From positions 58,853 through 98,852 of the forward strand of contig CAWKCY010000002.1 of NCBI GenBank assembly GCA_963848195.1: a stretch of DNA of 40,000 bases, written 5' to 3'. The position numbers and the translations under genes were made by a program. Within the stretch, counting starts at the first letter, position 1. Each line of letters opens with the position of its first letter. This document shows, one piece after another, positions 1 through 40,000 of this stretch. The notes below the pieces were generated by a model. That model had not been told where the DNA came from. It saw only the letters and a list, made by a program, of their open reading frames with translations, and made no database searches. The DNA comes from an uncultured Ignavibacteriales bacterium. Its GTDB lineage: Bacteria; Bacteroidota; Ignavibacteria; Ignavibacteriales; Ignavibacteriaceae.

Positions 1-217
1 ATGAATTAATTAATGAGGGATGAACATTGGTTGTTACAGAACCATTTTCAACACATTGAATAAACCCGGCGAACCTGTTTATACCATGCGATTCTACACC
101 TGCAAATGTATTATCCGTAAAAATTTCAGATAATAACTCTGCATCAGTTTCAGAGAAGCTATATTTAATTAATTTATGCTTTAATAATTTTTTTAACTCA
201 TCAAACGACAATTTCAA
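1..217 (-). CDS. Ldh_2-family (type 2 malate/L-lactate dehydrogenase-like) oxidoreductase, N-terminal fragment running off the window
   Basis: Own minus-strand translation from TTG (215-217 or 209-211): KLSFDELKKLLKHKLIKYSFSETDAELLSEIFTDNTFAGVESHGINRFAGFIQCVENGSV. This resembles Ldh_2 N-termini (..GxxSHGxxR..). It is absent from the ORF track (short, non-ATG start). Confidence 0.4.
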   Translation of the reverse strand, partial: MKLSFDELKKLLKHKLIKYSFSETDAELLSEIFTDNTFAGVESHGINRFAGFIQCVENGSVTTNVHPSLINS

Positions 218-3200
218 TTATATTCATCCCAACTTTTTATTTCAAGATCCGAAATTGAATATCTTTGTAATGACTTGATAAACCGTTTGGCAAACTGTGT
301 ATTGGTCAGTACCGGTATATTCAAATCTATAGCTTTACGCCTGACAATATAATCACTATCCAATTCTACTTTTTCTGTTGTTTTAGGAATATTAATAACC
401 AGGTCAATTTTTCCGTCATTGAGAAAAGTTAAAATACTTGGCTCTATGTTATCAAAAGGACGGTGGAGCTCCTCTACTTCGATACCGTTATCCTTATAAA
501 AATCCGCAGTACCTTTGGTACCGTAAAATTTTAATCCCATACCATTTAGGATATTTATTTCATCAAGAATTTCTGCTTTTTGTTTTAATGTACCGGTAGA
601 GAGCAAAACACCTTTCTTAGGAACTTTATGCCCCGTGGAAAGCAGGCTTTTTAGAAATGCCTCGTTAAAATCATCACCAAGACATGCAACTTCTCCCGTG
701 GAGGACATTTCAACGCCAGTTACGGGGTCGGATCCTCTTAATCTGGTAAATGAAAATTGGGAAGCTTTTACTCCTACATAATCAAGATCGAACGAAGATT
801 TGTCAATTTTGGGTACCTTTTCTCCAAGCATCAATTTTGTTGCTATTTCAATAAAATTTATTTTCAAAGTTTTCGAAACAAAAGGGAAACTTCTCGATGC
901 TCTGAGATTACATTCTATAACCTTAACATCATTGTCCTTAGCAATAAATTGAATATTAAATGGACCTGTAATCTCAAGTTCTTTTGCTATCTGTTTTGTA
1001 ATCATTTTAACCCTGCGCATGGTTTCAAGGTACGTGCGCTGGGGGGGTAGTACAATCGTTGCATCACCCGAATGTACTCCGGCATTTTCTACATGTTCTG
1101 CTATTGCATAACAAAACAAATTTCCTTCATTTGCCACCGCATCTACTTCAATTTCCCTCGCATCGGTTATAAATTTGCTCATTACTACAGGGTGTTCCCT
1201 GTTAATATCCGTTGCTTTCTGAAGATACATTTCAAGTTCATCTTCGGTTAGAACAATGCTCATTGCTGCACCGCTAAGTACATAACTGGGACGAATCAAA
1301 ACAGGATATTGAACTTTATTTGCAAATTCTTTCGCTTCATCAAGACTTCTCAACTCCTTCCATTCAGGCTGATCAACATTTATTTTATCTAAAATCTGCG
1401 AAAATTTATGTCTGTTTTCAGCATTATCTATCTGTATTGGAGAGGTACCTAATATTTTCAACCCGGAATTATGGAGCTTCATCGCTAAATTGTTGGGTAC
1501 CTGCCCCCCCATTGAAATTATTATTCCTTCCGGGTTTTCTTTATCATAAATATCCAGAACGCGTTCAAATGTCAATTGTTCAAAATACAGTTTGTCGCAT
1601 ATATCATAGTCCGTGCTTACCGTTTCCGGATTACAATTTATCATTATGGTCTTTTTATCAATTTTATTTAATGCCATTACGGCATTAACACAGCACCAGT
1701 CAAATTCAACAGATGATCCGATTCTATAAGGCCCACCTCCCAATACAACAATCTGGTTCGCTTCTCCTAACGGTATATCATCTTCATTACCATGATAAGT
1801 TAAGTAAAGGTAATTGGTTTGTGCAGGATATTCTGCTGCTAACGTATCAATTTGCTTTACAACCGGTGTTATTCCTAGTTCTTTTCGATATTCTCTTACA
1901 CCAAGTTCTGTAGAATTTGTTAAACGGCTTATTTGAAAATCTGAAAATCCGTTCATTTTCGCCTCTTTCATCAGATCTTTCGAAACATCAAAAAGCATTC
2001 TATCCGCAAGCTTCTTTTCGGTTTCTATAATATTTTTCATCTTATAAAGAAACCATTTGGTAATTTTGGACAATTGATAAATTTTATCTATTGAAAAACC
2101 GCATTTCAATGCCTGTGCTATAGCAAAAATCCTTTTATCTGTGGGTTCGGATAATTCTTTCTCAAGATCCTGAAAGGAAAGCTCGTTTCCTGAAAAGCCT
2201 GCCATTCCAACGTCTAGCATTCTTATTGCCTTCTGAAGTACTTCTTCGAAAGACCTTCCGAGAGACATAACTTCACCCACCGATTTCATCTCCGTGCCAA
2301 GCTGTGTACTTACCTGCTGGAATTTTTGCAAATCCCATCTGGGAAATTTAAGTGCTACATAGTCTAATGCCGGTTCAAAACAAGCAGAGGTTTCTTTAGT
2401 AATAATGTTTTCTACTTCATTCAGCGCATATCCGAGCGCCAGTTTGGTAGCAATAAATGCAAGCGGATATCCAGTAGCTTTTGATGCTAGTGCGGAGCTT
2501 CTGCTTAATCTTGCATTGACTTCTATAATTCTGTAGTCATCCGAATTGGGGTCAAGAGCATACTGAATATTACATTCTCCAATAACTCCGAGGTGGCGTA
2601 TTAATTTGATTCCAACTGAACGCAGTTTAAAGTTCTCTTTTGCCGATAGTGTCTGTACTGGTGCTATAACTACACTATCCCCGGTGTGTATTCCCATCGG
2701 GTCTACATTTTCCATTGAACAGATGGTTATGCAATTGTTGTATCTGTCTCTGATAATCTCATATTCAACTTCTTTCCAGCCGCGCAGCGATTCTTCAATT
2801 AAAATTTGATTTGTAAATGAAAAAGCCTTACGGGCTTTATCTAATAGCTCGGCCTTATTATTAACGATCCCCGATCCTAATCCGCCAAGTGCATATGCAA
2901 TTCTAACCATAACCGGGTAACCTATTATTTCAGCCGCTTCAACTGCCTCTTCAATGCTCTCTGCTGTCCGGCTCGCTGCAACTTTTAATCCAATCTCCGT
3001 TACTTTATTAGCAAACCGCAGCCTGTCTTCTGTATCCTGGATTGCCTCAACTGGAGTTCCAAGCACTTTAATATTATTTTTATGGAGTATACCTTTTTCA
3101 TAAAGTTCAACCCCTACATTTAATGCCGTTTGTCCGCCGAATTGAAGAAGTATACTATCAGGCTGTTCTTTTTCAATAATCTTTTCAACAAATTCTGCCT

Positions 3201-3408
3201 TGATAGGTAAAAAATATACTTTATCGGCAAAATTTTCTGAGGTTTGAATTGTAGCAATATTGGGATTAACCAGAATAGAAGTGATCCCATCTTCCTTAAG
3301 TGCTTTAATTGCCTGGCTGCCGGAATAATCAAATTCACCTGCCTGGCCAATCTGCAAAGCACCGGAACCTAGAATTAAAACTTTTTTTGCTTTTCCTTTT
3401 TTAATCAT
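214..3408 (-). CDS. carB: carbamoyl-phosphate synthase large subunit
   Basis: 1064 aa with duplicated ATP-grasp halves (LILGSGALQIGQAGEFDYSG... and VLGGGPYRIGSSVEFDWC...) and an MGS-like C-terminus. Overlaps carA by 8 nt. Confidence 0.97.
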   Translation of the reverse strand: MIKKGKAKKVLILGSGALQIGQAGEFDYSGSQAIKALKEDGITSILVNPNIATIQTSENFADKVYFLPIKAEFVEKIIEKEQPDSILLQFGGQTALNVGVELYEKGILHKNNIKVLGTPVEAIQDTEDRLRFANKVTEIGLKVAASRTAESIEEAVEAAEIIGYPVMVRIAYALGGLGSGIVNNKAELLDKARKAFSFTNQILIEESLRGWKEVEYEIIRDRYNNCITICSMENVDPMGIHTGDSVVIAPVQTLSAKENFKLRSVGIKLIRHLGVIGECNIQYALDPNSDDYRIIEVNARLSRSSALASKATGYPLAFIATKLALGYALNEVENIITKETSACFEPALDYVALKFPRWDLQKFQQVSTQLGTEMKSVGEVMSLGRSFEEVLQKAIRMLDVGMAGFSGNELSFQDLEKELSEPTDKRIFAIAQALKCGFSIDKIYQLSKITKWFLYKMKNIIETEKKLADRMLFDVSKDLMKEAKMNGFSDFQISRLTNSTELGVREYRKELGITPVVKQIDTLAAEYPAQTNYLYLTYHGNEDDIPLGEANQIVVLGGGPYRIGSSVEFDWCCVNAVMALNKIDKKTIMINCNPETVSTDYDICDKLYFEQLTFERVLDIYDKENPEGIIISMGGQVPNNLAMKLHNSGLKILGTSPIQIDNAENRHKFSQILDKINVDQPEWKELRSLDEAKEFANKVQYPVLIRPSYVLSGAAMSIVLTEDELEMYLQKATDINREHPVVMSKFITDAREIEVDAVANEGNLFCYAIAEHVENAGVHSGDATIVLPPQRTYLETMRRVKMITKQIAKELEITGPFNIQFIAKDNDVKVIECNLRASRSFPFVSKTLKINFIEIATKLMLGEKVPKIDKSSFDLDYVGVKASQFSFTRLRGSDPVTGVEMSSTGEVACLGDDFNEAFLKSLLSTGHKVPKKGVLLSTGTLKQKAEILDEINILNGMGLKFYGTKGTADFYKDNGIEVEELHRPFDNIEPSILTFLNDGKIDLVINIPKTTEKVELDSDYIVRRKAIDLNIPVLTNTQFAKRFIKSLQRYSISDLEIKSWDEYN

Positions 3409-4480
3409 TTACTGACCTCACAAACATATCAAAAATAAATTCGCTGTCATCCGGGCCCGGTGAAGCTTCAGGATGAAATTGCGCACCAAAAAATGGCTTG
3501 GCTATGTGAATTAAACCCTCATTTGTTCCGTCATTATCATTTGTAAACCATTCCCGCCAGTCCTCCGGAAGGGTATCGCTGTCTATCGCATATCCATGGT
3601 TTTGAGAAGTTATATAACATCTTTTCGTCCCTGTTTCATTTGCCGGTTGATTATGGCTTCTATGTCCGTATTTTAATTTATAAGTATCAGCTCCCGCCGC
3701 TAACGCTAAAATCTGACACCCTAAACAAATTCCAAGAATTGGTATATGTTTCTCCATTGCCTTTTTTGTATTTTCAATAGTAGACCTGCACATTTTCGGA
3801 TCTCCCGGTCCATTTGAAATTACAATGCCGTCCACCGCTATCTTTGAAAAATCAAAATCATAAGGCACCCTTAAAACTGAAATATTTCTTCCAAGAAACG
3901 CTTTAATAATATTATTTTTAGTCCCGCAATCCACTAAAATAATTTTCTTCCCGTTACGGCTATATTCAATTGGGTCTTTAACACTAACTTCACCGACAAG
4001 GTCGAGCTTATTTATATCCTGAAATTCCATCACATCATTTTTATCTACTACAATTTTCCCTAACATTGTCCCTTTTTCTCTCAACCTTCTGGTCAGCATT
4101 CTCGTATCAATTCCGTATATACCCGGGATTTTTTGCTCCTGCATCCACGCTGATAAAGATTTCTTCCCGTTCCAGTGCGAATATTCAAATGAATAATCAG
4201 AAATAATCAATGCCCTGCAATGAATTTCATTCGATTCAAAATATTTGTAAATTCCGTCTTCTTTTTCGTAATCCGGGACTCCATAATTGCCTATCAAAGG
4301 ATAAGTAAAAACTAAAATCTGTCCCCTATAAGATGGATCTGTCATCGTCTCCGGATACCCAACCATACCTGTATTAAAAACCACCTCACCATTTGTACTT
4401 CCTGCATAGCCGAATAAATAGCCAGCGTATTCTGTCCCATCCTCTAAAATTAATTTTGCAGTTTTTTTCTCATCTGACAT
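3401..4480 (-). CDS. carA: carbamoyl-phosphate synthase small (glutamine amidotransferase) subunit
   Basis: 359 aa with a CPSase small-chain N-domain and a class I GATase (GICLGCQ, HRSHNQP, FHPEASPGP). Sits directly upstream of carB. Confidence 0.97.
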   Translation of the reverse strand: MSDEKKTAKLILEDGTEYAGYLFGYAGSTNGEVVFNTGMVGYPETMTDPSYRGQILVFTYPLIGNYGVPDYEKEDGIYKYFESNEIHCRALIISDYSFEYSHWNGKKSLSAWMQEQKIPGIYGIDTRMLTRRLREKGTMLGKIVVDKNDVMEFQDINKLDLVGEVSVKDPIEYSRNGKKIILVDCGTKNNIIKAFLGRNISVLRVPYDFDFSKIAVDGIVISNGPGDPKMCRSTIENTKKAMEKHIPILGICLGCQILALAAGADTYKLKYGHRSHNQPANETGTKRCYITSQNHGYAIDSDTLPEDWREWFTNDNDGTNEGLIHIAKPFFGAQFHPEASPGPDDSEFIFDMFVRSVND

Positions 4481-4504
4481 TTGTTATACCTTTATTCTGA
4501 ATTT

Positions 4505-4534
4505 CAAAAAAATAGCCACTCATTGAGTGGCTAT
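4505..4534 (-). promoter_or_regulatory. perfect 10-bp hairpin plus T-tract in the carA leader (terminator-like, candidate attenuator)
   Basis: ATAGCCACTC-att-GAGTGGCTAT (4512-4534). On the minus strand it is followed by TTTTTT, and it lies about 25 nt before the carA ATG. Confidence 0.4.
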
Positions 4535-4944
4535 AAATTATAGTCTGTTAAAAACCCCGACATTATTTTCTTGAAAAATTTTTCTAAACCGATCAACTAC
4601 TTTCCAAATTTTAATTTTCTAATATATGACAAACTGATTTTTAAAACAACGTTTAACCATTAAAAAAATTATTGGTATTAAACCGATCACTTTATCCATT
4701 GCCTTTCAATTTAAATCCTTTTTAAGGTTGACCAAAAGTACTTTGTGTCTACTTGGTGCCCTTGAGACTTGGTGGCCAAAAATATTTACAAAAAATGAAT
4801 AAAATGACTTTTATTTTATACTGAAATAATATATATAGTCTCTATAAAAATATTCTTTTTAATGCCTTTTCGAATAATTAAATTATCTTTTGCCGGTATT
4901 TACCTCCAATTAAAATTTTCTCCCAAATTTTATAATTAATCAAA

Positions 4945-6294
4945 ATGAAAAGTCAAAAATTATCCAAAAGTCCCAAGATTTTTATCCTCGATACAAACGT
5001 AATTCTTCACGACGCCAGTTCTATAAATAACTTCCAGGAGAATGATGTTATTATCCCACTGCCTGTCATTGAAGAGCTAGACCATTTTAAAAGAGGGAGT
5101 CAGGTAATCAATCTAAATGCACGCGAATTTGCACGTACCCTGGATTCTCTTACCGGAACAGCAATATTTAACGGCGGCGTCTCAATGGGTAAAGGAAAAG
5201 GAAAAGTTGGAATAGCAATCTCCAGAGGATTAAGTAACGAGATTAAGGAGATTTTTAAAGAAGATACCCCTGACCACAGAATCTTATCTATTGCTCTTGA
5301 CTGGAATAAAAAAAGTAAAGATAAGTCCGTTATTCTTGTTACCAAAGATGTTAATCTGAGAATGAAAGCAAAAGCTCTTGGAATTCTTTCTGAGGATTAT
5401 ACTACTGATAGGATCGGCAGTGTTGAAGAGCTGTACAGCGGCAAGGAAATAGTCGAAAATTTCGATGATGACATTATCATTAAGTTTTTTCAAACCCCTT
5501 TTGAAGTACCCGCAGAAGAAATTTTGAAAAAATTAAAGGGTGAAGTTTTACCCAATAAGTTCTATATTTTTAGGAATCCTAACCGCTCTGTCCTTGCTTA
5601 TTTAGATCAAAACAAAGAAATGTTTAAGAAAATTGATAAAAATATTACATATGGAATAAAACCCCGGAACGCCGAACAGACTTTTGCAGTCGATGCTTTA
5701 ACTAATATTGAGATTCCCCTGGTAAGCCTCACCGGAAAAGCTGGTACCGGTAAAACACTTCTAGCTCTTGCAAGTGCGTTGAATATTAGAAAAAGCTACC
5801 GTCAAATATTTATTGCTCGACCCATTGTTCCCCTCAGCAACAAAGATATTGGCTTTCTTCCCGGAGATGTACAAAGCAAAATTGAACCTTATATGCAGCC
5901 TTTGTGGGATAATTTAAGGGTTATACAGGATCAGTTTTCGGAAACCGATAAACAATATCAGATGATTACAAATATGGTAAAAGAAGAAAAACTTGTAATA
6001 GAACCATTATCTTATATCAGGGGGAGGAGTCTGCAAAGAATATTTTTCATCGTTGATGAAGCACAGAATTTAACTCCTCATGAAATAAAAACTATTATTA
6101 CAAGGGTGGGGGAAGGCTCAAAGATTGTATTTACAGGAGATATTTATCAGATTGATCATCCTTATCTTGATTCTCAATCTAACGGTATGTCATATTTGAT
6201 AGATCATTTTAAGGGACAGAAACTGTATGCACATATTAATTTAGAAAAAGGTGAAAGATCTGAATTAGCTGAATTAGCCAGTAACCTGCTGTAA
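4945..6294 (+). CDS. PhoH-like ATPase with N-terminal PIN domain (YlaK-type)
   Basis: N-terminal PIN motif (FILDTNVILHD), Walker A (GKAGTGKT) and Walker B-like (FFIVDEAQN). Confidence 0.9.
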   Translation: MKSQKLSKSPKIFILDTNVILHDASSINNFQENDVIIPLPVIEELDHFKRGSQVINLNAREFARTLDSLTGTAIFNGGVSMGKGKGKVGIAISRGLSNEIKEIFKEDTPDHRILSIALDWNKKSKDKSVILVTKDVNLRMKAKALGILSEDYTTDRIGSVEELYSGKEIVENFDDDIIIKFFQTPFEVPAEEILKKLKGEVLPNKFYIFRNPNRSVLAYLDQNKEMFKKIDKNITYGIKPRNAEQTFAVDALTNIEIPLVSLTGKAGTGKTLLALASALNIRKSYRQIFIARPIVPLSNKDIGFLPGDVQSKIEPYMQPLWDNLRVIQDQFSETDKQYQMITNMVKEEKLVIEPLSYIRGRSLQRIFFIVDEAQNLTPHEIKTIITRVGEGSKIVFTGDIYQIDHPYLDSQSNGMSYLIDHFKGQKLYAHINLEKGERSELAELASNLL

Positions 6295-6303
6295 AAATTA
6301 ATT

Positions 6304-6807
6304 ATGCAAGTTTTTACATATCCTTTATTTTATAAAATTGTCCTCAGATTCGGCAATATCCCGTTAACACTTTTATTGCTGCTGTATCTTATTCCTTCTA
6401 TCGTTTATGTCGATAAAGATCTTCTTCTGGTTATTCCTTTACTTATCTCTGCATTTTTAATATATTTTTTAAACAGACAGTATATAATGTTGTATAAAAT
6501 TGTTCCTTATAAGATTATTTTTGACAATGATAAGCTGATATGCAGTGATTTTTTATTCTCCAACAGGGAGAGCATAATCAATCTTGAAGATGTTGATAAA
6601 TTAAAAGGAGGAATCTTCGAAGGAAAAATCAGAGGTATTTTGAGAGTTTACGATGGGAAAAATCAAATTTACATCGGCTATTTTAATAAAATAAAAAATT
6701 CACAAATGCTCGGAACAATCATATTGAGTAAAGTAAGAAAGTCTGTTTATGAAGATGTTATAAATAATATTACCTCTTTAAGAAACACCCTAAAAAAATC
6801 AAAATAA
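6304..6807 (+). CDS. hypothetical membrane protein (two predicted TM helices)
   Basis: 167-aa ORF with a hydrophobic N-terminal half, starting 10 nt after the phoH-like stop. No recognisable family. Confidence 0.55.
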   Translation: MQVFTYPLFYKIVLRFGNIPLTLLLLLYLIPSIVYVDKDLLLVIPLLISAFLIYFLNRQYIMLYKIVPYKIIFDNDKLICSDFLFSNRESIINLEDVDKLKGGIFEGKIRGILRVYDGKNQIYIGYFNKIKNSQMLGTIILSKVRKSVYEDVINNITSLRNTLKKSK

Positions 6808-6824
6808 ATCGATAACTCAACCTC

Positions 6825-6854
6825 CAAGGTTTTCTGAAACCTTGGATGTTTTAA
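6825..6854 (+). terminator. intrinsic terminator after the 6304-6807 ORF
   Basis: CCAAGGTTT-tctg-AAACCTTGG (9-bp stem) followed by atgTTTT. Confidence 0.6.
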
Positions 6855-6952
6855 ATAATTCAATCAACTGTACTATCCTATCATCTCTCAACCCTGAAAT
6901 TCATTACGAAATAGCGTAGGTTTTCGACCAATTTTTCGTTTCTAAGCTATCG

Positions 6953-7212
6953 AAAATAACGCAAGCCGACCTTTACCCCTTCTTTACAAAAACCCCGGCC
7001 CCCATAGTATTTTCGGTTTAAATTATTTCTCCTTTTAGTTTAAATTCAGCAATTATAACTTCAGGATTATTTGTCTCATAAATTTCAATAGATTTATATT
7101 AATTGAGATTAATTTATTCTTCTCAATTCAAAAAAGATTTTAAAAAAGTAAAAAGCCAGAAGATTTAATCCCAGGGCACGTTTGCACGGTCGGGTACAGA
7201 TGCATTTTATAT
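6953..7212 (-). repeat. terminal attC (degenerate) of the mntA-hepT cassette; end of the array
   Basis: The right arm, cacGGTCGGGTAcagatgcatTTTATAT, matches the gcGGTCGGGTAgaaacgcatgGTTATAT type. The left arm, aaATAACgcaagccgaccTTTACCCC, is only partly complementary. Confidence 0.5.
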
Positions 7213-7230
7213 TGCTATTATTTAATGTGG

Positions 7231-7575
7231 CTAACTTAATATGGCTCGGATTTTATCCTTTATTTCAGGCAGGTTATTTTTAATTGCATCCCAGAGTATT
7301 TCATAATCGACATTAAAATATTGATGTATTATTTTATCTCTCATTCCGGCAATCTTCTTCCATTCTATTTCTTTATGTTCCTTACGAAATTCTAGAGTCA
7401 GATTTTTAACAGCTTCTCCTATTATTTCAAAACTTCTTGAAAACGCTCTCGTATACATCTCATTTTCAAGAAATGAATTAAAATTAAGATTTTCTGTCGT
7501 TTTTAACAAAAATACAATTTCATCCAGGATATGTCTTAAGTATACTTCGTTATGCTTCATACCACTTAACTTCAT
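7231..7575 (-). CDS. hepT: HepT (DUF86) toxin of a type VII TA pair
   Basis: 114 aa with the RxxxxHxY motif (MRDKIIHQY). Overlaps the upstream nucleotidyltransferase gene by 26 nt. Confidence 0.85.
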   Translation of the reverse strand: MKLSGMKHNEVYLRHILDEIVFLLKTTENLNFNSFLENEMYTRAFSRSFEIIGEAVKNLTLEFRKEHKEIEWKKIAGMRDKIIHQYFNVDYEILWDAIKNNLPEIKDKIRAILS

Positions 7576-7849
7576 TATTTATATAAGGAAGTATATACGG
7601 GCTAATCCCCTTTTCAGTTAAAAGATCCACTTTTCTATTGAATATTTTTTCTAATTCAAATGCTAATTCCATATAGTTATCAAATGTCTTTTCTTCAAAA
7701 TCTACAAGTAAATCGATATCACTTTTTGAAGTCGCCTCGTCACGAATATAAGATCCAAATAATCCAATTTTTCTAACACGATATTTTTTAAGCAACTCTC
7801 GATTTCTTCGGAGGACTTCGAATATTTCTCTTGAAGATAACTTTTTCAT
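7550..7849 (-). CDS. mntA: MntA nucleotidyltransferase antitoxin
   Basis: 99 aa with the minimal NTase motif GLFGSYIRDEATSKSDIDLLV. Confidence 0.85.
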   Translation of the reverse strand: MKKLSSREIFEVLRRNRELLKKYRVRKIGLFGSYIRDEATSKSDIDLLVDFEEKTFDNYMELAFELEKIFNRKVDLLTEKGISPYILPYINNEVKWYEA

Positions 7850-7929
7850 AACATTTCTTAATTCTTTTAAGTTAAAAATAATAAAAGAATTGTAAATAAT
7901 TTACTTTTCTGTAATTTGTTTTCAAATCA

Positions 7930-8116
7930 ATATAACGAACTCTTATTAACAGGTCAATCTTTTTTCTCTTGTATGGAAGCAAGTAGACCCTGCACATAAT
8001 GGGCTAAGATACAAGCACCGAATAATCCACGTTGAACAAAGCTGATCATCTACCGCAAAAAAACTCTAAAAAATCGAATGCGTAAAATGCTGTCAACTAA
8101 AATTGCTACGTTATAC
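7930..8116 (-). repeat. attC
   Basis: atATAAC (7930-7936) ... cgaatgcgtaaaatGCTGTCAACTaaaattgctacGTTATAC (8110-8116). Confidence 0.7.
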
Positions 8117-8124
8117 CGATTTTT

Positions 8125-8712
8125 TTATAAAAAATAATCTAAACCTAATTTTAATGAACTCCCCCATCCTTTTTGATTGATATTTTCCCTTTTATTTATT
8201 GGCATGAATAATAGTCCATCTAGCCTGACTCTAATTCTACTTATAATTCTAATATCAATGCCTGTTCCAAAATCAATTGTATATAATATAAATGAATTTG
8301 TCTTCCTGTAATTTCCATATAAATCGTTTCCACCTATATATTTCTCTCTTACAAATCTTGAAGTAATGCCTGACATAAAATGAATTGGTATTGGAATTCT
8401 TTCTGGGAAAGAGTTTAATCTAAATCCTAGATTTGTACTTGAATATGAATAAGTCGCTGCATCAACTATCGAAAATGGCTTACTTATTCCATCTTGCCAG
8501 TATGATATATCAAAATCCCATTCAAAATAATCTTTGAGAAATTTACCTCCCAATTTTATTTCGGGTGACAGGTTAAATAGATTATCACTTTCAAAGTCTG
8601 ACTGATAATTCCTTACATAGCCATAATTTAAACTAATTCTGGATATATTTATTTGTGAGAATGTTAAATAAGGTGTTATCAAAAATAGAAAAAATAGAAT
8701 ATTCTTATCCAT
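8125..8712 (-). CDS. small outer-membrane beta-barrel-like protein (cassette)
   Basis: Signal peptide ending ..LTFSQ, alternating aromatic/hydrophilic strands, C-terminal ..GLDYFL. Confidence 0.6.
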   Translation of the reverse strand: MDKNILFFLFLITPYLTFSQINISRISLNYGYVRNYQSDFESDNLFNLSPEIKLGGKFLKDYFEWDFDISYWQDGISKPFSIVDAATYSYSSTNLGFRLNSFPERIPIPIHFMSGITSRFVREKYIGGNDLYGNYRKTNSFILYTIDFGTGIDIRIISRIRVRLDGLLFMPINKRENINQKGWGSSLKLGLDYFL

Positions 8713-8735
8713 ATTTATTTATATCTTTTATTACG

Positions 8736-8937
8736 ATATAACACTGCATTTAAGTCGCAGCCCAGAACAAGTACCTTACATTTATTACTAATGCCGAAGT
8801 TATGCAAAACATTCGTAACTTGTTTTTTCACACGCATGTTTTCCAAGACTATTAATTACTTTTACCCCGTTGAAATGGCTTTATCTTATTTTCTAAAATG
8901 TTTCTTACATAGACTTTAAGATTTCACTTAGTTATAA
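8736..8937 (-). repeat. attC (diverged right arm)
   Basis: atATAACactgcatttAAGTCGCAGCCCagaacaag ... agACTTtaagatttcacttaGTTATAA. Confidence 0.6.
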
Positions 8938-8971
8938 TGGTTCTGAAAAGAGCTTTAGGAATAATTGGTGT

Positions 8972-9415
8972 TCATTCCAAAATCCTCCTGAGATAATTTA
9001 TTTGTCCGAGATGATAATTTAAATGAACCAACAATTGAACTAACACATAACCGATAGAAGCTTTGGGTTCATCGAAAAATATGGGGTATTCAACCTCAAG
9101 TTGCTCTGGAGTGAGAGCGTTCAACGTTTCTTTGATCATTGGAATAAGTTTTTCCAATTGAGCTATGAGTTCTTTTTTTTCTACACTTTTTCTAATAAAT
9201 TCCTGATCACGATCACGGATGTATTCGGTTTGTGCAAGTGTTGTACCGATAAGGTGATTTAGCCCTCCAATGATATGTAATACAAGATTACCGCTTGAGT
9301 TTTTAACCGCTCCTTTGGTTCTCCAAAGATCTTCTTCATGCGAAAATAAGTTGACTTCGGCAATCAACTTATGAATGTCTCTTTCATAAAATTTTGCCAA
9401 TACACTATTTAACAT
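8972..9415 (-). CDS. DinB-family (DUF1572-like) four-helix-bundle protein
   Basis: 147 aa with His-rich DinB-type motifs (LHIIGGLNHLIG, HLNYHLGQI). Confidence 0.75.
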   Translation of the reverse strand: MLNSVLAKFYERDIHKLIAEVNLFSHEEDLWRTKGAVKNSSGNLVLHIIGGLNHLIGTTLAQTEYIRDRDQEFIRKSVEKKELIAQLEKLIPMIKETLNALTPEQLEVEYPIFFDEPKASIGYVLVQLLVHLNYHLGQINYLRRILE

Positions 9416-9569
9416 AATACTATTTACCTATAAGATTAAATAATCTAACATATTAAATTTACTATTCTAATTGTAATTACATAATTATTTTTTTAGCACT
9501 TTATATCAATTCGTTCTGATGATAGCCTAAATATTCATTTTATTTTAAAATATCAATAAAATTTATACA

Positions 9570-9831
9570 GCCTAACGAACCGCAATTAAGTTGCAGCCCA
9601 TAACAAGAAACTTACTTTTATTACTTCTGCCGAAGATTAAGCAACCTGTGCTTAAACCTGTCCGCCGAAATTTAAATGTAGGCGGATTTCCATTTACGAC
9701 AACCACAGTTTCAAGACTATTAATTAATTTGACTACGTTGAACAAGATTCTTTAAGTGGATCATCTACTTAAAAAACTCTAAAATGCCGAATGCGTAAAA
9801 TGCTGTCAACTTAAATTGTATTATGTTGCCC
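9570..9831 (-). repeat. attC
   Basis: GCCTAACgaaccgcaattAAGTTGCAGCCC ... aatgcgtaaaatGCTGTCAACTTaaattgtattatGTTGCCC. Contains an internal hairpin TCCGCC..GGCGGA. Confidence 0.85.
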
Positions 9832-9832
9832 C

Positions 9833-10156
9833 TTATTCTGAAAACATCTCTATTAGTTTTGATATTATCTTGTTTTGAATTGGTTTATTAAGTGTTGTAA
9901 TTTTTTTAATTAATCTTGATTTATCTACGGTTCTTATCTGATCTAAAACTATTTGTCCTTGTTTTCCTTCAACTTTACATGGAACTCTTGTAGGATAGTT
10001 ACGAAGCCTTGATGTTAATGGTGCTATTATTACAGTAGATATATGATTATTCATTTCATTTGGAGAAATGATTACACATGGTCGTGTCTTTTTAATTTCA
10101 CTTCCTATTGTAGGATCTAAATTTATTAAATAAACTTCAAATCTTTGATATTCCAC
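9833..10156 (-). CDS. mazF: MazF/PemK-family endoribonuclease toxin
   Basis: 107 aa with YLINLDPTIGSEIKKTRPCVIISP, typical of PemK/MazF. Abuts the antitoxin gene. Confidence 0.9.
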   Translation of the reverse strand: MEYQRFEVYLINLDPTIGSEIKKTRPCVIISPNEMNNHISTVIIAPLTSRLRNYPTRVPCKVEGKQGQIVLDQIRTVDKSRLIKKITTLNKPIQNKIISKLIEMFSE

Positions 10157-10414
10157 TTACCATTCCCATTCTTCATTATCCCAAGATGTTGAATTTTCTA
10201 AATATTCCTGATATAACAGAATGTCATCATTATTTTCTGACATTTTTTGGAAAGCATTCTCCCAATCTTCTCTTATTTTTGATGTAGGTTTTAATATAAT
10301 GGTTTTATCTTTTACTTCTATTTCAACTTCACTTTTTAACCCACTTTGTTCAAGCATATGTCTTGGGATCCTAACACCTTTCGAGTTTCCTATTTTAATC
10401 ACCTTTGTTTTCAT
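10157..10414 (-). CDS. mazE: MazE/AbrB-fold (SpoVT) antitoxin
   Basis: 85 aa with KIGNSKGVRIPRHML (swapped-hairpin AbrB motif). Sits directly upstream of mazF. Confidence 0.85.
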   Translation of the reverse strand: MKTKVIKIGNSKGVRIPRHMLEQSGLKSEVEIEVKDKTIILKPTSKIREDWENAFQKMSENNDDILLYQEYLENSTSWDNEEWEW

Positions 10415-10496
10415 TTCAATCCTCTTCTATTTATGTAGGTACAATGTAATTACTTTTTAAATAATATGCAAATAATATTTTATATGTTTATATGCA

Positions 10497-10582
10497 ACAT
10501 AACGAACCGCAATTAAGTTGCAGCCCAGAACAAGAAACTTATTTTTATTACTTCTGCCGAAGAATAAGCAAACCATGCTTAA
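10497..10582 (-). repeat. attC, R'-L' half only (truncated by IS-associated deletion)
   Basis: acATAACgaaccgcaattAAGTTGCAGCCCagaacaagaaac...gcttaacttgattccatttacgg, then the sequence continues as an IS recombinase-gene fragment. Confidence 0.75.
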
Positions 10583-11289
10583 CTTGATTCCATTTACGGA
10601 GAAGATATTCGTCAATATATTTCCTCTTCCGTAAGAATAACAAGAACTACTCACGTGCTGCTATGACTAAGGTTTACAAATTTATGAGACTTACTACTGA
10701 AGAATTTATCAGGCGCTTTCTACAGCATGTCCTCCCTAAAGGATTTGTTAAAGTTAAATACTTCGGGTTGTTCGCCATAAAAAACCGGAATCTTCTTAGC
10801 ATTGTCAGGCAACTATTCGATTCTACTACTATAATTAATACAAAACCTAATGATAAAACCGCTGCAAAAAAAAATCCTTGATAATTTTATGTCCGGTATG
10901 CGGGAATCAAATGAATTTAGTACTTACACTACAGCGTCTTAATTATTACGATAAGTCTCCGCCTTTAAATAAATTTTCCTTTTTTATAAATGATGAACAC
11001 TTAGCTATAAATAAAAATCTTAATAGTTCTCAATAAATTATTTCTAAATATGGAAAATTATCTCAATATAAATGAATTTATAATTACGCTTAAGCTGGTT
11101 ATCGAAAAAAAATCAAATTTCATCCCTTCAATATCCCTCTTTCGGACATATTTTGGTTTATTTCTTCTATATAAAATTTATTGAAATTACAGGTTAGTAG
11201 AGTAAGTCGCTTACGGCTTAGTCCAACACAGGATTATCATATATGGCTATGCCATGCCTCGGCAAGCTTCGGCATGAATCCCTTATAAC
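10583..11289 (+). mobile_element. internal-deletion derivative of the IS91-like element (variant A)
   Basis: 10583-10668 matches the recombinase gene at about 12855-12940. After that come the transposase C-terminus, a roughly 250-bp right end and the terminal hairpin CATGCC-tcggcaagcttc-GGCATG, ending ..cttataac|GTTATAT. Confidence 0.7.
10663..10881 (+). pseudogene. IS91-family transposase C-terminal fragment
   Basis: EEFIRRFLQHVLPKGFVKVKYFGLF aligns with EEFIRRYIQHVLPKGFVKVRYFGLF of the intact copy (24399-25565). Confidence 0.75.
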
Positions 11290-11308
11290 GTTATATGCTT
11301 ACTTAACA

Positions 11309-12397
11309 TTAATAAATTTGATACGTTATTTTATAAAATACAACTTTTGAACCATCATCCGAGAATATTGGCTCAATCCCATTTGATAATAATTTTTTAT
11401 CAGTACCATCACTATTTGATACCCATAATTCGTAATCAAAGAATTCATTAACTGTTTGATTTTCAAATTTATTTTTTTGCTTCATAACTACATAAGCAAG
11501 TTTAGTACCGCCCTTAGAAAAAGAATATTCGAAATCATTTTGCGGTAATTCATCAATATAACTTGCTTGTAAATCTTTTAAATTTATTGAAATTAAATGA
11601 TTTGGATAATCATTTGTTATTGCCGCTACTCTTTCAGAATTACTTGAAATTTTCAAAGGACCAAAATATGATAGATTTCCATACAAAGATATATTACTAG
11701 AATCTTTTATTGAGTATATACATAATGTATCAAGTATTCCCATATTAACATTATTATTTATGAAATATATATTTGAATCAGAGTCATCAAATTTAGGGTA
11801 ATTAAAAAAAGGTGTCCACATATCTTTGCGATCAGGTCTTTTAAGAATCACCTTACTTTGTTTACTTTTTATATCGTAAATGGATATTGTTTGATCACCA
11901 TTCCCTGATTCTGTAGGAGATGTAGTATATACCACTTCTGAACTATCATGTGAAAAAGAAGGATAATTTTCTATTTGGTTTGGTGTGTGAGTAAGATTTG
12001 AAATTTCATAATTTGTAAGATCTATTAAATATAGATCCATATTAACATCAGTTGTAGCACTTACAACAAGATATTTCTTGTTCGGAGATATTTCAGCATG
12101 AATAATACTATAAAAATTCAATTTAACATCCTGAATAATATTCATATTTGATAAATCAATCATCTGAAGTCTATCATTATTCAATGATAAAATCCTCTCA
12201 TCATTCTGAATAATAAATAAATATTTTGAAATATAATTTACTTTTGATTCTTGAAAATATGAACCGTCAATATTGCTAATGCAAAGGCTATAAACAGAAT
12301 TAACAGAGGGGTAACCTTCAACTCCATCTTCTTTTATATAACATGATGAAATCGAACAAATAACTATTATTATTAATAATATTTTGAAATTTTTCAT
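11309..12397 (-). CDS. lipoprotein with TolB/PD40-like beta-propeller repeats (cassette)
   Basis: Lipobox ICSISSC. Repeated motifs of the type ISPNKKYLVV / FSHDSSEVVY / FSKGGTKLAY / FSDDGSKVVF. Confidence 0.6.
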   Translation of the reverse strand: MKNFKILLIIIVICSISSCYIKEDGVEGYPSVNSVYSLCISNIDGSYFQESKVNYISKYLFIIQNDERILSLNNDRLQMIDLSNMNIIQDVKLNFYSIIHAEISPNKKYLVVSATTDVNMDLYLIDLTNYEISNLTHTPNQIENYPSFSHDSSEVVYTTSPTESGNGDQTISIYDIKSKQSKVILKRPDRKDMWTPFFNYPKFDDSDSNIYFINNNVNMGILDTLCIYSIKDSSNISLYGNLSYFGPLKISSNSERVAAITNDYPNHLISINLKDLQASYIDELPQNDFEYSFSKGGTKLAYVVMKQKNKFENQTVNEFFDYELWVSNSDGTDKKLLSNGIEPIFSDDGSKVVFYKITYQIY

Positions 12398-12409
12398 AAT
12401 GGATTTAAG

Positions 12410-12608
12410 TAATTTTTAGCAAGTAGGCGTTGTTGCTAAGCCGCCGCCCAAAACAACAATGCCAAATTTGTTAATTAAATTTTATGTTTAGAAAAACTTT
12501 TAACTATTGAATCAAGTTGAACAAGTTAGCCGAAGCGGAGTACCTTACATTAAAATTTATAAAATGCCGAATGCGTAAGAAGCGGTCGGCTTGAGCAACT
12601 TGTTGAAC
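12410..12608 (-). repeat. attC (non-canonical R' end) of the higBA-like cassette, separated from it by the IS
   Basis: ..cgttgttgCTAAGCCGCCGCCCaaaacaacaatgcc...aaaatgccgaatgcgtaagaaGCGGTCGGCTTgagcaactt GTTGAAC (12602-12608). Confidence 0.7.
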
Positions 12609-14320
12609 TAAGCCGCAAGCGGCGGGGAGGTTTTCGGCATTCTACCTATTTCATTGCATCCCGCTTTTACATAGTATACCCCAACTAAATAATTTTTTCT
12701 ACCATCAATAATTTAGCGAGGTATACTATGAACGAACTAATTCAAAGACTTAACGAAAATATGCAACTTTTCGGTCTTTCTCAACGCACTCCAGAAACTT
12801 ATTCTTACCGTGTAGTAAAATTTATTGAGTATTTTAATAAACCTCTTGATTCCATTTCCGGAGAAGATATTCGCCAATATTTCCTCTTCCTTAAGAATAC
12901 CAAGAACTACTCACGTGCTGCTATGACTATTGCATTATGTGCCATTAAATTCTTTTATGAAAAAACCCTTAATGAAAAGTTCAATGTTTTTAATATCATC
13001 CGTCCCAAACGTATCTTTAAACTACCGGTTGTTCTTAGCAGGGAAGAAGTAAGAAAAATTCTTATGAATATCCGTGTACTCAGGCATCGGGCTTGTTTAA
13101 CTCTCATCTACTCTTGTGGTCTTAGATTAAATGAAGGCGTAGGCCTGAGAGTTAACCAGGTTGACAGTAACAGAATGTTAATTCATGTCCAGAAAGCTAA
13201 AGGTAACCATGACCGGTATGTACCTCTACCTGAAGCAACTCTTAAATTACTCAGACTTCATTATAAAACTCACAGAAACCCTCTGCTTGTTTTCCCCGCC
13301 CCCGGAAGAGGACAGAACAATGAGTCTACTTCTATTAAACCTCTTCCTGACAGCAGTATACTCCCATAGGGATGGCTATGCCAAGACCGTATTTAAGAAA
13401 TCTCTTAAACAGACCGGCATCAACAAGGACGCTTCTGTACATACTCTCAGGCATTCTTACGCTACTCATTTACTTGAAGACGGTACCGATATTAGAATCA
13501 TTCAAGACTTTCTCGGGCATTCCTCTATTAGAACTACTATGATCTATACCCAACTAACACCTTTGATTAAATCTAATACCTATCAAAAGATAAACAGCTT
13601 AATGAACGACCTCTTCTAGCTCTGCTGCTGTGGTTAAGCTATCGGAGATTATTAGGGACTATAGAGATATCTATCTGGCTAAATATTCTAACTCAATGCT
13701 TCTTTCACATAAGAAAGCACTCTTCGATATCTCTTCTTGCCGGACTCCCATTATAGGAGGACAAGTATACAAATGTAATTCTTGCAGCTATTATCATTAC
13801 AGCTTCCATTCTTGCGGCAATAGAAGCTGTAATAATTGTCAGAACAATAATGCCAATGATTGGTTAGCCAAAAACAATAATCTGCTGCTTCCGGTTAGTT
13901 ACTTCATGGTTACCTTTACTTTACCTAAAGAGTTAAAGCGTTTTGCAAGAAGCAATCAAAAACTTTTTTACAATATTCTGGCATAGCCATCCCTTTGGGA
14001 TATTCAACTGCTCGGCAAAAACCATTGACTCCTTCTCATCAAATCCAAAACACATTGGTGCTAAACCCCGGATATCTCGGCGTGCTGCATACCTGGTCTA
14101 GTTCCGAAGGAATGGATTACCAAAAACTATCCTTCCATCCGCATATCCATTATCTAATTACCGGTGGTGGCCTATCGGTTAACAGTCAATGGGTTAGCTC
14201 AAATAATAAATTCTTATTCCCAGTTAAAGCTCTATCCATTGTCTTTAAGGCCAAATTCCGGGATGAATTAAGAAAGTCAATCCACTGTTATTGCCTCGGC
14301 AGGCTTCGGCATGAATCCCT
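12609..14320 (+). mobile_element. decayed IS91-like element (variant A): frameshifted recombinase and truncated transposase
   Basis: Left end TAAGCCGCaaGCGGCgg directly after GTTGAAC. The right terminal hairpin (14293-14316) is fused to the middle of the transposase gene. Confidence 0.75.
12728..13619 (+). pseudogene. tyrosine recombinase, frameshifted (two overlapping ORFs, 12728-13369 and 13185-13619)
   Basis: Both pieces are collinear with the intact 287-aa recombinase (23539-24402). The [15 protein letters not shown] and LGH..TTMIYT motifs lie in the second frame. Confidence 0.8.
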
Positions 14321-14324
14321 TTAG
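13630..14324 (+). pseudogene. IS91-family Y2 transposase, N-terminal half with an internal stop, 3' truncated
   Basis: A Zn-ribbon (CNSCSYYHYSFHSCGNRSCNNCQ) and the HUH region (LHTW...HPHIHYLITGGGL) are split over ORFs 13630-13986 and 13995-14324. Confidence 0.75.
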
Positions 14325-14347
14325 GGCACATGTTTGTGAAAAGTTTA

Positions 14348-14623
14348 TTATCTAATATTTAATTGGAGTTTCTTTCCAATTGCTTCAAGGTAATTTTTTA
14401 ATGTTGATATTCTGATGTCTTCTGAATGGTTTTCAATTCTTGATATTGCTGATTTTTTTGTTTTTAATTTGCGGGCAAGTTCTTCCTGGGTTATTCCAGC
14501 TTCTTCTCTCGCTTTTCTTAAAGCAATACCTATTTTGAAGTTATCGTATCCGGTTTCAAAATCTTTTGCAAACTTTTTACTCTTTAATTTTCTTTTTTCT
14601 ATATATATTTCTAAATCATCCAT
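14348..14623 (-). CDS. XRE-family HTH antitoxin (HigA-like)
   Basis: 91 aa with the [35 protein letters not shown]. Sits downstream of, and overlaps, the toxin gene. Confidence 0.8.
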
Positions 14624-14969
14624 TTCTTTTACTCCTATTTATATATTCTTTCATCCTTTTTTCCGCAGTCTCAATTTCTTTTTTTGGTGTCTTTTGAGTT
14701 TTCTTATGAAATCCATTTGTTAAAACAATAAAATTATTACCATCAAAAAATCCAAGTATTCTAATAGTATCTCTTCCAACTTGAACTCTTATTTCCCATA
14801 AATCAGTTGAAACCAATTTTTTAAAATATTCTTTTGGAATTAAATCTAAGTCTCTAATTATTCTTAAAACCCAAGCTACTTTCTTAGCTTGCTTATCAGT
14901 TAAACTTTCCAAAAACTCTTCAACTGGAGAATCACCTCTTTCGTTTTTGTAAAATATAACTATTTTCAT
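14616..14969 (-). CDS. RelE/ParE-superfamily toxin (HigB / Gp49-DUF891-like)
   Basis: 117 aa with the toxin-first gene order typical of higBA; [42 protein letters not shown]. Confidence 0.75.
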
Positions 14970-15041
14970 ATTACAAAGTTAACATATTCGTTAACGTTTG
15001 CAAATATTAACAAATTGAGGATAAGATTATTTGAATACCAT

Positions 15042-15288
15042 TAGTTCTCAAATAATTATTTTCAAGTATGCAAAAACTTCTCAATACTAATGAATTTATA
15101 ATTACGCTTAAGCTGGTTATTGAAAATAAATCAAATATGATCGCTTCTATATCCTTTCTTAGGACATATCCGGGTTTAGTACTTCTATAAACATTTTATT
15201 GAAATTACAGGTAGTAGAGTAAGTCGCTTGCGGCTTAGTCCAACACAGGATTATGCCTCGGCAGGCTTCGGCATGAATCCCTTATAAC
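15042..15288 (+). mobile_element. right-end fragment of IS91-like variant A
   Basis: About 250 bp nearly collinear with 11025-11289, ending ATGCC-tcggcaggcttc-GGCAT gaatcccttataac|GTTATG. Confidence 0.7.
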
Positions 15289-15289
15289 G

Positions 15290-16813
15290 TTATGTTTTTA
15301 CTTTACTTATTTGAGAAACATTTGATAATAAATCTTTAACGATATTGTTTGCTTCAGAAATAATTGCTTCCGGATATTTCATTATCCCTAATAATTTAAT
15401 GGCATTACCAGATGAACAAGGTCCTTCTTTAATTTTATAATTAAAAAAGATTTTACCGTTTTCCACTTGCTCACTAAAATGAAACATCTTAAAATTATGT
15501 TCTAGTAAATCTTGTAATTCAACGTCGTGTGTAGTAACAAATACTTTATTATTTATATCAAGATATTTCAAAACAGCAGTAGAAGAAGCAAGTCTCTCAA
15601 TTTTGTTTGTTCCTCTCAATATTTCATCAACAAGAAACAAAATAATTCTTCTTTCCTTCCGACAATTTTATAAAATTATTTAGCGATTCTATTTCAACAA
15701 AGAAATAACTTTTTCCTTCTTCCAATTCTTCATTTCTACGGATTGATGATTAAACAATAAGTTTTGGAGTGACTATTTCATTAGCTAAACCAAAATACAC
15801 TGACTGTGAAAGAATAATATTTATTCCTACTGTTTTAATAAAAGTTTTTTGCCAGACATATTTGACCCAGTAATCAAAACAGAATCTTTTATATTTTCTA
15901 CAGTATTCGATACAGCATTCTGAACCAAAGGATGATATAAATCCCGGAAATTTATCTCATCACATTAGTAAAGGTCGGGGTTGTATAAAATGGAATTTCT
16001 TCTAAATAAGAAGCGATAGATATCGAAGTATCGAGACTGGCTACATTTTCAAAAACAGAGCGTATATCATCTTGTTTTTTTATCAGAGTATTAACCGAAC
16101 GATAATATGCAATTATATCAAACAATAAAAACATATTTAGGTATTCTATTACAGCAAGTGCAAGTTCATTCAATGATAATTTGTCAATAACAAAAAAACC
16201 TAGTTTCTTTTTAAGTGATTTTAATAAGTACCTTTTTTCTTTTAGGAATTCAACCTCATCGATTACAATATTAGTTTTTATTTTACTTAATGAGATAGCT
16301 GATATTATTAAAGAATTAAGACTGGAAAAGCCGGTAAAATATTCATAAATCTTTTTTGAAAATATTTTATTAAGAATAAGATTGGTTAATAAAATGGCTA
16401 ATGAAACAAAAAGAAATACCATTTATAGAAATAAAAAGAAGAGAAATTATTGAAAGAAGTGAGCATAAATAAAAAAGCGGATAAAACTTTGTATTAGGAA
16501 GATCTTTACTTAAAACTAAATACGATGTAAAGTAAGATTCTGTACCGGATAATCTAAAAAGATTTATCTGAATACTTTCTCTTAATTCTTTATTCTTTTT
16601 AAGGTGGGAAACTAATTTATATCTCTTTTCAAGAATTTTTTCATCGCTTTCATATTTATGTAAAAGATAATATAAATATTGTTGACTAATACCAGATATA
16701 TTTCTATCAATTTTAGCAAAAACTGAATCGATATCTAAATCATTCCAGGTTTTATCATCAACATATTCGTCATCACTTTTCTTTGCCAATAAATTATAAT
16801 ATGAAGAAATCAA
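15290..16813 (-). pseudogene. MutS-domain-V-type ATPase with N-terminal membrane region (MutS-related, non-MMR), decayed
   Basis: Three ORF pieces. The N-terminus has DDKTWNDLDIDSVF plus TM segments. The gap at 15640-15950 encodes ITGSNMSGKKTF (Walker A) in a broken frame. The C-terminus has FLVDEILRGTN...VFVTTHD. Confidence 0.7.
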
Positions 16814-16848
16814 ATCATAATTTCTATGTTTATCTATTTGTTTTCCCC

Positions 16849-16887
16849 ATTATGCCTCGGCAAGCTTCGGCATGAATCCCTTATAAC
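16849..16887 (+). mobile_element. solo terminal hairpin of IS91-like variant A
   Basis: ttATGCC-tcggcaagcttc-GGCATgaatcccttataac, immediately followed by GTTAGGT (16888-16894), the R'' box of the upstream cassette. Confidence 0.6.
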
Positions 16888-17054
16888 GTTAGGTGCATTT
16901 TTATTACACAAAGTAATGATATATTTTTCTATTTGTTAATAGCTATAGTAATGTTAAAAATCCAATTCCAAAATCAATCAAATCATTATTGTCATCATAA
17001 TATCCTTTATAATGATTTGTTTTTAGATATTGAATCTTTAAAACAAGAGCCCAA

Positions 17055-17591
17055 CTAGGATTTTAAAAATATTTTCGTACCGCAAAAAAATGCAGGGAAG
17101 GTTATCTCCGCATATTTCCAACCAGAATCCATTTCAAGAATATTGAAATTAGGCTCATTATTGCTAAGAATATATCTTGTTGCAGACACACCTATCTTTG
17201 TCCCAATAAATAGTAATAGAGTATTGTTAATATGATAGTTGTAGGAGATACCACCAAATATTCCAAGTCGATGATTATATGTTTTATAAATCCACTTAGT
17301 ATATGAATTATTCGGATATGATGTGAATACATTATTTTTAACATAGTCGAATGTATAATTTAAATCCAAAAGAATCTCAATATTTGAGGTCACATAATAT
17401 CCAATTTCAGGTTCAATTTGAAACTGAAGTTCTTTATAAAAACCAGAGTCATCTGGACCAAATGGTGAATTTGTATTTGAATACGAGAATAAAATATTTC
17501 CACCAATTTCAAAAATTGAATATTTATTTTGAGCATGAGTACTAATAAAAGTAATTATAAAAACCAGAACTACTTTATTTATTAATTTCAT
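17055..17591 (-). CDS. small outer-membrane beta-barrel-like protein (cassette)
   Basis: Start moved to MKLINKVVLVFIITFISTHAQ, a signal peptide; the track start at 17612 is GTG inside the attC. Sequence is beta-strand-rich. Confidence 0.6.
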   Translation of the reverse strand: MKLINKVVLVFIITFISTHAQNKYSIFEIGGNILFSYSNTNSPFGPDDSGFYKELQFQIEPEIGYYVTSNIEILLDLNYTFDYVKNNVFTSYPNNSYTKWIYKTYNHRLGIFGGISYNYHINNTLLLFIGTKIGVSATRYILSNNEPNFNILEMDSGWKYAEITFPAFFCGTKIFLKS

Positions 17592-17610
17592 ATTATTATC
17601 CCTTATTTGC

Positions 17611-17931
17611 ACCCTACGGCTTTGCGGCTAAGGCGCAGCCCAGAACAGCAATGCCGCTTTAGTTAAATAAATTTTACAATTAAAAAAATCTTTCATAACT
17701 GAACAACGTTGAACAAGAAACTAAGCACGGAACGACAAACTTAAAAACCTAAAATTGCCGAGAGCGAAATCGCTGTCGTCTTGAATACCCCCAAAAGGCA
17801 ACTTGCCTTTTCTCATTAAAACATTGACATCCAAATATGTATGTTGTCAAACTAAGCAATTTTTAAACTATTCGATTTTAGTCTAAAAATGCACTTTCCA
17901 CAAGGATGTCATTAGCAGCCGCGGGTTAGGC
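17611..17931 (-). repeat. attC carrying a roughly 130-bp internal insertion
   Basis: acCCTACggctttgcggCTAAGGCGCAGCCCagaacagcaatgcc ... gagcgaaatcGCTGTCGTCTTga, then [17776-17908], then attagcagccgcggGTTAGGC (17925-17931). Confidence 0.65.
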
Positions 17932-17944
17932 TACATTTGATATA

Positions 17945-18592
17945 TTAGAAAGCATATCCTACACCAGCTAAAATTTGTACCGTAAAGTATTCTTGATGGT
18001 AATCATCTAAATCCCTTATGCCTTTATCAAACCATATTGAATGAGTATATCTAAATTTTAATTTGGAGGTAAAGAAAAAATAATTTTTGCTTCCAATTAT
18101 TGGAATAGAAAATGCTGCAAACCCATTTACGCCCAAACCGGAAGACGCTAATTTATCATAAAGCACCGTATCTACATTTAATATTCTATTTACAATTATA
18201 AAAGATGGACCAATTCCATAAGAAAGGTAATTATTAATTTTAGCTATATAATCTATATCAAAGTTATGATTAACGAGTTTTATATTTCCCCAATACGGTG
18301 GTGGTGGTGGGTCTGGGCCACCACCGGCTCTTATAAATTCTATAATATTATCTTTGGTGATTTCTTGATAACTATATTCAAACATTAAGTTTAGACCAAA
18401 TAAATTTTCTTTTTGGAAACTTAAATCATACAATAAAAAAGATTGGAATTTTTTATCTCCCATTATTATTGTTGAATTTTCAGAATTACTTAAATAATAA
18501 CCATAACCAACATTTAGACTAATTTTATTTTGTGAGAAGATTATTGAACTACTAAGTAAAAAGATTATTGAGAATAAAAATATTTTTGCCAT
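17945..18592 (-). CDS. outer-membrane beta-barrel-like protein (second gene of a two-gene cassette)
   Basis: Signal peptide ..SSSIIFSQ, C-terminal GVGYAF, and an internal GGGPDPPPPPYWG loop. Confidence 0.6.
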   Translation of the reverse strand: MAKIFLFSIIFLLSSSIIFSQNKISLNVGYGYYLSNSENSTIIMGDKKFQSFLLYDLSFQKENLFGLNLMFEYSYQEITKDNIIEFIRAGGGPDPPPPPYWGNIKLVNHNFDIDYIAKINNYLSYGIGPSFIIVNRILNVDTVLYDKLASSGLGVNGFAAFSIPIIGSKNYFFFTSKLKFRYTHSIWFDKGIRDLDDYHQEYFTVQILAGVGYAF

Positions 18593-18918
18593 TACTTCAC
18601 TAATAACAAGTTTTTTGTGGTTTTTGAATAAAACGCGCTATTTACACCTTTTAATTCAATTGTATAAAAATAGACACCTTCAGAAAAGTTAGAAGCGTCA
18701 AAATTAACTTCATAAGTTCCGGCATTCTGTTCCTTATCAACTGGAGTTAATATTATTGTGTTATAACTATTTTCAATTGTTAATTTTACCATTGATATTT
18801 CTGGTACTGAATACCTTATCCCTATTATCCCTATGGAAGGGTCATCAAGTATAGATGATTTACAACCAAATAATATTATAGCAAATAATAATATTGTTGT
18901 AAAAGAAAATATTTTCAT
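18592..18918 (-). CDS. small lipoprotein with a T9SS-CTD/FlgD-Ig-like beta-sandwich
   Basis: Lipobox LFGC. The C-terminus AGTYEVNFDASNFSEGVYFYTIELKG...KNLLLVK resembles Por_Secre_tail domains. Confidence 0.55.
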   Translation of the reverse strand: MKIFSFTTILLFAIILFGCKSSILDDPSIGIIGIRYSVPEISMVKLTIENSYNTIILTPVDKEQNAGTYEVNFDASNFSEGVYFYTIELKGVNSAFYSKTTKNLLLVK

Positions 18919-18955
18919 TATTCACTCTTTATTGTTTAGAATATTTTACTTTGTA

Positions 18956-19188
18956 GCCTAACGAACCGCAATTAAGTTGCAGCCCATAACAAAAAACTTT
19001 TATTTATTACCTCTGCCAAAGATTTAGCAAACTGTGCTTAATTTTCCATTTACGATAAGCACAGTTTGCAAGACTATTAATTAATTTGACTACGTTGAAC
19101 AAGATACTTTTTGCGGATCATCTACCTTCAAAATCTCTAAAAAGCCGAATGCGCAAAATGCTGTCAACTTAAAATTGCTTTGTTAGGT
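18956..19188 (-). repeat. attC
   Basis: GCCTAACgaaccgcaattAAGTTGCAGCCC ... 13-bp stem GCAAACTGTGCTT/AAGCACAGTTTGC ... aatgcgcaaaatGCTGTCAACTTaaaattgctttGTTAGGT. Confidence 0.9.
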
Positions 19189-19308
19189 GCTATTTTATAA
19201 TTATTTCTTTTATAAATATTGTTTCTATTTTTTTTACTTATACAATAACATGAAACTCGTGTTTCATGATTCATTCAATTATGTATTGCCTTGGTTTTAG
19301 CCTTTAAT

Positions 19309-19826
19309 TTATAATTGAATTTCTAGAATTATGGTAAGCATGGGCCATTGTTTTAACCCCTCCCCAAATTCCAAGTAAAAATTTTCTCTGAATTCAATTT
19401 GGATATGATGAAAAATTCCACCCATACCAACATGTATGTCAAAAGGAAACATGATGGTAGGGGCTATACCTATGCCTCCTTGAAAAAAGATATTGAAATT
19501 ACGAGTTCCCGGAATAAATTTAATTCCAGAAGAAATTTTAGGGACAACAACATGTTCATGATCCCAATTTGTATAATAAAGAAGAAGCTCTAAAGGTATA
19601 TGAACAAGTTTACTTTTATGTAGGTTGATTGAGCCACCGATAACAGGGTAAAAACCATAAAGATCATGTAATTCAGGTTCAAAGAATTGATAACCCAAAA
19701 AAAGGATAATGTTATAATCGTTAGCTTTAATCGAATCAGCTCTCTGATCATCTAAGTTTTGTGATTTTAAAAAACTAAAGGCTTGAAAATTACAAATAAT
19801 GGAAAAAATGATGAATGATATTTCAT
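19309..19826 (-). pseudogene. small beta-barrel-like envelope protein with a frameshift just after the start codon
   Basis: The track ORF extends through the attC. The only ATGs (19826, 19844) are in the +1 frame. One extra A in AAA (19821-19823) would give MKISFIIFSIICNFQAFSFLKSQ.., a signal peptide. Confidence 0.5.
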
Positions 19827-19869
19827 TAAAGGACCCCTTGACATTAAATTTATATAATATTTGTATGGC

Positions 19870-20058
19870 ACCTAACGTGGCGCGTTTTACCCGCCGCCCA
19901 AAGTAGCAACGCCAATTAGAATTGAACTGCCGATAATCTGAAAAGTGATCGCTAAGTCCGGACACTTTGAACAAGTTTGCCGAAACGGAGCAGTTTTACC
20001 GAAGACCTTTGAAATGCCGAACGCGAAATCGCGGTCGGGTAGAAACGCATGGTTATAT
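19870..20058 (-). repeat. attC (GC-rich stem subtype)
   Basis: aCCTAACgtggcgcgtttTACCCGCCGCCCaaagtagcaacgcc ... aaatgccgaacgcgaaatcGCGGTCGGGTAgaaacgcatgGTTATAT. Confidence 0.85.
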
Positions 20059-20064
20059 GCAATC

Positions 20065-22164
20065 TTATTTAATTAATAAGAGTTTCTTTGTTTCTAAAAA
20101 TTCTCCGGCTGTTATTCTGTAAAAATAAACACCACTTGGAATACCAACTGCTTTCCATAATGTTGTGTAAGTCCCTGCACTAATATACTGCGACACTAGC
20201 TTTGCTACCTCTTGACCTAGACTGTTGAAAATATTTAGTGTAACATAAGATGCTTTAGGAAGTGAGAATTTTATTGTTGTACTTGGATTGAATGGATTTG
20301 GATAATTTTGTTCAAGAGAAAAACGAGAAGGTAACTGCTTCAATTTTTCATCGATTGATGTAATTATTTCAGAAATGGAGCGTTTCCATACACCTTTGTT
20401 TGTTCCAACAAACAGATTAGAACCGGATATGGCAAGAGAACTAATTATTCCTTTATTTGAACACTCATCGATTGAAATCCAGTTAACCCCGTGGTTTGTA
20501 GAATAAAAAATACTATTAGAACATCCGGCAAATATTATTGTATCAACTACAATAAGAGCTTTAATATTCAAATCAGTAATACCACTATTAACCTGTTGCC
20601 AGTTCATCCGTCATCTGAAGAAATGAATACACCACTACTTCGAGTACCAGCATATAAATTTTTGCCGGCTAATGCTATGGATTGGATCAATAAGTCTGAC
20701 AAACCGTTATTTATTTCGGTCCAGTTATTACCATTATCGGAAGTAACAAAAACGCCATCTCCATATAACCCTGCAAAAATCTTTGTATCCTTTACAGCCA
20801 TGGAGGAAACATCTGCGCCTATGTTCCCTAATCCATTGCTGGCAACAGACCAAAATTCTCCGTTGTTTGTTGAACGATAAATGCCTCTTGAGGTGCCTGT
20901 GTAAAGATCTTTTCCACAAACAACCATTGCACTGATGTTCCAATATTTTTGTATACCTGAATCTGATTCCACCCATGATATACCGTTATCCTTTGAACGA
21001 TAAATATGACCATCCAAATAGCCGGCCAAAATAATTGTATCCACATCGTTATCATAAAAACAACCAATTGAATTAACATCAGAATTTCTTAAACCATCAT
21101 TGATATATGTCCAGGTATCACCGCCATCGCTGGTTACAGAAATTCCATCCCCATAAATTCCTGCATAAAGATTACCTCTGTTATTTGGATTATTATCCGC
21201 ATAAAGAACTTGAATATCTGCGTAAATAAGTCCATTATTAAAAGGTACCCAATTTGAACCATTGTTGGTCGAAAGAAAAATACCACCGTATTCAGTTCCG
21301 GCAAAAATATTATCATCCTTAACCACAAGTGCCAAAACATTTTTATCTGTTAATCCGGTACTTATACTTTTCCAGTTATTCCCGTTATCAGTAGAAACAA
21401 ATATTCCTTGAGCCCGGACACCTCCTGCATATAGTTTGTTATTACTTACGGCAAGAGCCAAAATTTGATTTGAGACTAAACCTAATACTATCCAATTTCC
21501 ATCACCTTCAGAATATTGATAGACACCGGTATCAGTTCCAACGAAAAGATTTGTACCATCTGTAATCATCTGTACGAATGCCTTTATCAAGTAGACCAAT
21601 GTTATTCCAACTTTTACCTTGATCAGATGATTGAAAAATGCCTTCGTATAATCCAACATAGATTTTATTTTCTATAACGACAATAGAAGAGATAATAGAA
21701 GCATCCGGCATACCATTGCTGGCTTTCGTCCAGCTTTTTCCGCAATTTGACGAAATGAAAAGTCCATTGAACCATGTCCCCGCAAAAATAGTTGAGTCAC
21801 TAATTGCAACTGATGAGACGATGTAATCCAAAACTGTATCCATAGGTTCCCACTCATTACCTTTATTGGTTGAAAGATAAGCGCCTTCCCAAGTACCGGC
21901 AAAAATGATTGAGTCATTTATAGCTAAACTATTGATATAAAGATTTGCCAGACCGTTACTTCTCGATGTCCAATTTTCTCCATTATTAGGTGATAAATAA
22001 ACACCAGTACCAAATGAACCTGCAAATAATTCATCGCCATCAATTGCGATACAATGTATATTACCTCCATAGGGCCCGTTAGTATGAATCCATTGTCCAA
22101 ACGATTGGTTCATCATATTAGCTAGTAATAATAACGTTATAAGGGACGTGATAACATTTTTCAT
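20065..22164 (-). pseudogene. BNR/sortilin-type repeat protein with a T9SS C-terminal sorting domain, split by two frameshifts
   Basis: Three collinear ORFs (21532-22164, 20604-21659, 20065-20607). SxDxGxxW repeats run throughout, and one motif (SSDDG|MNW) spans the 20604-20607 junction. The C-terminus has NYPNPFNPSTTIKF...GVYFYRI. Confidence 0.75.
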
Positions 22165-22195
22165 AAAATTAATCCTTAGTTATTATTTTTAAGCA

Positions 22196-22427
22196 ATATA
22201 ACGAACCGCAATTAAGTTGCAGCCCAGAACTAGAAACTTTTATTTATTACTTCTGCCAAAGATTAAGCAAACTGTGCTTAAATTTCCGTTTACGACAAGC
22301 ACAGTTTGCAAGACTATTAATTAATTTGACTACTTTGAACAAGATACTTTAAGCGGATCATCTACTTCAAAAATCTCTAAAAAGCCGAATGCGTAAAATG
22401 CTGTCAACTTAAATTGCATTGTTAGGG
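22196..22427 (-). repeat. attC
   Basis: atATAACgaaccgcaattAAGTTGCAGCCC ... GCAAACTGTGCTT/AAGCACAGTTTGC ... aatgcgtaaaatGCTGTCAACTTaaattgcattGTTAGGG. Confidence 0.9.
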
Positions 22428-22507
22428 CAAATTTCTATATGCAAAATTAATCCTTTATTTTTATATAAATACTTAAATTATTATATAGCAATTTTATGAA
22501 TTAAAAA

Positions 22508-23170
22508 CTAAAAAAGTGTTACTCTAGTTACTCTGGATGAATATCCCACATCTGAACTAATGGAATTATAATAGGATATACTTTTCAGTCCGATTTCCAT
22601 TTCAAATAAATATTGTTGTTTCCTATATTCAGAATAATGCTCGACTCTAATTCTGGACAGATTTATATTAATAATCATATCACATTCAAAATATAGATAC
22701 TGAAGAATATCGGGCGAAAGGTTCAGGTAAAATGGTTTCATGTCTAATGGGAAATGCCAGATAAATGAATTATAGCTAAGTATATGTGAGTCAACAAGAA
22801 TTTCTTTAAGTGTATCAATAGTATTGTAGTTAATCAGATAAGAGCTATCTAATCTCATCCCTCCAATCTGATCAGTTAAATAATAATATTGATGCAGCAA
22901 ATTAACATTCTCATTGATAATCCATAATCTGAGAGTTGATGAGAAATTTACTGAATCTTTAATTATATATTCCACACTACCTGAGTCTATCCATTTAATG
23001 TTATTATTTTTAAATGTTTGAATATATTTATAATTATACTGACGCCCGTTATTTAGAGGAAACATATCATAATTATAAGTTACAACAGAGGTAGGTGAAT
23101 TACATGATTGAATAAATAACAGAATTCCAGCTATTGACAACCATAACAAAATACCAATTGTTCTTGTCAT
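22508..23170 (-). CDS. hypothetical lipoprotein (cassette)
   Basis: Lipobox LFIQSC. No recognisable domain. Confidence 0.55.
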   Translation of the reverse strand: MTRTIGILLWLSIAGILLFIQSCNSPTSVVTYNYDMFPLNNGRQYNYKYIQTFKNNNIKWIDSGSVEYIIKDSVNFSSTLRLWIINENVNLLHQYYYLTDQIGGMRLDSSYLINYNTIDTLKEILVDSHILSYNSFIWHFPLDMKPFYLNLSPDILQYLYFECDMIININLSRIRVEHYSEYRKQQYLFEMEIGLKSISYYNSISSDVGYSSRVTRVTLF

Positions 23171-23224
23171 AGTTTTTCTCCATTTAATTAAATTTAAAAT
23201 AATCTTTGTATATTTTTTATTTAG

Positions 23225-23414
23225 CCCTAACGGCTAAGGTTAAGCTGCTGCCCATAACTACAATGCAACATTTAAAAACCCAAGCCGATGATTTTTAACA
23301 AACTTTTTTATTTAAAAATACTTTAGACAAGATACTTTAATCGGAGCACAAAACTCTAAAATCTGTAAAATGCCGAGTGCGTAAGAAGCAGTCAGCTTAA
23401 ACCTAATGTTGAAC
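23225..23414 (-). repeat. attC, separated from its cassette ORF (25834-26658) by the IS
   Basis: cCCTAACggctaaggtTAAGCTGCTGCCCataactacaatgc ... aaaatgccgagtgcgtaagaaGCAGTCAGCTTAaacctaatGTTGAAC (23408-23414). Confidence 0.8.
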
Positions 23415-23538
23415 TAAGCCGCTAGCGGCAGCCTTACTAATTATCTACCATAAAAAAGCATCCTGCAAATAAAAGTTGGTCATGTCTTTCCAGTAATTTT
23501 TAGATAAATCAATTTTCTCAAATTATAAGGAGGAAGAC

Positions 23539-24402
23539 ATGACACAACTTCGTAAAAAAATGCTCGAAGATATGAAACTCTTCGGCTTATCTGAACGTAC
23601 TCAGGAAACTTACATTTATGCCGTAAGTAAACTTGCACAATATTTTCATAAGTCACCAGACCTCATCTCTGATGATCAGCTTAGAGAGTATTTCCTATTC
23701 CTGAAAGATAAATATGCTCGTAATACTTCCACCATTGCTATCTGCGGTATTAAGTTCTTCTTTGAAAAATCCTTAAAGAAACCATTTAAGATATTCGGCA
23801 TCGTTCGTTCTCCAAAAGTTAATAAGCTTCCCGTTGTTCTTACCAGAGAAGAAGTACAACTGATATTAAAAAACATCCGTACACTCCGCCACCGTGCTTG
23901 TCTTAGCCTTATTTACTCTTGCGGACTTAGATTAAAGGAAGGTGTATCCCTTAAAGTAAACCAGGTAGACAGTAAACGCATGGTTATTCATATTCAGCAA
24001 GCTAAGGGATTAAACGACCGTTATGTTCCGCTTCCTAAAGCAGCTTTAGAAATTCTCCGTGCTCATTATAAAACTCACCGGAATCCTTTACTTGTCTTTC
24101 CTGCTCCGGGTAGAGGAGAAAGTCAAGAATCTAGTTCTACAAAACCTCTGCCGGATAGTTCTATACAAACTGTCTTCCGGAAATCTTTGCTTGAAACCGG
24201 CATCAATAAAGACGCTCATGTTCATACTCTCAGACATTCTTATGCTACTCATCTTTTGGAAGACGGTGTTGATATTAGAATCATTCAGGAATACTTAGGA
24301 CATAACAACATTGAAACTACTATGATCTACACTCATCTTACTCCTCTTATCAAAGATGGAGTTTATAATAAAATAAACTCTCTGATGGATGGCTTAGTAT
24401 GA
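23539..24402 (+). CDS. tyrosine recombinase (phage-integrase family) of the IS91-like element
   Basis: 287 aa with SAM-like N-domain and catalytic residues in [25 protein letters not shown] and TTMIYTH. Confidence 0.9.
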   Translation: MTQLRKKMLEDMKLFGLSERTQETYIYAVSKLAQYFHKSPDLISDDQLREYFLFLKDKYARNTSTIAICGIKFFFEKSLKKPFKIFGIVRSPKVNKLPVVLTREEVQLILKNIRTLRHRACLSLIYSCGLRLKEGVSLKVNQVDSKRMVIHIQQAKGLNDRYVPLPKAALEILRAHYKTHRNPLLVFPAPGRGESQESSSTKPLPDSSIQTVFRKSLLETGINKDAHVHTLRHSYATHLLEDGVDIRIIQEYLGHNNIETTMIYTHLTPLIKDGVYNKINSLMDGLV

Positions 24403-25565
24403 TTGCTTTATCTGATATCCTTCAGACATACGGACTGTCTTATTTGGAAAAGTATTCAGCTTCAATGCCCTATAATCATAAAGCAGCAATCCGTAATATT
24501 CTTCAATGCCGGACTGAAAAACTTGGCGGTCAGGCTTATTATTGTGATAACTGCAAACAGTACCGTTATAGCTATCATTCATGCGGTGACAGAAACTGCA
24601 ATAAATGCCAGTGTGATAAAGCTAAAGAATGGTTTAGTAAAACTTCTCAGCTTCTTCTTCCCCTTACTCACTTTTTAATTACCTTCACCATGCCCGATAT
24701 TTTAAGACAGCTTACAAGAGCTAACCAGCTTCTATTTTACAATATACTTTTTAAGGCTGCTTCAGCTTCGCTGCAAACTTTAGCTTGGGACTCAAAATAT
24801 GTCGGAGGCAGAATTGCTATGATGGCCGTTCTGCATACCTGGACAAGAACTCTTAACTACCATCCACATCTGCACTTTATTGTTCCCAGTGGTGGCCTTT
24901 GGGATGATGGTAATCTCTGGCTGCAAAGCAGTGAGAAATTTCTTGTGCCTGTTTGTGCATTAAGTAAACTCTTTCGTGCTCAAATGCAGAAGCGGATTAA
25001 AAACAAGGCTCCTGAATTATATAATTCCATTCCAAATAAAGTCTGGAATCAAAAATGGGTCGTGCACTGTAAAGCTGTGGGAACCGGACAGAAAGCTGTG
25101 CAGTATCTTTCCGAATATGTTTTTCGTCCCGCTATAAGTAATAACAGGATAATAAACATGGATAATGATTTTGTTACATTCAGCTACAAAGACAGTAAAA
25201 CTCAGTTTAAGAAAACAATGAAACTTATTCCGGAAGAATTTATCCGGCGTTATATTCAGCATGTGCTGCCTAAAGGTTTTGTTAAAGTGCGTTACTTCGG
25301 GTTGTTCTCTAATACCAATAGAAAACTTCTTGCTGAAGTTAAAGAAAGATTACCTCAAAATAATTATAATTATCCAAAGAACCCTGAAACCAAACCCGCA
25401 GATGTTAAAACTGCAGAAGTTAAATCAACAACTCATAGAATAATTATTTGTCCTCATTGTAATAAGCCAATGCGGATTATAGGAAGTCTTCCAAAATTAA
25501 TATACAATGATAAATCTCCCCCTTATAATATATTTATCCACTTATACAGCACTTTTAATGGATAG
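24399..25565 (+). CDS. IS91-family Y2 HUH (rolling-circle) transposase with an N-terminal Zn-ribbon
   Basis: 388 aa with CDNCKQYRYSYHSCGDRNCNKCQ, the HUH region LHTWTRTLNYHPHLHFIVPSGG and the Y-x3-Y motif AVQYLSEYVFR. Overlaps the recombinase gene by 4 nt. Confidence 0.9.
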   Translation: MIALSDILQTYGLSYLEKYSASMPYNHKAAIRNILQCRTEKLGGQAYYCDNCKQYRYSYHSCGDRNCNKCQCDKAKEWFSKTSQLLLPLTHFLITFTMPDILRQLTRANQLLFYNILFKAASASLQTLAWDSKYVGGRIAMMAVLHTWTRTLNYHPHLHFIVPSGGLWDDGNLWLQSSEKFLVPVCALSKLFRAQMQKRIKNKAPELYNSIPNKVWNQKWVVHCKAVGTGQKAVQYLSEYVFRPAISNNRIINMDNDFVTFSYKDSKTQFKKTMKLIPEEFIRRYIQHVLPKGFVKVRYFGLFSNTNRKLLAEVKERLPQNNYNYPKNPETKPADVKTAEVKSTTHRIIICPHCNKPMRIIGSLPKLIYNDKSPPYNIFIHLYSTFNG

Positions 25566-25833
25566 ATTTTTTCTGTCTGTGGTAATCCCTAGCCTGAAAA
25601 TGAAATGACTGGTATTATTTCGATAAATACTTTACTGTTTGACTTTTAATTTGTTCTTTATTGTCTTTTTAACTTTTCTTTTCTGTTCTAAAACAAAGTT
25701 TGACAAACCTAATCCTCCATTGAAAACCCAAATAGTTTTCTGAATATGACCTGCATACTGCTATGCCCGGGCTTGTTCAACAACGGTTTGAAACTCGGCA
25801 AGCTTCGCTTCAAACCTTATTTCGTTAGGTTGC

Positions 25834-26658
25834 TTATTGTATAACATATTTTTTTTTAATAAAATCTTTAAATAGTTTCCATGGGCTTTCTTCTCCAATT
25901 CCAAAATAATCTTTTGGAGTATATACTATCTCATCTATAATTGGATAAATAGCAAAATTATTATCTGGCAGCATATGTATTTTATACTGGTAATTATCTT
26001 TTTCTTCTATACGAAATAGACTAACAGGTAAAAAGTAACTACTATCAACTTTGAAATATTGTTCTTCTTTTGCTCCATGAAACCAATGACCGAAAAAACT
26101 TACTGTTAAACTATCACCTCTATTAAAATATTTTTCTCCTTTTATTACATCCTCAATTTCAACAACCATATCTGATTGTCTTAAATTGATTTTTAAATCT
26201 TTAGAGTAATAATTTGATTCATCAAACCTTTTGACCTTTATTCTGAACAAATATGGAACCAATAATAAATCAGCAAAAGCAGAAGAATAATATTCAGTTA
26301 TTTTTTCTCTAATTATTCTAAGTTTTACGGCAGGTTTTTTGTGAACTATTTTATAATTGTTATTGATGATTTCTTCTTCCCATCCTTTATGCAATTTTTC
26401 AAAATAAAAATAATATTCGGTTGGATACTCGCAAATCACGTTATAATATTCAGTTGCAAAATCTTTTATTTCTTCAAAAGTAAAATCTTTTTTCCAACCA
26501 AGTGAATCATTATAAAAGGAGAAGATTTTTTCAGCGTCATCGAAAAAATCAATAACATTTTTTGAATATTGTTCATCTTGAACTTTTTCATAGACTGAAT
26601 TAATTTTCCAACTAAAGAATAAAAGTAATATTGTTAGAAAATACTTATATCTTATCAT
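25834..26658 (-). CDS. hypothetical secreted protein (cassette)
   Basis: 274 aa with an N-terminal hydrophobic signal. No recognisable domain. Confidence 0.55.
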   Translation of the reverse strand: MIRYKYFLTILLLFFSWKINSVYEKVQDEQYSKNVIDFFDDAEKIFSFYNDSLGWKKDFTFEEIKDFATEYYNVICEYPTEYYFYFEKLHKGWEEEIINNNYKIVHKKPAVKLRIIREKITEYYSSAFADLLLVPYLFRIKVKRFDESNYYSKDLKINLRQSDMVVEIEDVIKGEKYFNRGDSLTVSFFGHWFHGAKEEQYFKVDSSYFLPVSLFRIEEKDNYQYKIHMLPDNNFAIYPIIDEIVYTPKDYFGIGEESPWKLFKDFIKKKYVIQ

Positions 26659-26662
26659 AGCT

Positions 26663-26851
26663 ACCTAACGCGGCGCGTTTTACCCGCCGCCCAAAACAGC
26701 AACGCCAATTAGAATTAAACTTCCAATAATCTGAAAAGTGAGTGCAAGGCCCGGTAACTTTGAACAAGTTTGCCAAAACGTAGCAGTTCTGCCGAATACT
26801 TTTGAAATGCCGAACGCGAAAACGCGGTCGGGTAGAAACGCATGGTTATAC
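26663..26851 (-). repeat. attC (GC-rich stem subtype)
   Basis: aCCTAACgcggcgcgtttTACCCGCCGCCCaaaacagcaacgcc ... aaatgccgaacgcgaaaacGCGGTCGGGTAgaaacgcatgGTTATAC. Confidence 0.85.
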
Positions 26852-27323
26852 CTATTTTATTAAACTGGAAATCGTTTTTATTTCTTTTGATAAATTCAAT
26901 ATTTAATTCATTGAGGTTATCTTCATACTTATAAAACTCTTTGTCTAACTCATCCCACTTTTCATTTGCAAAGTTTTCTATTTGTTGAAGTAAGGCAATT
27001 CTTTCATCTCTATCTTTAGGCGCCAGCTTATTAGGGAATTGGCTTATGGCTTTTTGAAGAATTGAAGATGTTCTGTTTGCACCTATAGCTTTTAAAGCTT
27101 CAATTGTCTCGTGAGAATAATCGCCACTGGAATTATAAAAATACTGATTAAAACCGCCATTGTTAACTTCTCTTTCCAGGCACTGATTGTAGTAGAAAGT
27201 TTTTTGAGCTTCCGTTAGCTTTTCCAATCTTTCTCCATATTCGCACAATTCTTCTACATAATTATCAATTTCAATAATTGAATTATTAAGATTATCTGAA
27301 ACAAGTAATTTATCTAAATTCAT
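26715..27323 (-). CDS. DUF4375 / DMP19-like protein (cassette); the annotated 3' end reads through the attC
   Basis: NNGGFNQYFYNSSGDY and the surrounding helices are typical of the DMP19 C-terminal (DUF4375) family. The last roughly 45 codons are encoded by the attC. Confidence 0.65.
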   Translation of the reverse strand: MNLDKLLVSDNLNNSIIEIDNYVEELCEYGERLEKLTEAQKTFYYNQCLEREVNNGGFNQYFYNSSGDYSHETIEALKAIGANRTSSILQKAISQFPNKLAPKDRDERIALLQQIENFANEKWDELDKEFYKYEDNLNELNIEFIKRNKNDFQFNKIGITMRFYPTAFSRSAFQKYSAELLRFGKLVQSYRALHSLFRLLEV

Positions 27324-27404
27324 TTTTATTCTCCGAGTTACGATTATTTAATAAATAAACAATAATATTAAAAATGTATTTTATTCCTTTCATTTTCCCA
27401 ATAG

Positions 27405-27595
27405 GTATAACGAACCGCAATTAAGTTGCAGCCCTGAACTAAAATATTAATTTAATTCTATAAATTTTATAACCTGAAAAAACTTTTTCAGCTTTGACTA
27501 ACTTGAACAAGATACTTTATGCGGATCACCTACTTTAAAAACATCTAAAAAGCCAAATGCGTAAAATGCTGTCAACTTAAATTGCATTGTTAGGC
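27405..27595 (-). repeat. attC of the first cassette
   Basis: GTATAACgaaccgcaattAAGTTGCAGCCC ... hairpin CTGAAAAA-ac-TTTTTCAG ... aatgcgtaaaatGCTGTCAACTTaaattgcattGTTAGGC. Confidence 0.9.
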
Positions 27596-27609
27596 ACTCT
27601 TTGTTATTA

Positions 27610-28404
27610 TTAATTGTTTAGACTATAATCTCTTAATACATCTATATAATCTAAAAACCAATAAGCTTTAGGTACTATAAAAATTCTTACATCAGCAATT
27701 AAACCTATATTAGGTGCATAATAATAATAAAAGTCATCATAACCAGGATAATCTTCTGCTTCCCTTATTCTGATTCTTATTACAAAACAACTAAAGGCTC
27801 CCGCCTTGGTTTTTACAGTATCATTAACAGATATTAATCTTGTATCTAGTGGCTTAATTGAGCTAAATCCCGAAGGACCTAGAAATACAGGACGCGAATC
27901 CCAGGGTTCGTTTAAATTAAATTTTGCAGGTATATAAATATCTTTATTCAATAATGTATCGCCATTTTCATTAAACGCTCCCATACTATAAACACCATCT
28001 TTGCCAATCCAGAAAATTTTATTGAAATTAGTATTTTGATCATTTATATATGAGGCAATGATATGACAAGGATACAAAGTATCATTAAATATAATATTTG
28101 TAGTTTCAATAACTTCGCGCTTATAAATATTTGTTATATTTACGGTATCAAAATTAAAATCAAATGAATTAAAATTTTTATATATCCAATTAGTATCATT
28201 ATTACCAAAAGAGAAAGTGTAATAATTATAATTCCACCAATTACCCTTTTTTGATGGCCAGAGATAGTGAGTATAAACTTTAGCTGTGTCAAGAGTATTA
28301 TAAGATTGCATAGGAGCAACAATATTATTTTCGCATCCTGAAATAATTAGAATCGTGCTTAATAAATTTAAAAAAAGTAATGTATGCCTTAATTTTAAAT
28401 TCAT
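27610..28404 (-). CDS. hypothetical lipoprotein (first cassette)
   Basis: Start moved to MNLKLRHTLLFLNLLSTILIISGC (lipobox). The track start at 28446 overlaps the attI/cassette junction. Confidence 0.6.
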   Translation of the reverse strand: MNLKLRHTLLFLNLLSTILIISGCENNIVAPMQSYNTLDTAKVYTHYLWPSKKGNWWNYNYYTFSFGNNDTNWIYKNFNSFDFNFDTVNITNIYKREVIETTNIIFNDTLYPCHIIASYINDQNTNFNKIFWIGKDGVYSMGAFNENGDTLLNKDIYIPAKFNLNEPWDSRPVFLGPSGFSSIKPLDTRLISVNDTVKTKAGAFSCFVIRIRIREAEDYPGYDDFYYYYAPNIGLIADVRIFIVPKAYWFLDYIDVLRDYSLNN

Positions 28405-28437
28405 AATTTTTTTTATATTATTTTCTATTACTAAAGT

Positions 28438-28616
28438 GCCTAACATATTTATTGAGTTGTTTTACTATCCTTTTATTAATGTCTATATTTAGACATTAAT
28501 GTCTACATATACACATCTTTTTCCCAAATGTCTATATATAGACATATTTAAATGTCTATATATATACATTTTTCAATTTTCGAAGTGACCTCATTTAATT
28601 TCTTTTCCTAAAATAT
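28438..28616 (-). other. putative attI region with the recombination junction G|TTAGGC
   Basis: The minus strand reads ..ctcaataaatatGTTAGGCac (28444-28438). This is the first GTTRRRY downstream of intI, and no attC precedes it. Confidence 0.55.
28479..28569. promoter_or_regulatory. four tandem 18-bp palindromic operator-like sites ATGTCTA-N4-TAGACAT
   Basis: Sites at 28479-28496 and 28528-28545 are perfect. Sites at 28499-28516 (TAcACAT) and 28552-28569 (TAtACAT) each have one mismatch. Confidence 0.6.
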
Positions 28617-28970
28617 TTAAGTTACTATTCTATCTTCAAAACCTAATGCTAATATATCTTTATATGGTAACTCCCACAATTTTAATTCCCTATTCCACTT
28701 TCCACCTGCATTTTTTATCAAACTGCCTATTTTTACTTCGCCGTAATTAACTTTTACATGCAGAATCTTATTTAATTGTATTCTATCACAATTCCTATTC
28801 CAATCCTTTTCGTCTACAATTATTTCAACAGTGGTTAATTTTTTCTTCTTCTCCTCATCAATCCTATATCTAATACATATAAGCTTTTTACCGTATTTTC
28901 TCTCCCAGCTCTTTGTCCCGTTTTGACTCGGGTACAATGTCCTTTTAACTTTCATAAATTTATTTCTCAT
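28617..28970 (-). CDS. conserved small hypothetical protein between intI and attI
   Basis: 117-aa basic protein (..LICIRYRIDEEKKKKLTTVEIIV..GGKWNRELKLWELPY..), starting 38 nt after the intI stop on the same strand. Confidence 0.6.
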   Translation of the reverse strand: MRNKFMKVKRTLYPSQNGTKSWERKYGKKLICIRYRIDEEKKKKLTTVEIIVDEKDWNRNCDRIQLNKILHVKVNYGEVKIGSLIKNAGGKWNRELKLWELPYKDILALGFEDRIVT

Positions 28971-29008
28971 TGAAAAATTTCAATCTTATTTCTTACACAA
29001 CTAAACCA

Positions 29009-29932
29009 CTACAATTTATCTGCTGGACTCTTTACTCCCATTCCTCCTTTTCTCATAACATGAGTATAAATCATTGTGGTATTTAAATCTTCATGGCCAA
29101 GTAATTCCTGAACTGTTCTTATATCATAACCATCTTCTAAAAGATGGGTTGCAAATGAATGACGGAAAGTATGACAACTGCCTTGCTTTTTTATTCCTGA
29201 ATTTTTTATCGCAACTTTCACTACTCTTTGAAGTACACTTTCATCTATATGATGTCTTCGTTTCAATCCTGTCCTTTTATCTACCGATATTTGTGAAGAT
29301 GGAAATACATATTGCCAACCTAATTCTTTATTTGCATTTGGATATTTCTCTTCCAATGCATATGGTAAATAGACTCCTCCCAAGCCTTTTTTGATATCTT
29401 CATTATGTAGATTTTCAACTTTTATTAAATGACGGTTCAATTTATCTTTTATAATTTCCGGTAAAATTGTAACTCGATCTTTACTACCTTTTCCATTCCT
29501 TATATTTACTTGGTTATATTCAAAATCTATATCCTTAACTCGTAGCCTGATACATTCCATTAAACGCAATCCTGAACCATATAATAAATTCGCCATTATC
29601 CAGTTTACTCCCGTCAATTTAGTCATTACAGCTTTCACTTCAGTTTTGGTAAATACAACTGGTAATCTCTTCCCTTTTTTTGCCCAAATTAATTCTAATT
29701 TTTCTAATTCTTTGTTTAATACATGCTTATATAAAAATATTATAGCACATAAAGCCTGGTTTTGAGTTGAACTCGAAACATTTCTTTTTACGGCTAAATA
29801 ACTGATATATTTACTAATTTCATTCGCCCCAAGTAATAAAGGATGTTTTTTTTCATGAAATAAAATAAAATCCCTTATCCAATTAATATAAGTTTCCTCC
29901 GTTCTCTTACTATAATGACTAACTCTCATCAC
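29009..29932 (-). CDS. intI: integron integrase
   Basis: Tyrosine recombinase motifs ([47 protein letters not shown]). Also the IntI-specific insertion ALEEKYPNANKELGWQYVFPSSQISVDKRTGLKRRHHIDESV. Confidence 0.9.
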   Translation of the reverse strand: MMRVSHYSKRTEETYINWIRDFILFHEKKHPLLLGANEISKYISYLAVKRNVSSSTQNQALCAIIFLYKHVLNKELEKLELIWAKKGKRLPVVFTKTEVKAVMTKLTGVNWIMANLLYGSGLRLMECIRLRVKDIDFEYNQVNIRNGKGSKDRVTILPEIIKDKLNRHLIKVENLHNEDIKKGLGGVYLPYALEEKYPNANKELGWQYVFPSSQISVDKRTGLKRRHHIDESVLQRVVKVAIKNSGIKKQGSCHTFRHSFATHLLEDGYDIRTVQELLGHEDLNTTMIYTHVMRKGGMGVKSPADKL

Positions 29933-30316
29933 TGTTTTTATCTGTTCTATTAATTTTGGCTTTTTAGGTATGTAGCCTGTAAGACTGTCTTTATTTGTTT
30001 TTTTTTATTTCTTCCCCGAAATAGTTTTGAGCTTTATTAAAAATAAACTTTATTTTTTACTATTAACAAGAATTTTTCCCACCACCAACCCCCAACCACA
30101 TACAACCAACAAACTATTGGACACAGCTTCGCCAATTGAGCCACATCAACGTTTGGGGTAATAAAATTAAGGGTCCATAGAAAGTTCTCCCGTGCCCCAT
30201 TTTATTTTATGAACAATTTAATTTATATCGAAAAAATCTAATTTTCAATACAATTCTTTTAATAAAATAAAAATTCCCAAAAGTAAAATAGAAATAGACG
30301 GATATAAATATCCAAT

Positions 30317-30440
30317 TGACCACCAACTTCTAACTTCTGGATCCATCTGTCCACTGACTTCTGATCCCAGACCTCTGACTTCTGTGTGCCGACTAATGAC
30401 CATCTGACCTCAGATCTCCGACTTCTGACCTCCAACTTCA
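30317..30440. repeat. degenerate tandem repeats (minus-strand motif CAGAAGTCRG)
   Basis: ccaacttctaacttctgg / ccactgacttctgatc / gacctctgacttctgtg / ccgacttctgacctccaacttc. Confidence 0.7.
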
Positions 30441-31114
30441 CTGCCATAGGTAGCCGAGTACCTAACCACATTTCCTTCATTATCTTTGGTAGCTGTACAG
30501 ACTAATAATACTTTCCCATTGTATCCTGCCAGTTTATTCCTGGTAAACCAGTCAAAATTTACAACTGCCTCCAGTTTTTCATCCGGATCAAAATCGGCTT
30601 CCGTATAAATAAACGGCATTACTATATAATAATTGTCATTCTCATCAACAGGGTCAAATCCAGTTAGAATCATAAAAATGATAAGTTCTTTTTCATAATC
30701 ATTGAAGTCCGTTTTACCCTTGAGCGGTGCCAGATTAACAGTAATCCTCTCTTCAGAAACAGCCATAGAATCTACCGCAAGATCAAAGCCGCCGGGAGTA
30801 ATTATATTCTCTGCAGTCGGTTTTTGCGGATCTGCAAATTGATAATTCCTTTGAATCACTGTATTGTAAACAGAAAGACCTGCCGCTCTTATTTTATCCC
30901 AGATTTTATTTAAGTCATCAATATCGCTGACAGTCTTTGCAATCCGGGAACATACAGAAAATCTGTTTCTTCCTTTAACTGCACCGGGACTTTGTGAAAC
31001 ATTGAACTCTTTAGGACGAGCACTTATAATAGTCTCACCGTTCTTTATTCTTGCCGAGAGATCTCCTACTCTCCCGCTTAAATTGCCGAAAGCTGAACCC
31101 TCTAATTTAGCCAT
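30410..31114 (-). CDS. hypothetical protein (N-terminus reminiscent of DUF6266-type proteins)
   Basis: 234-aa ORF, MAKLEGSAFGNLSGRVGDLSARIKNGETIISARP... The family assignment is from memory only. The 3' end runs into a tandem-repeat tract. Confidence 0.5.
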   Translation of the reverse strand: MAKLEGSAFGNLSGRVGDLSARIKNGETIISARPKEFNVSQSPGAVKGRNRFSVCSRIAKTVSDIDDLNKIWDKIRAAGLSVYNTVIQRNYQFADPQKPTAENIITPGGFDLAVDSMAVSEERITVNLAPLKGKTDFNDYEKELIIFMILTGFDPVDENDNYYIVMPFIYTEADFDPDEKLEAVVNFDWFTRNKLAGYNGKVLLVCTATKDNEGNVVRYSATYGSEVGGQKSEI

Positions 31115-31182
31115 GATAGAACTCCTTATATATTGTGAATTATAATTTTATAATAAATGAACGTTAATTCTTACTGCAAAAT

Positions 31183-31412
31183 AAAGCATCAATAATTTTT
31201 TGTCACTGTAGTTTTTTCGCATAGTCTGTAATATCTATTGCAGTTCACTTTAGCAAACTGATTTAAGGATGATAATAAATAGAATAGAGGCTAAATTAAA
31301 GCATCAATATTATTTTGTCACTGTAGTTTTTCTAAAAGTCTGATTCAACTGTAAAATCCATTGCAGTTCACTTTAGTAAACTGATTTATGAATAGTTACA
31401 TAGAATAGGGGC
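31183..31412. repeat. two tandem copies of a roughly 115-bp unit
   Basis: aaagcatcaata.ttttgtcactgtagttttt...attgcagttcactttagYaaactgattta...atagaatagRgg occurs at 31183 and again at 31298. Confidence 0.8.
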
Positions 31413-31659
31413 TTTAGCCCATTTAGTATATTGTAAAAAGAAATAAAACCTTCGACAACTTTTAAAAAGCAATTCCCCAACTACAATTCCCAAACTCCAG
31501 ATAAAACTACCTGCCCTGCCGGCCTGCAAAATTCCCCGAAATAAGTACAACCTTTGATTAACATATTTAAAATTTTAATTTTGAAATTAAGATATATTTA
31601 TTTTTTGTTACGGAATTTTGGAACAATACATCAATTGATGGAACCGTTATAGCTCCCTC

Positions 31660-32602
31660 CTAACTCCAAGACAACTCCAAGGTAACTCCAAGATAACTCC
31701 AAGGTAAATCCAAGCTATTCAAATAAAAATCAAACGGATCCTCCTGATCCATATCTATTATCTCCATATCTGCTTTATACATAGTTAATTTTCCGAATCC
31801 TAACTTTCCTCCCTTGTAATACATATAATTTGAAGCACTCGAATCCGGGTTAAGAGGAGATGCATTCTTTGTCATAAAAGTTTGAATTACCTCTCCCTTT
31901 CCCACCTGAAGCTTTTCAAGGTGACCTTCTATTCTGGGAGGCGGCAGCATTTTGGAAGGATCATGATAAAAGTCATTGTCAACTATTTCCGCACCCCTGT
32001 TTTTGTCCACCCTTAAAAGATCCTCCAATTCTAACTTAAAAAATTTCATCAGTCCGCTTACATTGATACCCAAAACATCCGTTTTTACCGGATGAAGCCT
32101 AATCTTTCCTTCAGGAGTTACGCTAACCTCCGATAAAATAGTAAAAGGGATACCCTTCATTTTCCCTTCTTGCTTCAATTTATCTCCTTCAGTACTTACT
32201 TTGATATCTTTTAAAGAAAATCCTTTAAACCCAAAGACGTAACGGTTTAATAAATTGCTTAGACTTTTCATATCTAATGAAATAATTGCATTTTCTAAGC
32301 TTAAAAGAATTCCCCTCATCAAATACCGGATAACCATTTTTTTTGACTGCAATTAATTCCCCCTGAAGCCTTTTTATTTTCATTATAATGTCCGTATCTA
32401 TCCTAAAATTTACATTTTTTATTTCCGTTTGAACATCAGTCCCGTTTATTTGCACCGGGAAATTAGTACTGTCTATTTTCTCATTTTTCTCATTGTTTTC
32501 TCTTATCACTTTTATATCTCTAAAAAAAAGCGCAATTACACAAATTACCAAAAAGATAATAATTATCGGTAAAGAAAACTTTATTATTCTTAGGGGTTCC
32601 AT
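31660..32602 (-). pseudogene. membrane-anchored hypothetical protein split at an A8 tract (or phase-variable / assembly error)
   Basis: ORFs 32225-32602 and 31660-32352 fuse into one roughly 314-aa frame if one A is removed from the homopolymer at 32337-32344. Confidence 0.55.
31661..31715. repeat. five copies of an 11-bp tandem repeat (WAACTCCAAGR)
   Basis: taactccaaga caactccaagg taactccaaga taactccaagg taaatccaagc. Confidence 0.8.
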
Positions 32603-32670
32603 CAGAATCTCATAATAATTATAAACTTAGTACACCTATTCATAAATACAGTGACGTATTTTATTAATTT

Positions 32671-32815
32671 TAATCATAATCACTCCTTTTTTAATCATAT
32701 CCTTAATAGTATTTGATCGTAATCATGCTAGTAATCGTAATCATGCTTGTAATCCTACTCTTACTCGTAATCTTACTCATACTCGTAATCTTACTCATAC
32801 TCGTGCTCGTACTCA
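32671..32815. repeat. hexanucleotide-periodic tract (about 17 units of CNTAMT type)
   Basis: cgtaat catgct agtaat cgtaat catgct tgtaat cctact cttact cgtaat cttact catact ... Confidence 0.8.
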
Positions 32816-32931
32816 TTTCCCAAAAAGAATCATAGATAGAATAAGAAGTTATTATATCTTTACAAAAAAATGACCAAAACTTTACCTATTATTTCCTTAT
32901 TTTAAAAAGTTTAAATAATTATTCGTTTTTA

Positions 32932-33984
32932 ATGAAAATTGCAATCTTATTATCAGGCGGGGTCGACAGCTCGGTTGCCTTAAAACTATTAAAAAATGCC
33001 GGCCATAATCTTACCGCATTCTATCTTAAAATATGGCTCCAGGATGAATTCTCGTTTCTTGGTGAATGCCCATGGGAAGAAGATTTGAACTATGTCCGGA
33101 AAGTCTGTGAAAAAGAGAATATTCCGCTGGAAATTCTGCCCTTACAAACAGAATACTGGGATTCAGTCGTTTCCTACACTATTTCCGAAATAAAAGAAGG
33201 CCGTACCCCAAATCCCGATATTTTCTGCAACAGCCTTATAAAATTCGGTCAGTTTTATGATAAAATCGATAATTCTTTTCAGAAAGTTGCCAGCGGTCAT
33301 TATGCTAAAGTTGAAAAACTAAACGGAAAATATGCCTTAAAAATTGCCCCCGACCCTGTAAAAGATCAAACCTATTTTTTATCATATCTAAAACAGACGC
33401 AATTATCCAGAGCTCTGTTTCCACTGGGGGAATTTAATAAATCTCAAGTGAGGGATCTGGCAGAGCAGTTTGACCTCCCGAATAAAAATAGAAAAGACAG
33501 CCAGGGCATATGCTTCTTAGGTCAAATTAAATTTAATGATTTTATTAAACACCATTTGGGTGAAATTAAAGGCGACATAATCGACTCGGATACAAATAAA
33601 AAATTGGGAGAACATGACGGATATTATTACTATACAATTGGCCAAAGATCCGGACTAGGGTTATCAGGAGGCCCCTGGTATGTCGTTGAAAAAGATATCA
33701 AAAATAATTTGGTATTTGTATCTAAAGAAAACAAAATAAAAAGAGAAAGAGATACTTTTTTTGTAACAAATCTAAATTGGATTCTGGAATCAAAACCCGA
33801 TAAAAAAGATATTAAAACTAAAATAAGACATGGCAAATTTTACTATGATTGTCATATAGAATTTGAAAAAGAAAATCTTTTAAAAGTACAGCTAGATAAA
33901 AAAGATAAAGGAATAGCACCCGGTCAGTTTGCTGTCTTTTATCAAAATGATTTATGTCTCGGCGGCGGAGTGATTGTAAATTAA
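32932..33984 (+). CDS. mnmA: tRNA 2-thiouridine(34) synthase
   Basis: 350 aa with a PP-loop (LLSGGVDSSVA) and the conserved ..DSQGICFLG.. motif. Confidence 0.93.
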   Translation: MKIAILLSGGVDSSVALKLLKNAGHNLTAFYLKIWLQDEFSFLGECPWEEDLNYVRKVCEKENIPLEILPLQTEYWDSVVSYTISEIKEGRTPNPDIFCNSLIKFGQFYDKIDNSFQKVASGHYAKVEKLNGKYALKIAPDPVKDQTYFLSYLKQTQLSRALFPLGEFNKSQVRDLAEQFDLPNKNRKDSQGICFLGQIKFNDFIKHHLGEIKGDIIDSDTNKKLGEHDGYYYYTIGQRSGLGLSGGPWYVVEKDIKNNLVFVSKENKIKRERDTFFVTNLNWILESKPDKKDIKTKIRHGKFYYDCHIEFEKENLLKVQLDKKDKGIAPGQFAVFYQNDLCLGGGVIVN

Positions 33985-34088
33985 CTTATCTTGATAAATA
34001 AATGCAACATTTTTAAGTTTACAACCGTCTAATCTGATTACTTTCTTTTAGATTATTTATTGATAACAATTAAATAAGAGGTTCAACA

Positions 34089-35072
34089 TTGGAGATTACT
34101 GCATTAAATGAAAAAATTAAACAGGAAAGTGTTTTTATTGACCGGCTTCAAAATGAAATAAGCAAAGTAATAGTAGGTCAAAAAGCAATGGTGGAAAGGC
34201 TGCTCGTAGGACTTTTAGCTAACGGCCATATTTTACTTGAAGGTGTTCCCGGATTAGCCAAAACTCTTGCAATAAAAACTCTTGCATCCACAATGACTGC
34301 AAAATATCAAAGAATCCAATTCACACCTGATCTTCTTCCTGCAGATTTAGTGGGTACAATGATTTATAATCAAAAAGATGGTAACTTCTTTATTCGAAAA
34401 GGTCCCATCTTTTCAAACTTCATTCTCGCTGATGAAATTAACAGAGCTCCCGCCAAAGTTCAAAGTGCACTTCTGGAAGCAATGCAGGAACGCCAGGTAA
34501 CTATAGGAGAAACCACCTTCCATCTGGAGGAACCTTTCCTTGTGCTTGCAACTCAAAATCCGATTGAACAGGAAGGTACTTACCCTCTGCCGGAAGCTCA
34601 AGTCGATAGGTTTATGCTCAAAGTGAAGATTACTTACCCTTCAAGGGATGAGGAATTAAAGATCATGAGACAGAATGTTAATCTTGATCAATTACAGGTA
34701 CAGAAAGTAATTACTCCCGAAGAAATTTTAAAAGCAAGAAATTTGATTCAAGATGTTTACGTTGACGAAAAAATAGAAAAATATATTCTTGATATAGTCT
34801 TCGCAACTAGGAATCCCAAAGAATATAACCTTTCTAAGCTTTCCGATTTAATTAACTACGGTGCCTCTCCAAGAGCTTCTATTAACTTAGCCTTAGGAGC
34901 AAAAGCAATGGCTTTTATAAAAAGAAGAGGTTATGTGATTCCCGAAGATGTAAGAGCAATCTGCCTCGATGTTTTAAGACACCGTATTGCTGTTACTTAT
35001 GAAGCCGAAGCAGAAGAAATTACTACAGAATACGTTATTCAGGAGATTTTGAACAAAGTGGAAGTACCTTAA
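34089..35072 (+). CDS. moxR: MoxR-family AAA+ ATPase
   Basis: 327 aa with Walker A (GVPGLAKT), Walker B (ILADEINRA) and VLATQNPIEQEGTYPLPEAQVDRF. TTG start. Confidence 0.92.
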   Translation: MEITALNEKIKQESVFIDRLQNEISKVIVGQKAMVERLLVGLLANGHILLEGVPGLAKTLAIKTLASTMTAKYQRIQFTPDLLPADLVGTMIYNQKDGNFFIRKGPIFSNFILADEINRAPAKVQSALLEAMQERQVTIGETTFHLEEPFLVLATQNPIEQEGTYPLPEAQVDRFMLKVKITYPSRDEELKIMRQNVNLDQLQVQKVITPEEILKARNLIQDVYVDEKIEKYILDIVFATRNPKEYNLSKLSDLINYGASPRASINLALGAKAMAFIKRRGYVIPEDVRAICLDVLRHRIAVTYEAEAEEITTEYVIQEILNKVEVP

Positions 35073-35088
35073 TTAATATTTTAGGATT

Positions 35089-35964
35089 ATGCTCACTAAG
35101 GAACTATTAAAACAAGTTCGACAGATTGAAATAAAAACCAAAGGTCTTGTAAACCAGGTTTTCTCCGGTGAATATCATTCCGTTTTTAAGGGAAGAGGAA
35201 TGGAATTTTCCGAAGTTAGGGAATATCAATTCGGCGATGATATAAGAAATATCGACTGGAATGTTACTGCTCGCTTCGGACATCCTTTTATCAAAATTTT
35301 TGAAGAAGAACGGGAATTGACCGTTATGCTCCTCGTCGATTTAAGCGGCTCTCTTATCTTCGGTACTCTGGAAAAAACAAAACAACAGGTAGCTGCAGAA
35401 TTAAGTGCAATTCTTGCTTTTTCTGCAATGAAAAATAATGATAAGGTAGGATTGCTCCTTTTTACAGATAAAATAGAAAAGTTTGTTCCCCCAAGAAAGG
35501 GAAGGGTACACGTTTTAAGGATAATTAGAGAAGTTTTATCGTTTGAACCAGCCGGAAAAACAACTAATATAAAAGGTGCTCTTGAGTATATGAACAATGC
35601 TATAAAGAAGAAAAGCATCGTTTTTCTTGTTTCCGATTTTATGGACTCAGGCTATGAAAAAATCTTAAGAATAGTAGGTAAAAAGCATGACCTAATCGGA
35701 ATAGTATTAGATGATCAACGAGAAAAAGAAATTCCCAGAATGGGTTTAATTAAATTTATTGATGCCGAAACTGGAAGGGAACGTTGGGTAGATACTAGCA
35801 GTAAAACCTTTCAAAAAAACCTGGCTTCTTTTGGCTGGAATAATATGGAAAAACTAAAATCTCTTTTTACATCTAGCAGAATTGATAATATTGAAGTACA
35901 CACCGGCGAGAATTACATCAAGCCCCTTGTACGGTTTTTCAGACTCAGGGAAAGCAGATGGTAA
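35089..35964 (+). CDS. DUF58 domain protein (vWA-like, MoxR partner)
   Basis: 291 aa with REYQFGDDIRNIDW and VDLSGSL motifs. Confidence 0.88.
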   Translation: MLTKELLKQVRQIEIKTKGLVNQVFSGEYHSVFKGRGMEFSEVREYQFGDDIRNIDWNVTARFGHPFIKIFEEERELTVMLLVDLSGSLIFGTLEKTKQQVAAELSAILAFSAMKNNDKVGLLLFTDKIEKFVPPRKGRVHVLRIIREVLSFEPAGKTTNIKGALEYMNNAIKKKSIVFLVSDFMDSGYEKILRIVGKKHDLIGIVLDDQREKEIPRMGLIKFIDAETGRERWVDTSSKTFQKNLASFGWNNMEKLKSLFTSSRIDNIEVHTGENYIKPLVRFFRLRESRW

Positions 35965-36902
35965 AAAAACTCCTAGCTCTTTTCTTCATCCTAAGCTGTC
36001 TAGCTTATGCACAGGGCATTTCAGTAAAAGCTTTTACCGATTCCTCCGATTACCAGGTTGGTGATTATATAAATTTAATCATTCAGGTTGAGCACAATAA
36101 AGATGTAAGCATATCCAGCCCTGTAATATCAGACAGCACTTCAAAAATTGAATTGATAAAACAAGAATCCCCTGAAATCGAAAATCATGAAGGGAATTTA
36201 ATATCCACCTTTAGATATATAATTTCTAAATACGACTCCGGAAATGTAACTATTCCGCCTATTCCTGTGCTTTATAAGGTAAAGGGAAATGAGGAATTAC
36301 AAACCGCATTTACCAATGAAGTCCACTTTACGGTTCATACTTTACAAATTCAGCCGGGAGGACAAATTAAAGATGTTAAAGCACCAATTAAAATTCCGCT
36401 CGATTGGAAAGAAATCCTGCTCTGGGTTTTGATCGGACTAATTATCCTTGGTATAGCTTTCTACTTTTATAGACGGTATAAAAAGAAGAAGATGGCCGAT
36501 ACAACGAGAATCCGGAAAGTAATAGAAAAACCGCCCCACGTAATAGCTATTTATGAATTGAGAGCCCTGGAACAAGAGCAGCTCTGGCAAAAAGGTTCGA
36601 TTAAAGAATATCATTCGAGAATTACTGAAATAATCAGAAGATATTTCCAGGATCAATTTTATCTCCCAGCTCTTGAATTAACTACTTCGGAAGTGATGCA
36701 GTATTTGAAACAAGTTAGAAGAGCCGGAATTATAACAGAAACAACTTATAATTTTTTAAGTAACGCTGATCTTGTAAAATTTGCAAAATTCAAACCTATG
36801 GCTTCAATTAATGAAGAGATGATGAAACAGGCTATCGAAATTGTGGAAAAAACCAAACCGGCACCTGAAAAAGAAATAAGCACAGAGGTTACCAATGCTT
36901 AA
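35958..36902 (+). CDS. membrane protein of the Bat cluster (BatD-like N-domain, single TM, DUF4381-like C-terminus)
   Basis: Signal peptide, a central TM helix (ILLWVLIGLIILGIAFYFY), and its position between DUF58 and batA. Confidence 0.6.
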   Translation: MVKKLLALFFILSCLAYAQGISVKAFTDSSDYQVGDYINLIIQVEHNKDVSISSPVISDSTSKIELIKQESPEIENHEGNLISTFRYIISKYDSGNVTIPPIPVLYKVKGNEELQTAFTNEVHFTVHTLQIQPGGQIKDVKAPIKIPLDWKEILLWVLIGLIILGIAFYFYRRYKKKKMADTTRIRKVIEKPPHVIAIYELRALEQEQLWQKGSIKEYHSRITEIIRRYFQDQFYLPALELTTSEVMQYLKQVRRAGIITETTYNFLSNADLVKFAKFKPMASINEEMMKQAIEIVEKTKPAPEKEISTEVTNA

Positions 36903-37890
36903 AGGTATTTCTTTTGCCTATCCTTGGGTGCTATATTTTCTTATAATTATTCCTTTGATGCTCGTCTGGTACTGGATGAAGGGAAGAAAAAAACAACCTT
37001 CTATAACCTATTCATCACTAAGTATTTTTCAGAATATAGCTTTTAGCTGGCGTGAACGATTCAGGCATTTCCCGGTTATTCTAAGGGTTCTTGCTATTGC
37101 ATTGTTAATTATTGCATTGGCAAGACCTCAGAATTTTTCCTCCGGAGAAAATATCTATACCGAAGGAATTGATATTGCTATGGTTCTTGATATCTCAGGC
37201 AGTATGCTCGCTGAAGATTTAAAGCCTAACCGGATTGAAGCTGCTAAAGATGTTATAGATAATTTTATTAAAGGCAGAACTTCAGACAGAATTGGACTGG
37301 TTATTTTTGCAAGAGATAGTTTTACTCAATGCCCTTTAACAGTAGATTATCCCGTTCTTCGAAACCTGCTCAGCCAGGTAAAAAGCGGGATGATTGAAGA
37401 TGGAACTGCCATCGGGAATGCAATTGCTAATGGTGTAAACAGACTCAAAAATAGTAAAGCAAAAAGCAAGGTAATTATTCTCCTGACTGACGGTGTTAAC
37501 AACAGCGGGGAAGTCGATCCCGTCTTTGCGGCACAAATTGCTAAAACCTTTGGTATAAGAGTTTATACAATCGGAGTAGGTACTAAAGGAGAAGCTCCGT
37601 ATCCGGTGCAGACTCCTTTTGGAACAAGATATCAAATGATTCCTGTGGAAATAGATGAGTCTGTCTTACAACAGATTTCTAAGATTACCGGTGGAGAGTA
37701 TTTCAGAGCAACGAATAACAAAACTTTAGCAGACATCTATGATAAAATAGATAAATTAGAAAAGTCCAAGGTTGAAATAACTTCATACCGCAATGCAAAA
37801 GAATTATTCTACGGCTGGCTCGGTGCCGGTTTGTTCTTATTGGTCTTAGAGGTTGGATTATCAAAATCAGTTTTTAGAAAATTACCATAA
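36895..37890 (+). CDS. batA: vWA-domain aerotolerance protein BatA
   Basis: N-terminal TM helices, a vWA MIDAS motif (LDISGSM) and a C-terminal TM helix. Confidence 0.85.
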   Translation: MLKGISFAYPWVLYFLIIIPLMLVWYWMKGRKKQPSITYSSLSIFQNIAFSWRERFRHFPVILRVLAIALLIIALARPQNFSSGENIYTEGIDIAMVLDISGSMLAEDLKPNRIEAAKDVIDNFIKGRTSDRIGLVIFARDSFTQCPLTVDYPVLRNLLSQVKSGMIEDGTAIGNAIANGVNRLKNSKAKSKVIILLTDGVNNSGEVDPVFAAQIAKTFGIRVYTIGVGTKGEAPYPVQTPFGTRYQMIPVEIDESVLQQISKITGGEYFRATNNKTLADIYDKIDKLEKSKVEITSYRNAKELFYGWLGAGLFLLVLEVGLSKSVFRKLP

Positions 37891-37959
37891 AAGTACTTAG
37901 TTTGTGGTTTGTTGATTGTAGTTAATTGTAAATTGTTAATTATTCATTGTTAATTAAAA

Positions 37960-39003
37960 ATGTTTCGATTCGCGCATCCTGAATATTTATATGCTCTTTA
38001 TGCAGTTCCTTTATTTATAGTGCTGTTCTGGTACTTATCGAGGAATAGGAAAAAATTACTCGAAAAGTTCGCACAGAAAGACCTGCAAAAATTGCTTTTG
38101 CCCAACTATAGCTGGTTAAAAACCTCCCTAAAGTATGGAATCATAATTCTGGTTTTTATTCTTCTAGTTGTTGCAGCTGCTAATCCTCAGGTTGGTACAA
38201 GGATGGAAGAAGTAAAACAAACCGGAATTGATGTCTATATTTGTCTTGATGTCTCCTTAAGTATGAAAGCTGAGGATATTAAACCAAACAGGCTTGATAG
38301 AGCAAAATTTCAAATTTCCAACCTAATTCAAAAATTACAAGGTGATAGGATCGGGCTAATAATTTTTGCCGGTCAGGCTTATGTTCAATTCCCCCTTACT
38401 TCAGATTATTCGGCTGCAAATTTATTCCTGAATGCCGTCGATGTTAACTCGGTTCCGCAGCCCGGAACAGCCATTGCTTCTGCCATCAATCTTGCTGTTA
38501 AATCTTTTGATTATAAAACCAGCACTCAAAAAGCAATTGTAGTTATTACAGATGGTGAAGATCATGAAGGTGATGTTACTCAAGCCGTGAAAGATGCCGT
38601 AGCTAAGGATATAAAAATTTATACTATCGGGTTAGGTTCACCCGACGGCGTTCCCATCCCCCTTTATGATAACAACGGGCAGCAGATAGGTTTCAAAAAA
38701 GATAGAGACGGGAATGTAGTATTAACTAAGTTGGATGCATCAATTCTGCAGGAGATCGCATCTGCTGGTAAAGGACAATATTTTCACGGTTCAAATTATG
38801 AAGACCAGCTGAATGATATTTATAATGATTTATCGAAACTTGAAAAGACCGAGTTTGGTGTAAAAAAGGTTACTGATTACGAAGATCGATTTTATTATTT
38901 TTTAATACCCGGTTTGATTCTTCTTGTTATGGAATTTTTTATCAGTGAATCTAAATCTCCTTTATTTAGCAAGCTGAATAGGAAACTAGGTCTGGAAAAA
39001 TAA
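37960..39003 (+). CDS. batB: vWA-domain aerotolerance protein BatB
   Basis: A second TM-vWA-TM protein (LDVSLSM, TDGEDHEG). Confidence 0.85.
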   Translation: MFRFAHPEYLYALYAVPLFIVLFWYLSRNRKKLLEKFAQKDLQKLLLPNYSWLKTSLKYGIIILVFILLVVAAANPQVGTRMEEVKQTGIDVYICLDVSLSMKAEDIKPNRLDRAKFQISNLIQKLQGDRIGLIIFAGQAYVQFPLTSDYSAANLFLNAVDVNSVPQPGTAIASAINLAVKSFDYKTSTQKAIVVITDGEDHEGDVTQAVKDAVAKDIKIYTIGLGSPDGVPIPLYDNNGQQIGFKKDRDGNVVLTKLDASILQEIASAGKGQYFHGSNYEDQLNDIYNDLSKLEKTEFGVKKVTDYEDRFYYFLIPGLILLVMEFFISESKSPLFSKLNRKLGLEK

Positions 39004-39016
39004 GTATAAGGTTTAT

Positions 39017-39778
39017 ATGAAAATTTTATCAAATTTACTTGGATTGGCTATTATATTTTTAAGCTGTAATTATTATTTAAACGCACAGAGTGTTCGTAAT
39101 TTAAATAATAAAGGAGTAGATCTTTACAAAGAGGGAAAGTTTGCCGATTCAGAAGTAAATTTTAAAAAGGGAGCATTAAAAGATCCTAAGACTTTTGAAA
39201 CGAACTTCAATCTAGGCGATGCATATTATAAACAAGGAAGGTATGACGATGCTATTAAATCTTATCAATCTGCATTAAGTGAAACCGAAAGCTCCACTCA
39301 AAAAGCAAAAGTTTTTCACAATATTGGAAATTCTTTATTAAAAGATAAGAAGATAAAGGAAAGTATCGGCGCTTATAAAAATTCATTAAAGCTTAATCCT
39401 AATGACGAAGAAACTAAATATAATCTCTCTTATGCTTTATCAATGTTGAAAAATCAACAGAATAACAAGCAGCAGAATAAGAACGATAAGAATAATAAAA
39501 ATAACAAGGACCAGAATAAAGATAAAAACCAGGATAAGAACCAGAACAAAGATAAAAATCAGGATAAGCAGAAGAATGAGGATCAGAATAAAAACCAACA
39601 GAATAAACCGAATAATGAAACTGCAAAACAGGATAATTTGAAGCAGCCTGAAAAGAATAAAATTTCTAAAGAAGAAGCTAATAGAATTTTAGATGCTCTA
39701 AAAAATAACGAAACTGACTTACAAAAAAAGCTTCGTAAAAAAAGCGGAACTGTTGTTAAAACTGATAAGGACTGGTAA
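39017..39778 (+). CDS. batC: TPR-repeat protein BatC with a K/N/Q/D-rich low-complexity tail
   Basis: Signal peptide and TPR repeats (GDAYYKQGRYDDAIKSYQSAL), followed by (NKDQ)n. Confidence 0.8.
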   Translation: MKILSNLLGLAIIFLSCNYYLNAQSVRNLNNKGVDLYKEGKFADSEVNFKKGALKDPKTFETNFNLGDAYYKQGRYDDAIKSYQSALSETESSTQKAKVFHNIGNSLLKDKKIKESIGAYKNSLKLNPNDEETKYNLSYALSMLKNQQNNKQQNKNDKNNKNNKDQNKDKNQDKNQNKDKNQDKQKNEDQNKNQQNKPNNETAKQDNLKQPEKNKISKEEANRILDALKNNETDLQKKLRKKSGTVVKTDKDW

Positions 39779-39828
39779 AAAGTTAAGCTTATCCGTTTGA
39801 ACCATGGAATTTGAATTGTAATACTTTA

Positions 39829-40000
39829 TGCAAAAAATATCAAATATTAAAATATTATTGCTATTTCTTTTATTTGGGAAAATAATTCTTTCCCAGACAT
39901 TTACTGCCTCTGTAGATAATAATAAAGTCGGGATAAATGACAGATTCCAGGTATCTTTTACCTTCTCCGGGACAGACATAAATAATATTAAAAATTATAA
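39829..40000 (+). CDS. batD: BatD-like oxygen-tolerance protein, N-terminal fragment running off the window
   Basis: Own translation: MQKISNIKILLLFLLFGKIILSQTFTASVDNNKVGINDRFQVSFTFSGTDINNIKNY. Not in the ORF track (truncated by the window end). Confidence 0.65.

Follow-up and report, generated by a model that had tools for sequence, protein, structure and literature searches.

Repeated insertion of an IS91-family element at the R'' boxes of attC sites in a chromosomal integron cassette array

The window analysed here, a stretch of 40,000 nucleotides from the genome of an uncultured Ignavibacteriales bacterium, is occupied by a chromosomal integron with an array of 16 cassettes. Its integrase gene, intI (29009–29953, minus strand), lies on the same strand as the cassettes, in the "inverted" integron layout, and the encoded protein scores 450 bits against TIGR02249 (cut-off 265) and carries the integron-specific insertion; the adjoining cassettes are bounded by attC sites. 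At least 11 attC 5' arms are present, with R and L box pairing visible in their folds, and the sites are unusually long, 185–320 bp, with an R'' box reading GTTRRRY on the plus strand. Assignment of the minus strand as the attC top strand is supported because the cassette ORFs are on the minus strand, intI and attI are located on the side of higher coordinates, and bulged bases occur in the arm beside GTTRRRY. Five of the attC sites have been struck by an insertion element and four of these were later partly or wholly deleted. We consider it highly probable that the region constitutes the distal half of the cassette array and that it has been invaded repeatedly by an attC-specific member of the IS91 family. 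The assembly is probably a long-read metagenome-assembled genome, and single-base frameshifts, for example in the copy spanning contigs C2 and C3, may be sequencing errors, unlike the 7–750 bp indels which break the copies in the window.

An intact element of about 2.4 kb (2.41 kb), variant B, is located at 23408–25823 on the plus strand, with an attC body to its left (23222–23407) and an R'' box, GTTAGGT, to its right (25824–25830); its right end, ..AAACCTTATTTC, terminates at 25823. Profile searches revealed two genes, an IntI/Xer-like tyrosine recombinase (23539–24402) and an HUH-Y2 transposase of the IS91 type (24399–25565), the stop codon of the former overlapping the start of the latter in the sequence ATGA. 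The Pfam domains detected are Zn_Tnp_IS91 (PF14319), which forms an N-terminal zinc-binding domain of the transposase, Y2_Tnp (PF04986), Phage_integrase and SAM_4. The transposase matches the NCBIfam model transpos_IS91 (NF033538) over its full length with 382 bits (cut-off 125), HPHIH and YLAQY motifs were seen in a translated variant-A copy, and the transposase domains found were all of the IS91 type, none being of the DEDD (IS110) type. The recombinase finds its best match in TIGR02249, yet at 184 bits it stays below the cut-off of 265 and the match is split (4–182 and 236–310). It shares 31% identity with the resident IntI, relative to which it shows a gap of about 36 amino acids between patches II and III, where the IntI-specific insertion is absent.

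The two ends of the element differ. The left, terIS-like end, upstream of tnpA, reads GTTGAAC-TAA-GCCGCAAGCGGC and bears the palindrome GCCGC-AA-GCGGC, while the right, oriIS-like end, downstream of tnpA, consists of an inverted copy of the left repeat followed by a conserved 10-bp hairpin, 8 nt from the tip, and a tip of 5–8 nt. The terminal inverted repeats extend over 22 bp, the GTTG at the left end being part of them, and their heptamers, GTTGAAC and GTTGGAC, fit the integron R-box consensus GTTRRRY. The right-end hairpin has been maintained through compensatory changes between variants A and B and distant relatives. Moreover, the predicted circle junction yields an attC-like computed fold of -19 to -26 kcal/mol, with z-scores of -3.8 to -6.0. 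Elements of this kind occur in at least 11 genera of one family, and distant relatives elsewhere in the Bacteroidota show the end architecture of this element; intact A-type copies are present in sister genomes.

Four variant-A copies lie in the window, and their anatomy was derived from a MAFFT alignment of the five window pieces and two further genomic copies. At 10497–10582 an attC is represented by its 5' portion (R' box ..ACATAAC, L' arm and about 60 nt of interior; family D1); a deletion into the element breaks it off after about 100 nt, and the orthologue in genome G114 retains the normal interior that is missing here. The derivative that follows (10583–11289, plus strand), identified by alignment, BLAST and a Pfam Y2_Tnp fragment, comprises recombinase nt 243–327 and then the transposase C-terminus up to the right end. 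One of its two deletions runs from the attC interior into the recombinase and the other from recombinase nt 327 to transposase nt 1805, with the second junction at ACTA (10666–10669), and an 18-nt insert (11236–11253) immediately precedes the hairpin. The right end, ..GGCATGAATCCCTTATAAC, abuts GTTATAT (11290–11296), the orphan R'' box of a beta-propeller cassette (ORF 11309–12397, minus strand). The longest A copy (12602–14320, plus strand; domain search, BLAST and alignment) retains its left end (GTTGAACTAAGCCGCAAGCGGC) and is preceded by an attC body (12420–12601) with a degenerate R' box, extending from the L' arm to the L'' arm GCGGTCGGCTTGAGCAAC and the spacer TT. Its recombinase is disrupted by a 22-bp insert (13362–13383), and its transposase carries inserts of 22 and 21 bp (13979–14000 and 14102–14122) and lacks a stretch of about 750 bp between A:1626 and the hairpin. 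At the 14320/14321 junction, GAATCCCTT is joined to TAGGGC, corresponding to the expected CCCTT-ATAACGT-TAGGGC minus 7 nt of tip and target end, and the R'' box remnant (GT)TAGGGC (14321–14327) belongs to a HigB/Gp49-HTH toxin-antitoxin cassette (14348–14969, minus strand).

The other two copies are right ends only. A 247-nt piece (15042–15288, plus strand; families D9 and D18), comprising the subterminal non-coding region, the right inverted repeat GTCGCTTGCGGCTTAGTCCAAC, the hairpin and the tip, is 90% identical to a remnant in genome G148 that has different flanks. It abuts the orphan R'' box GTTATGT (15289–15295), which contains the stop codon of a decayed cassette encoding a MutS-domain-V ATPase (15290–16848, minus strand). 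A 39-nt solo right end (16849–16887, plus strand; family D10), consisting of the inner hairpin ATGCC..GGCAT and GAATCCCTTATAAC, is fused to this 5'-truncated ATPase pseudogene, whose open frame enters the 16849 junction and lacks a start codon; it abuts GTTAGGT (16888–16894), the orphan R'' box of an outer-membrane beta-barrel cassette (17055–17612, minus strand). In the window sequence no attC body is found to the left of either 15042 or 16849; these two fragments could have inserted as already-truncated copies. The first-pass annotation had placed the four A right ends at 11289, 14320, 15288 and 16887, abutting the R'' boxes of four other cassettes, one in a deleted form, and a recheck of the sequence together with the alignment bears this out, as it does the claim that attC or cassette 5' ends are missing beside the fragments. 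That all variant-A copies are dead holds for the window. The right limits of the elements were also correct, but the inverted repeats place the left start 7 nt earlier, at the GTTGAAC of 12602–12608 and of 23408–23414.

In each of the five attC sites the element separates the L''-side spacer from the R'' box. Among 57 distinct junctions from this genome and family relatives, 47 show the tip followed by GTTA, after which come G or T, then G, A or C, and then T or C; 34 of 37 junctions have a converging ORF whose 3' end points towards them, with the stop codon often within 25 nt. All eight left junctions, from four genomes, follow an L'' arm and a 3-nt spacer. In this genome the 19-nt tip is found 18 times and a reversed control pattern not at all, so that the recurrence greatly exceeds what chance would give. 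Filled and empty sites can also be compared directly: a filled site on contig C15 of G148 reads ..GCTGTCAACTTAAATTGCATT, 2474 bp of element, GTTAGGGC, and an uninterrupted window attC reads ..GCTGTCAACTTAAATTGCATTGTTAGGGC. In genome G178, which holds an empty site with the A_main flank, an uninterrupted attC shares the same 29 terminal nt as 12420–12601 and continues with GTTATAC. Such comparisons of filled and empty attC sites reveal no target duplication. Thus the element lies in one orientation only, between the R'' box and the spacer and L'' arm, and the data support the R'' box of attC being its target. The tetranucleotide that abuts the oriIS-like end, GTTA, has T in second position as do all IS91 targets and differs from GTTC and CTTG, the targets of the IS91 members studied so far.

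The window copies have decayed by short insertions and microhomology-mediated deletions, which inactivated all four A copies. In these deletions the right tip and the R'' box survive and the left part of the element is gone along with the attC body and, in some cases, the 5' end of the adjoining cassette; the microhomologies at the junctions amount to 3–4 nt (ACTA at 10666, TTAT at 14289). In the genus, right tips and left ends occur in a ratio of about 72:9, or about 8:1, and the remnants form a nested series of 39, 57, 127, 196, 247 and 607 nt, accompanied by internal fragments that lack tips. Their start points cluster at A:2355–2359 and A:2373–2377, at the terminal hairpin. From about 10.4 to 17.6 kb the cassettes have lost their own foldable attC sites and so, given the known function of attC, would no longer be individually movable by the integrase. 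The immobilisation of cassettes proposed earlier applies to the deletion derivatives but not necessarily to a full-length insertion: GTTGAAC fits the R-box consensus and replaces R'', and the attC need not be inactivated.

By analogy with IS91, the transposase would cut both ends of the element on the bottom strand, 3' of YAAC, releasing a single-strand circle which would be joined 3' of a YTAAC in the target, here the R'' box end on the attC top strand. The junction sequences fit a tyrosine-recombinase crossover at G/TT, the slash marking the crossover, equally well. Since the right-hand ends of the deletions are clustered where the terminal hairpin has its base, we propose that replication may stall or switch template there, possibly during replication primed at the transposase nick. 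The clustering could also partly reflect progressive erosion. More speculatively, and with little expectation that it will prove correct, the element may mimic an integron site, with an attC-like circle junction and a folded attC top strand that the transposase would take for that junction. GTTGAAC would then keep the attC foldable, cassette and IS would be movable as a composite by the host integrase, and the solo right ends would be by-products of nick-primed replication aborted at the hairpin that might retain origin function and mobilise adjacent cassettes in the one-ended manner of ISCR elements. Such mimicry, if real, would explain both the chosen site and the strand.

Independent insertion, which the first-pass annotation had advanced on the basis of the differing sequences beyond GTT, was examined by aligning the five 300-bp right flanks as it had suggested, and these show no significant similarity to each other or elsewhere in the genome. 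Three or more sublineages can be distinguished among the A copies, which are 83–93% identical in the subterminal non-coding region and 94–100% at the functional termini, and dN/dS between copies is 0.05–0.13 for the recombinase and 0.26–0.56 for the transposase; the copies therefore diverged under purifying selection before they were inactivated. Together, the unrelated flanks and the diverged sublineages indicate independent hits on five cassettes, made by variant B and by three or more sublineages of A. The insertions may have taken place in this array or in cassettes that were imported later. A single insertion followed by duplication of a block of element end plus flank, or assembly chimeras, would be an extremely improbable origin. 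The element is indeed repeated, and one copy breaks the assembly between the end of C2 and the start of C3, but the window copies are unlike in length, lesions and sublineage, and the same architecture recurs in independent sister-genome assemblies; moreover, repeat collapse is unlikely given that the fragments are short (39–707 nt) and that no other copy comes closer than 10% difference to the 1.7-kb one. It is somewhat less implausible, although still unlikely, that some or all of the short right ends were never full-length in place, having been mobilised in trans as truncated or miniature copies or having been carried in by composite cassettes that the integrase acquired from other genomes. 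The excess of right tips, spaced 1–2 kb apart in arrays of several genera, their 97–100% conservation, a 190-nt MITE-like relative at the same position in genome G052 and the two fragments without an attC remnant would all suit such an arrival. However, the recognisable left neighbours (for example 10497–10582, C1:250859, C9:307072, C25 of G148 and the B-type remnant at C1:232349) are the 5' half of the same attC without its L'' arm and therefore indicate deletion rather than clean insertion, and both the nested lengths and the tip-less fragments argue against it as well.

Rolling-circle insertion by the HUH transposase must also be weighed against insertion by the IntI-like recombinase, the transposase supplying only the single-strand circle, whose attC-like junction (TATAAC joined to GTTGAAC) would recombine at G/TT with the GTT of R''. 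The enzyme is closest to integron integrases, both terminal heptamers match GTTRRRY, the junction fold has the R-duplex, bulge and L-stem layout of an attC, and a crossover at any point of GTT would yield exactly the junctions observed. We nevertheless regard this as a minority possibility: IntI-type enzymes cleave R' and not R'', the IntI-specific domain by which extrahelical bases are read is missing from the recombinase, the same gene pair, compared at the level of the elements themselves, is frequent on plasmids of Clostridium, Herpetosiphon and rhizobia, and a terIS-like tetranucleotide beside oriIS without duplication is the rule for IS91 transposases (PMC13181058). Much more doubtful is the proposal that the 39–57-nt hairpin module is a second, short type of cassette attC and the IS91 unit itself a cassette bounded by it. 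On the top strand the module does read R'' (xxxTAAC)-GTTATAAG-GGATTCATGCC-loop-GGCATAATCC-TGT-GTTGGAC, with the layout, size (about 58 nt) and bulged base of a small attC, and it is abundant and always follows a cassette ORF. Conservation, however, does not stop at the R' G/TT crossover but extends into the element (TTGGACTAAGCC..) where varied cassette starts would be expected, the R'-like box and one half of the stem are missing from the 39-nt forms, remnants of greater length run into transposase sequence, and uninterrupted attCs of the same subtypes are without the module. No array was found in which the module ends exactly at the G of G/TTGGAC with diverse sequence beyond.

Integrons are the main gene-capture devices of bacteria, and attC sites are their currency. 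To our knowledge, only two classes of attC-homing mobile elements have been described, the IS1111-attC elements and the group IIC-attC introns. A rolling-circle IS91 element with an IntI-like recombinase, directed to one attC nucleotide in one orientation, would constitute a third. The window illustrates the long-term outcome, a block of about 7 kb, including toxin-antitoxin and other cassettes, that appears frozen, and the strong survival of the origin-like end bears on how IS91- and ISCR-type elements reshape adjoining DNA, including resistance integrons.

The element resembles IS91, IS801, IS1294/IS1294b and the related ISCR elements, all HUH-Y2 rolling-circle ISs, in its full-length transposase match, two distinct ends with subterminal palindromes and lack of target duplication. 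Under the rules established for IS91, a tetranucleotide target lies beside oriIS and is not duplicated, the circle is formed from the bottom strand, and an ORF upstream of tnpA overlaps it (PMC13181058). Here too, a tetranucleotide target with T in second position adjoins the element end that follows tnpA and is similar to the tetranucleotide at the opposite end, and the upstream ORF overlaps the tnpA start as orf121 does in IS91. It departs from the family in that its upstream ORF encodes a tyrosine recombinase and not Orf121, it is directed to GTTA where this lies within a structured attC R'' box rather than to any GTTC or CTTG, and it has 22-bp terminal inverted repeats with heptamers matching the R-box consensus. 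The pairing of an IS91 family transposase with a tyrosine recombinase or integron integrase is shared with the two-ORF members on Clostridium, Herpetosiphon and rhizobial plasmids, although these are only 35–38% identical to it. For two-ORF IS91 members the searchable literature describes neither a rule of attC targeting or orientation nor a pattern of decay; it contains one passing mention of an IS91-like element adjoining an attC. ISShvi3 in ISfinder is presumably a candidate two-ORF member with a recombinase ORF. Members of both classes occur in the same genus as well, where a group II intron occupies an R' box (G000:C3) and an L'' arm contains an IS110/IS1111-like element (G114). Like IS1111-attC elements and group IIC-attC introns, the IS91-family element homes to cassette attC sites in one orientation and interrupts cassette mobility. 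Whereas those rely on an RNA-guided DEDD transposase or on a ribozyme with a reverse transcriptase, it encodes an HUH-Y2 transposase and a tyrosine recombinase, and it occupies a different position in the attC, at the boundary of the spacer and R'' on the top strand.

The source genome (G000; 6.2 Mb, 33% G+C, 25 contigs), of which the window is C2:58853-98852, has uncultured Ignavibacteriaceae/Ignavibacteriales MAGs as its closest relatives. In the window, intI, the integron integrase gene, occupies minus-strand positions 29009-29953 (TIGR02249 score 450 bits, cut-off 265). The cassette ORFs are on the same strand, beginning near 28.5 kb and continuing to near 7.9 kb, and repeats of 185-320 bp separate them. 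On the plus strand each attC repeat starts with YYTAAC and a stem arm with a GCNGCCC end; at the other end the complementary arm, which contains the bulged bases, is followed by a 3-nt spacer and then by GTTRRRY. When the window attCs were folded, R'' paired with R' and L'' with L'. Two facts identify the minus strand as the top strand of attC, and the GTTRRRY read on the plus strand as the complement of R'': the ORFs, intI and attI are all minus-strand, and the arm beside GTTRRRY is the one with the bulged bases. This agrees with the strand assumption of the first-pass annotation. An internal block, (a)cGTTGAACAAGA, is common to all attC types of the array (e.g. 9735-9747 and 19092-19104) and its heptamer is the left terminus of the IS; the attC at 8737-8880 is truncated exactly at this block, as is one beside a remnant in a relative (G148:C25), and it could constitute a pseudo-terminus or a microhomology patch.

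The first-pass annotation had located the right ends of all four variant-A copies, and that of variant B, exactly, and the anatomy it gave for the pieces was upheld by aligning them all with two other genomic copies; the left start, judged from the inverted repeats, had to be moved 7 nt earlier. The left end, GTTGAACTAAGCCGC(A/T)AGCGGC, is an inverted repeat of GTCGCTTGCGGCTTAGTCCAAC near the right end, and past the latter variant A carries a 10-bp hairpin (GGATT-ATGCC / GGCAT-G-AATCC) followed by the tip CTTATAAC. Variant B, intact at 23408-25823, is arranged in the same way; its stem is a different one with compensating changes (GGTTTGAA/TTCAAACC), and its tip reads TTATTTC. Relatives in other Bacteroidota MAGs (uncultured Bacteroidia, Saprospiraceae), which are 35-38% identical, retain the layout and are followed by GTTAG. 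Fold Z-scores of the isolated terminal hairpins were not significant; support for the hairpin comes from this covariation and from the fold of the whole circle junction described below. Variant B encodes a full-length IS91-family transposase (24399-25565; Zn_Tnp_IS91 and Y2_Tnp; NF033538, 382 bits) and a tyrosine recombinase (23539-24402). The recombinase matches the integron integrase model best among the families, with a score that falls short of the cut-off and a match that breaks in two at the IntI-specific insertion; its identity to the resident IntI is 31%.

Nearly all of the approximately 20 variant-A tips in the source genome are followed by GTTA(G/T) and then by differing sequence. 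Of 201 genomes sampled across the family, 19 contain the 19-nt tip, and these represent 11 of 56 genera, with up to 22 copies per genome that are often 1-2 kb apart. The reversed pattern used as a control matched at most once, in 7 genomes. After pooling, GTTA was present at 47 of 57 distinct junctions, continuing as (G/T)(G/A/C)(T/C). With about 52,000 GTTA sites in the source genome, the tetranucleotide alone does not explain the choice of site. In 34 of the 37 cases with sufficient flank, the longest ORF past the tip is directed towards the junction, its stop often lying within 25 nt of it, which identifies the junction as a cassette 3' end, that is R''. On the other side, an L'' arm and 3-nt spacer precede the element at all eight left junctions, from four genomes. 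Filled and empty attCs agree to the base: a relative carries ..GCTGTCAACTTAAATTGCATT[2474-bp element]GTTAGGGC (G148:C15) where a free attC of the window (22380-22433) reads ..GCTGTCAACTTAAATTGCATTGTTAGGGC, and a free attC of another relative, G178, ends ..GCGTAAGAAGCGGTCGGCTTGAGCAACTT|GTTATAC, its last 29 nt being the left flank of the window copy at 12602. These comparisons revealed no target duplication; they are generic filled/empty pairs, and no empty-site orthologues of the four affected cassettes were found in the genus. We also considered that the element carries a piece of attC along with it, because GCGTAAGAAGC is common to all three element-bearing attCs of the source genome and absent from its 12 free attCs. 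This was rejected on the evidence of other genomes, since an uninterrupted attC of G178 has the motif and the elements of G148 and G064 lie in ordinary AAAATGC-type attCs.

The first-pass annotation had inferred separate insertions rather than one duplicated block, and this is borne out by the flanks and by the divergence of the copies. The five 300-bp right flanks beyond GTT are mutually unrelated and unique in the source genome, the fifth junction, that of the 39-nt solo end at 16849-16887, being at yet another cassette. Between the recombinase genes of the 12602 copy and of a copy spanning contigs C2 and C3, synonymous divergence is 0.29 and non-synonymous 0.017 (dN/dS 0.05), and for the variant-A transposases dN/dS is 0.26-0.56; most of the divergence thus arose while the lineages were functional, and the copies are not decayed duplicates of one another. 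In the subterminal 181 nt of non-coding sequence, the copy at 10583-11289 is 83.5% identical to that at 15042-15288 and 93% identical to the C2/C3 copy, while identity among A copies is 94-100% in the inverted repeat, the hairpin and the tip, and this pattern indicates that at least three A sublineages, together with B, are represented in the window. The insertions may have been made in the window array or in cassettes that were acquired later. The C2/C3 copy occupies G000:C2:164624-164683 and G000:C3:1-2351 (2411 bp when joined) and adjoins a second, interrupted intI (C2:162722-163444), so that the two contigs are probably adjacent, and a second integron is present in the source genome; C6:4622-5344 contains a third intI fragment.

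All variant-A copies in the window are dead, as had been proposed, carrying insertions and deletions or being reduced to remnants of 39-247 nt, and the rest of the source genome contains no intact copy either. Two single-base frameshifts interrupt the C2/C3 copy and might be sequencing errors of a long-read MAG, and a copy on contig C15 has many lesions; intact A-type transposase genes are present in two relatives (G148 and G164). In the copy at 12602-14320 the recombinase is broken by a 22-bp insert (13362-13383) that recurs, inverted, in the transposase at 13979-14000, with a related 21-mer at 14102-14122; about 750 bp are deleted from A:1626 (numbered along variant A) to the hairpin start, with TTAT at the joint, and 7 nt (ATAACGT) are gone at the joint of tip and target. 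The insert, TCCCA(T/A)AGGGATGGCTATGCCA, consists of two mini-palindromes and, counting the related 21-mer, occurs three times in this dead copy. Further copies lie in G000:C3:9173, at the corresponding transposase site, in C20:380448, and within an attC at C24:100014, and a related 18-mer immediately precedes the terminal hairpin at 11236-11253 and also in G148. The insert could be a very small mobile sequence or some kind of footprint. The earlier claim that neighbouring attC or cassette 5' ends are missing beside the fragments also stands. At 10583 the element is joined directly to internal sequence of its own attC, and the orthologue of the adjoining MazEF cassette in G114, which is 93% identical over 9807-10598, continues into a normal attC interior, showing that the remainder was deleted in the window; a second deletion joined recombinase to transposase at ACTA. 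No attC body was found to the left of 15042 or of 16849, and the frame of a MutS-V pseudogene is open into the 16849 junction and has no start codon.

A bias that the first-pass annotation had not mentioned is that right tips outnumber left ends in the genus by about 72:9, as counted with patterns of slightly different stringency. Remnants in the source genome start at A:2355-2359 (n=5) or at A:2373-2377 (n=5, including the internal deletion of the 12602 copy), positions that fall within the right inverted repeat or where the inner hairpin begins. Recognisable left neighbours of remnants are the R'/L' half of the attC concerned. Deletions have thus usually started within or beyond the attC and stopped just short of the terminal hairpin, with microhomology of 3-4 nt. 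Variant B leaves the same type of relic, exemplified by a right end at G000:C1:232349-232560 (minus strand) with two internal deletions, between an attC R' stub (ACATAACGGCTTAAAATG) and the R'' box GTTATAT. We infer that the hairpin would act as a stall or template-switch point in the deletion, perhaps of synthesis primed at the transposase nick, and progressive erosion, together with selection retaining the 3' end of the adjacent ORF, may also contribute to the bias; internal fragments lacking tips are present too. Two other ideas about the solo ends were considered. Their origin by integrase excision at the R'-like GTTGGAC box was ruled out because the remnants retain TTAGTCCAAC or begin inside the hairpin, and mobilisation of neighbouring DNA by one-ended transposition was unsupported, the common left flank of two solos on contig C1 being alike over only about 40 nt.

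The repeat ..CAGATCCCGGCGTGCAGTTT, fused to many truncated right ends, was initially a candidate for a further attC type and proved to be the reverse complement of group II intron domains V-VI. Such an intron (G000:C3:6125-8040, locus L025; D1-D4, a 458-aa IEP, DV-DVI at 39.7 bits) lies directly after the GTTA of an attC R' box on the strand of the cassette ORFs. In at least eight loci from several genomes (L038, L039, L044, L055, L057, L061, L065, L066 and G000:C1:248014), truncated IS right ends are joined to roughly the final 75 nt of the intron, and a shared 10-nt patch, TTGCGGCTTA, may be the recombination point. The MazEF orthologue of G114 (L101, G114:C23, about 4740-5200) retains its whole attC, with an element inserted into the L'' arm (GCTGTCA|). 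The ORF of this element starts MKTSNKISFDNSHFFVGVDTH and resembles an IS110/IS1111-type transposase, and the element would be a third kind of attC invader in the genus. In G052 (L111, G052:C24), an attC end contains an insert of about 190 nt exactly at spacer|GTTAGGC; its termini are inverted repeats (GTTGAGCCTGTCGAAAAAG .. GTTCAAC .. CTTTTTCGACAGTCTC) and it is possibly a non-autonomous relative of the IS.

Were the right tip and the left end brought together in a single-strand circle of the IS91 type, the junction would be ..CCCTTATAAC|GTTGAAC.., and for both variants it is predicted to fold into a long bulged hairpin (-19 to -26 kcal/mol, z -3.8 to -6.0) in which the inverted repeats pair over about 20 bp, ending ..GTTCAAC/GTTGGAC.., and a 5-nt unpaired stretch, starting exactly at the joint, precedes an inner stem. 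The folded attC top strand has the same plan: its R''/R' duplex ends in YTAAC/GTTR, after which come the unpaired spacer and an L stem that is bulged in its 5' arm. The element lies directly after the YTAAC that ends the duplex. Given this shared plan and position, attC may be recognised as a mimic of the element's own circle junction. A crossover by the IntI-like recombinase at G|TT remains a rival source of the junctions and would be expected to produce the same ones. The terminal GTTGAAC of the element fits the R-box consensus and occupies the former place of R'', so the attC may still be able to fold after a full-length insertion; the cassette immobilisation proposed in the first-pass annotation is thus secure for the deletion derivatives and not for full-length insertions.

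The pairing of a recombinase gene with an IS91 transposase gene is common on plasmids of Clostridium, Herpetosiphon and rhizobia and the two-gene architecture itself is, therefore, already known; a literature search for IS91-family elements at attC turned up no target rule. The attC-specific elements already described are IS1111-attC and the group IIC-attC introns, and elements of both kinds are also present in the genus. In the element described here the two genes overlap by ATGA, much as orf121 and tnpA overlap in IS91 (PMC13181058). IS91 inserts where the tetranucleotide next to oriIS resembles that at terIS, and generates no duplication (PMC13181058). Our element obeys the same rules, with GTTA beside its oriIS-like end, GTTG at the other end and no duplication, but it differs from IS91 in additionally requiring the context of an attC and one particular strand.

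Follow-up and report, generated by a model that had tools for sequence, protein, structure and literature searches.

Introduction

Canonical IS91 requires only its transposase, and a number of IS91-family members (ISAzo26, ISSod25, ISShvi3, ISWz1 and others) carry in addition an upstream gene of the phage integrase type. To our knowledge, only two kinds of mobile elements that home to attC are known, namely the IS1111-attC insertion sequences and the group IIC-attC introns. The IS1111-attC group (ISPa21, ISPst6 and ISKpn4 of the IS110/IS1111 family) targets attC near its 5′ end, antisense to the cassettes (PMC3001079), and its DEDD transposase is guided by a seekRNA (PMC11187229). IS1202-group elements, which target dif and pdif sites, generate target duplications and are inserted at a distance of 5 bp from the XerC side (PMC10132070).

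The recombinases of IS91-associated elements fall in an "Integron-like" subgroup (Smyshlyaev et al., bioRxiv 10.1101/542381), and ISShvi3 adjoins an attC in a Shewanella integron (PMC9229058). The papers searched on integrase-carrying IS91 elements state no target specificity, ascribe no role to the recombinase, and describe no targeting of the attC R″ box, no attC-like ends and no dif-like targets. The initial annotation of the locus analysed here had regarded attC targeting by this family as undescribed. This agrees with our search, in which no publication describing attC or dif as a target of the IS91 family or of HUH enzymes was found in a literature that included few subscription journals and neither ISfinder nor TnPedia.

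Results

An IS91-family element splits an attC of a complete integron

The window, a stretch of 40,000 nt from an uncultured Ignavibacteriales bacterium, contains an array of − strand ORFs separated by repeated attCs next to intI. The resident integron integrase IntI (29009..29932, − strand; TIGR02249, 444 bits against a cutoff of 265) has the orientation of the cassettes, makes the integron complete, and probably starts slightly upstream of its annotated start. ORF 32932-33984, considered as a divergent intI, was rejected because it is MnmA. The attCs of the array are 190-240 nt long, and were identified from core-site listings and repeat families and checked by folding; a strict regex-and-fold scan for short attCs gave nothing useful in the window, where the attCs have this length. 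In the folds of four intact attCs of the array, the R and L boxes were paired and the extra bases lay in the L″ arm.

The attC of the third cassette of this chromosomal integron is split by an intact element of 2,416 bp with two genes, hereafter element E (23408..25823, + strand), which runs antisense to the cassettes of the array. The larger part of the interrupted attC, containing the L″ arm, the variable part, L′ and the R′ core GTTAGGG, lies at 23225..23407 (− strand); on the + strand it reads from CCCTAAC, the R′ complement, at 23225-23231 to ..cttaaacctaat at 23407. Its R″ core lies beyond the element at 25824..25830, reading ACCTAAC on the − strand and GTTAGGT on the + strand. Three bases separate this core from the stop of the cassette ORF 25834-26658(−), which encodes 274 aa without a Pfam family and is cut off by E from its own attC. 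The flanks of E are thus two parts of one attC, with the inverse cores ACCTAAC (25830-25824) and GTTAGGG (23231-23225) on the − strand, and neighbouring attCs show the same RYYYAAC ... GTTRRRY core pattern. In the interrupted site GGTTTAAGCTGACTGC pairs with GCAGCAGCTTAACC, with 2 extra bases left over. At the corresponding place, the array's uninterrupted attCs have the sequence ..cttaaattgcattGTTAGG, and an empty form of the interrupted attC would be expected to read ..cttaaacctaatGTTAGGttgc. On the cassette-sense strand the junction of E is 5′-ACCTAAC^ATTAGG, i.e., the inner edge of the R″ core, and GTT was found at both junctions (23408-23410 and 25824-25826), confirming the insertion at R″ that had been proposed initially. 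No empty allele of this attC was found among three other assemblies that have the cassette protein or its 90% cluster relatives; these contigs (146,983, 57,153 and 14,647 nt) also hold IS genes or fragments.

The first gene of E (23539..24402, + strand) encodes a tyrosine recombinase of 287 aa with Phage_int_SAM_4 and Phage_integrase domains (E 1e-40) and the catalytic residues R131, K156, H229, R232, H255 and Y264, as assigned from motifs. Its top NCBIfam match is the integron integrase TIGR02249, with 184 bits in two stretches and under the cutoff of 265, and its top PDB match is IntI4 (2a3v). The protein is IntI-like, but it lacks the IntI-specific insertion, as indicated by a gap of ~28 aa relative to the resident IntI. 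The second gene (24399..25565, + strand), which overlaps the first by ATGA (24399-24402), encodes a Y2 HUH transposase, TnpA, of 388 aa with Zn_Tnp_IS91 and Y2_Tnp domains (PF14319 and PF04986). TnpA matches NCBIfam NF033538 "IS91 family transposase" with 382 bits (cutoff 125) and has a Zn-binding N-terminus, and its HUH motif H157-L-H159 and Y236/Y240 are invariant in the alignment. These profile matches to both ORFs substantiate the two-gene structure read from the ORFs at first, and element E belongs to the integrase-carrying branch of the IS91 family, whose members share with E the two-gene layout and a recombinase closest to IntI without the IntI insertion.

The HUH Y2 and tyrosine recombinase domains were the only protein domains found in E; a DEDD (IS110-type) transposase was absent, no reverse transcriptase domain was found in the element, and no Rfam family was found in positions 7000-33000 of the window. 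The IS1111-attC elements resemble E in forming circles and in splitting a cassette from its attC; however, they have no HUH enzyme and no tyrosine recombinase, and their ends are unrelated to those of E. Group IIC-attC introns also insert in attC antisense to the cassettes, beside a stem, and recognise folded single-stranded DNA, but they are retroelements with a ribozyme and a reverse transcriptase, whereas E has no such domain or Rfam match.

The ends of the element have the layout of a linear cassette

The left end (LE) of E is GTTGAACTAAGCCGCTAGCGGC (23408..23429, + strand), of which the first 7 nt agree with GTTRRRY; a GC palindrome comes next. The window contains 4 matches to the left-end motif against 0.01 expected from shuffles, the identical 22-mer is present in 96 metagenome stretches, and GTTGAACTAAGCCGC.AGCGGC is the left end throughout the family. 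The left boundary of E is at or within GTT (23408-23410) and not behind GTTGAAC, where the initial annotation had placed it by mistake: GTTGAAC is the conserved left end and not target, and GTTGAAC..TAAGCC is element sequence rather than ordinary attC sequence. The GAAC of this motif had also been connected, through its complement GTTC, with the target of IS91. This argument fails because the right flank of E is GTTA(G/T) and GAAC lies within the left end, whereas in canonical IS91, as examined on the E. coli plasmid NC_019061.1, GAAC flanks the right (ori) end (..AAATTCCTATCGAT|GAAC).

Near the right end, a subterminal inverted repeat of LE (IRR), GCCCGGGCTTGTTCAAC, was found at 25765..25781 (+ strand), and its last 7 nt, GTTCAAC (25775-25781), agree with RYYYAAC. 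This repeat is followed by the right-end hairpin (25785..25816, + strand), which consists of GGTTTGAA, a loop with CTCGGCAAGCTTCG, and TTCAAACC, and then by the right terminal 7 nt TTATTTC (25817..25823, + strand), which form the last part of an IS91-type ori-end motif and directly abut the target GTT. The cassette-like layout of E, namely TTGAAC at 23409-23414, GTTCAAC at 25775-25781, the hairpin at 25785-25816 and the G of GTT at 25824, matches that of a linear cassette, with TTRRRY at the start and RYYYAAC, a stem and G at the finish. Both GTTGAAC of LE and the subterminal GTTCAAC fit the attC core consensus. In the E copy alone, the GTT could be assigned either way, to 23408-23410 or to 25824-25826.

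The same architecture was found in relatives. The ends of E are also kept in loci L082-L085, L105, L183 and L186. A scan of genome contigs, which gave distant relatives only (≤50% aa identity), was used for the family architecture, and the recombinase gene was located directly upstream of tnpA on the same strand in 79 of the 80 related genome loci. In the family, G|TTGAAC and a GC palindrome make up the left end, and the right end has the order GTTCAAC (the subterminal inverted copy of LE), 0-3 nt, hairpin, ~7 nt of IS91-type motif and target G|TT. LE and IRR covary in the family (GTTGGAC/GTCCAAC, ATTGAAC/GTTCAAT and TTTGCAC/GTGCAAA); the stem sequence of the right-end hairpin varies between clades while its position is kept, and the identity between left end and right flank reaches 4-8 nt in some clades. 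The ori-end motifs GAATCCCTTATAAC, AAACCTTATTTC and GAATCCTTTATTC, compared by eye, resemble AAATTCCTATCGAT of IS91.

We also modelled the junction that would form upon circularisation. The 25 modelled circle junctions fold into one common two-stem layout, and a fixed-offset hairpin test gave 8.5 of 9 pairs against 6.5 in shuffles. The folded circle junction of E had z values of −2.4 and −3.2 for the two strands, whereas the hairpin of E alone was weak (z ~0) in the integrated form. In these models, a circularised element would carry an attC-like two-stem site, the likeness of which lies in its layout and core consensus. In addition, a junction of right end, single GTT and left end was found on four contigs (L002, L092, L096 and L121), which may represent circle or tandem forms.

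Copies in the array and elsewhere occupy the same position of attC

Besides E, the R″ boxes of the array harbour further insertions, all from a sister element: one degenerate copy and three remnants of its right end. The degenerate sister, element B (12602..14321, + strand), has 73-74% nt identity to E, and its LE occupies the corresponding position within a different attC; its integrase gene is frameshifted, its tnpA is broken and 3′-deleted, and its right end is shortened (..CCCTT|TAGGGC). Remnant A (10600..11289, + strand) is a heavily deleted, B-type copy that ends ..CCCTTATAAC|GTTATATG, adjoining the stop of cassette ORF 11309-12397(−). Remnant C (15042..15288, + strand), also B-type, retains the 3′ non-coding part, IRR and right end (..CCCTTATAAC|GTTATG), the latter at the stop of cassette ORF 15290-15640(−), and remnant D (16850..16887, + strand) retains the right-end hairpin and terminal motif only (..CCCTTATAAC|GTTAGGTG). 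The window thus has 5 right ends and 2 left ends, all at R″-type boxes and in a single orientation, and the right-end motif occurs 5 times against 0.09 expected from shuffles. There are 222 GTTA sites in the array, counting both strands, and at most ~15 R″ boxes, the latter being a rough estimate and not a tool count; the 5 occupied or scarred sites correspond by this rough count to about a third of the attCs.

Outside the window, close copies were obtained by exact-protein look-ups and one DNA-pattern scan, and their flanks were inspected as the initial annotation had suggested. Among close homologues (tnpA 47-88% aa identical to the E copy) and sister-type remnants, there were 15 distinct insertion sites (5 in the window and 10 outside, among metagenome copies), all of which are attC R″ boxes with the insertion at the same nucleotide position and in the same orientation. 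Independent copies with differing cassette flanks are those in L082-85, L105, L123, L186 and L001 and two in L183, and attC targets were found in the window and in L003, L004, L010 and L017. One RT gene is located near related copies in L183. Apart from the fact that cassette arrays tolerate insertions, nothing speaks for an ordinary IS that landed in attC by chance without target preference; this explanation is refuted by the coincidence of the 15 sites in nucleotide position and orientation and by motif counts far above those in shuffles, and we give it practically no credence.

On the other hand, relatives with the identical 22-nt left end occupy dif-like palindromes or other hairpin sites, so that the attC targeting proposed at the outset stands for the close homologues and does not stand as a strict rule; across the wider family, targeting is not strictly to attC. 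In more distant relatives with an E-type left end, insertion is always at G|TTA(G/T). Dif-like targets, ATAA-N5|GTTATGT, account for 29 of the 64 unique left flanks, with ATAA exactly 5 nt to the left. These dif-like or solitary hairpin insertions adjoin ordinary-looking chromosomal genes, and no cassette array was evident nearby.

These data also bear on the relation of E to integron cassettes, with which it shares the layout of its ends, the GTT common to both junctions and a recombinase that is kin to IntI; a folded single strand is the likely substrate in both. Given ends that fit the integrated-cassette layout TTRRRY....RYYYAAC-hairpin-G and a functional-looking IntI 3 kb away, the element might be a large gene cassette moved by the resident IntI, with its own genes as passengers or serving for copying only. 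We consider this very unlikely: the insertion is at R″ and not at the R′ G|TT used by IntI, it is antisense to all cassettes, the same family also inserts at dif-like or solitary hairpin sites without an evident cassette array nearby, and the element always brings its own recombinase. Filing the element as an integron cassette was likewise rejected, since all copies are at R″ and antisense. E differs from the cassettes in using the R″ box of the other strand in reverse orientation, in a recombinase without the domain by which IntI reads extrahelical bases, and in having its own single-stranded copy made, as its genes suggest, with an HUH enzyme.

Discussion

The initial annotation had named two possible chemistries, an HUH enzyme acting on folded single-stranded attC DNA and a tyrosine recombinase acting at G|TT, and both appear to be compatible with the present data. 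The reading we favour, to which we give an even chance, is that the element's recombinase inserts, at GTT, a single-stranded circle that the HUH enzyme has copied out. Specifically, the Y2 HUH transposase would nick the right end (ori) and peel off the antisense strand up to the left end (ter), and the strand would close into a single-stranded circle with the predicted junction ..CAAACCTTATTTC-GTT-GAACTAAGCCGC. In this circle, the left end would pair with the subterminal repeat around the hairpin, and the resulting two-stem site would follow the plan of a folded attC, with an R box, an unpaired spacer and an L box or hairpin. The IntI-like recombinase would then exchange one strand at GTT between the circle site and a folded or palindromic target that presents G|TTA(G/T)G as a stem arm, and replication would finish the insertion, by analogy with integron cassettes and CTX phage. 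The outcome would resemble a cassette inserted backwards via the R″ box, the one that reads GTTRRRY on the opposite strand.

A role of the HUH enzyme at the right end is indicated by the resemblance of the terminal motif to the ori end of IS91. E and IS91 have in common a Y2 HUH transposase with a Zn-binding N-terminus (NF033538), related right-end terminal motifs abutting a fixed short target, an apparent lack of long target duplications and a presumed rolling-circle single-strand mechanism, and the GTT at both junctions of E is compatible with a 3-nt duplication. However, IS91 transposes with a single gene, its inverted repeats (TCGAGTAGG/CCTATCGA) are terminal and its flank is GAAC, whereas E adds a tyrosine recombinase, has a subterminal right inverted repeat followed by a hairpin tail, and is flanked on its right not by GAAC/CAAG but by an equally fixed GTTA(G/T) inside structured recombination sites. 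A role of the recombinase in target choice is suggested by targets (attC and dif-like sites) that are the two substrate types of the Xer/IntI clade, by a junction that is at most 1 nt away from ..TAA^C, where IntI and XerD canonically cleave, by integron integrases being the best matches of the recombinase, and by the 4-8 nt of identity between left end and right flank in some clades. A comparable use of dif is known from IMEX, such as CTX phage, which is integrated as a single strand at dif by XerCD, and from the dif/pdif-targeting IS1202 group; in relatives of E that share its left end, the insertions in dif-like ATAA-N6-TTATGT palindromes lie where the central region meets the arm. IMEX differ in that they use the host XerCD and carry no HUH transposase.

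Since IS91 needs only its transposase and has a fixed tetranucleotide beside its right end, the HUH enzyme alone could explain the GTTA flank. Classical IS91 chemistry, in which the Y2 HUH transposase performs both copy-out and insertion, is a serious rival with a considerable, though less than even, chance of being correct. The target strand would be cut after ..(C/T)TAAC, a variant of the IS91 ori-flank tetranucleotide, where folding of single-stranded DNA presents it at the base of a hairpin, and the tyrosine recombinase would be accessory, serving for example in multimer resolution, regulation or DNA binding. Several observations suit it beyond the fixed flank and similar terminal motif of canonical IS91. 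In locus L131, the right flank is ATTG and the left junction retains GTT, suggesting that the left GTT belongs to the element; these flanks fit an element that owns the left GTT and inserted 5′ of a target (G/A)TT, and they do not fit a bottom-strand exchange of the IntI type at AA^C. Recombinase-carrying proteobacterial members (L026, L079, L080 and others) end ..CCTTAAC| without a GTT flank, and some such members also have no GTT at the left end, so that the recombinase gene is not always paired with GTT targeting. In L001, L186 and L074, the right terminus together with GTT(A) is repeated in short tandem duplications that look like errors of rolling-circle initiation or termination. Furthermore, in donor and target alike the 5′ arm of the stem ends in AAC^, a geometry suited to HUH enzymes that read hairpins. 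A tetranucleotide by itself, however, cannot account for 5 insertions in the window and 10 outside that are all in R″ boxes, given the 222 GTTA sites of the array. Action of the transposase alone also leaves unexplained why 29 of 64 other targets have a conserved ATAA on their left at a distance of exactly 5 nt, which is the spacing of a dimeric recombinase core site. Nor does it account for the recombinase gene, which is near-universal and translationally coupled, or for a left end that resembles the target arm.

Element E and its close relatives look like a third kind of mobile element, as yet undescribed, that specialises in attC and would differ in chemistry from the other two. An attC split by such an insertion leaves its cassette no longer excisable on its own, and decayed copies leave permanent scars in the array; where attCs are occupied or scarred, cassettes become fused, which should alter the excision and reshuffling open to the integron. 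For the family, the present results provide a first concrete clue to the role of the unexplained integrase in many IS91-family elements, because attC and dif-like sites, its targets, are the substrates of its nearest relatives (IntI and Xer, respectively), and the ends of the element themselves imitate an attC. It is a tentative and on balance doubtful extension that, throughout the integrase-carrying IS91 elements, the HUH enzyme makes a single-stranded circle and the IntI-like recombinase reads its attC-like junction and inserts it at folded attC or dif-like sites, making these elements the nearest living relatives of integron recombination. If the two-enzyme reading is true, they would offer a plausible model, ancestor or offshoot for the origin of IntI, attC and mobile cassettes from a Xer-type recombinase acting on single-stranded hairpins.

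Element E and its host integron

Element E, a member of the IS91 family, occupies positions 23408-25823 (+) and carries two genes that overlap by ATGA. These encode a tyrosine recombinase (23539-24402, +; 287 aa; Phage_int_SAM_4 and Phage_integrase domains) and a Y2 HUH transposase, tnpA (24399-25565, +; 388 aa; Zn_Tnp_IS91 and Y2_Tnp domains). The transposase passes the NCBI IS91-transposase model (382 bits; cutoff, 125) and retains H157-L-H159 and Y236/Y240, and the recombinase retains R131, K156, H229, R232, H255 and Y264, as assigned from motifs. Domains, model score and catalytic motifs thus confirm the intact two-gene element that the initial annotation placed at 23408-25830. The best database matches of the recombinase were integron integrases; it shares 31% identity with the resident integrase, IntI, but an insertion of about 28 aa present in IntI is missing from it. 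This agrees with Smyshlyaev et al. (bioRxiv 10.1101/542381), where the recombinases of known integrase-carrying IS91 members were placed next to IntI. No Rfam family was matched between 7000 and 33000.

The surroundings of E form a complete integron, consisting of cassette ORFs, attCs and intI. Cassette ORFs of the - strand cover the region between about 28450 and about 7000; the attCs that separate them are 190-240 nt long, belong to repeat families and, when folded, show paired R''/R' and L''/L' boxes with extra bases in the L'' arm. IntI (29009-29932, -; TIGR02249, 444 bits; cutoff, 265) shares the orientation of the cassettes rather than being divergent. The first-cassette junction is atGTTAGGC at about 28439-28447; the presumed attI region (28447-28600) contains several copies of the palindromic motif tgtctatat(a)tagaca, and a 117-aa ORF (28617-28970) sits between it and intI. 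An ORF at 32932-33984, considered as an integron integrase, was rejected as it is MnmA. One cassette is a HepT/MNT-type toxin-antitoxin pair (7231-7849), and a second overlapping pair of small genes is found at 14348-14969, in the interval separating element B from remnant C (both described below). The DMP19-family cassette ORF (26715-27323) extends into its own attC (26664-26850) and meets a stop only after about 135 nt of it. Outside the array, three regions (31650-31715, 32700-32800 and 30320-30440) contain short repeats, tandem or interspersed, made up of 11-nt units (TAACTCCAAGG, 4-5 copies), cgtaatc(a/t)t(g/a)ct units and ctgac(c/t)tc units.

Insertion point of E and of its copies

On the + strand, uninterrupted attCs of the array end in ..cttaaattgcatt GTTAGG, and the attC split by E reads ..cttaaacctaat|GTTGAACTAAGCCGCTAGCGGC...(element)...CAAACCTTATTTC|GTTAGGTtgcTTA, where cassette ORF 25834-26658 has its stop in the closing TTA of the right junction. 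By this comparison, E directly adjoins the L''-side spacer on one side and the R'' core (GTTRRRY on the strand opposite the cassettes) on the other; on the cassette-sense strand the junction is 5'-ACCTAAC^ATTAGG. GTT was indeed found at both junctions, as annotated initially. Because the family has GTTGAACTAAGCCGC.AGCGGC as its conserved left end, the left boundary drawn after GTTGAAC was 4-7 nt too far inward.

Counts in the window are 4 for the left-end motif, against 0.01 expected, and 5 for the right-end motif CTCGGCARGCTTCG, against 0.09 expected. Element B (12602-14321), a sister of E with 73-74% nucleotide identity, has a frameshifted integrase and a broken tnpA, and its left end lies at the equivalent place inside another attC (..gagcaactt|GTTGAAC). 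Remnants A (to 11289; ..CCCTTATAAC|GTTATATG), C (15042-15288; |GTTATG) and D (16850-16887; |GTTAGGTG) retain only right-end parts; A and C lie directly 3' of a cassette stop codon, and for D the closest cassette ORF listed lies some 160 nt beyond. All copies in the window have a single orientation, antisense to the cassettes, and all five right ends are at R'' boxes, compared with 222 GTTA sites and, by rough count, at most about 15 R'' boxes in the array. Four of the five right ends (10600-16900) belong to decayed copies in which the right end beside R'' was kept and the left part is gone; in C and D the remainder of the attC is gone too. Neighbouring cassettes are fused as a result of these losses.

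Outside the window, E-type copies were found at comparison loci L082-L085, L105, L183, L186 and L001 (tnpA 85-88% identical in aa; integrase about 93-100% where complete), and B-type copies at L123 and L183. Their left flank is attC sequence wherever that flank is present, and their right flanks differ (GTTAGGtataatg, GTTATATGG, GTTAGGCC, GTTATGTGC, GTTAGGCAA, GTTAGGGC, GTTATAC, GTTAGGTTTAC and GTTAGCCCT). With those of the window, this makes 15 distinct sites, all with the same position and orientation; therefore, the search for homologues in unrelated contexts, proposed initially as a test of attC targeting, does not refute it. In L183, a group II intron-type reverse transcriptase gene (104-1336; RVT_1, GIIM) lies about 0.8 kb from the attC carrying the E-type element, and two classes of attC-associated elements may share this array. 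In L001 (3870-5430), an IS3-family element (rve domains) interrupts the integrase gene of the E-type copy, and an IS21-type pair lies upstream. Right junctions show short tandem duplications in L001 (CCTTATTTCGTTA twice, 6990-7035) and L186 (TTATTTCGTT twice, about 5790-5815), and in L074 the entire hairpin plus GTT is present twice. Each duplicated unit ends in GTT(A), and the duplications may stem from faulty initiation or termination at the ori end.

Architecture of the ends

The E transposase has 2,886 relatives at an E-value of 1e-20 or better, and among 80 related genome loci, drawn from many phyla, 79 have the recombinase gene directly upstream of the transposase gene. The family left end is GTTGAAC followed by a GC palindrome, with variants GTTGGAC, ATTGAAC, TTTGAAC and TTTGCAC, and a subterminal right repeat covaries with it (GTTCAAC, GTCCAAC, GTTCAAT, GTGCAAA). 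This repeat is followed, after 0-3 nt, by a hairpin whose stem sequence is wholly different between clades, and then by 4-9 nt ending in ..TTATTC before the flank. Stem arms taken at fixed offsets, without folding, pair at 8.5 of 9 positions, versus 6.5 in shuffles. The terminal motif is similar to that at the ori end of canonical IS91 (AAATTCCTATCGAT|GAAC), an element with terminal repeats and no recombinase. Since the GAAC of IS91 adjoins the right end, the suggested link of GTTGAAC to the GAAC/GTTC target of IS91 fails.

GTTGAAC fits GTTRRRY, and GTTCAAC fits RYYYAAC. Integrated E reads TTGAAC-[genes]-GTTCAAC-spacer-stem-loop-spacer-G, then TTAGGT. An integrated cassette has the same layout, but in E the R'' box is used and the orientation is reversed relative to the resident cassettes. 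The integrated right end of E alone showed no structure by folding. When right and left ends were joined as a modelled circle junction, the same fold was obtained in 25 of 25 elements, namely an inner hairpin enclosed, across an asymmetric internal loop, by an outer stem that pairs the subterminal repeat with the left end (z = -2.4 and -3.2 on the two strands for E). In L002, L092, L096 and L121, the right end is joined directly to the left end via a single GTT, which could reflect circles or tandem copies (dimers). Left ends without the two genes downstream were observed in L109 (1340-1470), L092, L093, L130 and L160, and may be miniature non-autonomous derivatives; in L109 the left end is fused directly to its own inverted copy (GTTGAACTAAGCCGCTAGCGGCTTAGTTCAAC), followed by a hairpin.

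Targets of distant relatives

The 22-nt left end was used to scan metagenomes, which gave 96 stretches; from the 80 of these that were retrieved as loci, 64 unique left flanks were obtained. Window-type attC was present only in L105 and L123, and 29 of the 64 flanks end in ..ATAA-N5|GTT, with a right flank, where known, of GTTATGT.. or GTTAGCG... The rebuilt sites are palindromes (e.g., GCCGGACATAA-AGGAGG-TTATGTGTGGC) with dif-like 11-6-11 geometry, and the junction is at the boundary of the central region and the right arm. Such sites (..CATAA-N6-TTATGT..) were seen in peat and soil metagenomes (L087-L166, e.g., L101, L116, L132 and L099). The sites in L003, L004, L010 and L017 are attC-like palindromes of other types, and those in L138 and L142 are solitary hairpins beside ordinary genes. 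It is very improbable that E is mobilised by IntI as a cassette, given these non-integron targets, the R'' position of the insertions and their antisense orientation.

What these targets have in common is G|TTA(G/T)G as the arm of a stem. Some proteobacterial members end in ..CCTTAAC| without a GTT flank, so this rule is not universal. Those members, the precedent of IS91 itself, and L131, whose left junction keeps GTT though the right flank starts with ATT, speak for insertion by HUH chemistry alone, which we consider possible but somewhat doubtful. Several features suggest that the recombinase has a part in choosing the target. Enzymes of its own clade act on the types of site targeted here; insertion falls within 1 nt of the point where IntI/XerD cleave; the conserved ATAA has the spacing expected for a dimer; the left end is similar to the arm of the target; and the best matches of the enzyme are integron integrases.

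Proposed mechanism and relation to known systems

E is an intact IS91-family element with site and orientation specificity and a conserved end architecture. From the sequence features, a route using both enzymes is quite plausible: the HUH transposase would nick the right end, the antisense strand would be peeled off as far as the left end to give a single-stranded circle, the folded circle junction would be recombined at GTT with the target by the IntI-like recombinase, and the insertion would be finished by replication.

Known attC-targeting elements are the IS1111-attC group (PMC3001079) and group IIC-attC introns. Like E, these are inserted antisense to the cassettes and close to the 5' end of the attC, but their machinery is unrelated. 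An IS91-like element, ISShvi3, was noted beside attC in Shewanella, where targeting was not inferred (PMC9229058). In an incomplete literature search, no paper turned up that describes IS91-family or HUH elements as targeting attC or dif, which is absence of evidence only. The reading of E as an attC-targeted IS91-like element is supported, with three details of the initial annotation corrected: the boundary, the GAAC link and, third, the scope of targeting, which across the wider family is not strictly for attC. E is a member of a known family with an apparently undescribed target specificity, and its end architecture points to a two-enzyme mechanism.

Follow-up and report, generated by a model that had tools for sequence, protein, structure and literature searches.

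Between the integrase gene and the first gene cassette of an integron in an uncultured Ignavibacteriales bacterium, four 18-bp palindromes are packed into 91 bp. This arrangement raises the question of which protein binds these sites, and whether they serve recombination at the insertion site attI or transcription of the cassettes. Integrons are usually described as having three parts, namely the integrase gene intI, attI and a promoter. The palindromes were pointed out in a preliminary description of the window, the term used here for the whole stretch of 40,000 nucleotides under analysis; all positions refer to it unless a related locus (L followed by a number) is named.

The integron platform

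The window contains an integron, with an integrase that scores above the cut-off of an IntI-specific model, cassettes bounded by attC sites and a GTTRRRY junction at attI. The integrase gene intI (29009–29932, minus strand) matches TIGR02249 with full-length coverage at 444.4 bits, against a cut-off of 265, and Pfam domains are in agreement. Read along the minus strand, the order is intI, a small ORF, palindromes A, B, C and D, the attI core and the first cassette, and the direction of intI transcription is toward the cassettes. The R box of attI and its crossover, GTTAGGC (28444–28438, minus strand), form the junction with the first cassette. Aligned with loci L001 and L002, the window sequence remains conserved as far as GTTAGGCA and diverges immediately beyond it; this end of conservation marks the attI crossover. 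The junction at 28438–28444 given in the preliminary description is thus correct, and its placement of the palindromes in the attI region of an integron is supported. A putative L box, ACTCAAT (28451–28457, minus strand), is assigned by its position, which matches that of the GTCTAAT box of most related loci.

The attC site of the first cassette (27405–27595, minus strand) is about 190 nt long and is bounded by R'' GCCTAAC (27595–27589) and R' GTTATAC (27411–27405). Its inner arms are complementary, and the same repeat family is found throughout the cassette array; the repeat families D1, D3 and D5 recur across 8–27.6 kb of the window. An Rfam scan of the window returned no match, the attC sites included. 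The attC sites of the window (8700–27600) are unusually long, at about 190 nt, and highly alike, as in sedentary chromosomal integrons.

Several other features of the region were recorded. The first-cassette ORF (27610–28446) is listed with a start ATG that lies across the GTTAGGC crossover. A signal peptide of the lipoprotein type starts at M15 (MNLKL...ISGC), and the real start of this ORF therefore probably lies inside the cassette. A gene pair encoding a tyrosine recombinase and an IS91-family transposase (Y2_Tnp, Zn_Tnp_IS91) is found within the cassette array at 23539–25565. A second, partial and diverged copy lies about 10.8 kb away, at 12487–13619, with an identity of 72–74% between the copies (repeats D4, D8 and D12), and the same gene pair follows the first cassette of L001 (2277–4306 of that locus). 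At 31650–31715, at least four tandem 11-nt units resembling TAACTCCAAGG cover the 3' end of the minus-strand ORF 31660–32352, over its stop codon.

Four palindromes next to the attI core

A search of the 40-kb window with ATGTCTANNNNTAGACAT, allowing up to two mismatches, found exactly four matches, all of them inside 28479–28569; shuffled sequences gave a mean of 0.32 sites, and four were reached in 0 of 100 shuffles. Half-site scoring of every 18-mer gave the four sites 14, 13, 14 and 13 of the 14 arm bases, and the next-best score, reached at two places, is 11 of 14 in a stray-copy count that covers these 40 kb (33% G+C) of the source genome. Six of the eight ATGTCTA heptamers of the window fall in the 91-bp array. 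The four-site array is real and no by-product of AT-rich DNA. These searches returned precisely the four inverted repeats that had been described at the outset, two perfect and two with one mismatch, and within the window no scatter of the motif, which had been named as grounds for rejecting the array, was found. The sites are inverted repeats of ATGTCTA without GTTRRRY and are indeed unlike IntI sites, as had been noted.

Palindrome A (28552–28569, ATGTCTATATATATACAT), the farthest from the crossover, matches 13 of 14 arm bases, with one mismatch. Palindrome B (28528–28545, ATGTCTATATATAGACAT) is perfect and starts 24 bp from A. The gap between B and C (28517–28527, minus strand, TTGGGAAAAAG) contains an A-tract, as read from the sequence. 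Palindrome C (28499–28516, ATGTCTACATATACACAT) again matches 13 of 14 arm bases, with one mismatch, and palindrome D (28479–28496, ATGTCTATATTTAGACAT), which is perfect and nearest to the crossover, starts 20 bp from C. The start-to-start spacings in the window are consequently 24, 29 and 20 bp, and 52 bp separate the start of palindrome D from the G of GTTAGGC. The A-run at the B–C gap and a B-to-C spacing of 28–29 bp are kept in L001, L004, L007, L008 and L010, and the A-tract may have a role in bending the DNA.

Related integrons keep the same layout

The preliminary description had proposed looking for the motif beside intI in related genomes. The relatives examined comprise seven IntI proteins with 63–77% identity to that of the window, together with L001, whose partial IntI is 94% identical. 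Equivalent arrays are kept in these integrons: all eight related integrase loci display the small ORF, phased palindromes and a GTTAGNN core. On all seven fetched contigs, an ORF of 103–131 amino acids directly follows intI and is in turn followed by four or five related palindromes and GTTAGNN. The arms differ among these loci (ATGTCTA, ATGGCTA, ATTCCTA, GTTTCTT), and the central CTA-N4-TAG and the layout persist. L001 itself contains intI, the small ORF, four palindromes (three of them perfect, with other central bases) and the same core.

L002 (5840–6390), which is syntenic with the window and covers the same region of a contig as L009, resembles a series of natural decay steps in the module. 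Here, intI has been lost, the small ORF is frameshifted and, through a deletion between sites A and C, only two of the four sites are left, of which one is perfect and the other decayed.

A scan of one genome per species extended the set to 80 loci with the small ORF from many phyla and classes, including Ignavibacteria, KSB1, Spirochaetes, Chloroflexi, Acidobacteria, Binatia, Nitrospirota, Desulfobacterota, Gammaproteobacteria, Heliobacteria and others. The integrase gene lies upstream on the same strand in 13 of the 80 loci and upstream in divergent orientation in 23, three of which contain fragments only, one of them split in two. No intI was found within 3 kb in the remaining 44, in which the small ORF is intact. 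Strict palindrome counting (at least six of seven arm bases) was dropped as a poor detector with only 4-fold enrichment, and was replaced by repeat-family and consensus scans. Of 76 loci, 63% contain at least three related 18-mers within 200 nt downstream of the small ORF, compared with 14% of 228 control windows, and this 18-mer family is present whatever the position of intI.

In the loci without intI, the genes upstream of the small ORF are unrelated housekeeping genes, none of them recurrent. In two such loci, L064 and L029, attC-like repeats that begin with CCTAAC were found downstream; two ad hoc attC detectors were dropped, as both missed the known attC sites of the window. Several genomes contain more than one module with different arms (L068/L075, L062/L074 and L025/L065). 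In L089, a GIY-YIG endonuclease gene and three tandem repeats of about 100 bp lie between intI and the small ORF (3990–4680), and the small ORF, array and core are intact despite this insertion.

When metagenomes were scanned for a pair of neighbouring palindromes of the window type, 120 matches were obtained, of which only about 19 are integron-array-like and nine have the small ORF within the locus. Most of the 120 lie in unrelated DNA, so that the motif alone is not diagnostic outside its own genome. About 70 of them (among L095–L209) share one conserved repeat of about 120 bp, and others include simple repeats. The one locus inspected among these 70, L161, has the repeat (6106–6138) beside ORFs for a copia-type reverse transcriptase and integrase; it is therefore probably a eukaryotic retrotransposon LTR. 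The likeness of the 120-bp repeat to the integron motif appears to be due to chance.

Arms vary by lineage and the core is constant

The arrays contain two to seven inverted-repeat sites, each of 18 bp. Two 7-bp arms enclose a 4-bp spacer, and its two central positions are occupied by A or T in more than 90% of cases. Start-to-start spacings are mostly 20–21 bp (62 gaps) or 24–25 bp (23 gaps), and a spacing order of ...24, 24, 20, 20 toward the core recurs with unrelated arms in L062, L064, L074, L079 and others. The crossover G lies 32–33, 38–42 or 51–54 bp from the start of the last site, in narrow distance classes, partly read by eye, that include unrelated arms. These classes lie about 7 and 12 bp apart, and the helical phase with the core is therefore not strictly conserved across them.

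The arms are lineage-specific (GTCTA, GGCTA, TTCCTA, GTTTCT, GCATCT, GCATAT and others), while the core that follows the array, in most loci GTCTAAT-N4-6-GTTRRRY, remains constant. Half-site consensus sequences of 46 loci were curated by eye prior to inspecting the proteins. At these loci, all 146 sites that match the locus consensus in at least 12 of 14 positions lie inside the array (146/146); none was found in the remainder of about 264 kb, which includes the sequence preceding the small ORF and the surroundings of intI.

Two local variations on this plan were observed. L011 (3342–3500) contains hybrid sites composed of ATGTCTA and TTTCCTT half-sites in A–B, B–B and B–A arrangements, which may mean that specificity is relaxed or dual, or that two proteins bind. 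In the 51–54 bp class, the extra 12 bp or so between the last palindrome and the core frequently contain a short G+C-rich inverted repeat with a stem of 5–6 bp, such as GCGGAC...GTCCGT or GCCCGC...GCGGGT (L041, L047, L061, L046, L054, L066, L057, L015 and L004); this repeat is absent from the window.

The small basic protein and its family

The ORF between intI and the array (28617–28970, minus strand) encodes a basic protein of 117 amino acids as listed, the proposed binder of the palindromes. The family consensus opens with MKIxR, and the true start is therefore probably M6, at 28955. The 117-residue ORF has no match in Pfam or NCBIfam and belongs to no named family there, and a homology search with the single sequence retrieved only four relatives. 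A family profile was then built from the aligned ORFs that adjoin intI in the IntI relatives. The profile search retrieved 2,650 proteins. With HMMER run in full against 1.84 billion cluster representatives, 2,906 passed a threshold of E <= 1e-3, and 1,583 passed one of E <= 1e-10. All family members are small, and the source names listed for them all read 'hypothetical protein'. They share the motifs C[VI]RYRYDE, TVE[IL]IV, AGG[KR]WN and LGLEDRIV and many conserved basic residues.

The AlphaFold2 model (pLDDT 88.8) has two domains, the N-terminal one with a predicted strand-helix-strand-strand order. Foldseek searches against the PDB with the whole model, or with the N-terminal domain alone, gave no significant match, and no recognised DNA-binding fold was found in the protein. 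Likewise, the protein showed no resemblance in sequence or fold to Xis, to Cox or to the arm-binding domains of integrases. The C-terminal domain resembles DUF5710, as judged from weak sequence and fold matches. The Pfam model of DUF5710 (PF18974) weakly matches 40 of 81 family members, with a best E value of 1.8e-5, and gives no match to the window protein even at E <= 1; in a BFVD fold search, the top matches were DUF5710 proteins over about 45–55 residues, with a probability of 0.97–0.99 and E > 0.1.

Which protein binds the palindromes

On comparative grounds, the four palindromes most likely bind the small protein encoded just upstream, the same 28617–28970 product that had been put forward as a candidate at the outset, and one dimer of it would occupy each 18-bp site. 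The comparison also supports the earlier view of the array as being of the cooperative type for a dimeric DNA-binding protein.

Part of the evidence comes from covariation between the protein and its putative sites. At all 24 loci with G at half-site position 1 (24/24), residue 17 of the protein, which lies in the PGQxGTK loop, is K or R, and at all 8 loci with A there (8/8) it is N. Pairing of K or R with G, and of N with A, is classical for amino acid–base contacts. When each 60%-identity cluster is counted once (28 clusters), the association holds in 13/13 and 5/5 (Fisher p = 1.2e-4, deeper kinship being uncorrected). Where position 3 is G, residue 46 is T, and with other bases there it is K (p = 0.0026 with each 60%-identity cluster counted once and the same uncorrected deeper kinship); residue 10 is L with CA at positions 2–3. 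The residue–base signal is confounded by shared ancestry, and single-linkage clustering at 50% leaves it beyond testing; the covariation is supportive of the small protein as the binder, not conclusive.

The palindromes could alternatively be extra sites for IntI, a counterpart of DR1 and DR2 in attI1, with the small ORF unrelated to them. Their position upstream of the attI core is that of DR1/DR2 (PMC8946536), and the half-site GTCTA resembles the L box GTCTAAT of many related cores. The small protein is nonetheless preferred to IntI as the binder because the arms vary widely by lineage while the IntI core boxes stay the same, because array and ORF persist together without intI and decay together in L002, because modules with different arms coexist in single genomes, and because residues of the protein covary with the arm bases. 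Moreover, crossover sites of tyrosine recombinases have spacers of 6–8 bp, and the 4-bp spacer of the palindromes is too short for such a site. Binding by IntI is thus improbable. The DR1/DR2-type interpretation was also set aside on the form of the sites, which lack likeness to IntI boxes (no GTTRRRY) and are inverted rather than direct.

Folded single strands are used in integron recombination, and each palindrome could form a 7-bp stem with a 4-nt loop, either in RNA (the 3' UTR of the small ORF or the leader of the cassette mRNA) or in single-stranded DNA like attC. The substitution pattern makes such hairpins the least probable of the explanations considered, and we give them almost no weight. 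The 204 sites depart from their locus consensus in 345 instances; arm complementarity is lost in 308 of these and retained in only 18. The sites decay one arm at a time, which argues against hairpins. Furthermore, all copies at a locus have one arm sequence in common, which hairpins would not need, and the hybrid sites of L011 combine two different half-sites.

Recombination or transcription

Small ORF, array and attI core constitute a single conserved platform module, and the comparison shows its tight link to attI, its lineage-specific sites and the residue–base covariation. To the further step, with the palindromes as the site array of the small basic protein and an accessory function at attI, we give an even chance. 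The protein would coat the array on one side of the attI core, and the coated array may serve attI as an architectural or accessory arm and in this way promote or gate attI x attC recombination by IntI. Parallels are known from other site-specific recombination systems, and a role in recombination rather than an effect on transcription is inferred. An accessory arm is favoured because the distances between array and core are discrete across unrelated arms, because the array is always on the platform side of the core and follows attI, not intI, when the orientation of intI changes, and because no site occurs in the promoter regions upstream of the ORF or intI. Accessory sites of attI had been offered in the preliminary description as the alternative to a repressor-controlled cassette promoter, and this alternative fits better, given the narrow crossover distances kept by wholly different palindromes.

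The main competing explanation is transcriptional: on the array, the protein would repress an overlapping cassette promoter or block read-through into the cassettes. We consider this possible but rather unlikely. The small ORF is always oriented toward the cassettes, and in the window no terminator-like hairpin lies between it and attI. When the ORF is extended to its next stop codon, its 3' end runs into the first sites in several lineages, and a transcript of the ORF must therefore enter the array. In addition, the ORF is intact in the 44 of 80 loci without intI within 3 kb, where a factor with no task but recombination should degenerate. Its survival is at least as compatible with a role in cassette expression as with one in recombination, unless IntI is supplied in trans.

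The promoter originally proposed for this control consists of TAGACA (28534–28529), a 17-nt spacer and TATATG (28511–28506) on the minus strand. These elements are present as described, in the window and also in L001, but the promoter scan did not list them. The proposed promoter is weak: TAGACA matches five of six positions and TATATG four of six, without T6, of a sigma-70 consensus that may not be that of this phylum. Its 17-nt geometry is due to the 28–29 bp B–C gap of the Ignavibacteria-type arrays, which is missing from most lineages; most other arrays, with 20–24 bp, cannot form it. Neither a promoter nor a roadblock needs the narrow crossover distances. Upstream of intI or the small ORF, no copy with at least 12 of 14 arm bases was found in the window or in 45 other loci, and a protein without a site at its own or the intI promoter is not a classical autoregulated repressor. 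A repressor-controlled cassette promoter is thus left without positive evidence, though transcriptional control is not refuted. A LexA (SOS) box at the intI promoter was considered and rejected, as the array is downstream of both intI and the small ORF. By analogy with Cox-type proteins, which do both, roles in recombination and in transcription are not mutually exclusive.

Comparison with known systems

Accessory elements next to a recombination core are familiar from Xer recombination. The sites cer and psi have accessory sequences with PepA, ArgR or ArcA, accessory proteins that are not recombinases and that shape or license the reaction, and XafT of the TLC phage is an element-encoded activator. 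The likeness lies in an Xer-related tyrosine recombinase and a core flanked on one side by an accessory region. The factors of cer and psi, however, are host proteins, and XafT is a recombinase-binding factor without a site array, whereas the factor proposed here would be encoded by the element and would have its own phased, lineage-specific sites.

Recombination directionality factors (RDFs) such as lambda Xis, P2 Cox and L5 gp36 occupy site arrays in att arms, and those of the Cox type are also transcriptional repressors. The integron module is similar in having a small basic protein encoded beside the integrase gene and several close, phased sites that adjoin the core. It differs in that RDF sites are usually direct repeats, not palindromes, and in the lack of sequence or fold similarity noted above between the small protein and the Xis or Cox families. 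To our knowledge, integron integrases have no arm-binding domain, and we know of no RDF for integrons.

Within integrons, a parallel in layout is attI1, which likewise has extra sites on the intI-proximal side of the L–R core, beside the GTTRRRY crossover. Its DR1 and DR2 favour attI x attC recombination, are proposed to be topological filters and may replace host factors (PMC8946536). DR1/DR2, however, are two direct repeats bound by IntI1, whereas the present arrays consist of two to seven inverted repeats unlike IntI boxes, with arms that vary by lineage beside a constant core and a dedicated gene between intI and attI. The 'reverse' integrons of Treponema, in which intI is transcribed toward attI, share with the window an intI oriented as the cassettes (PMC3607928). 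By contrast, no gene or palindrome array between intI and attI is described for them (PMC3607928), and the present module occurs with intI in either orientation.

Implications for integron biology

A search of the full-text literature found no description of the small protein or of palindrome arrays at attI; most subscription journals are outside its coverage, so that an earlier account is possible. The recurrence across phyla of a protein, a site array and an insertion site together points to an undescribed extra part of the gene-capture machinery. More broadly, and tentatively, with confidence clearly below even, we propose that in a large environmental clade of chromosomal integrons from many phyla the platform has a fourth component beside intI, attI and Pc. 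This would be an element-encoded DNA-binding protein with a lineage-specific array beside attI, acting as a licensing or specificity factor for cassette insertion.

If true, a single integrase could address each of several arrays in the same genome separately, and the protein would qualify as an accessory factor of the sort that has long been presumed to take part in attI x attC recombination in sedentary integrons. The integrase of Vibrio cholerae barely uses its own attI in E. coli, and an unknown accessory factor has been sought (PMC8946536). An element-encoded protein with an array beside attI is a concrete candidate for such a factor outside class 1 integrons, and one that is directly testable with one small protein and a DNA fragment of less than 200 bp.

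The candidate occurs in thousands of environmental integrons, and the module offers a practical marker for attI sites, which are otherwise hard to predict. The finding also suggests that a functional entry site is retained in many cassette arrays without an integrase gene. The lineage-specific arms and their proteins would, finally, constitute a natural set of orthogonal protein–operator pairs with a readable recognition pattern.
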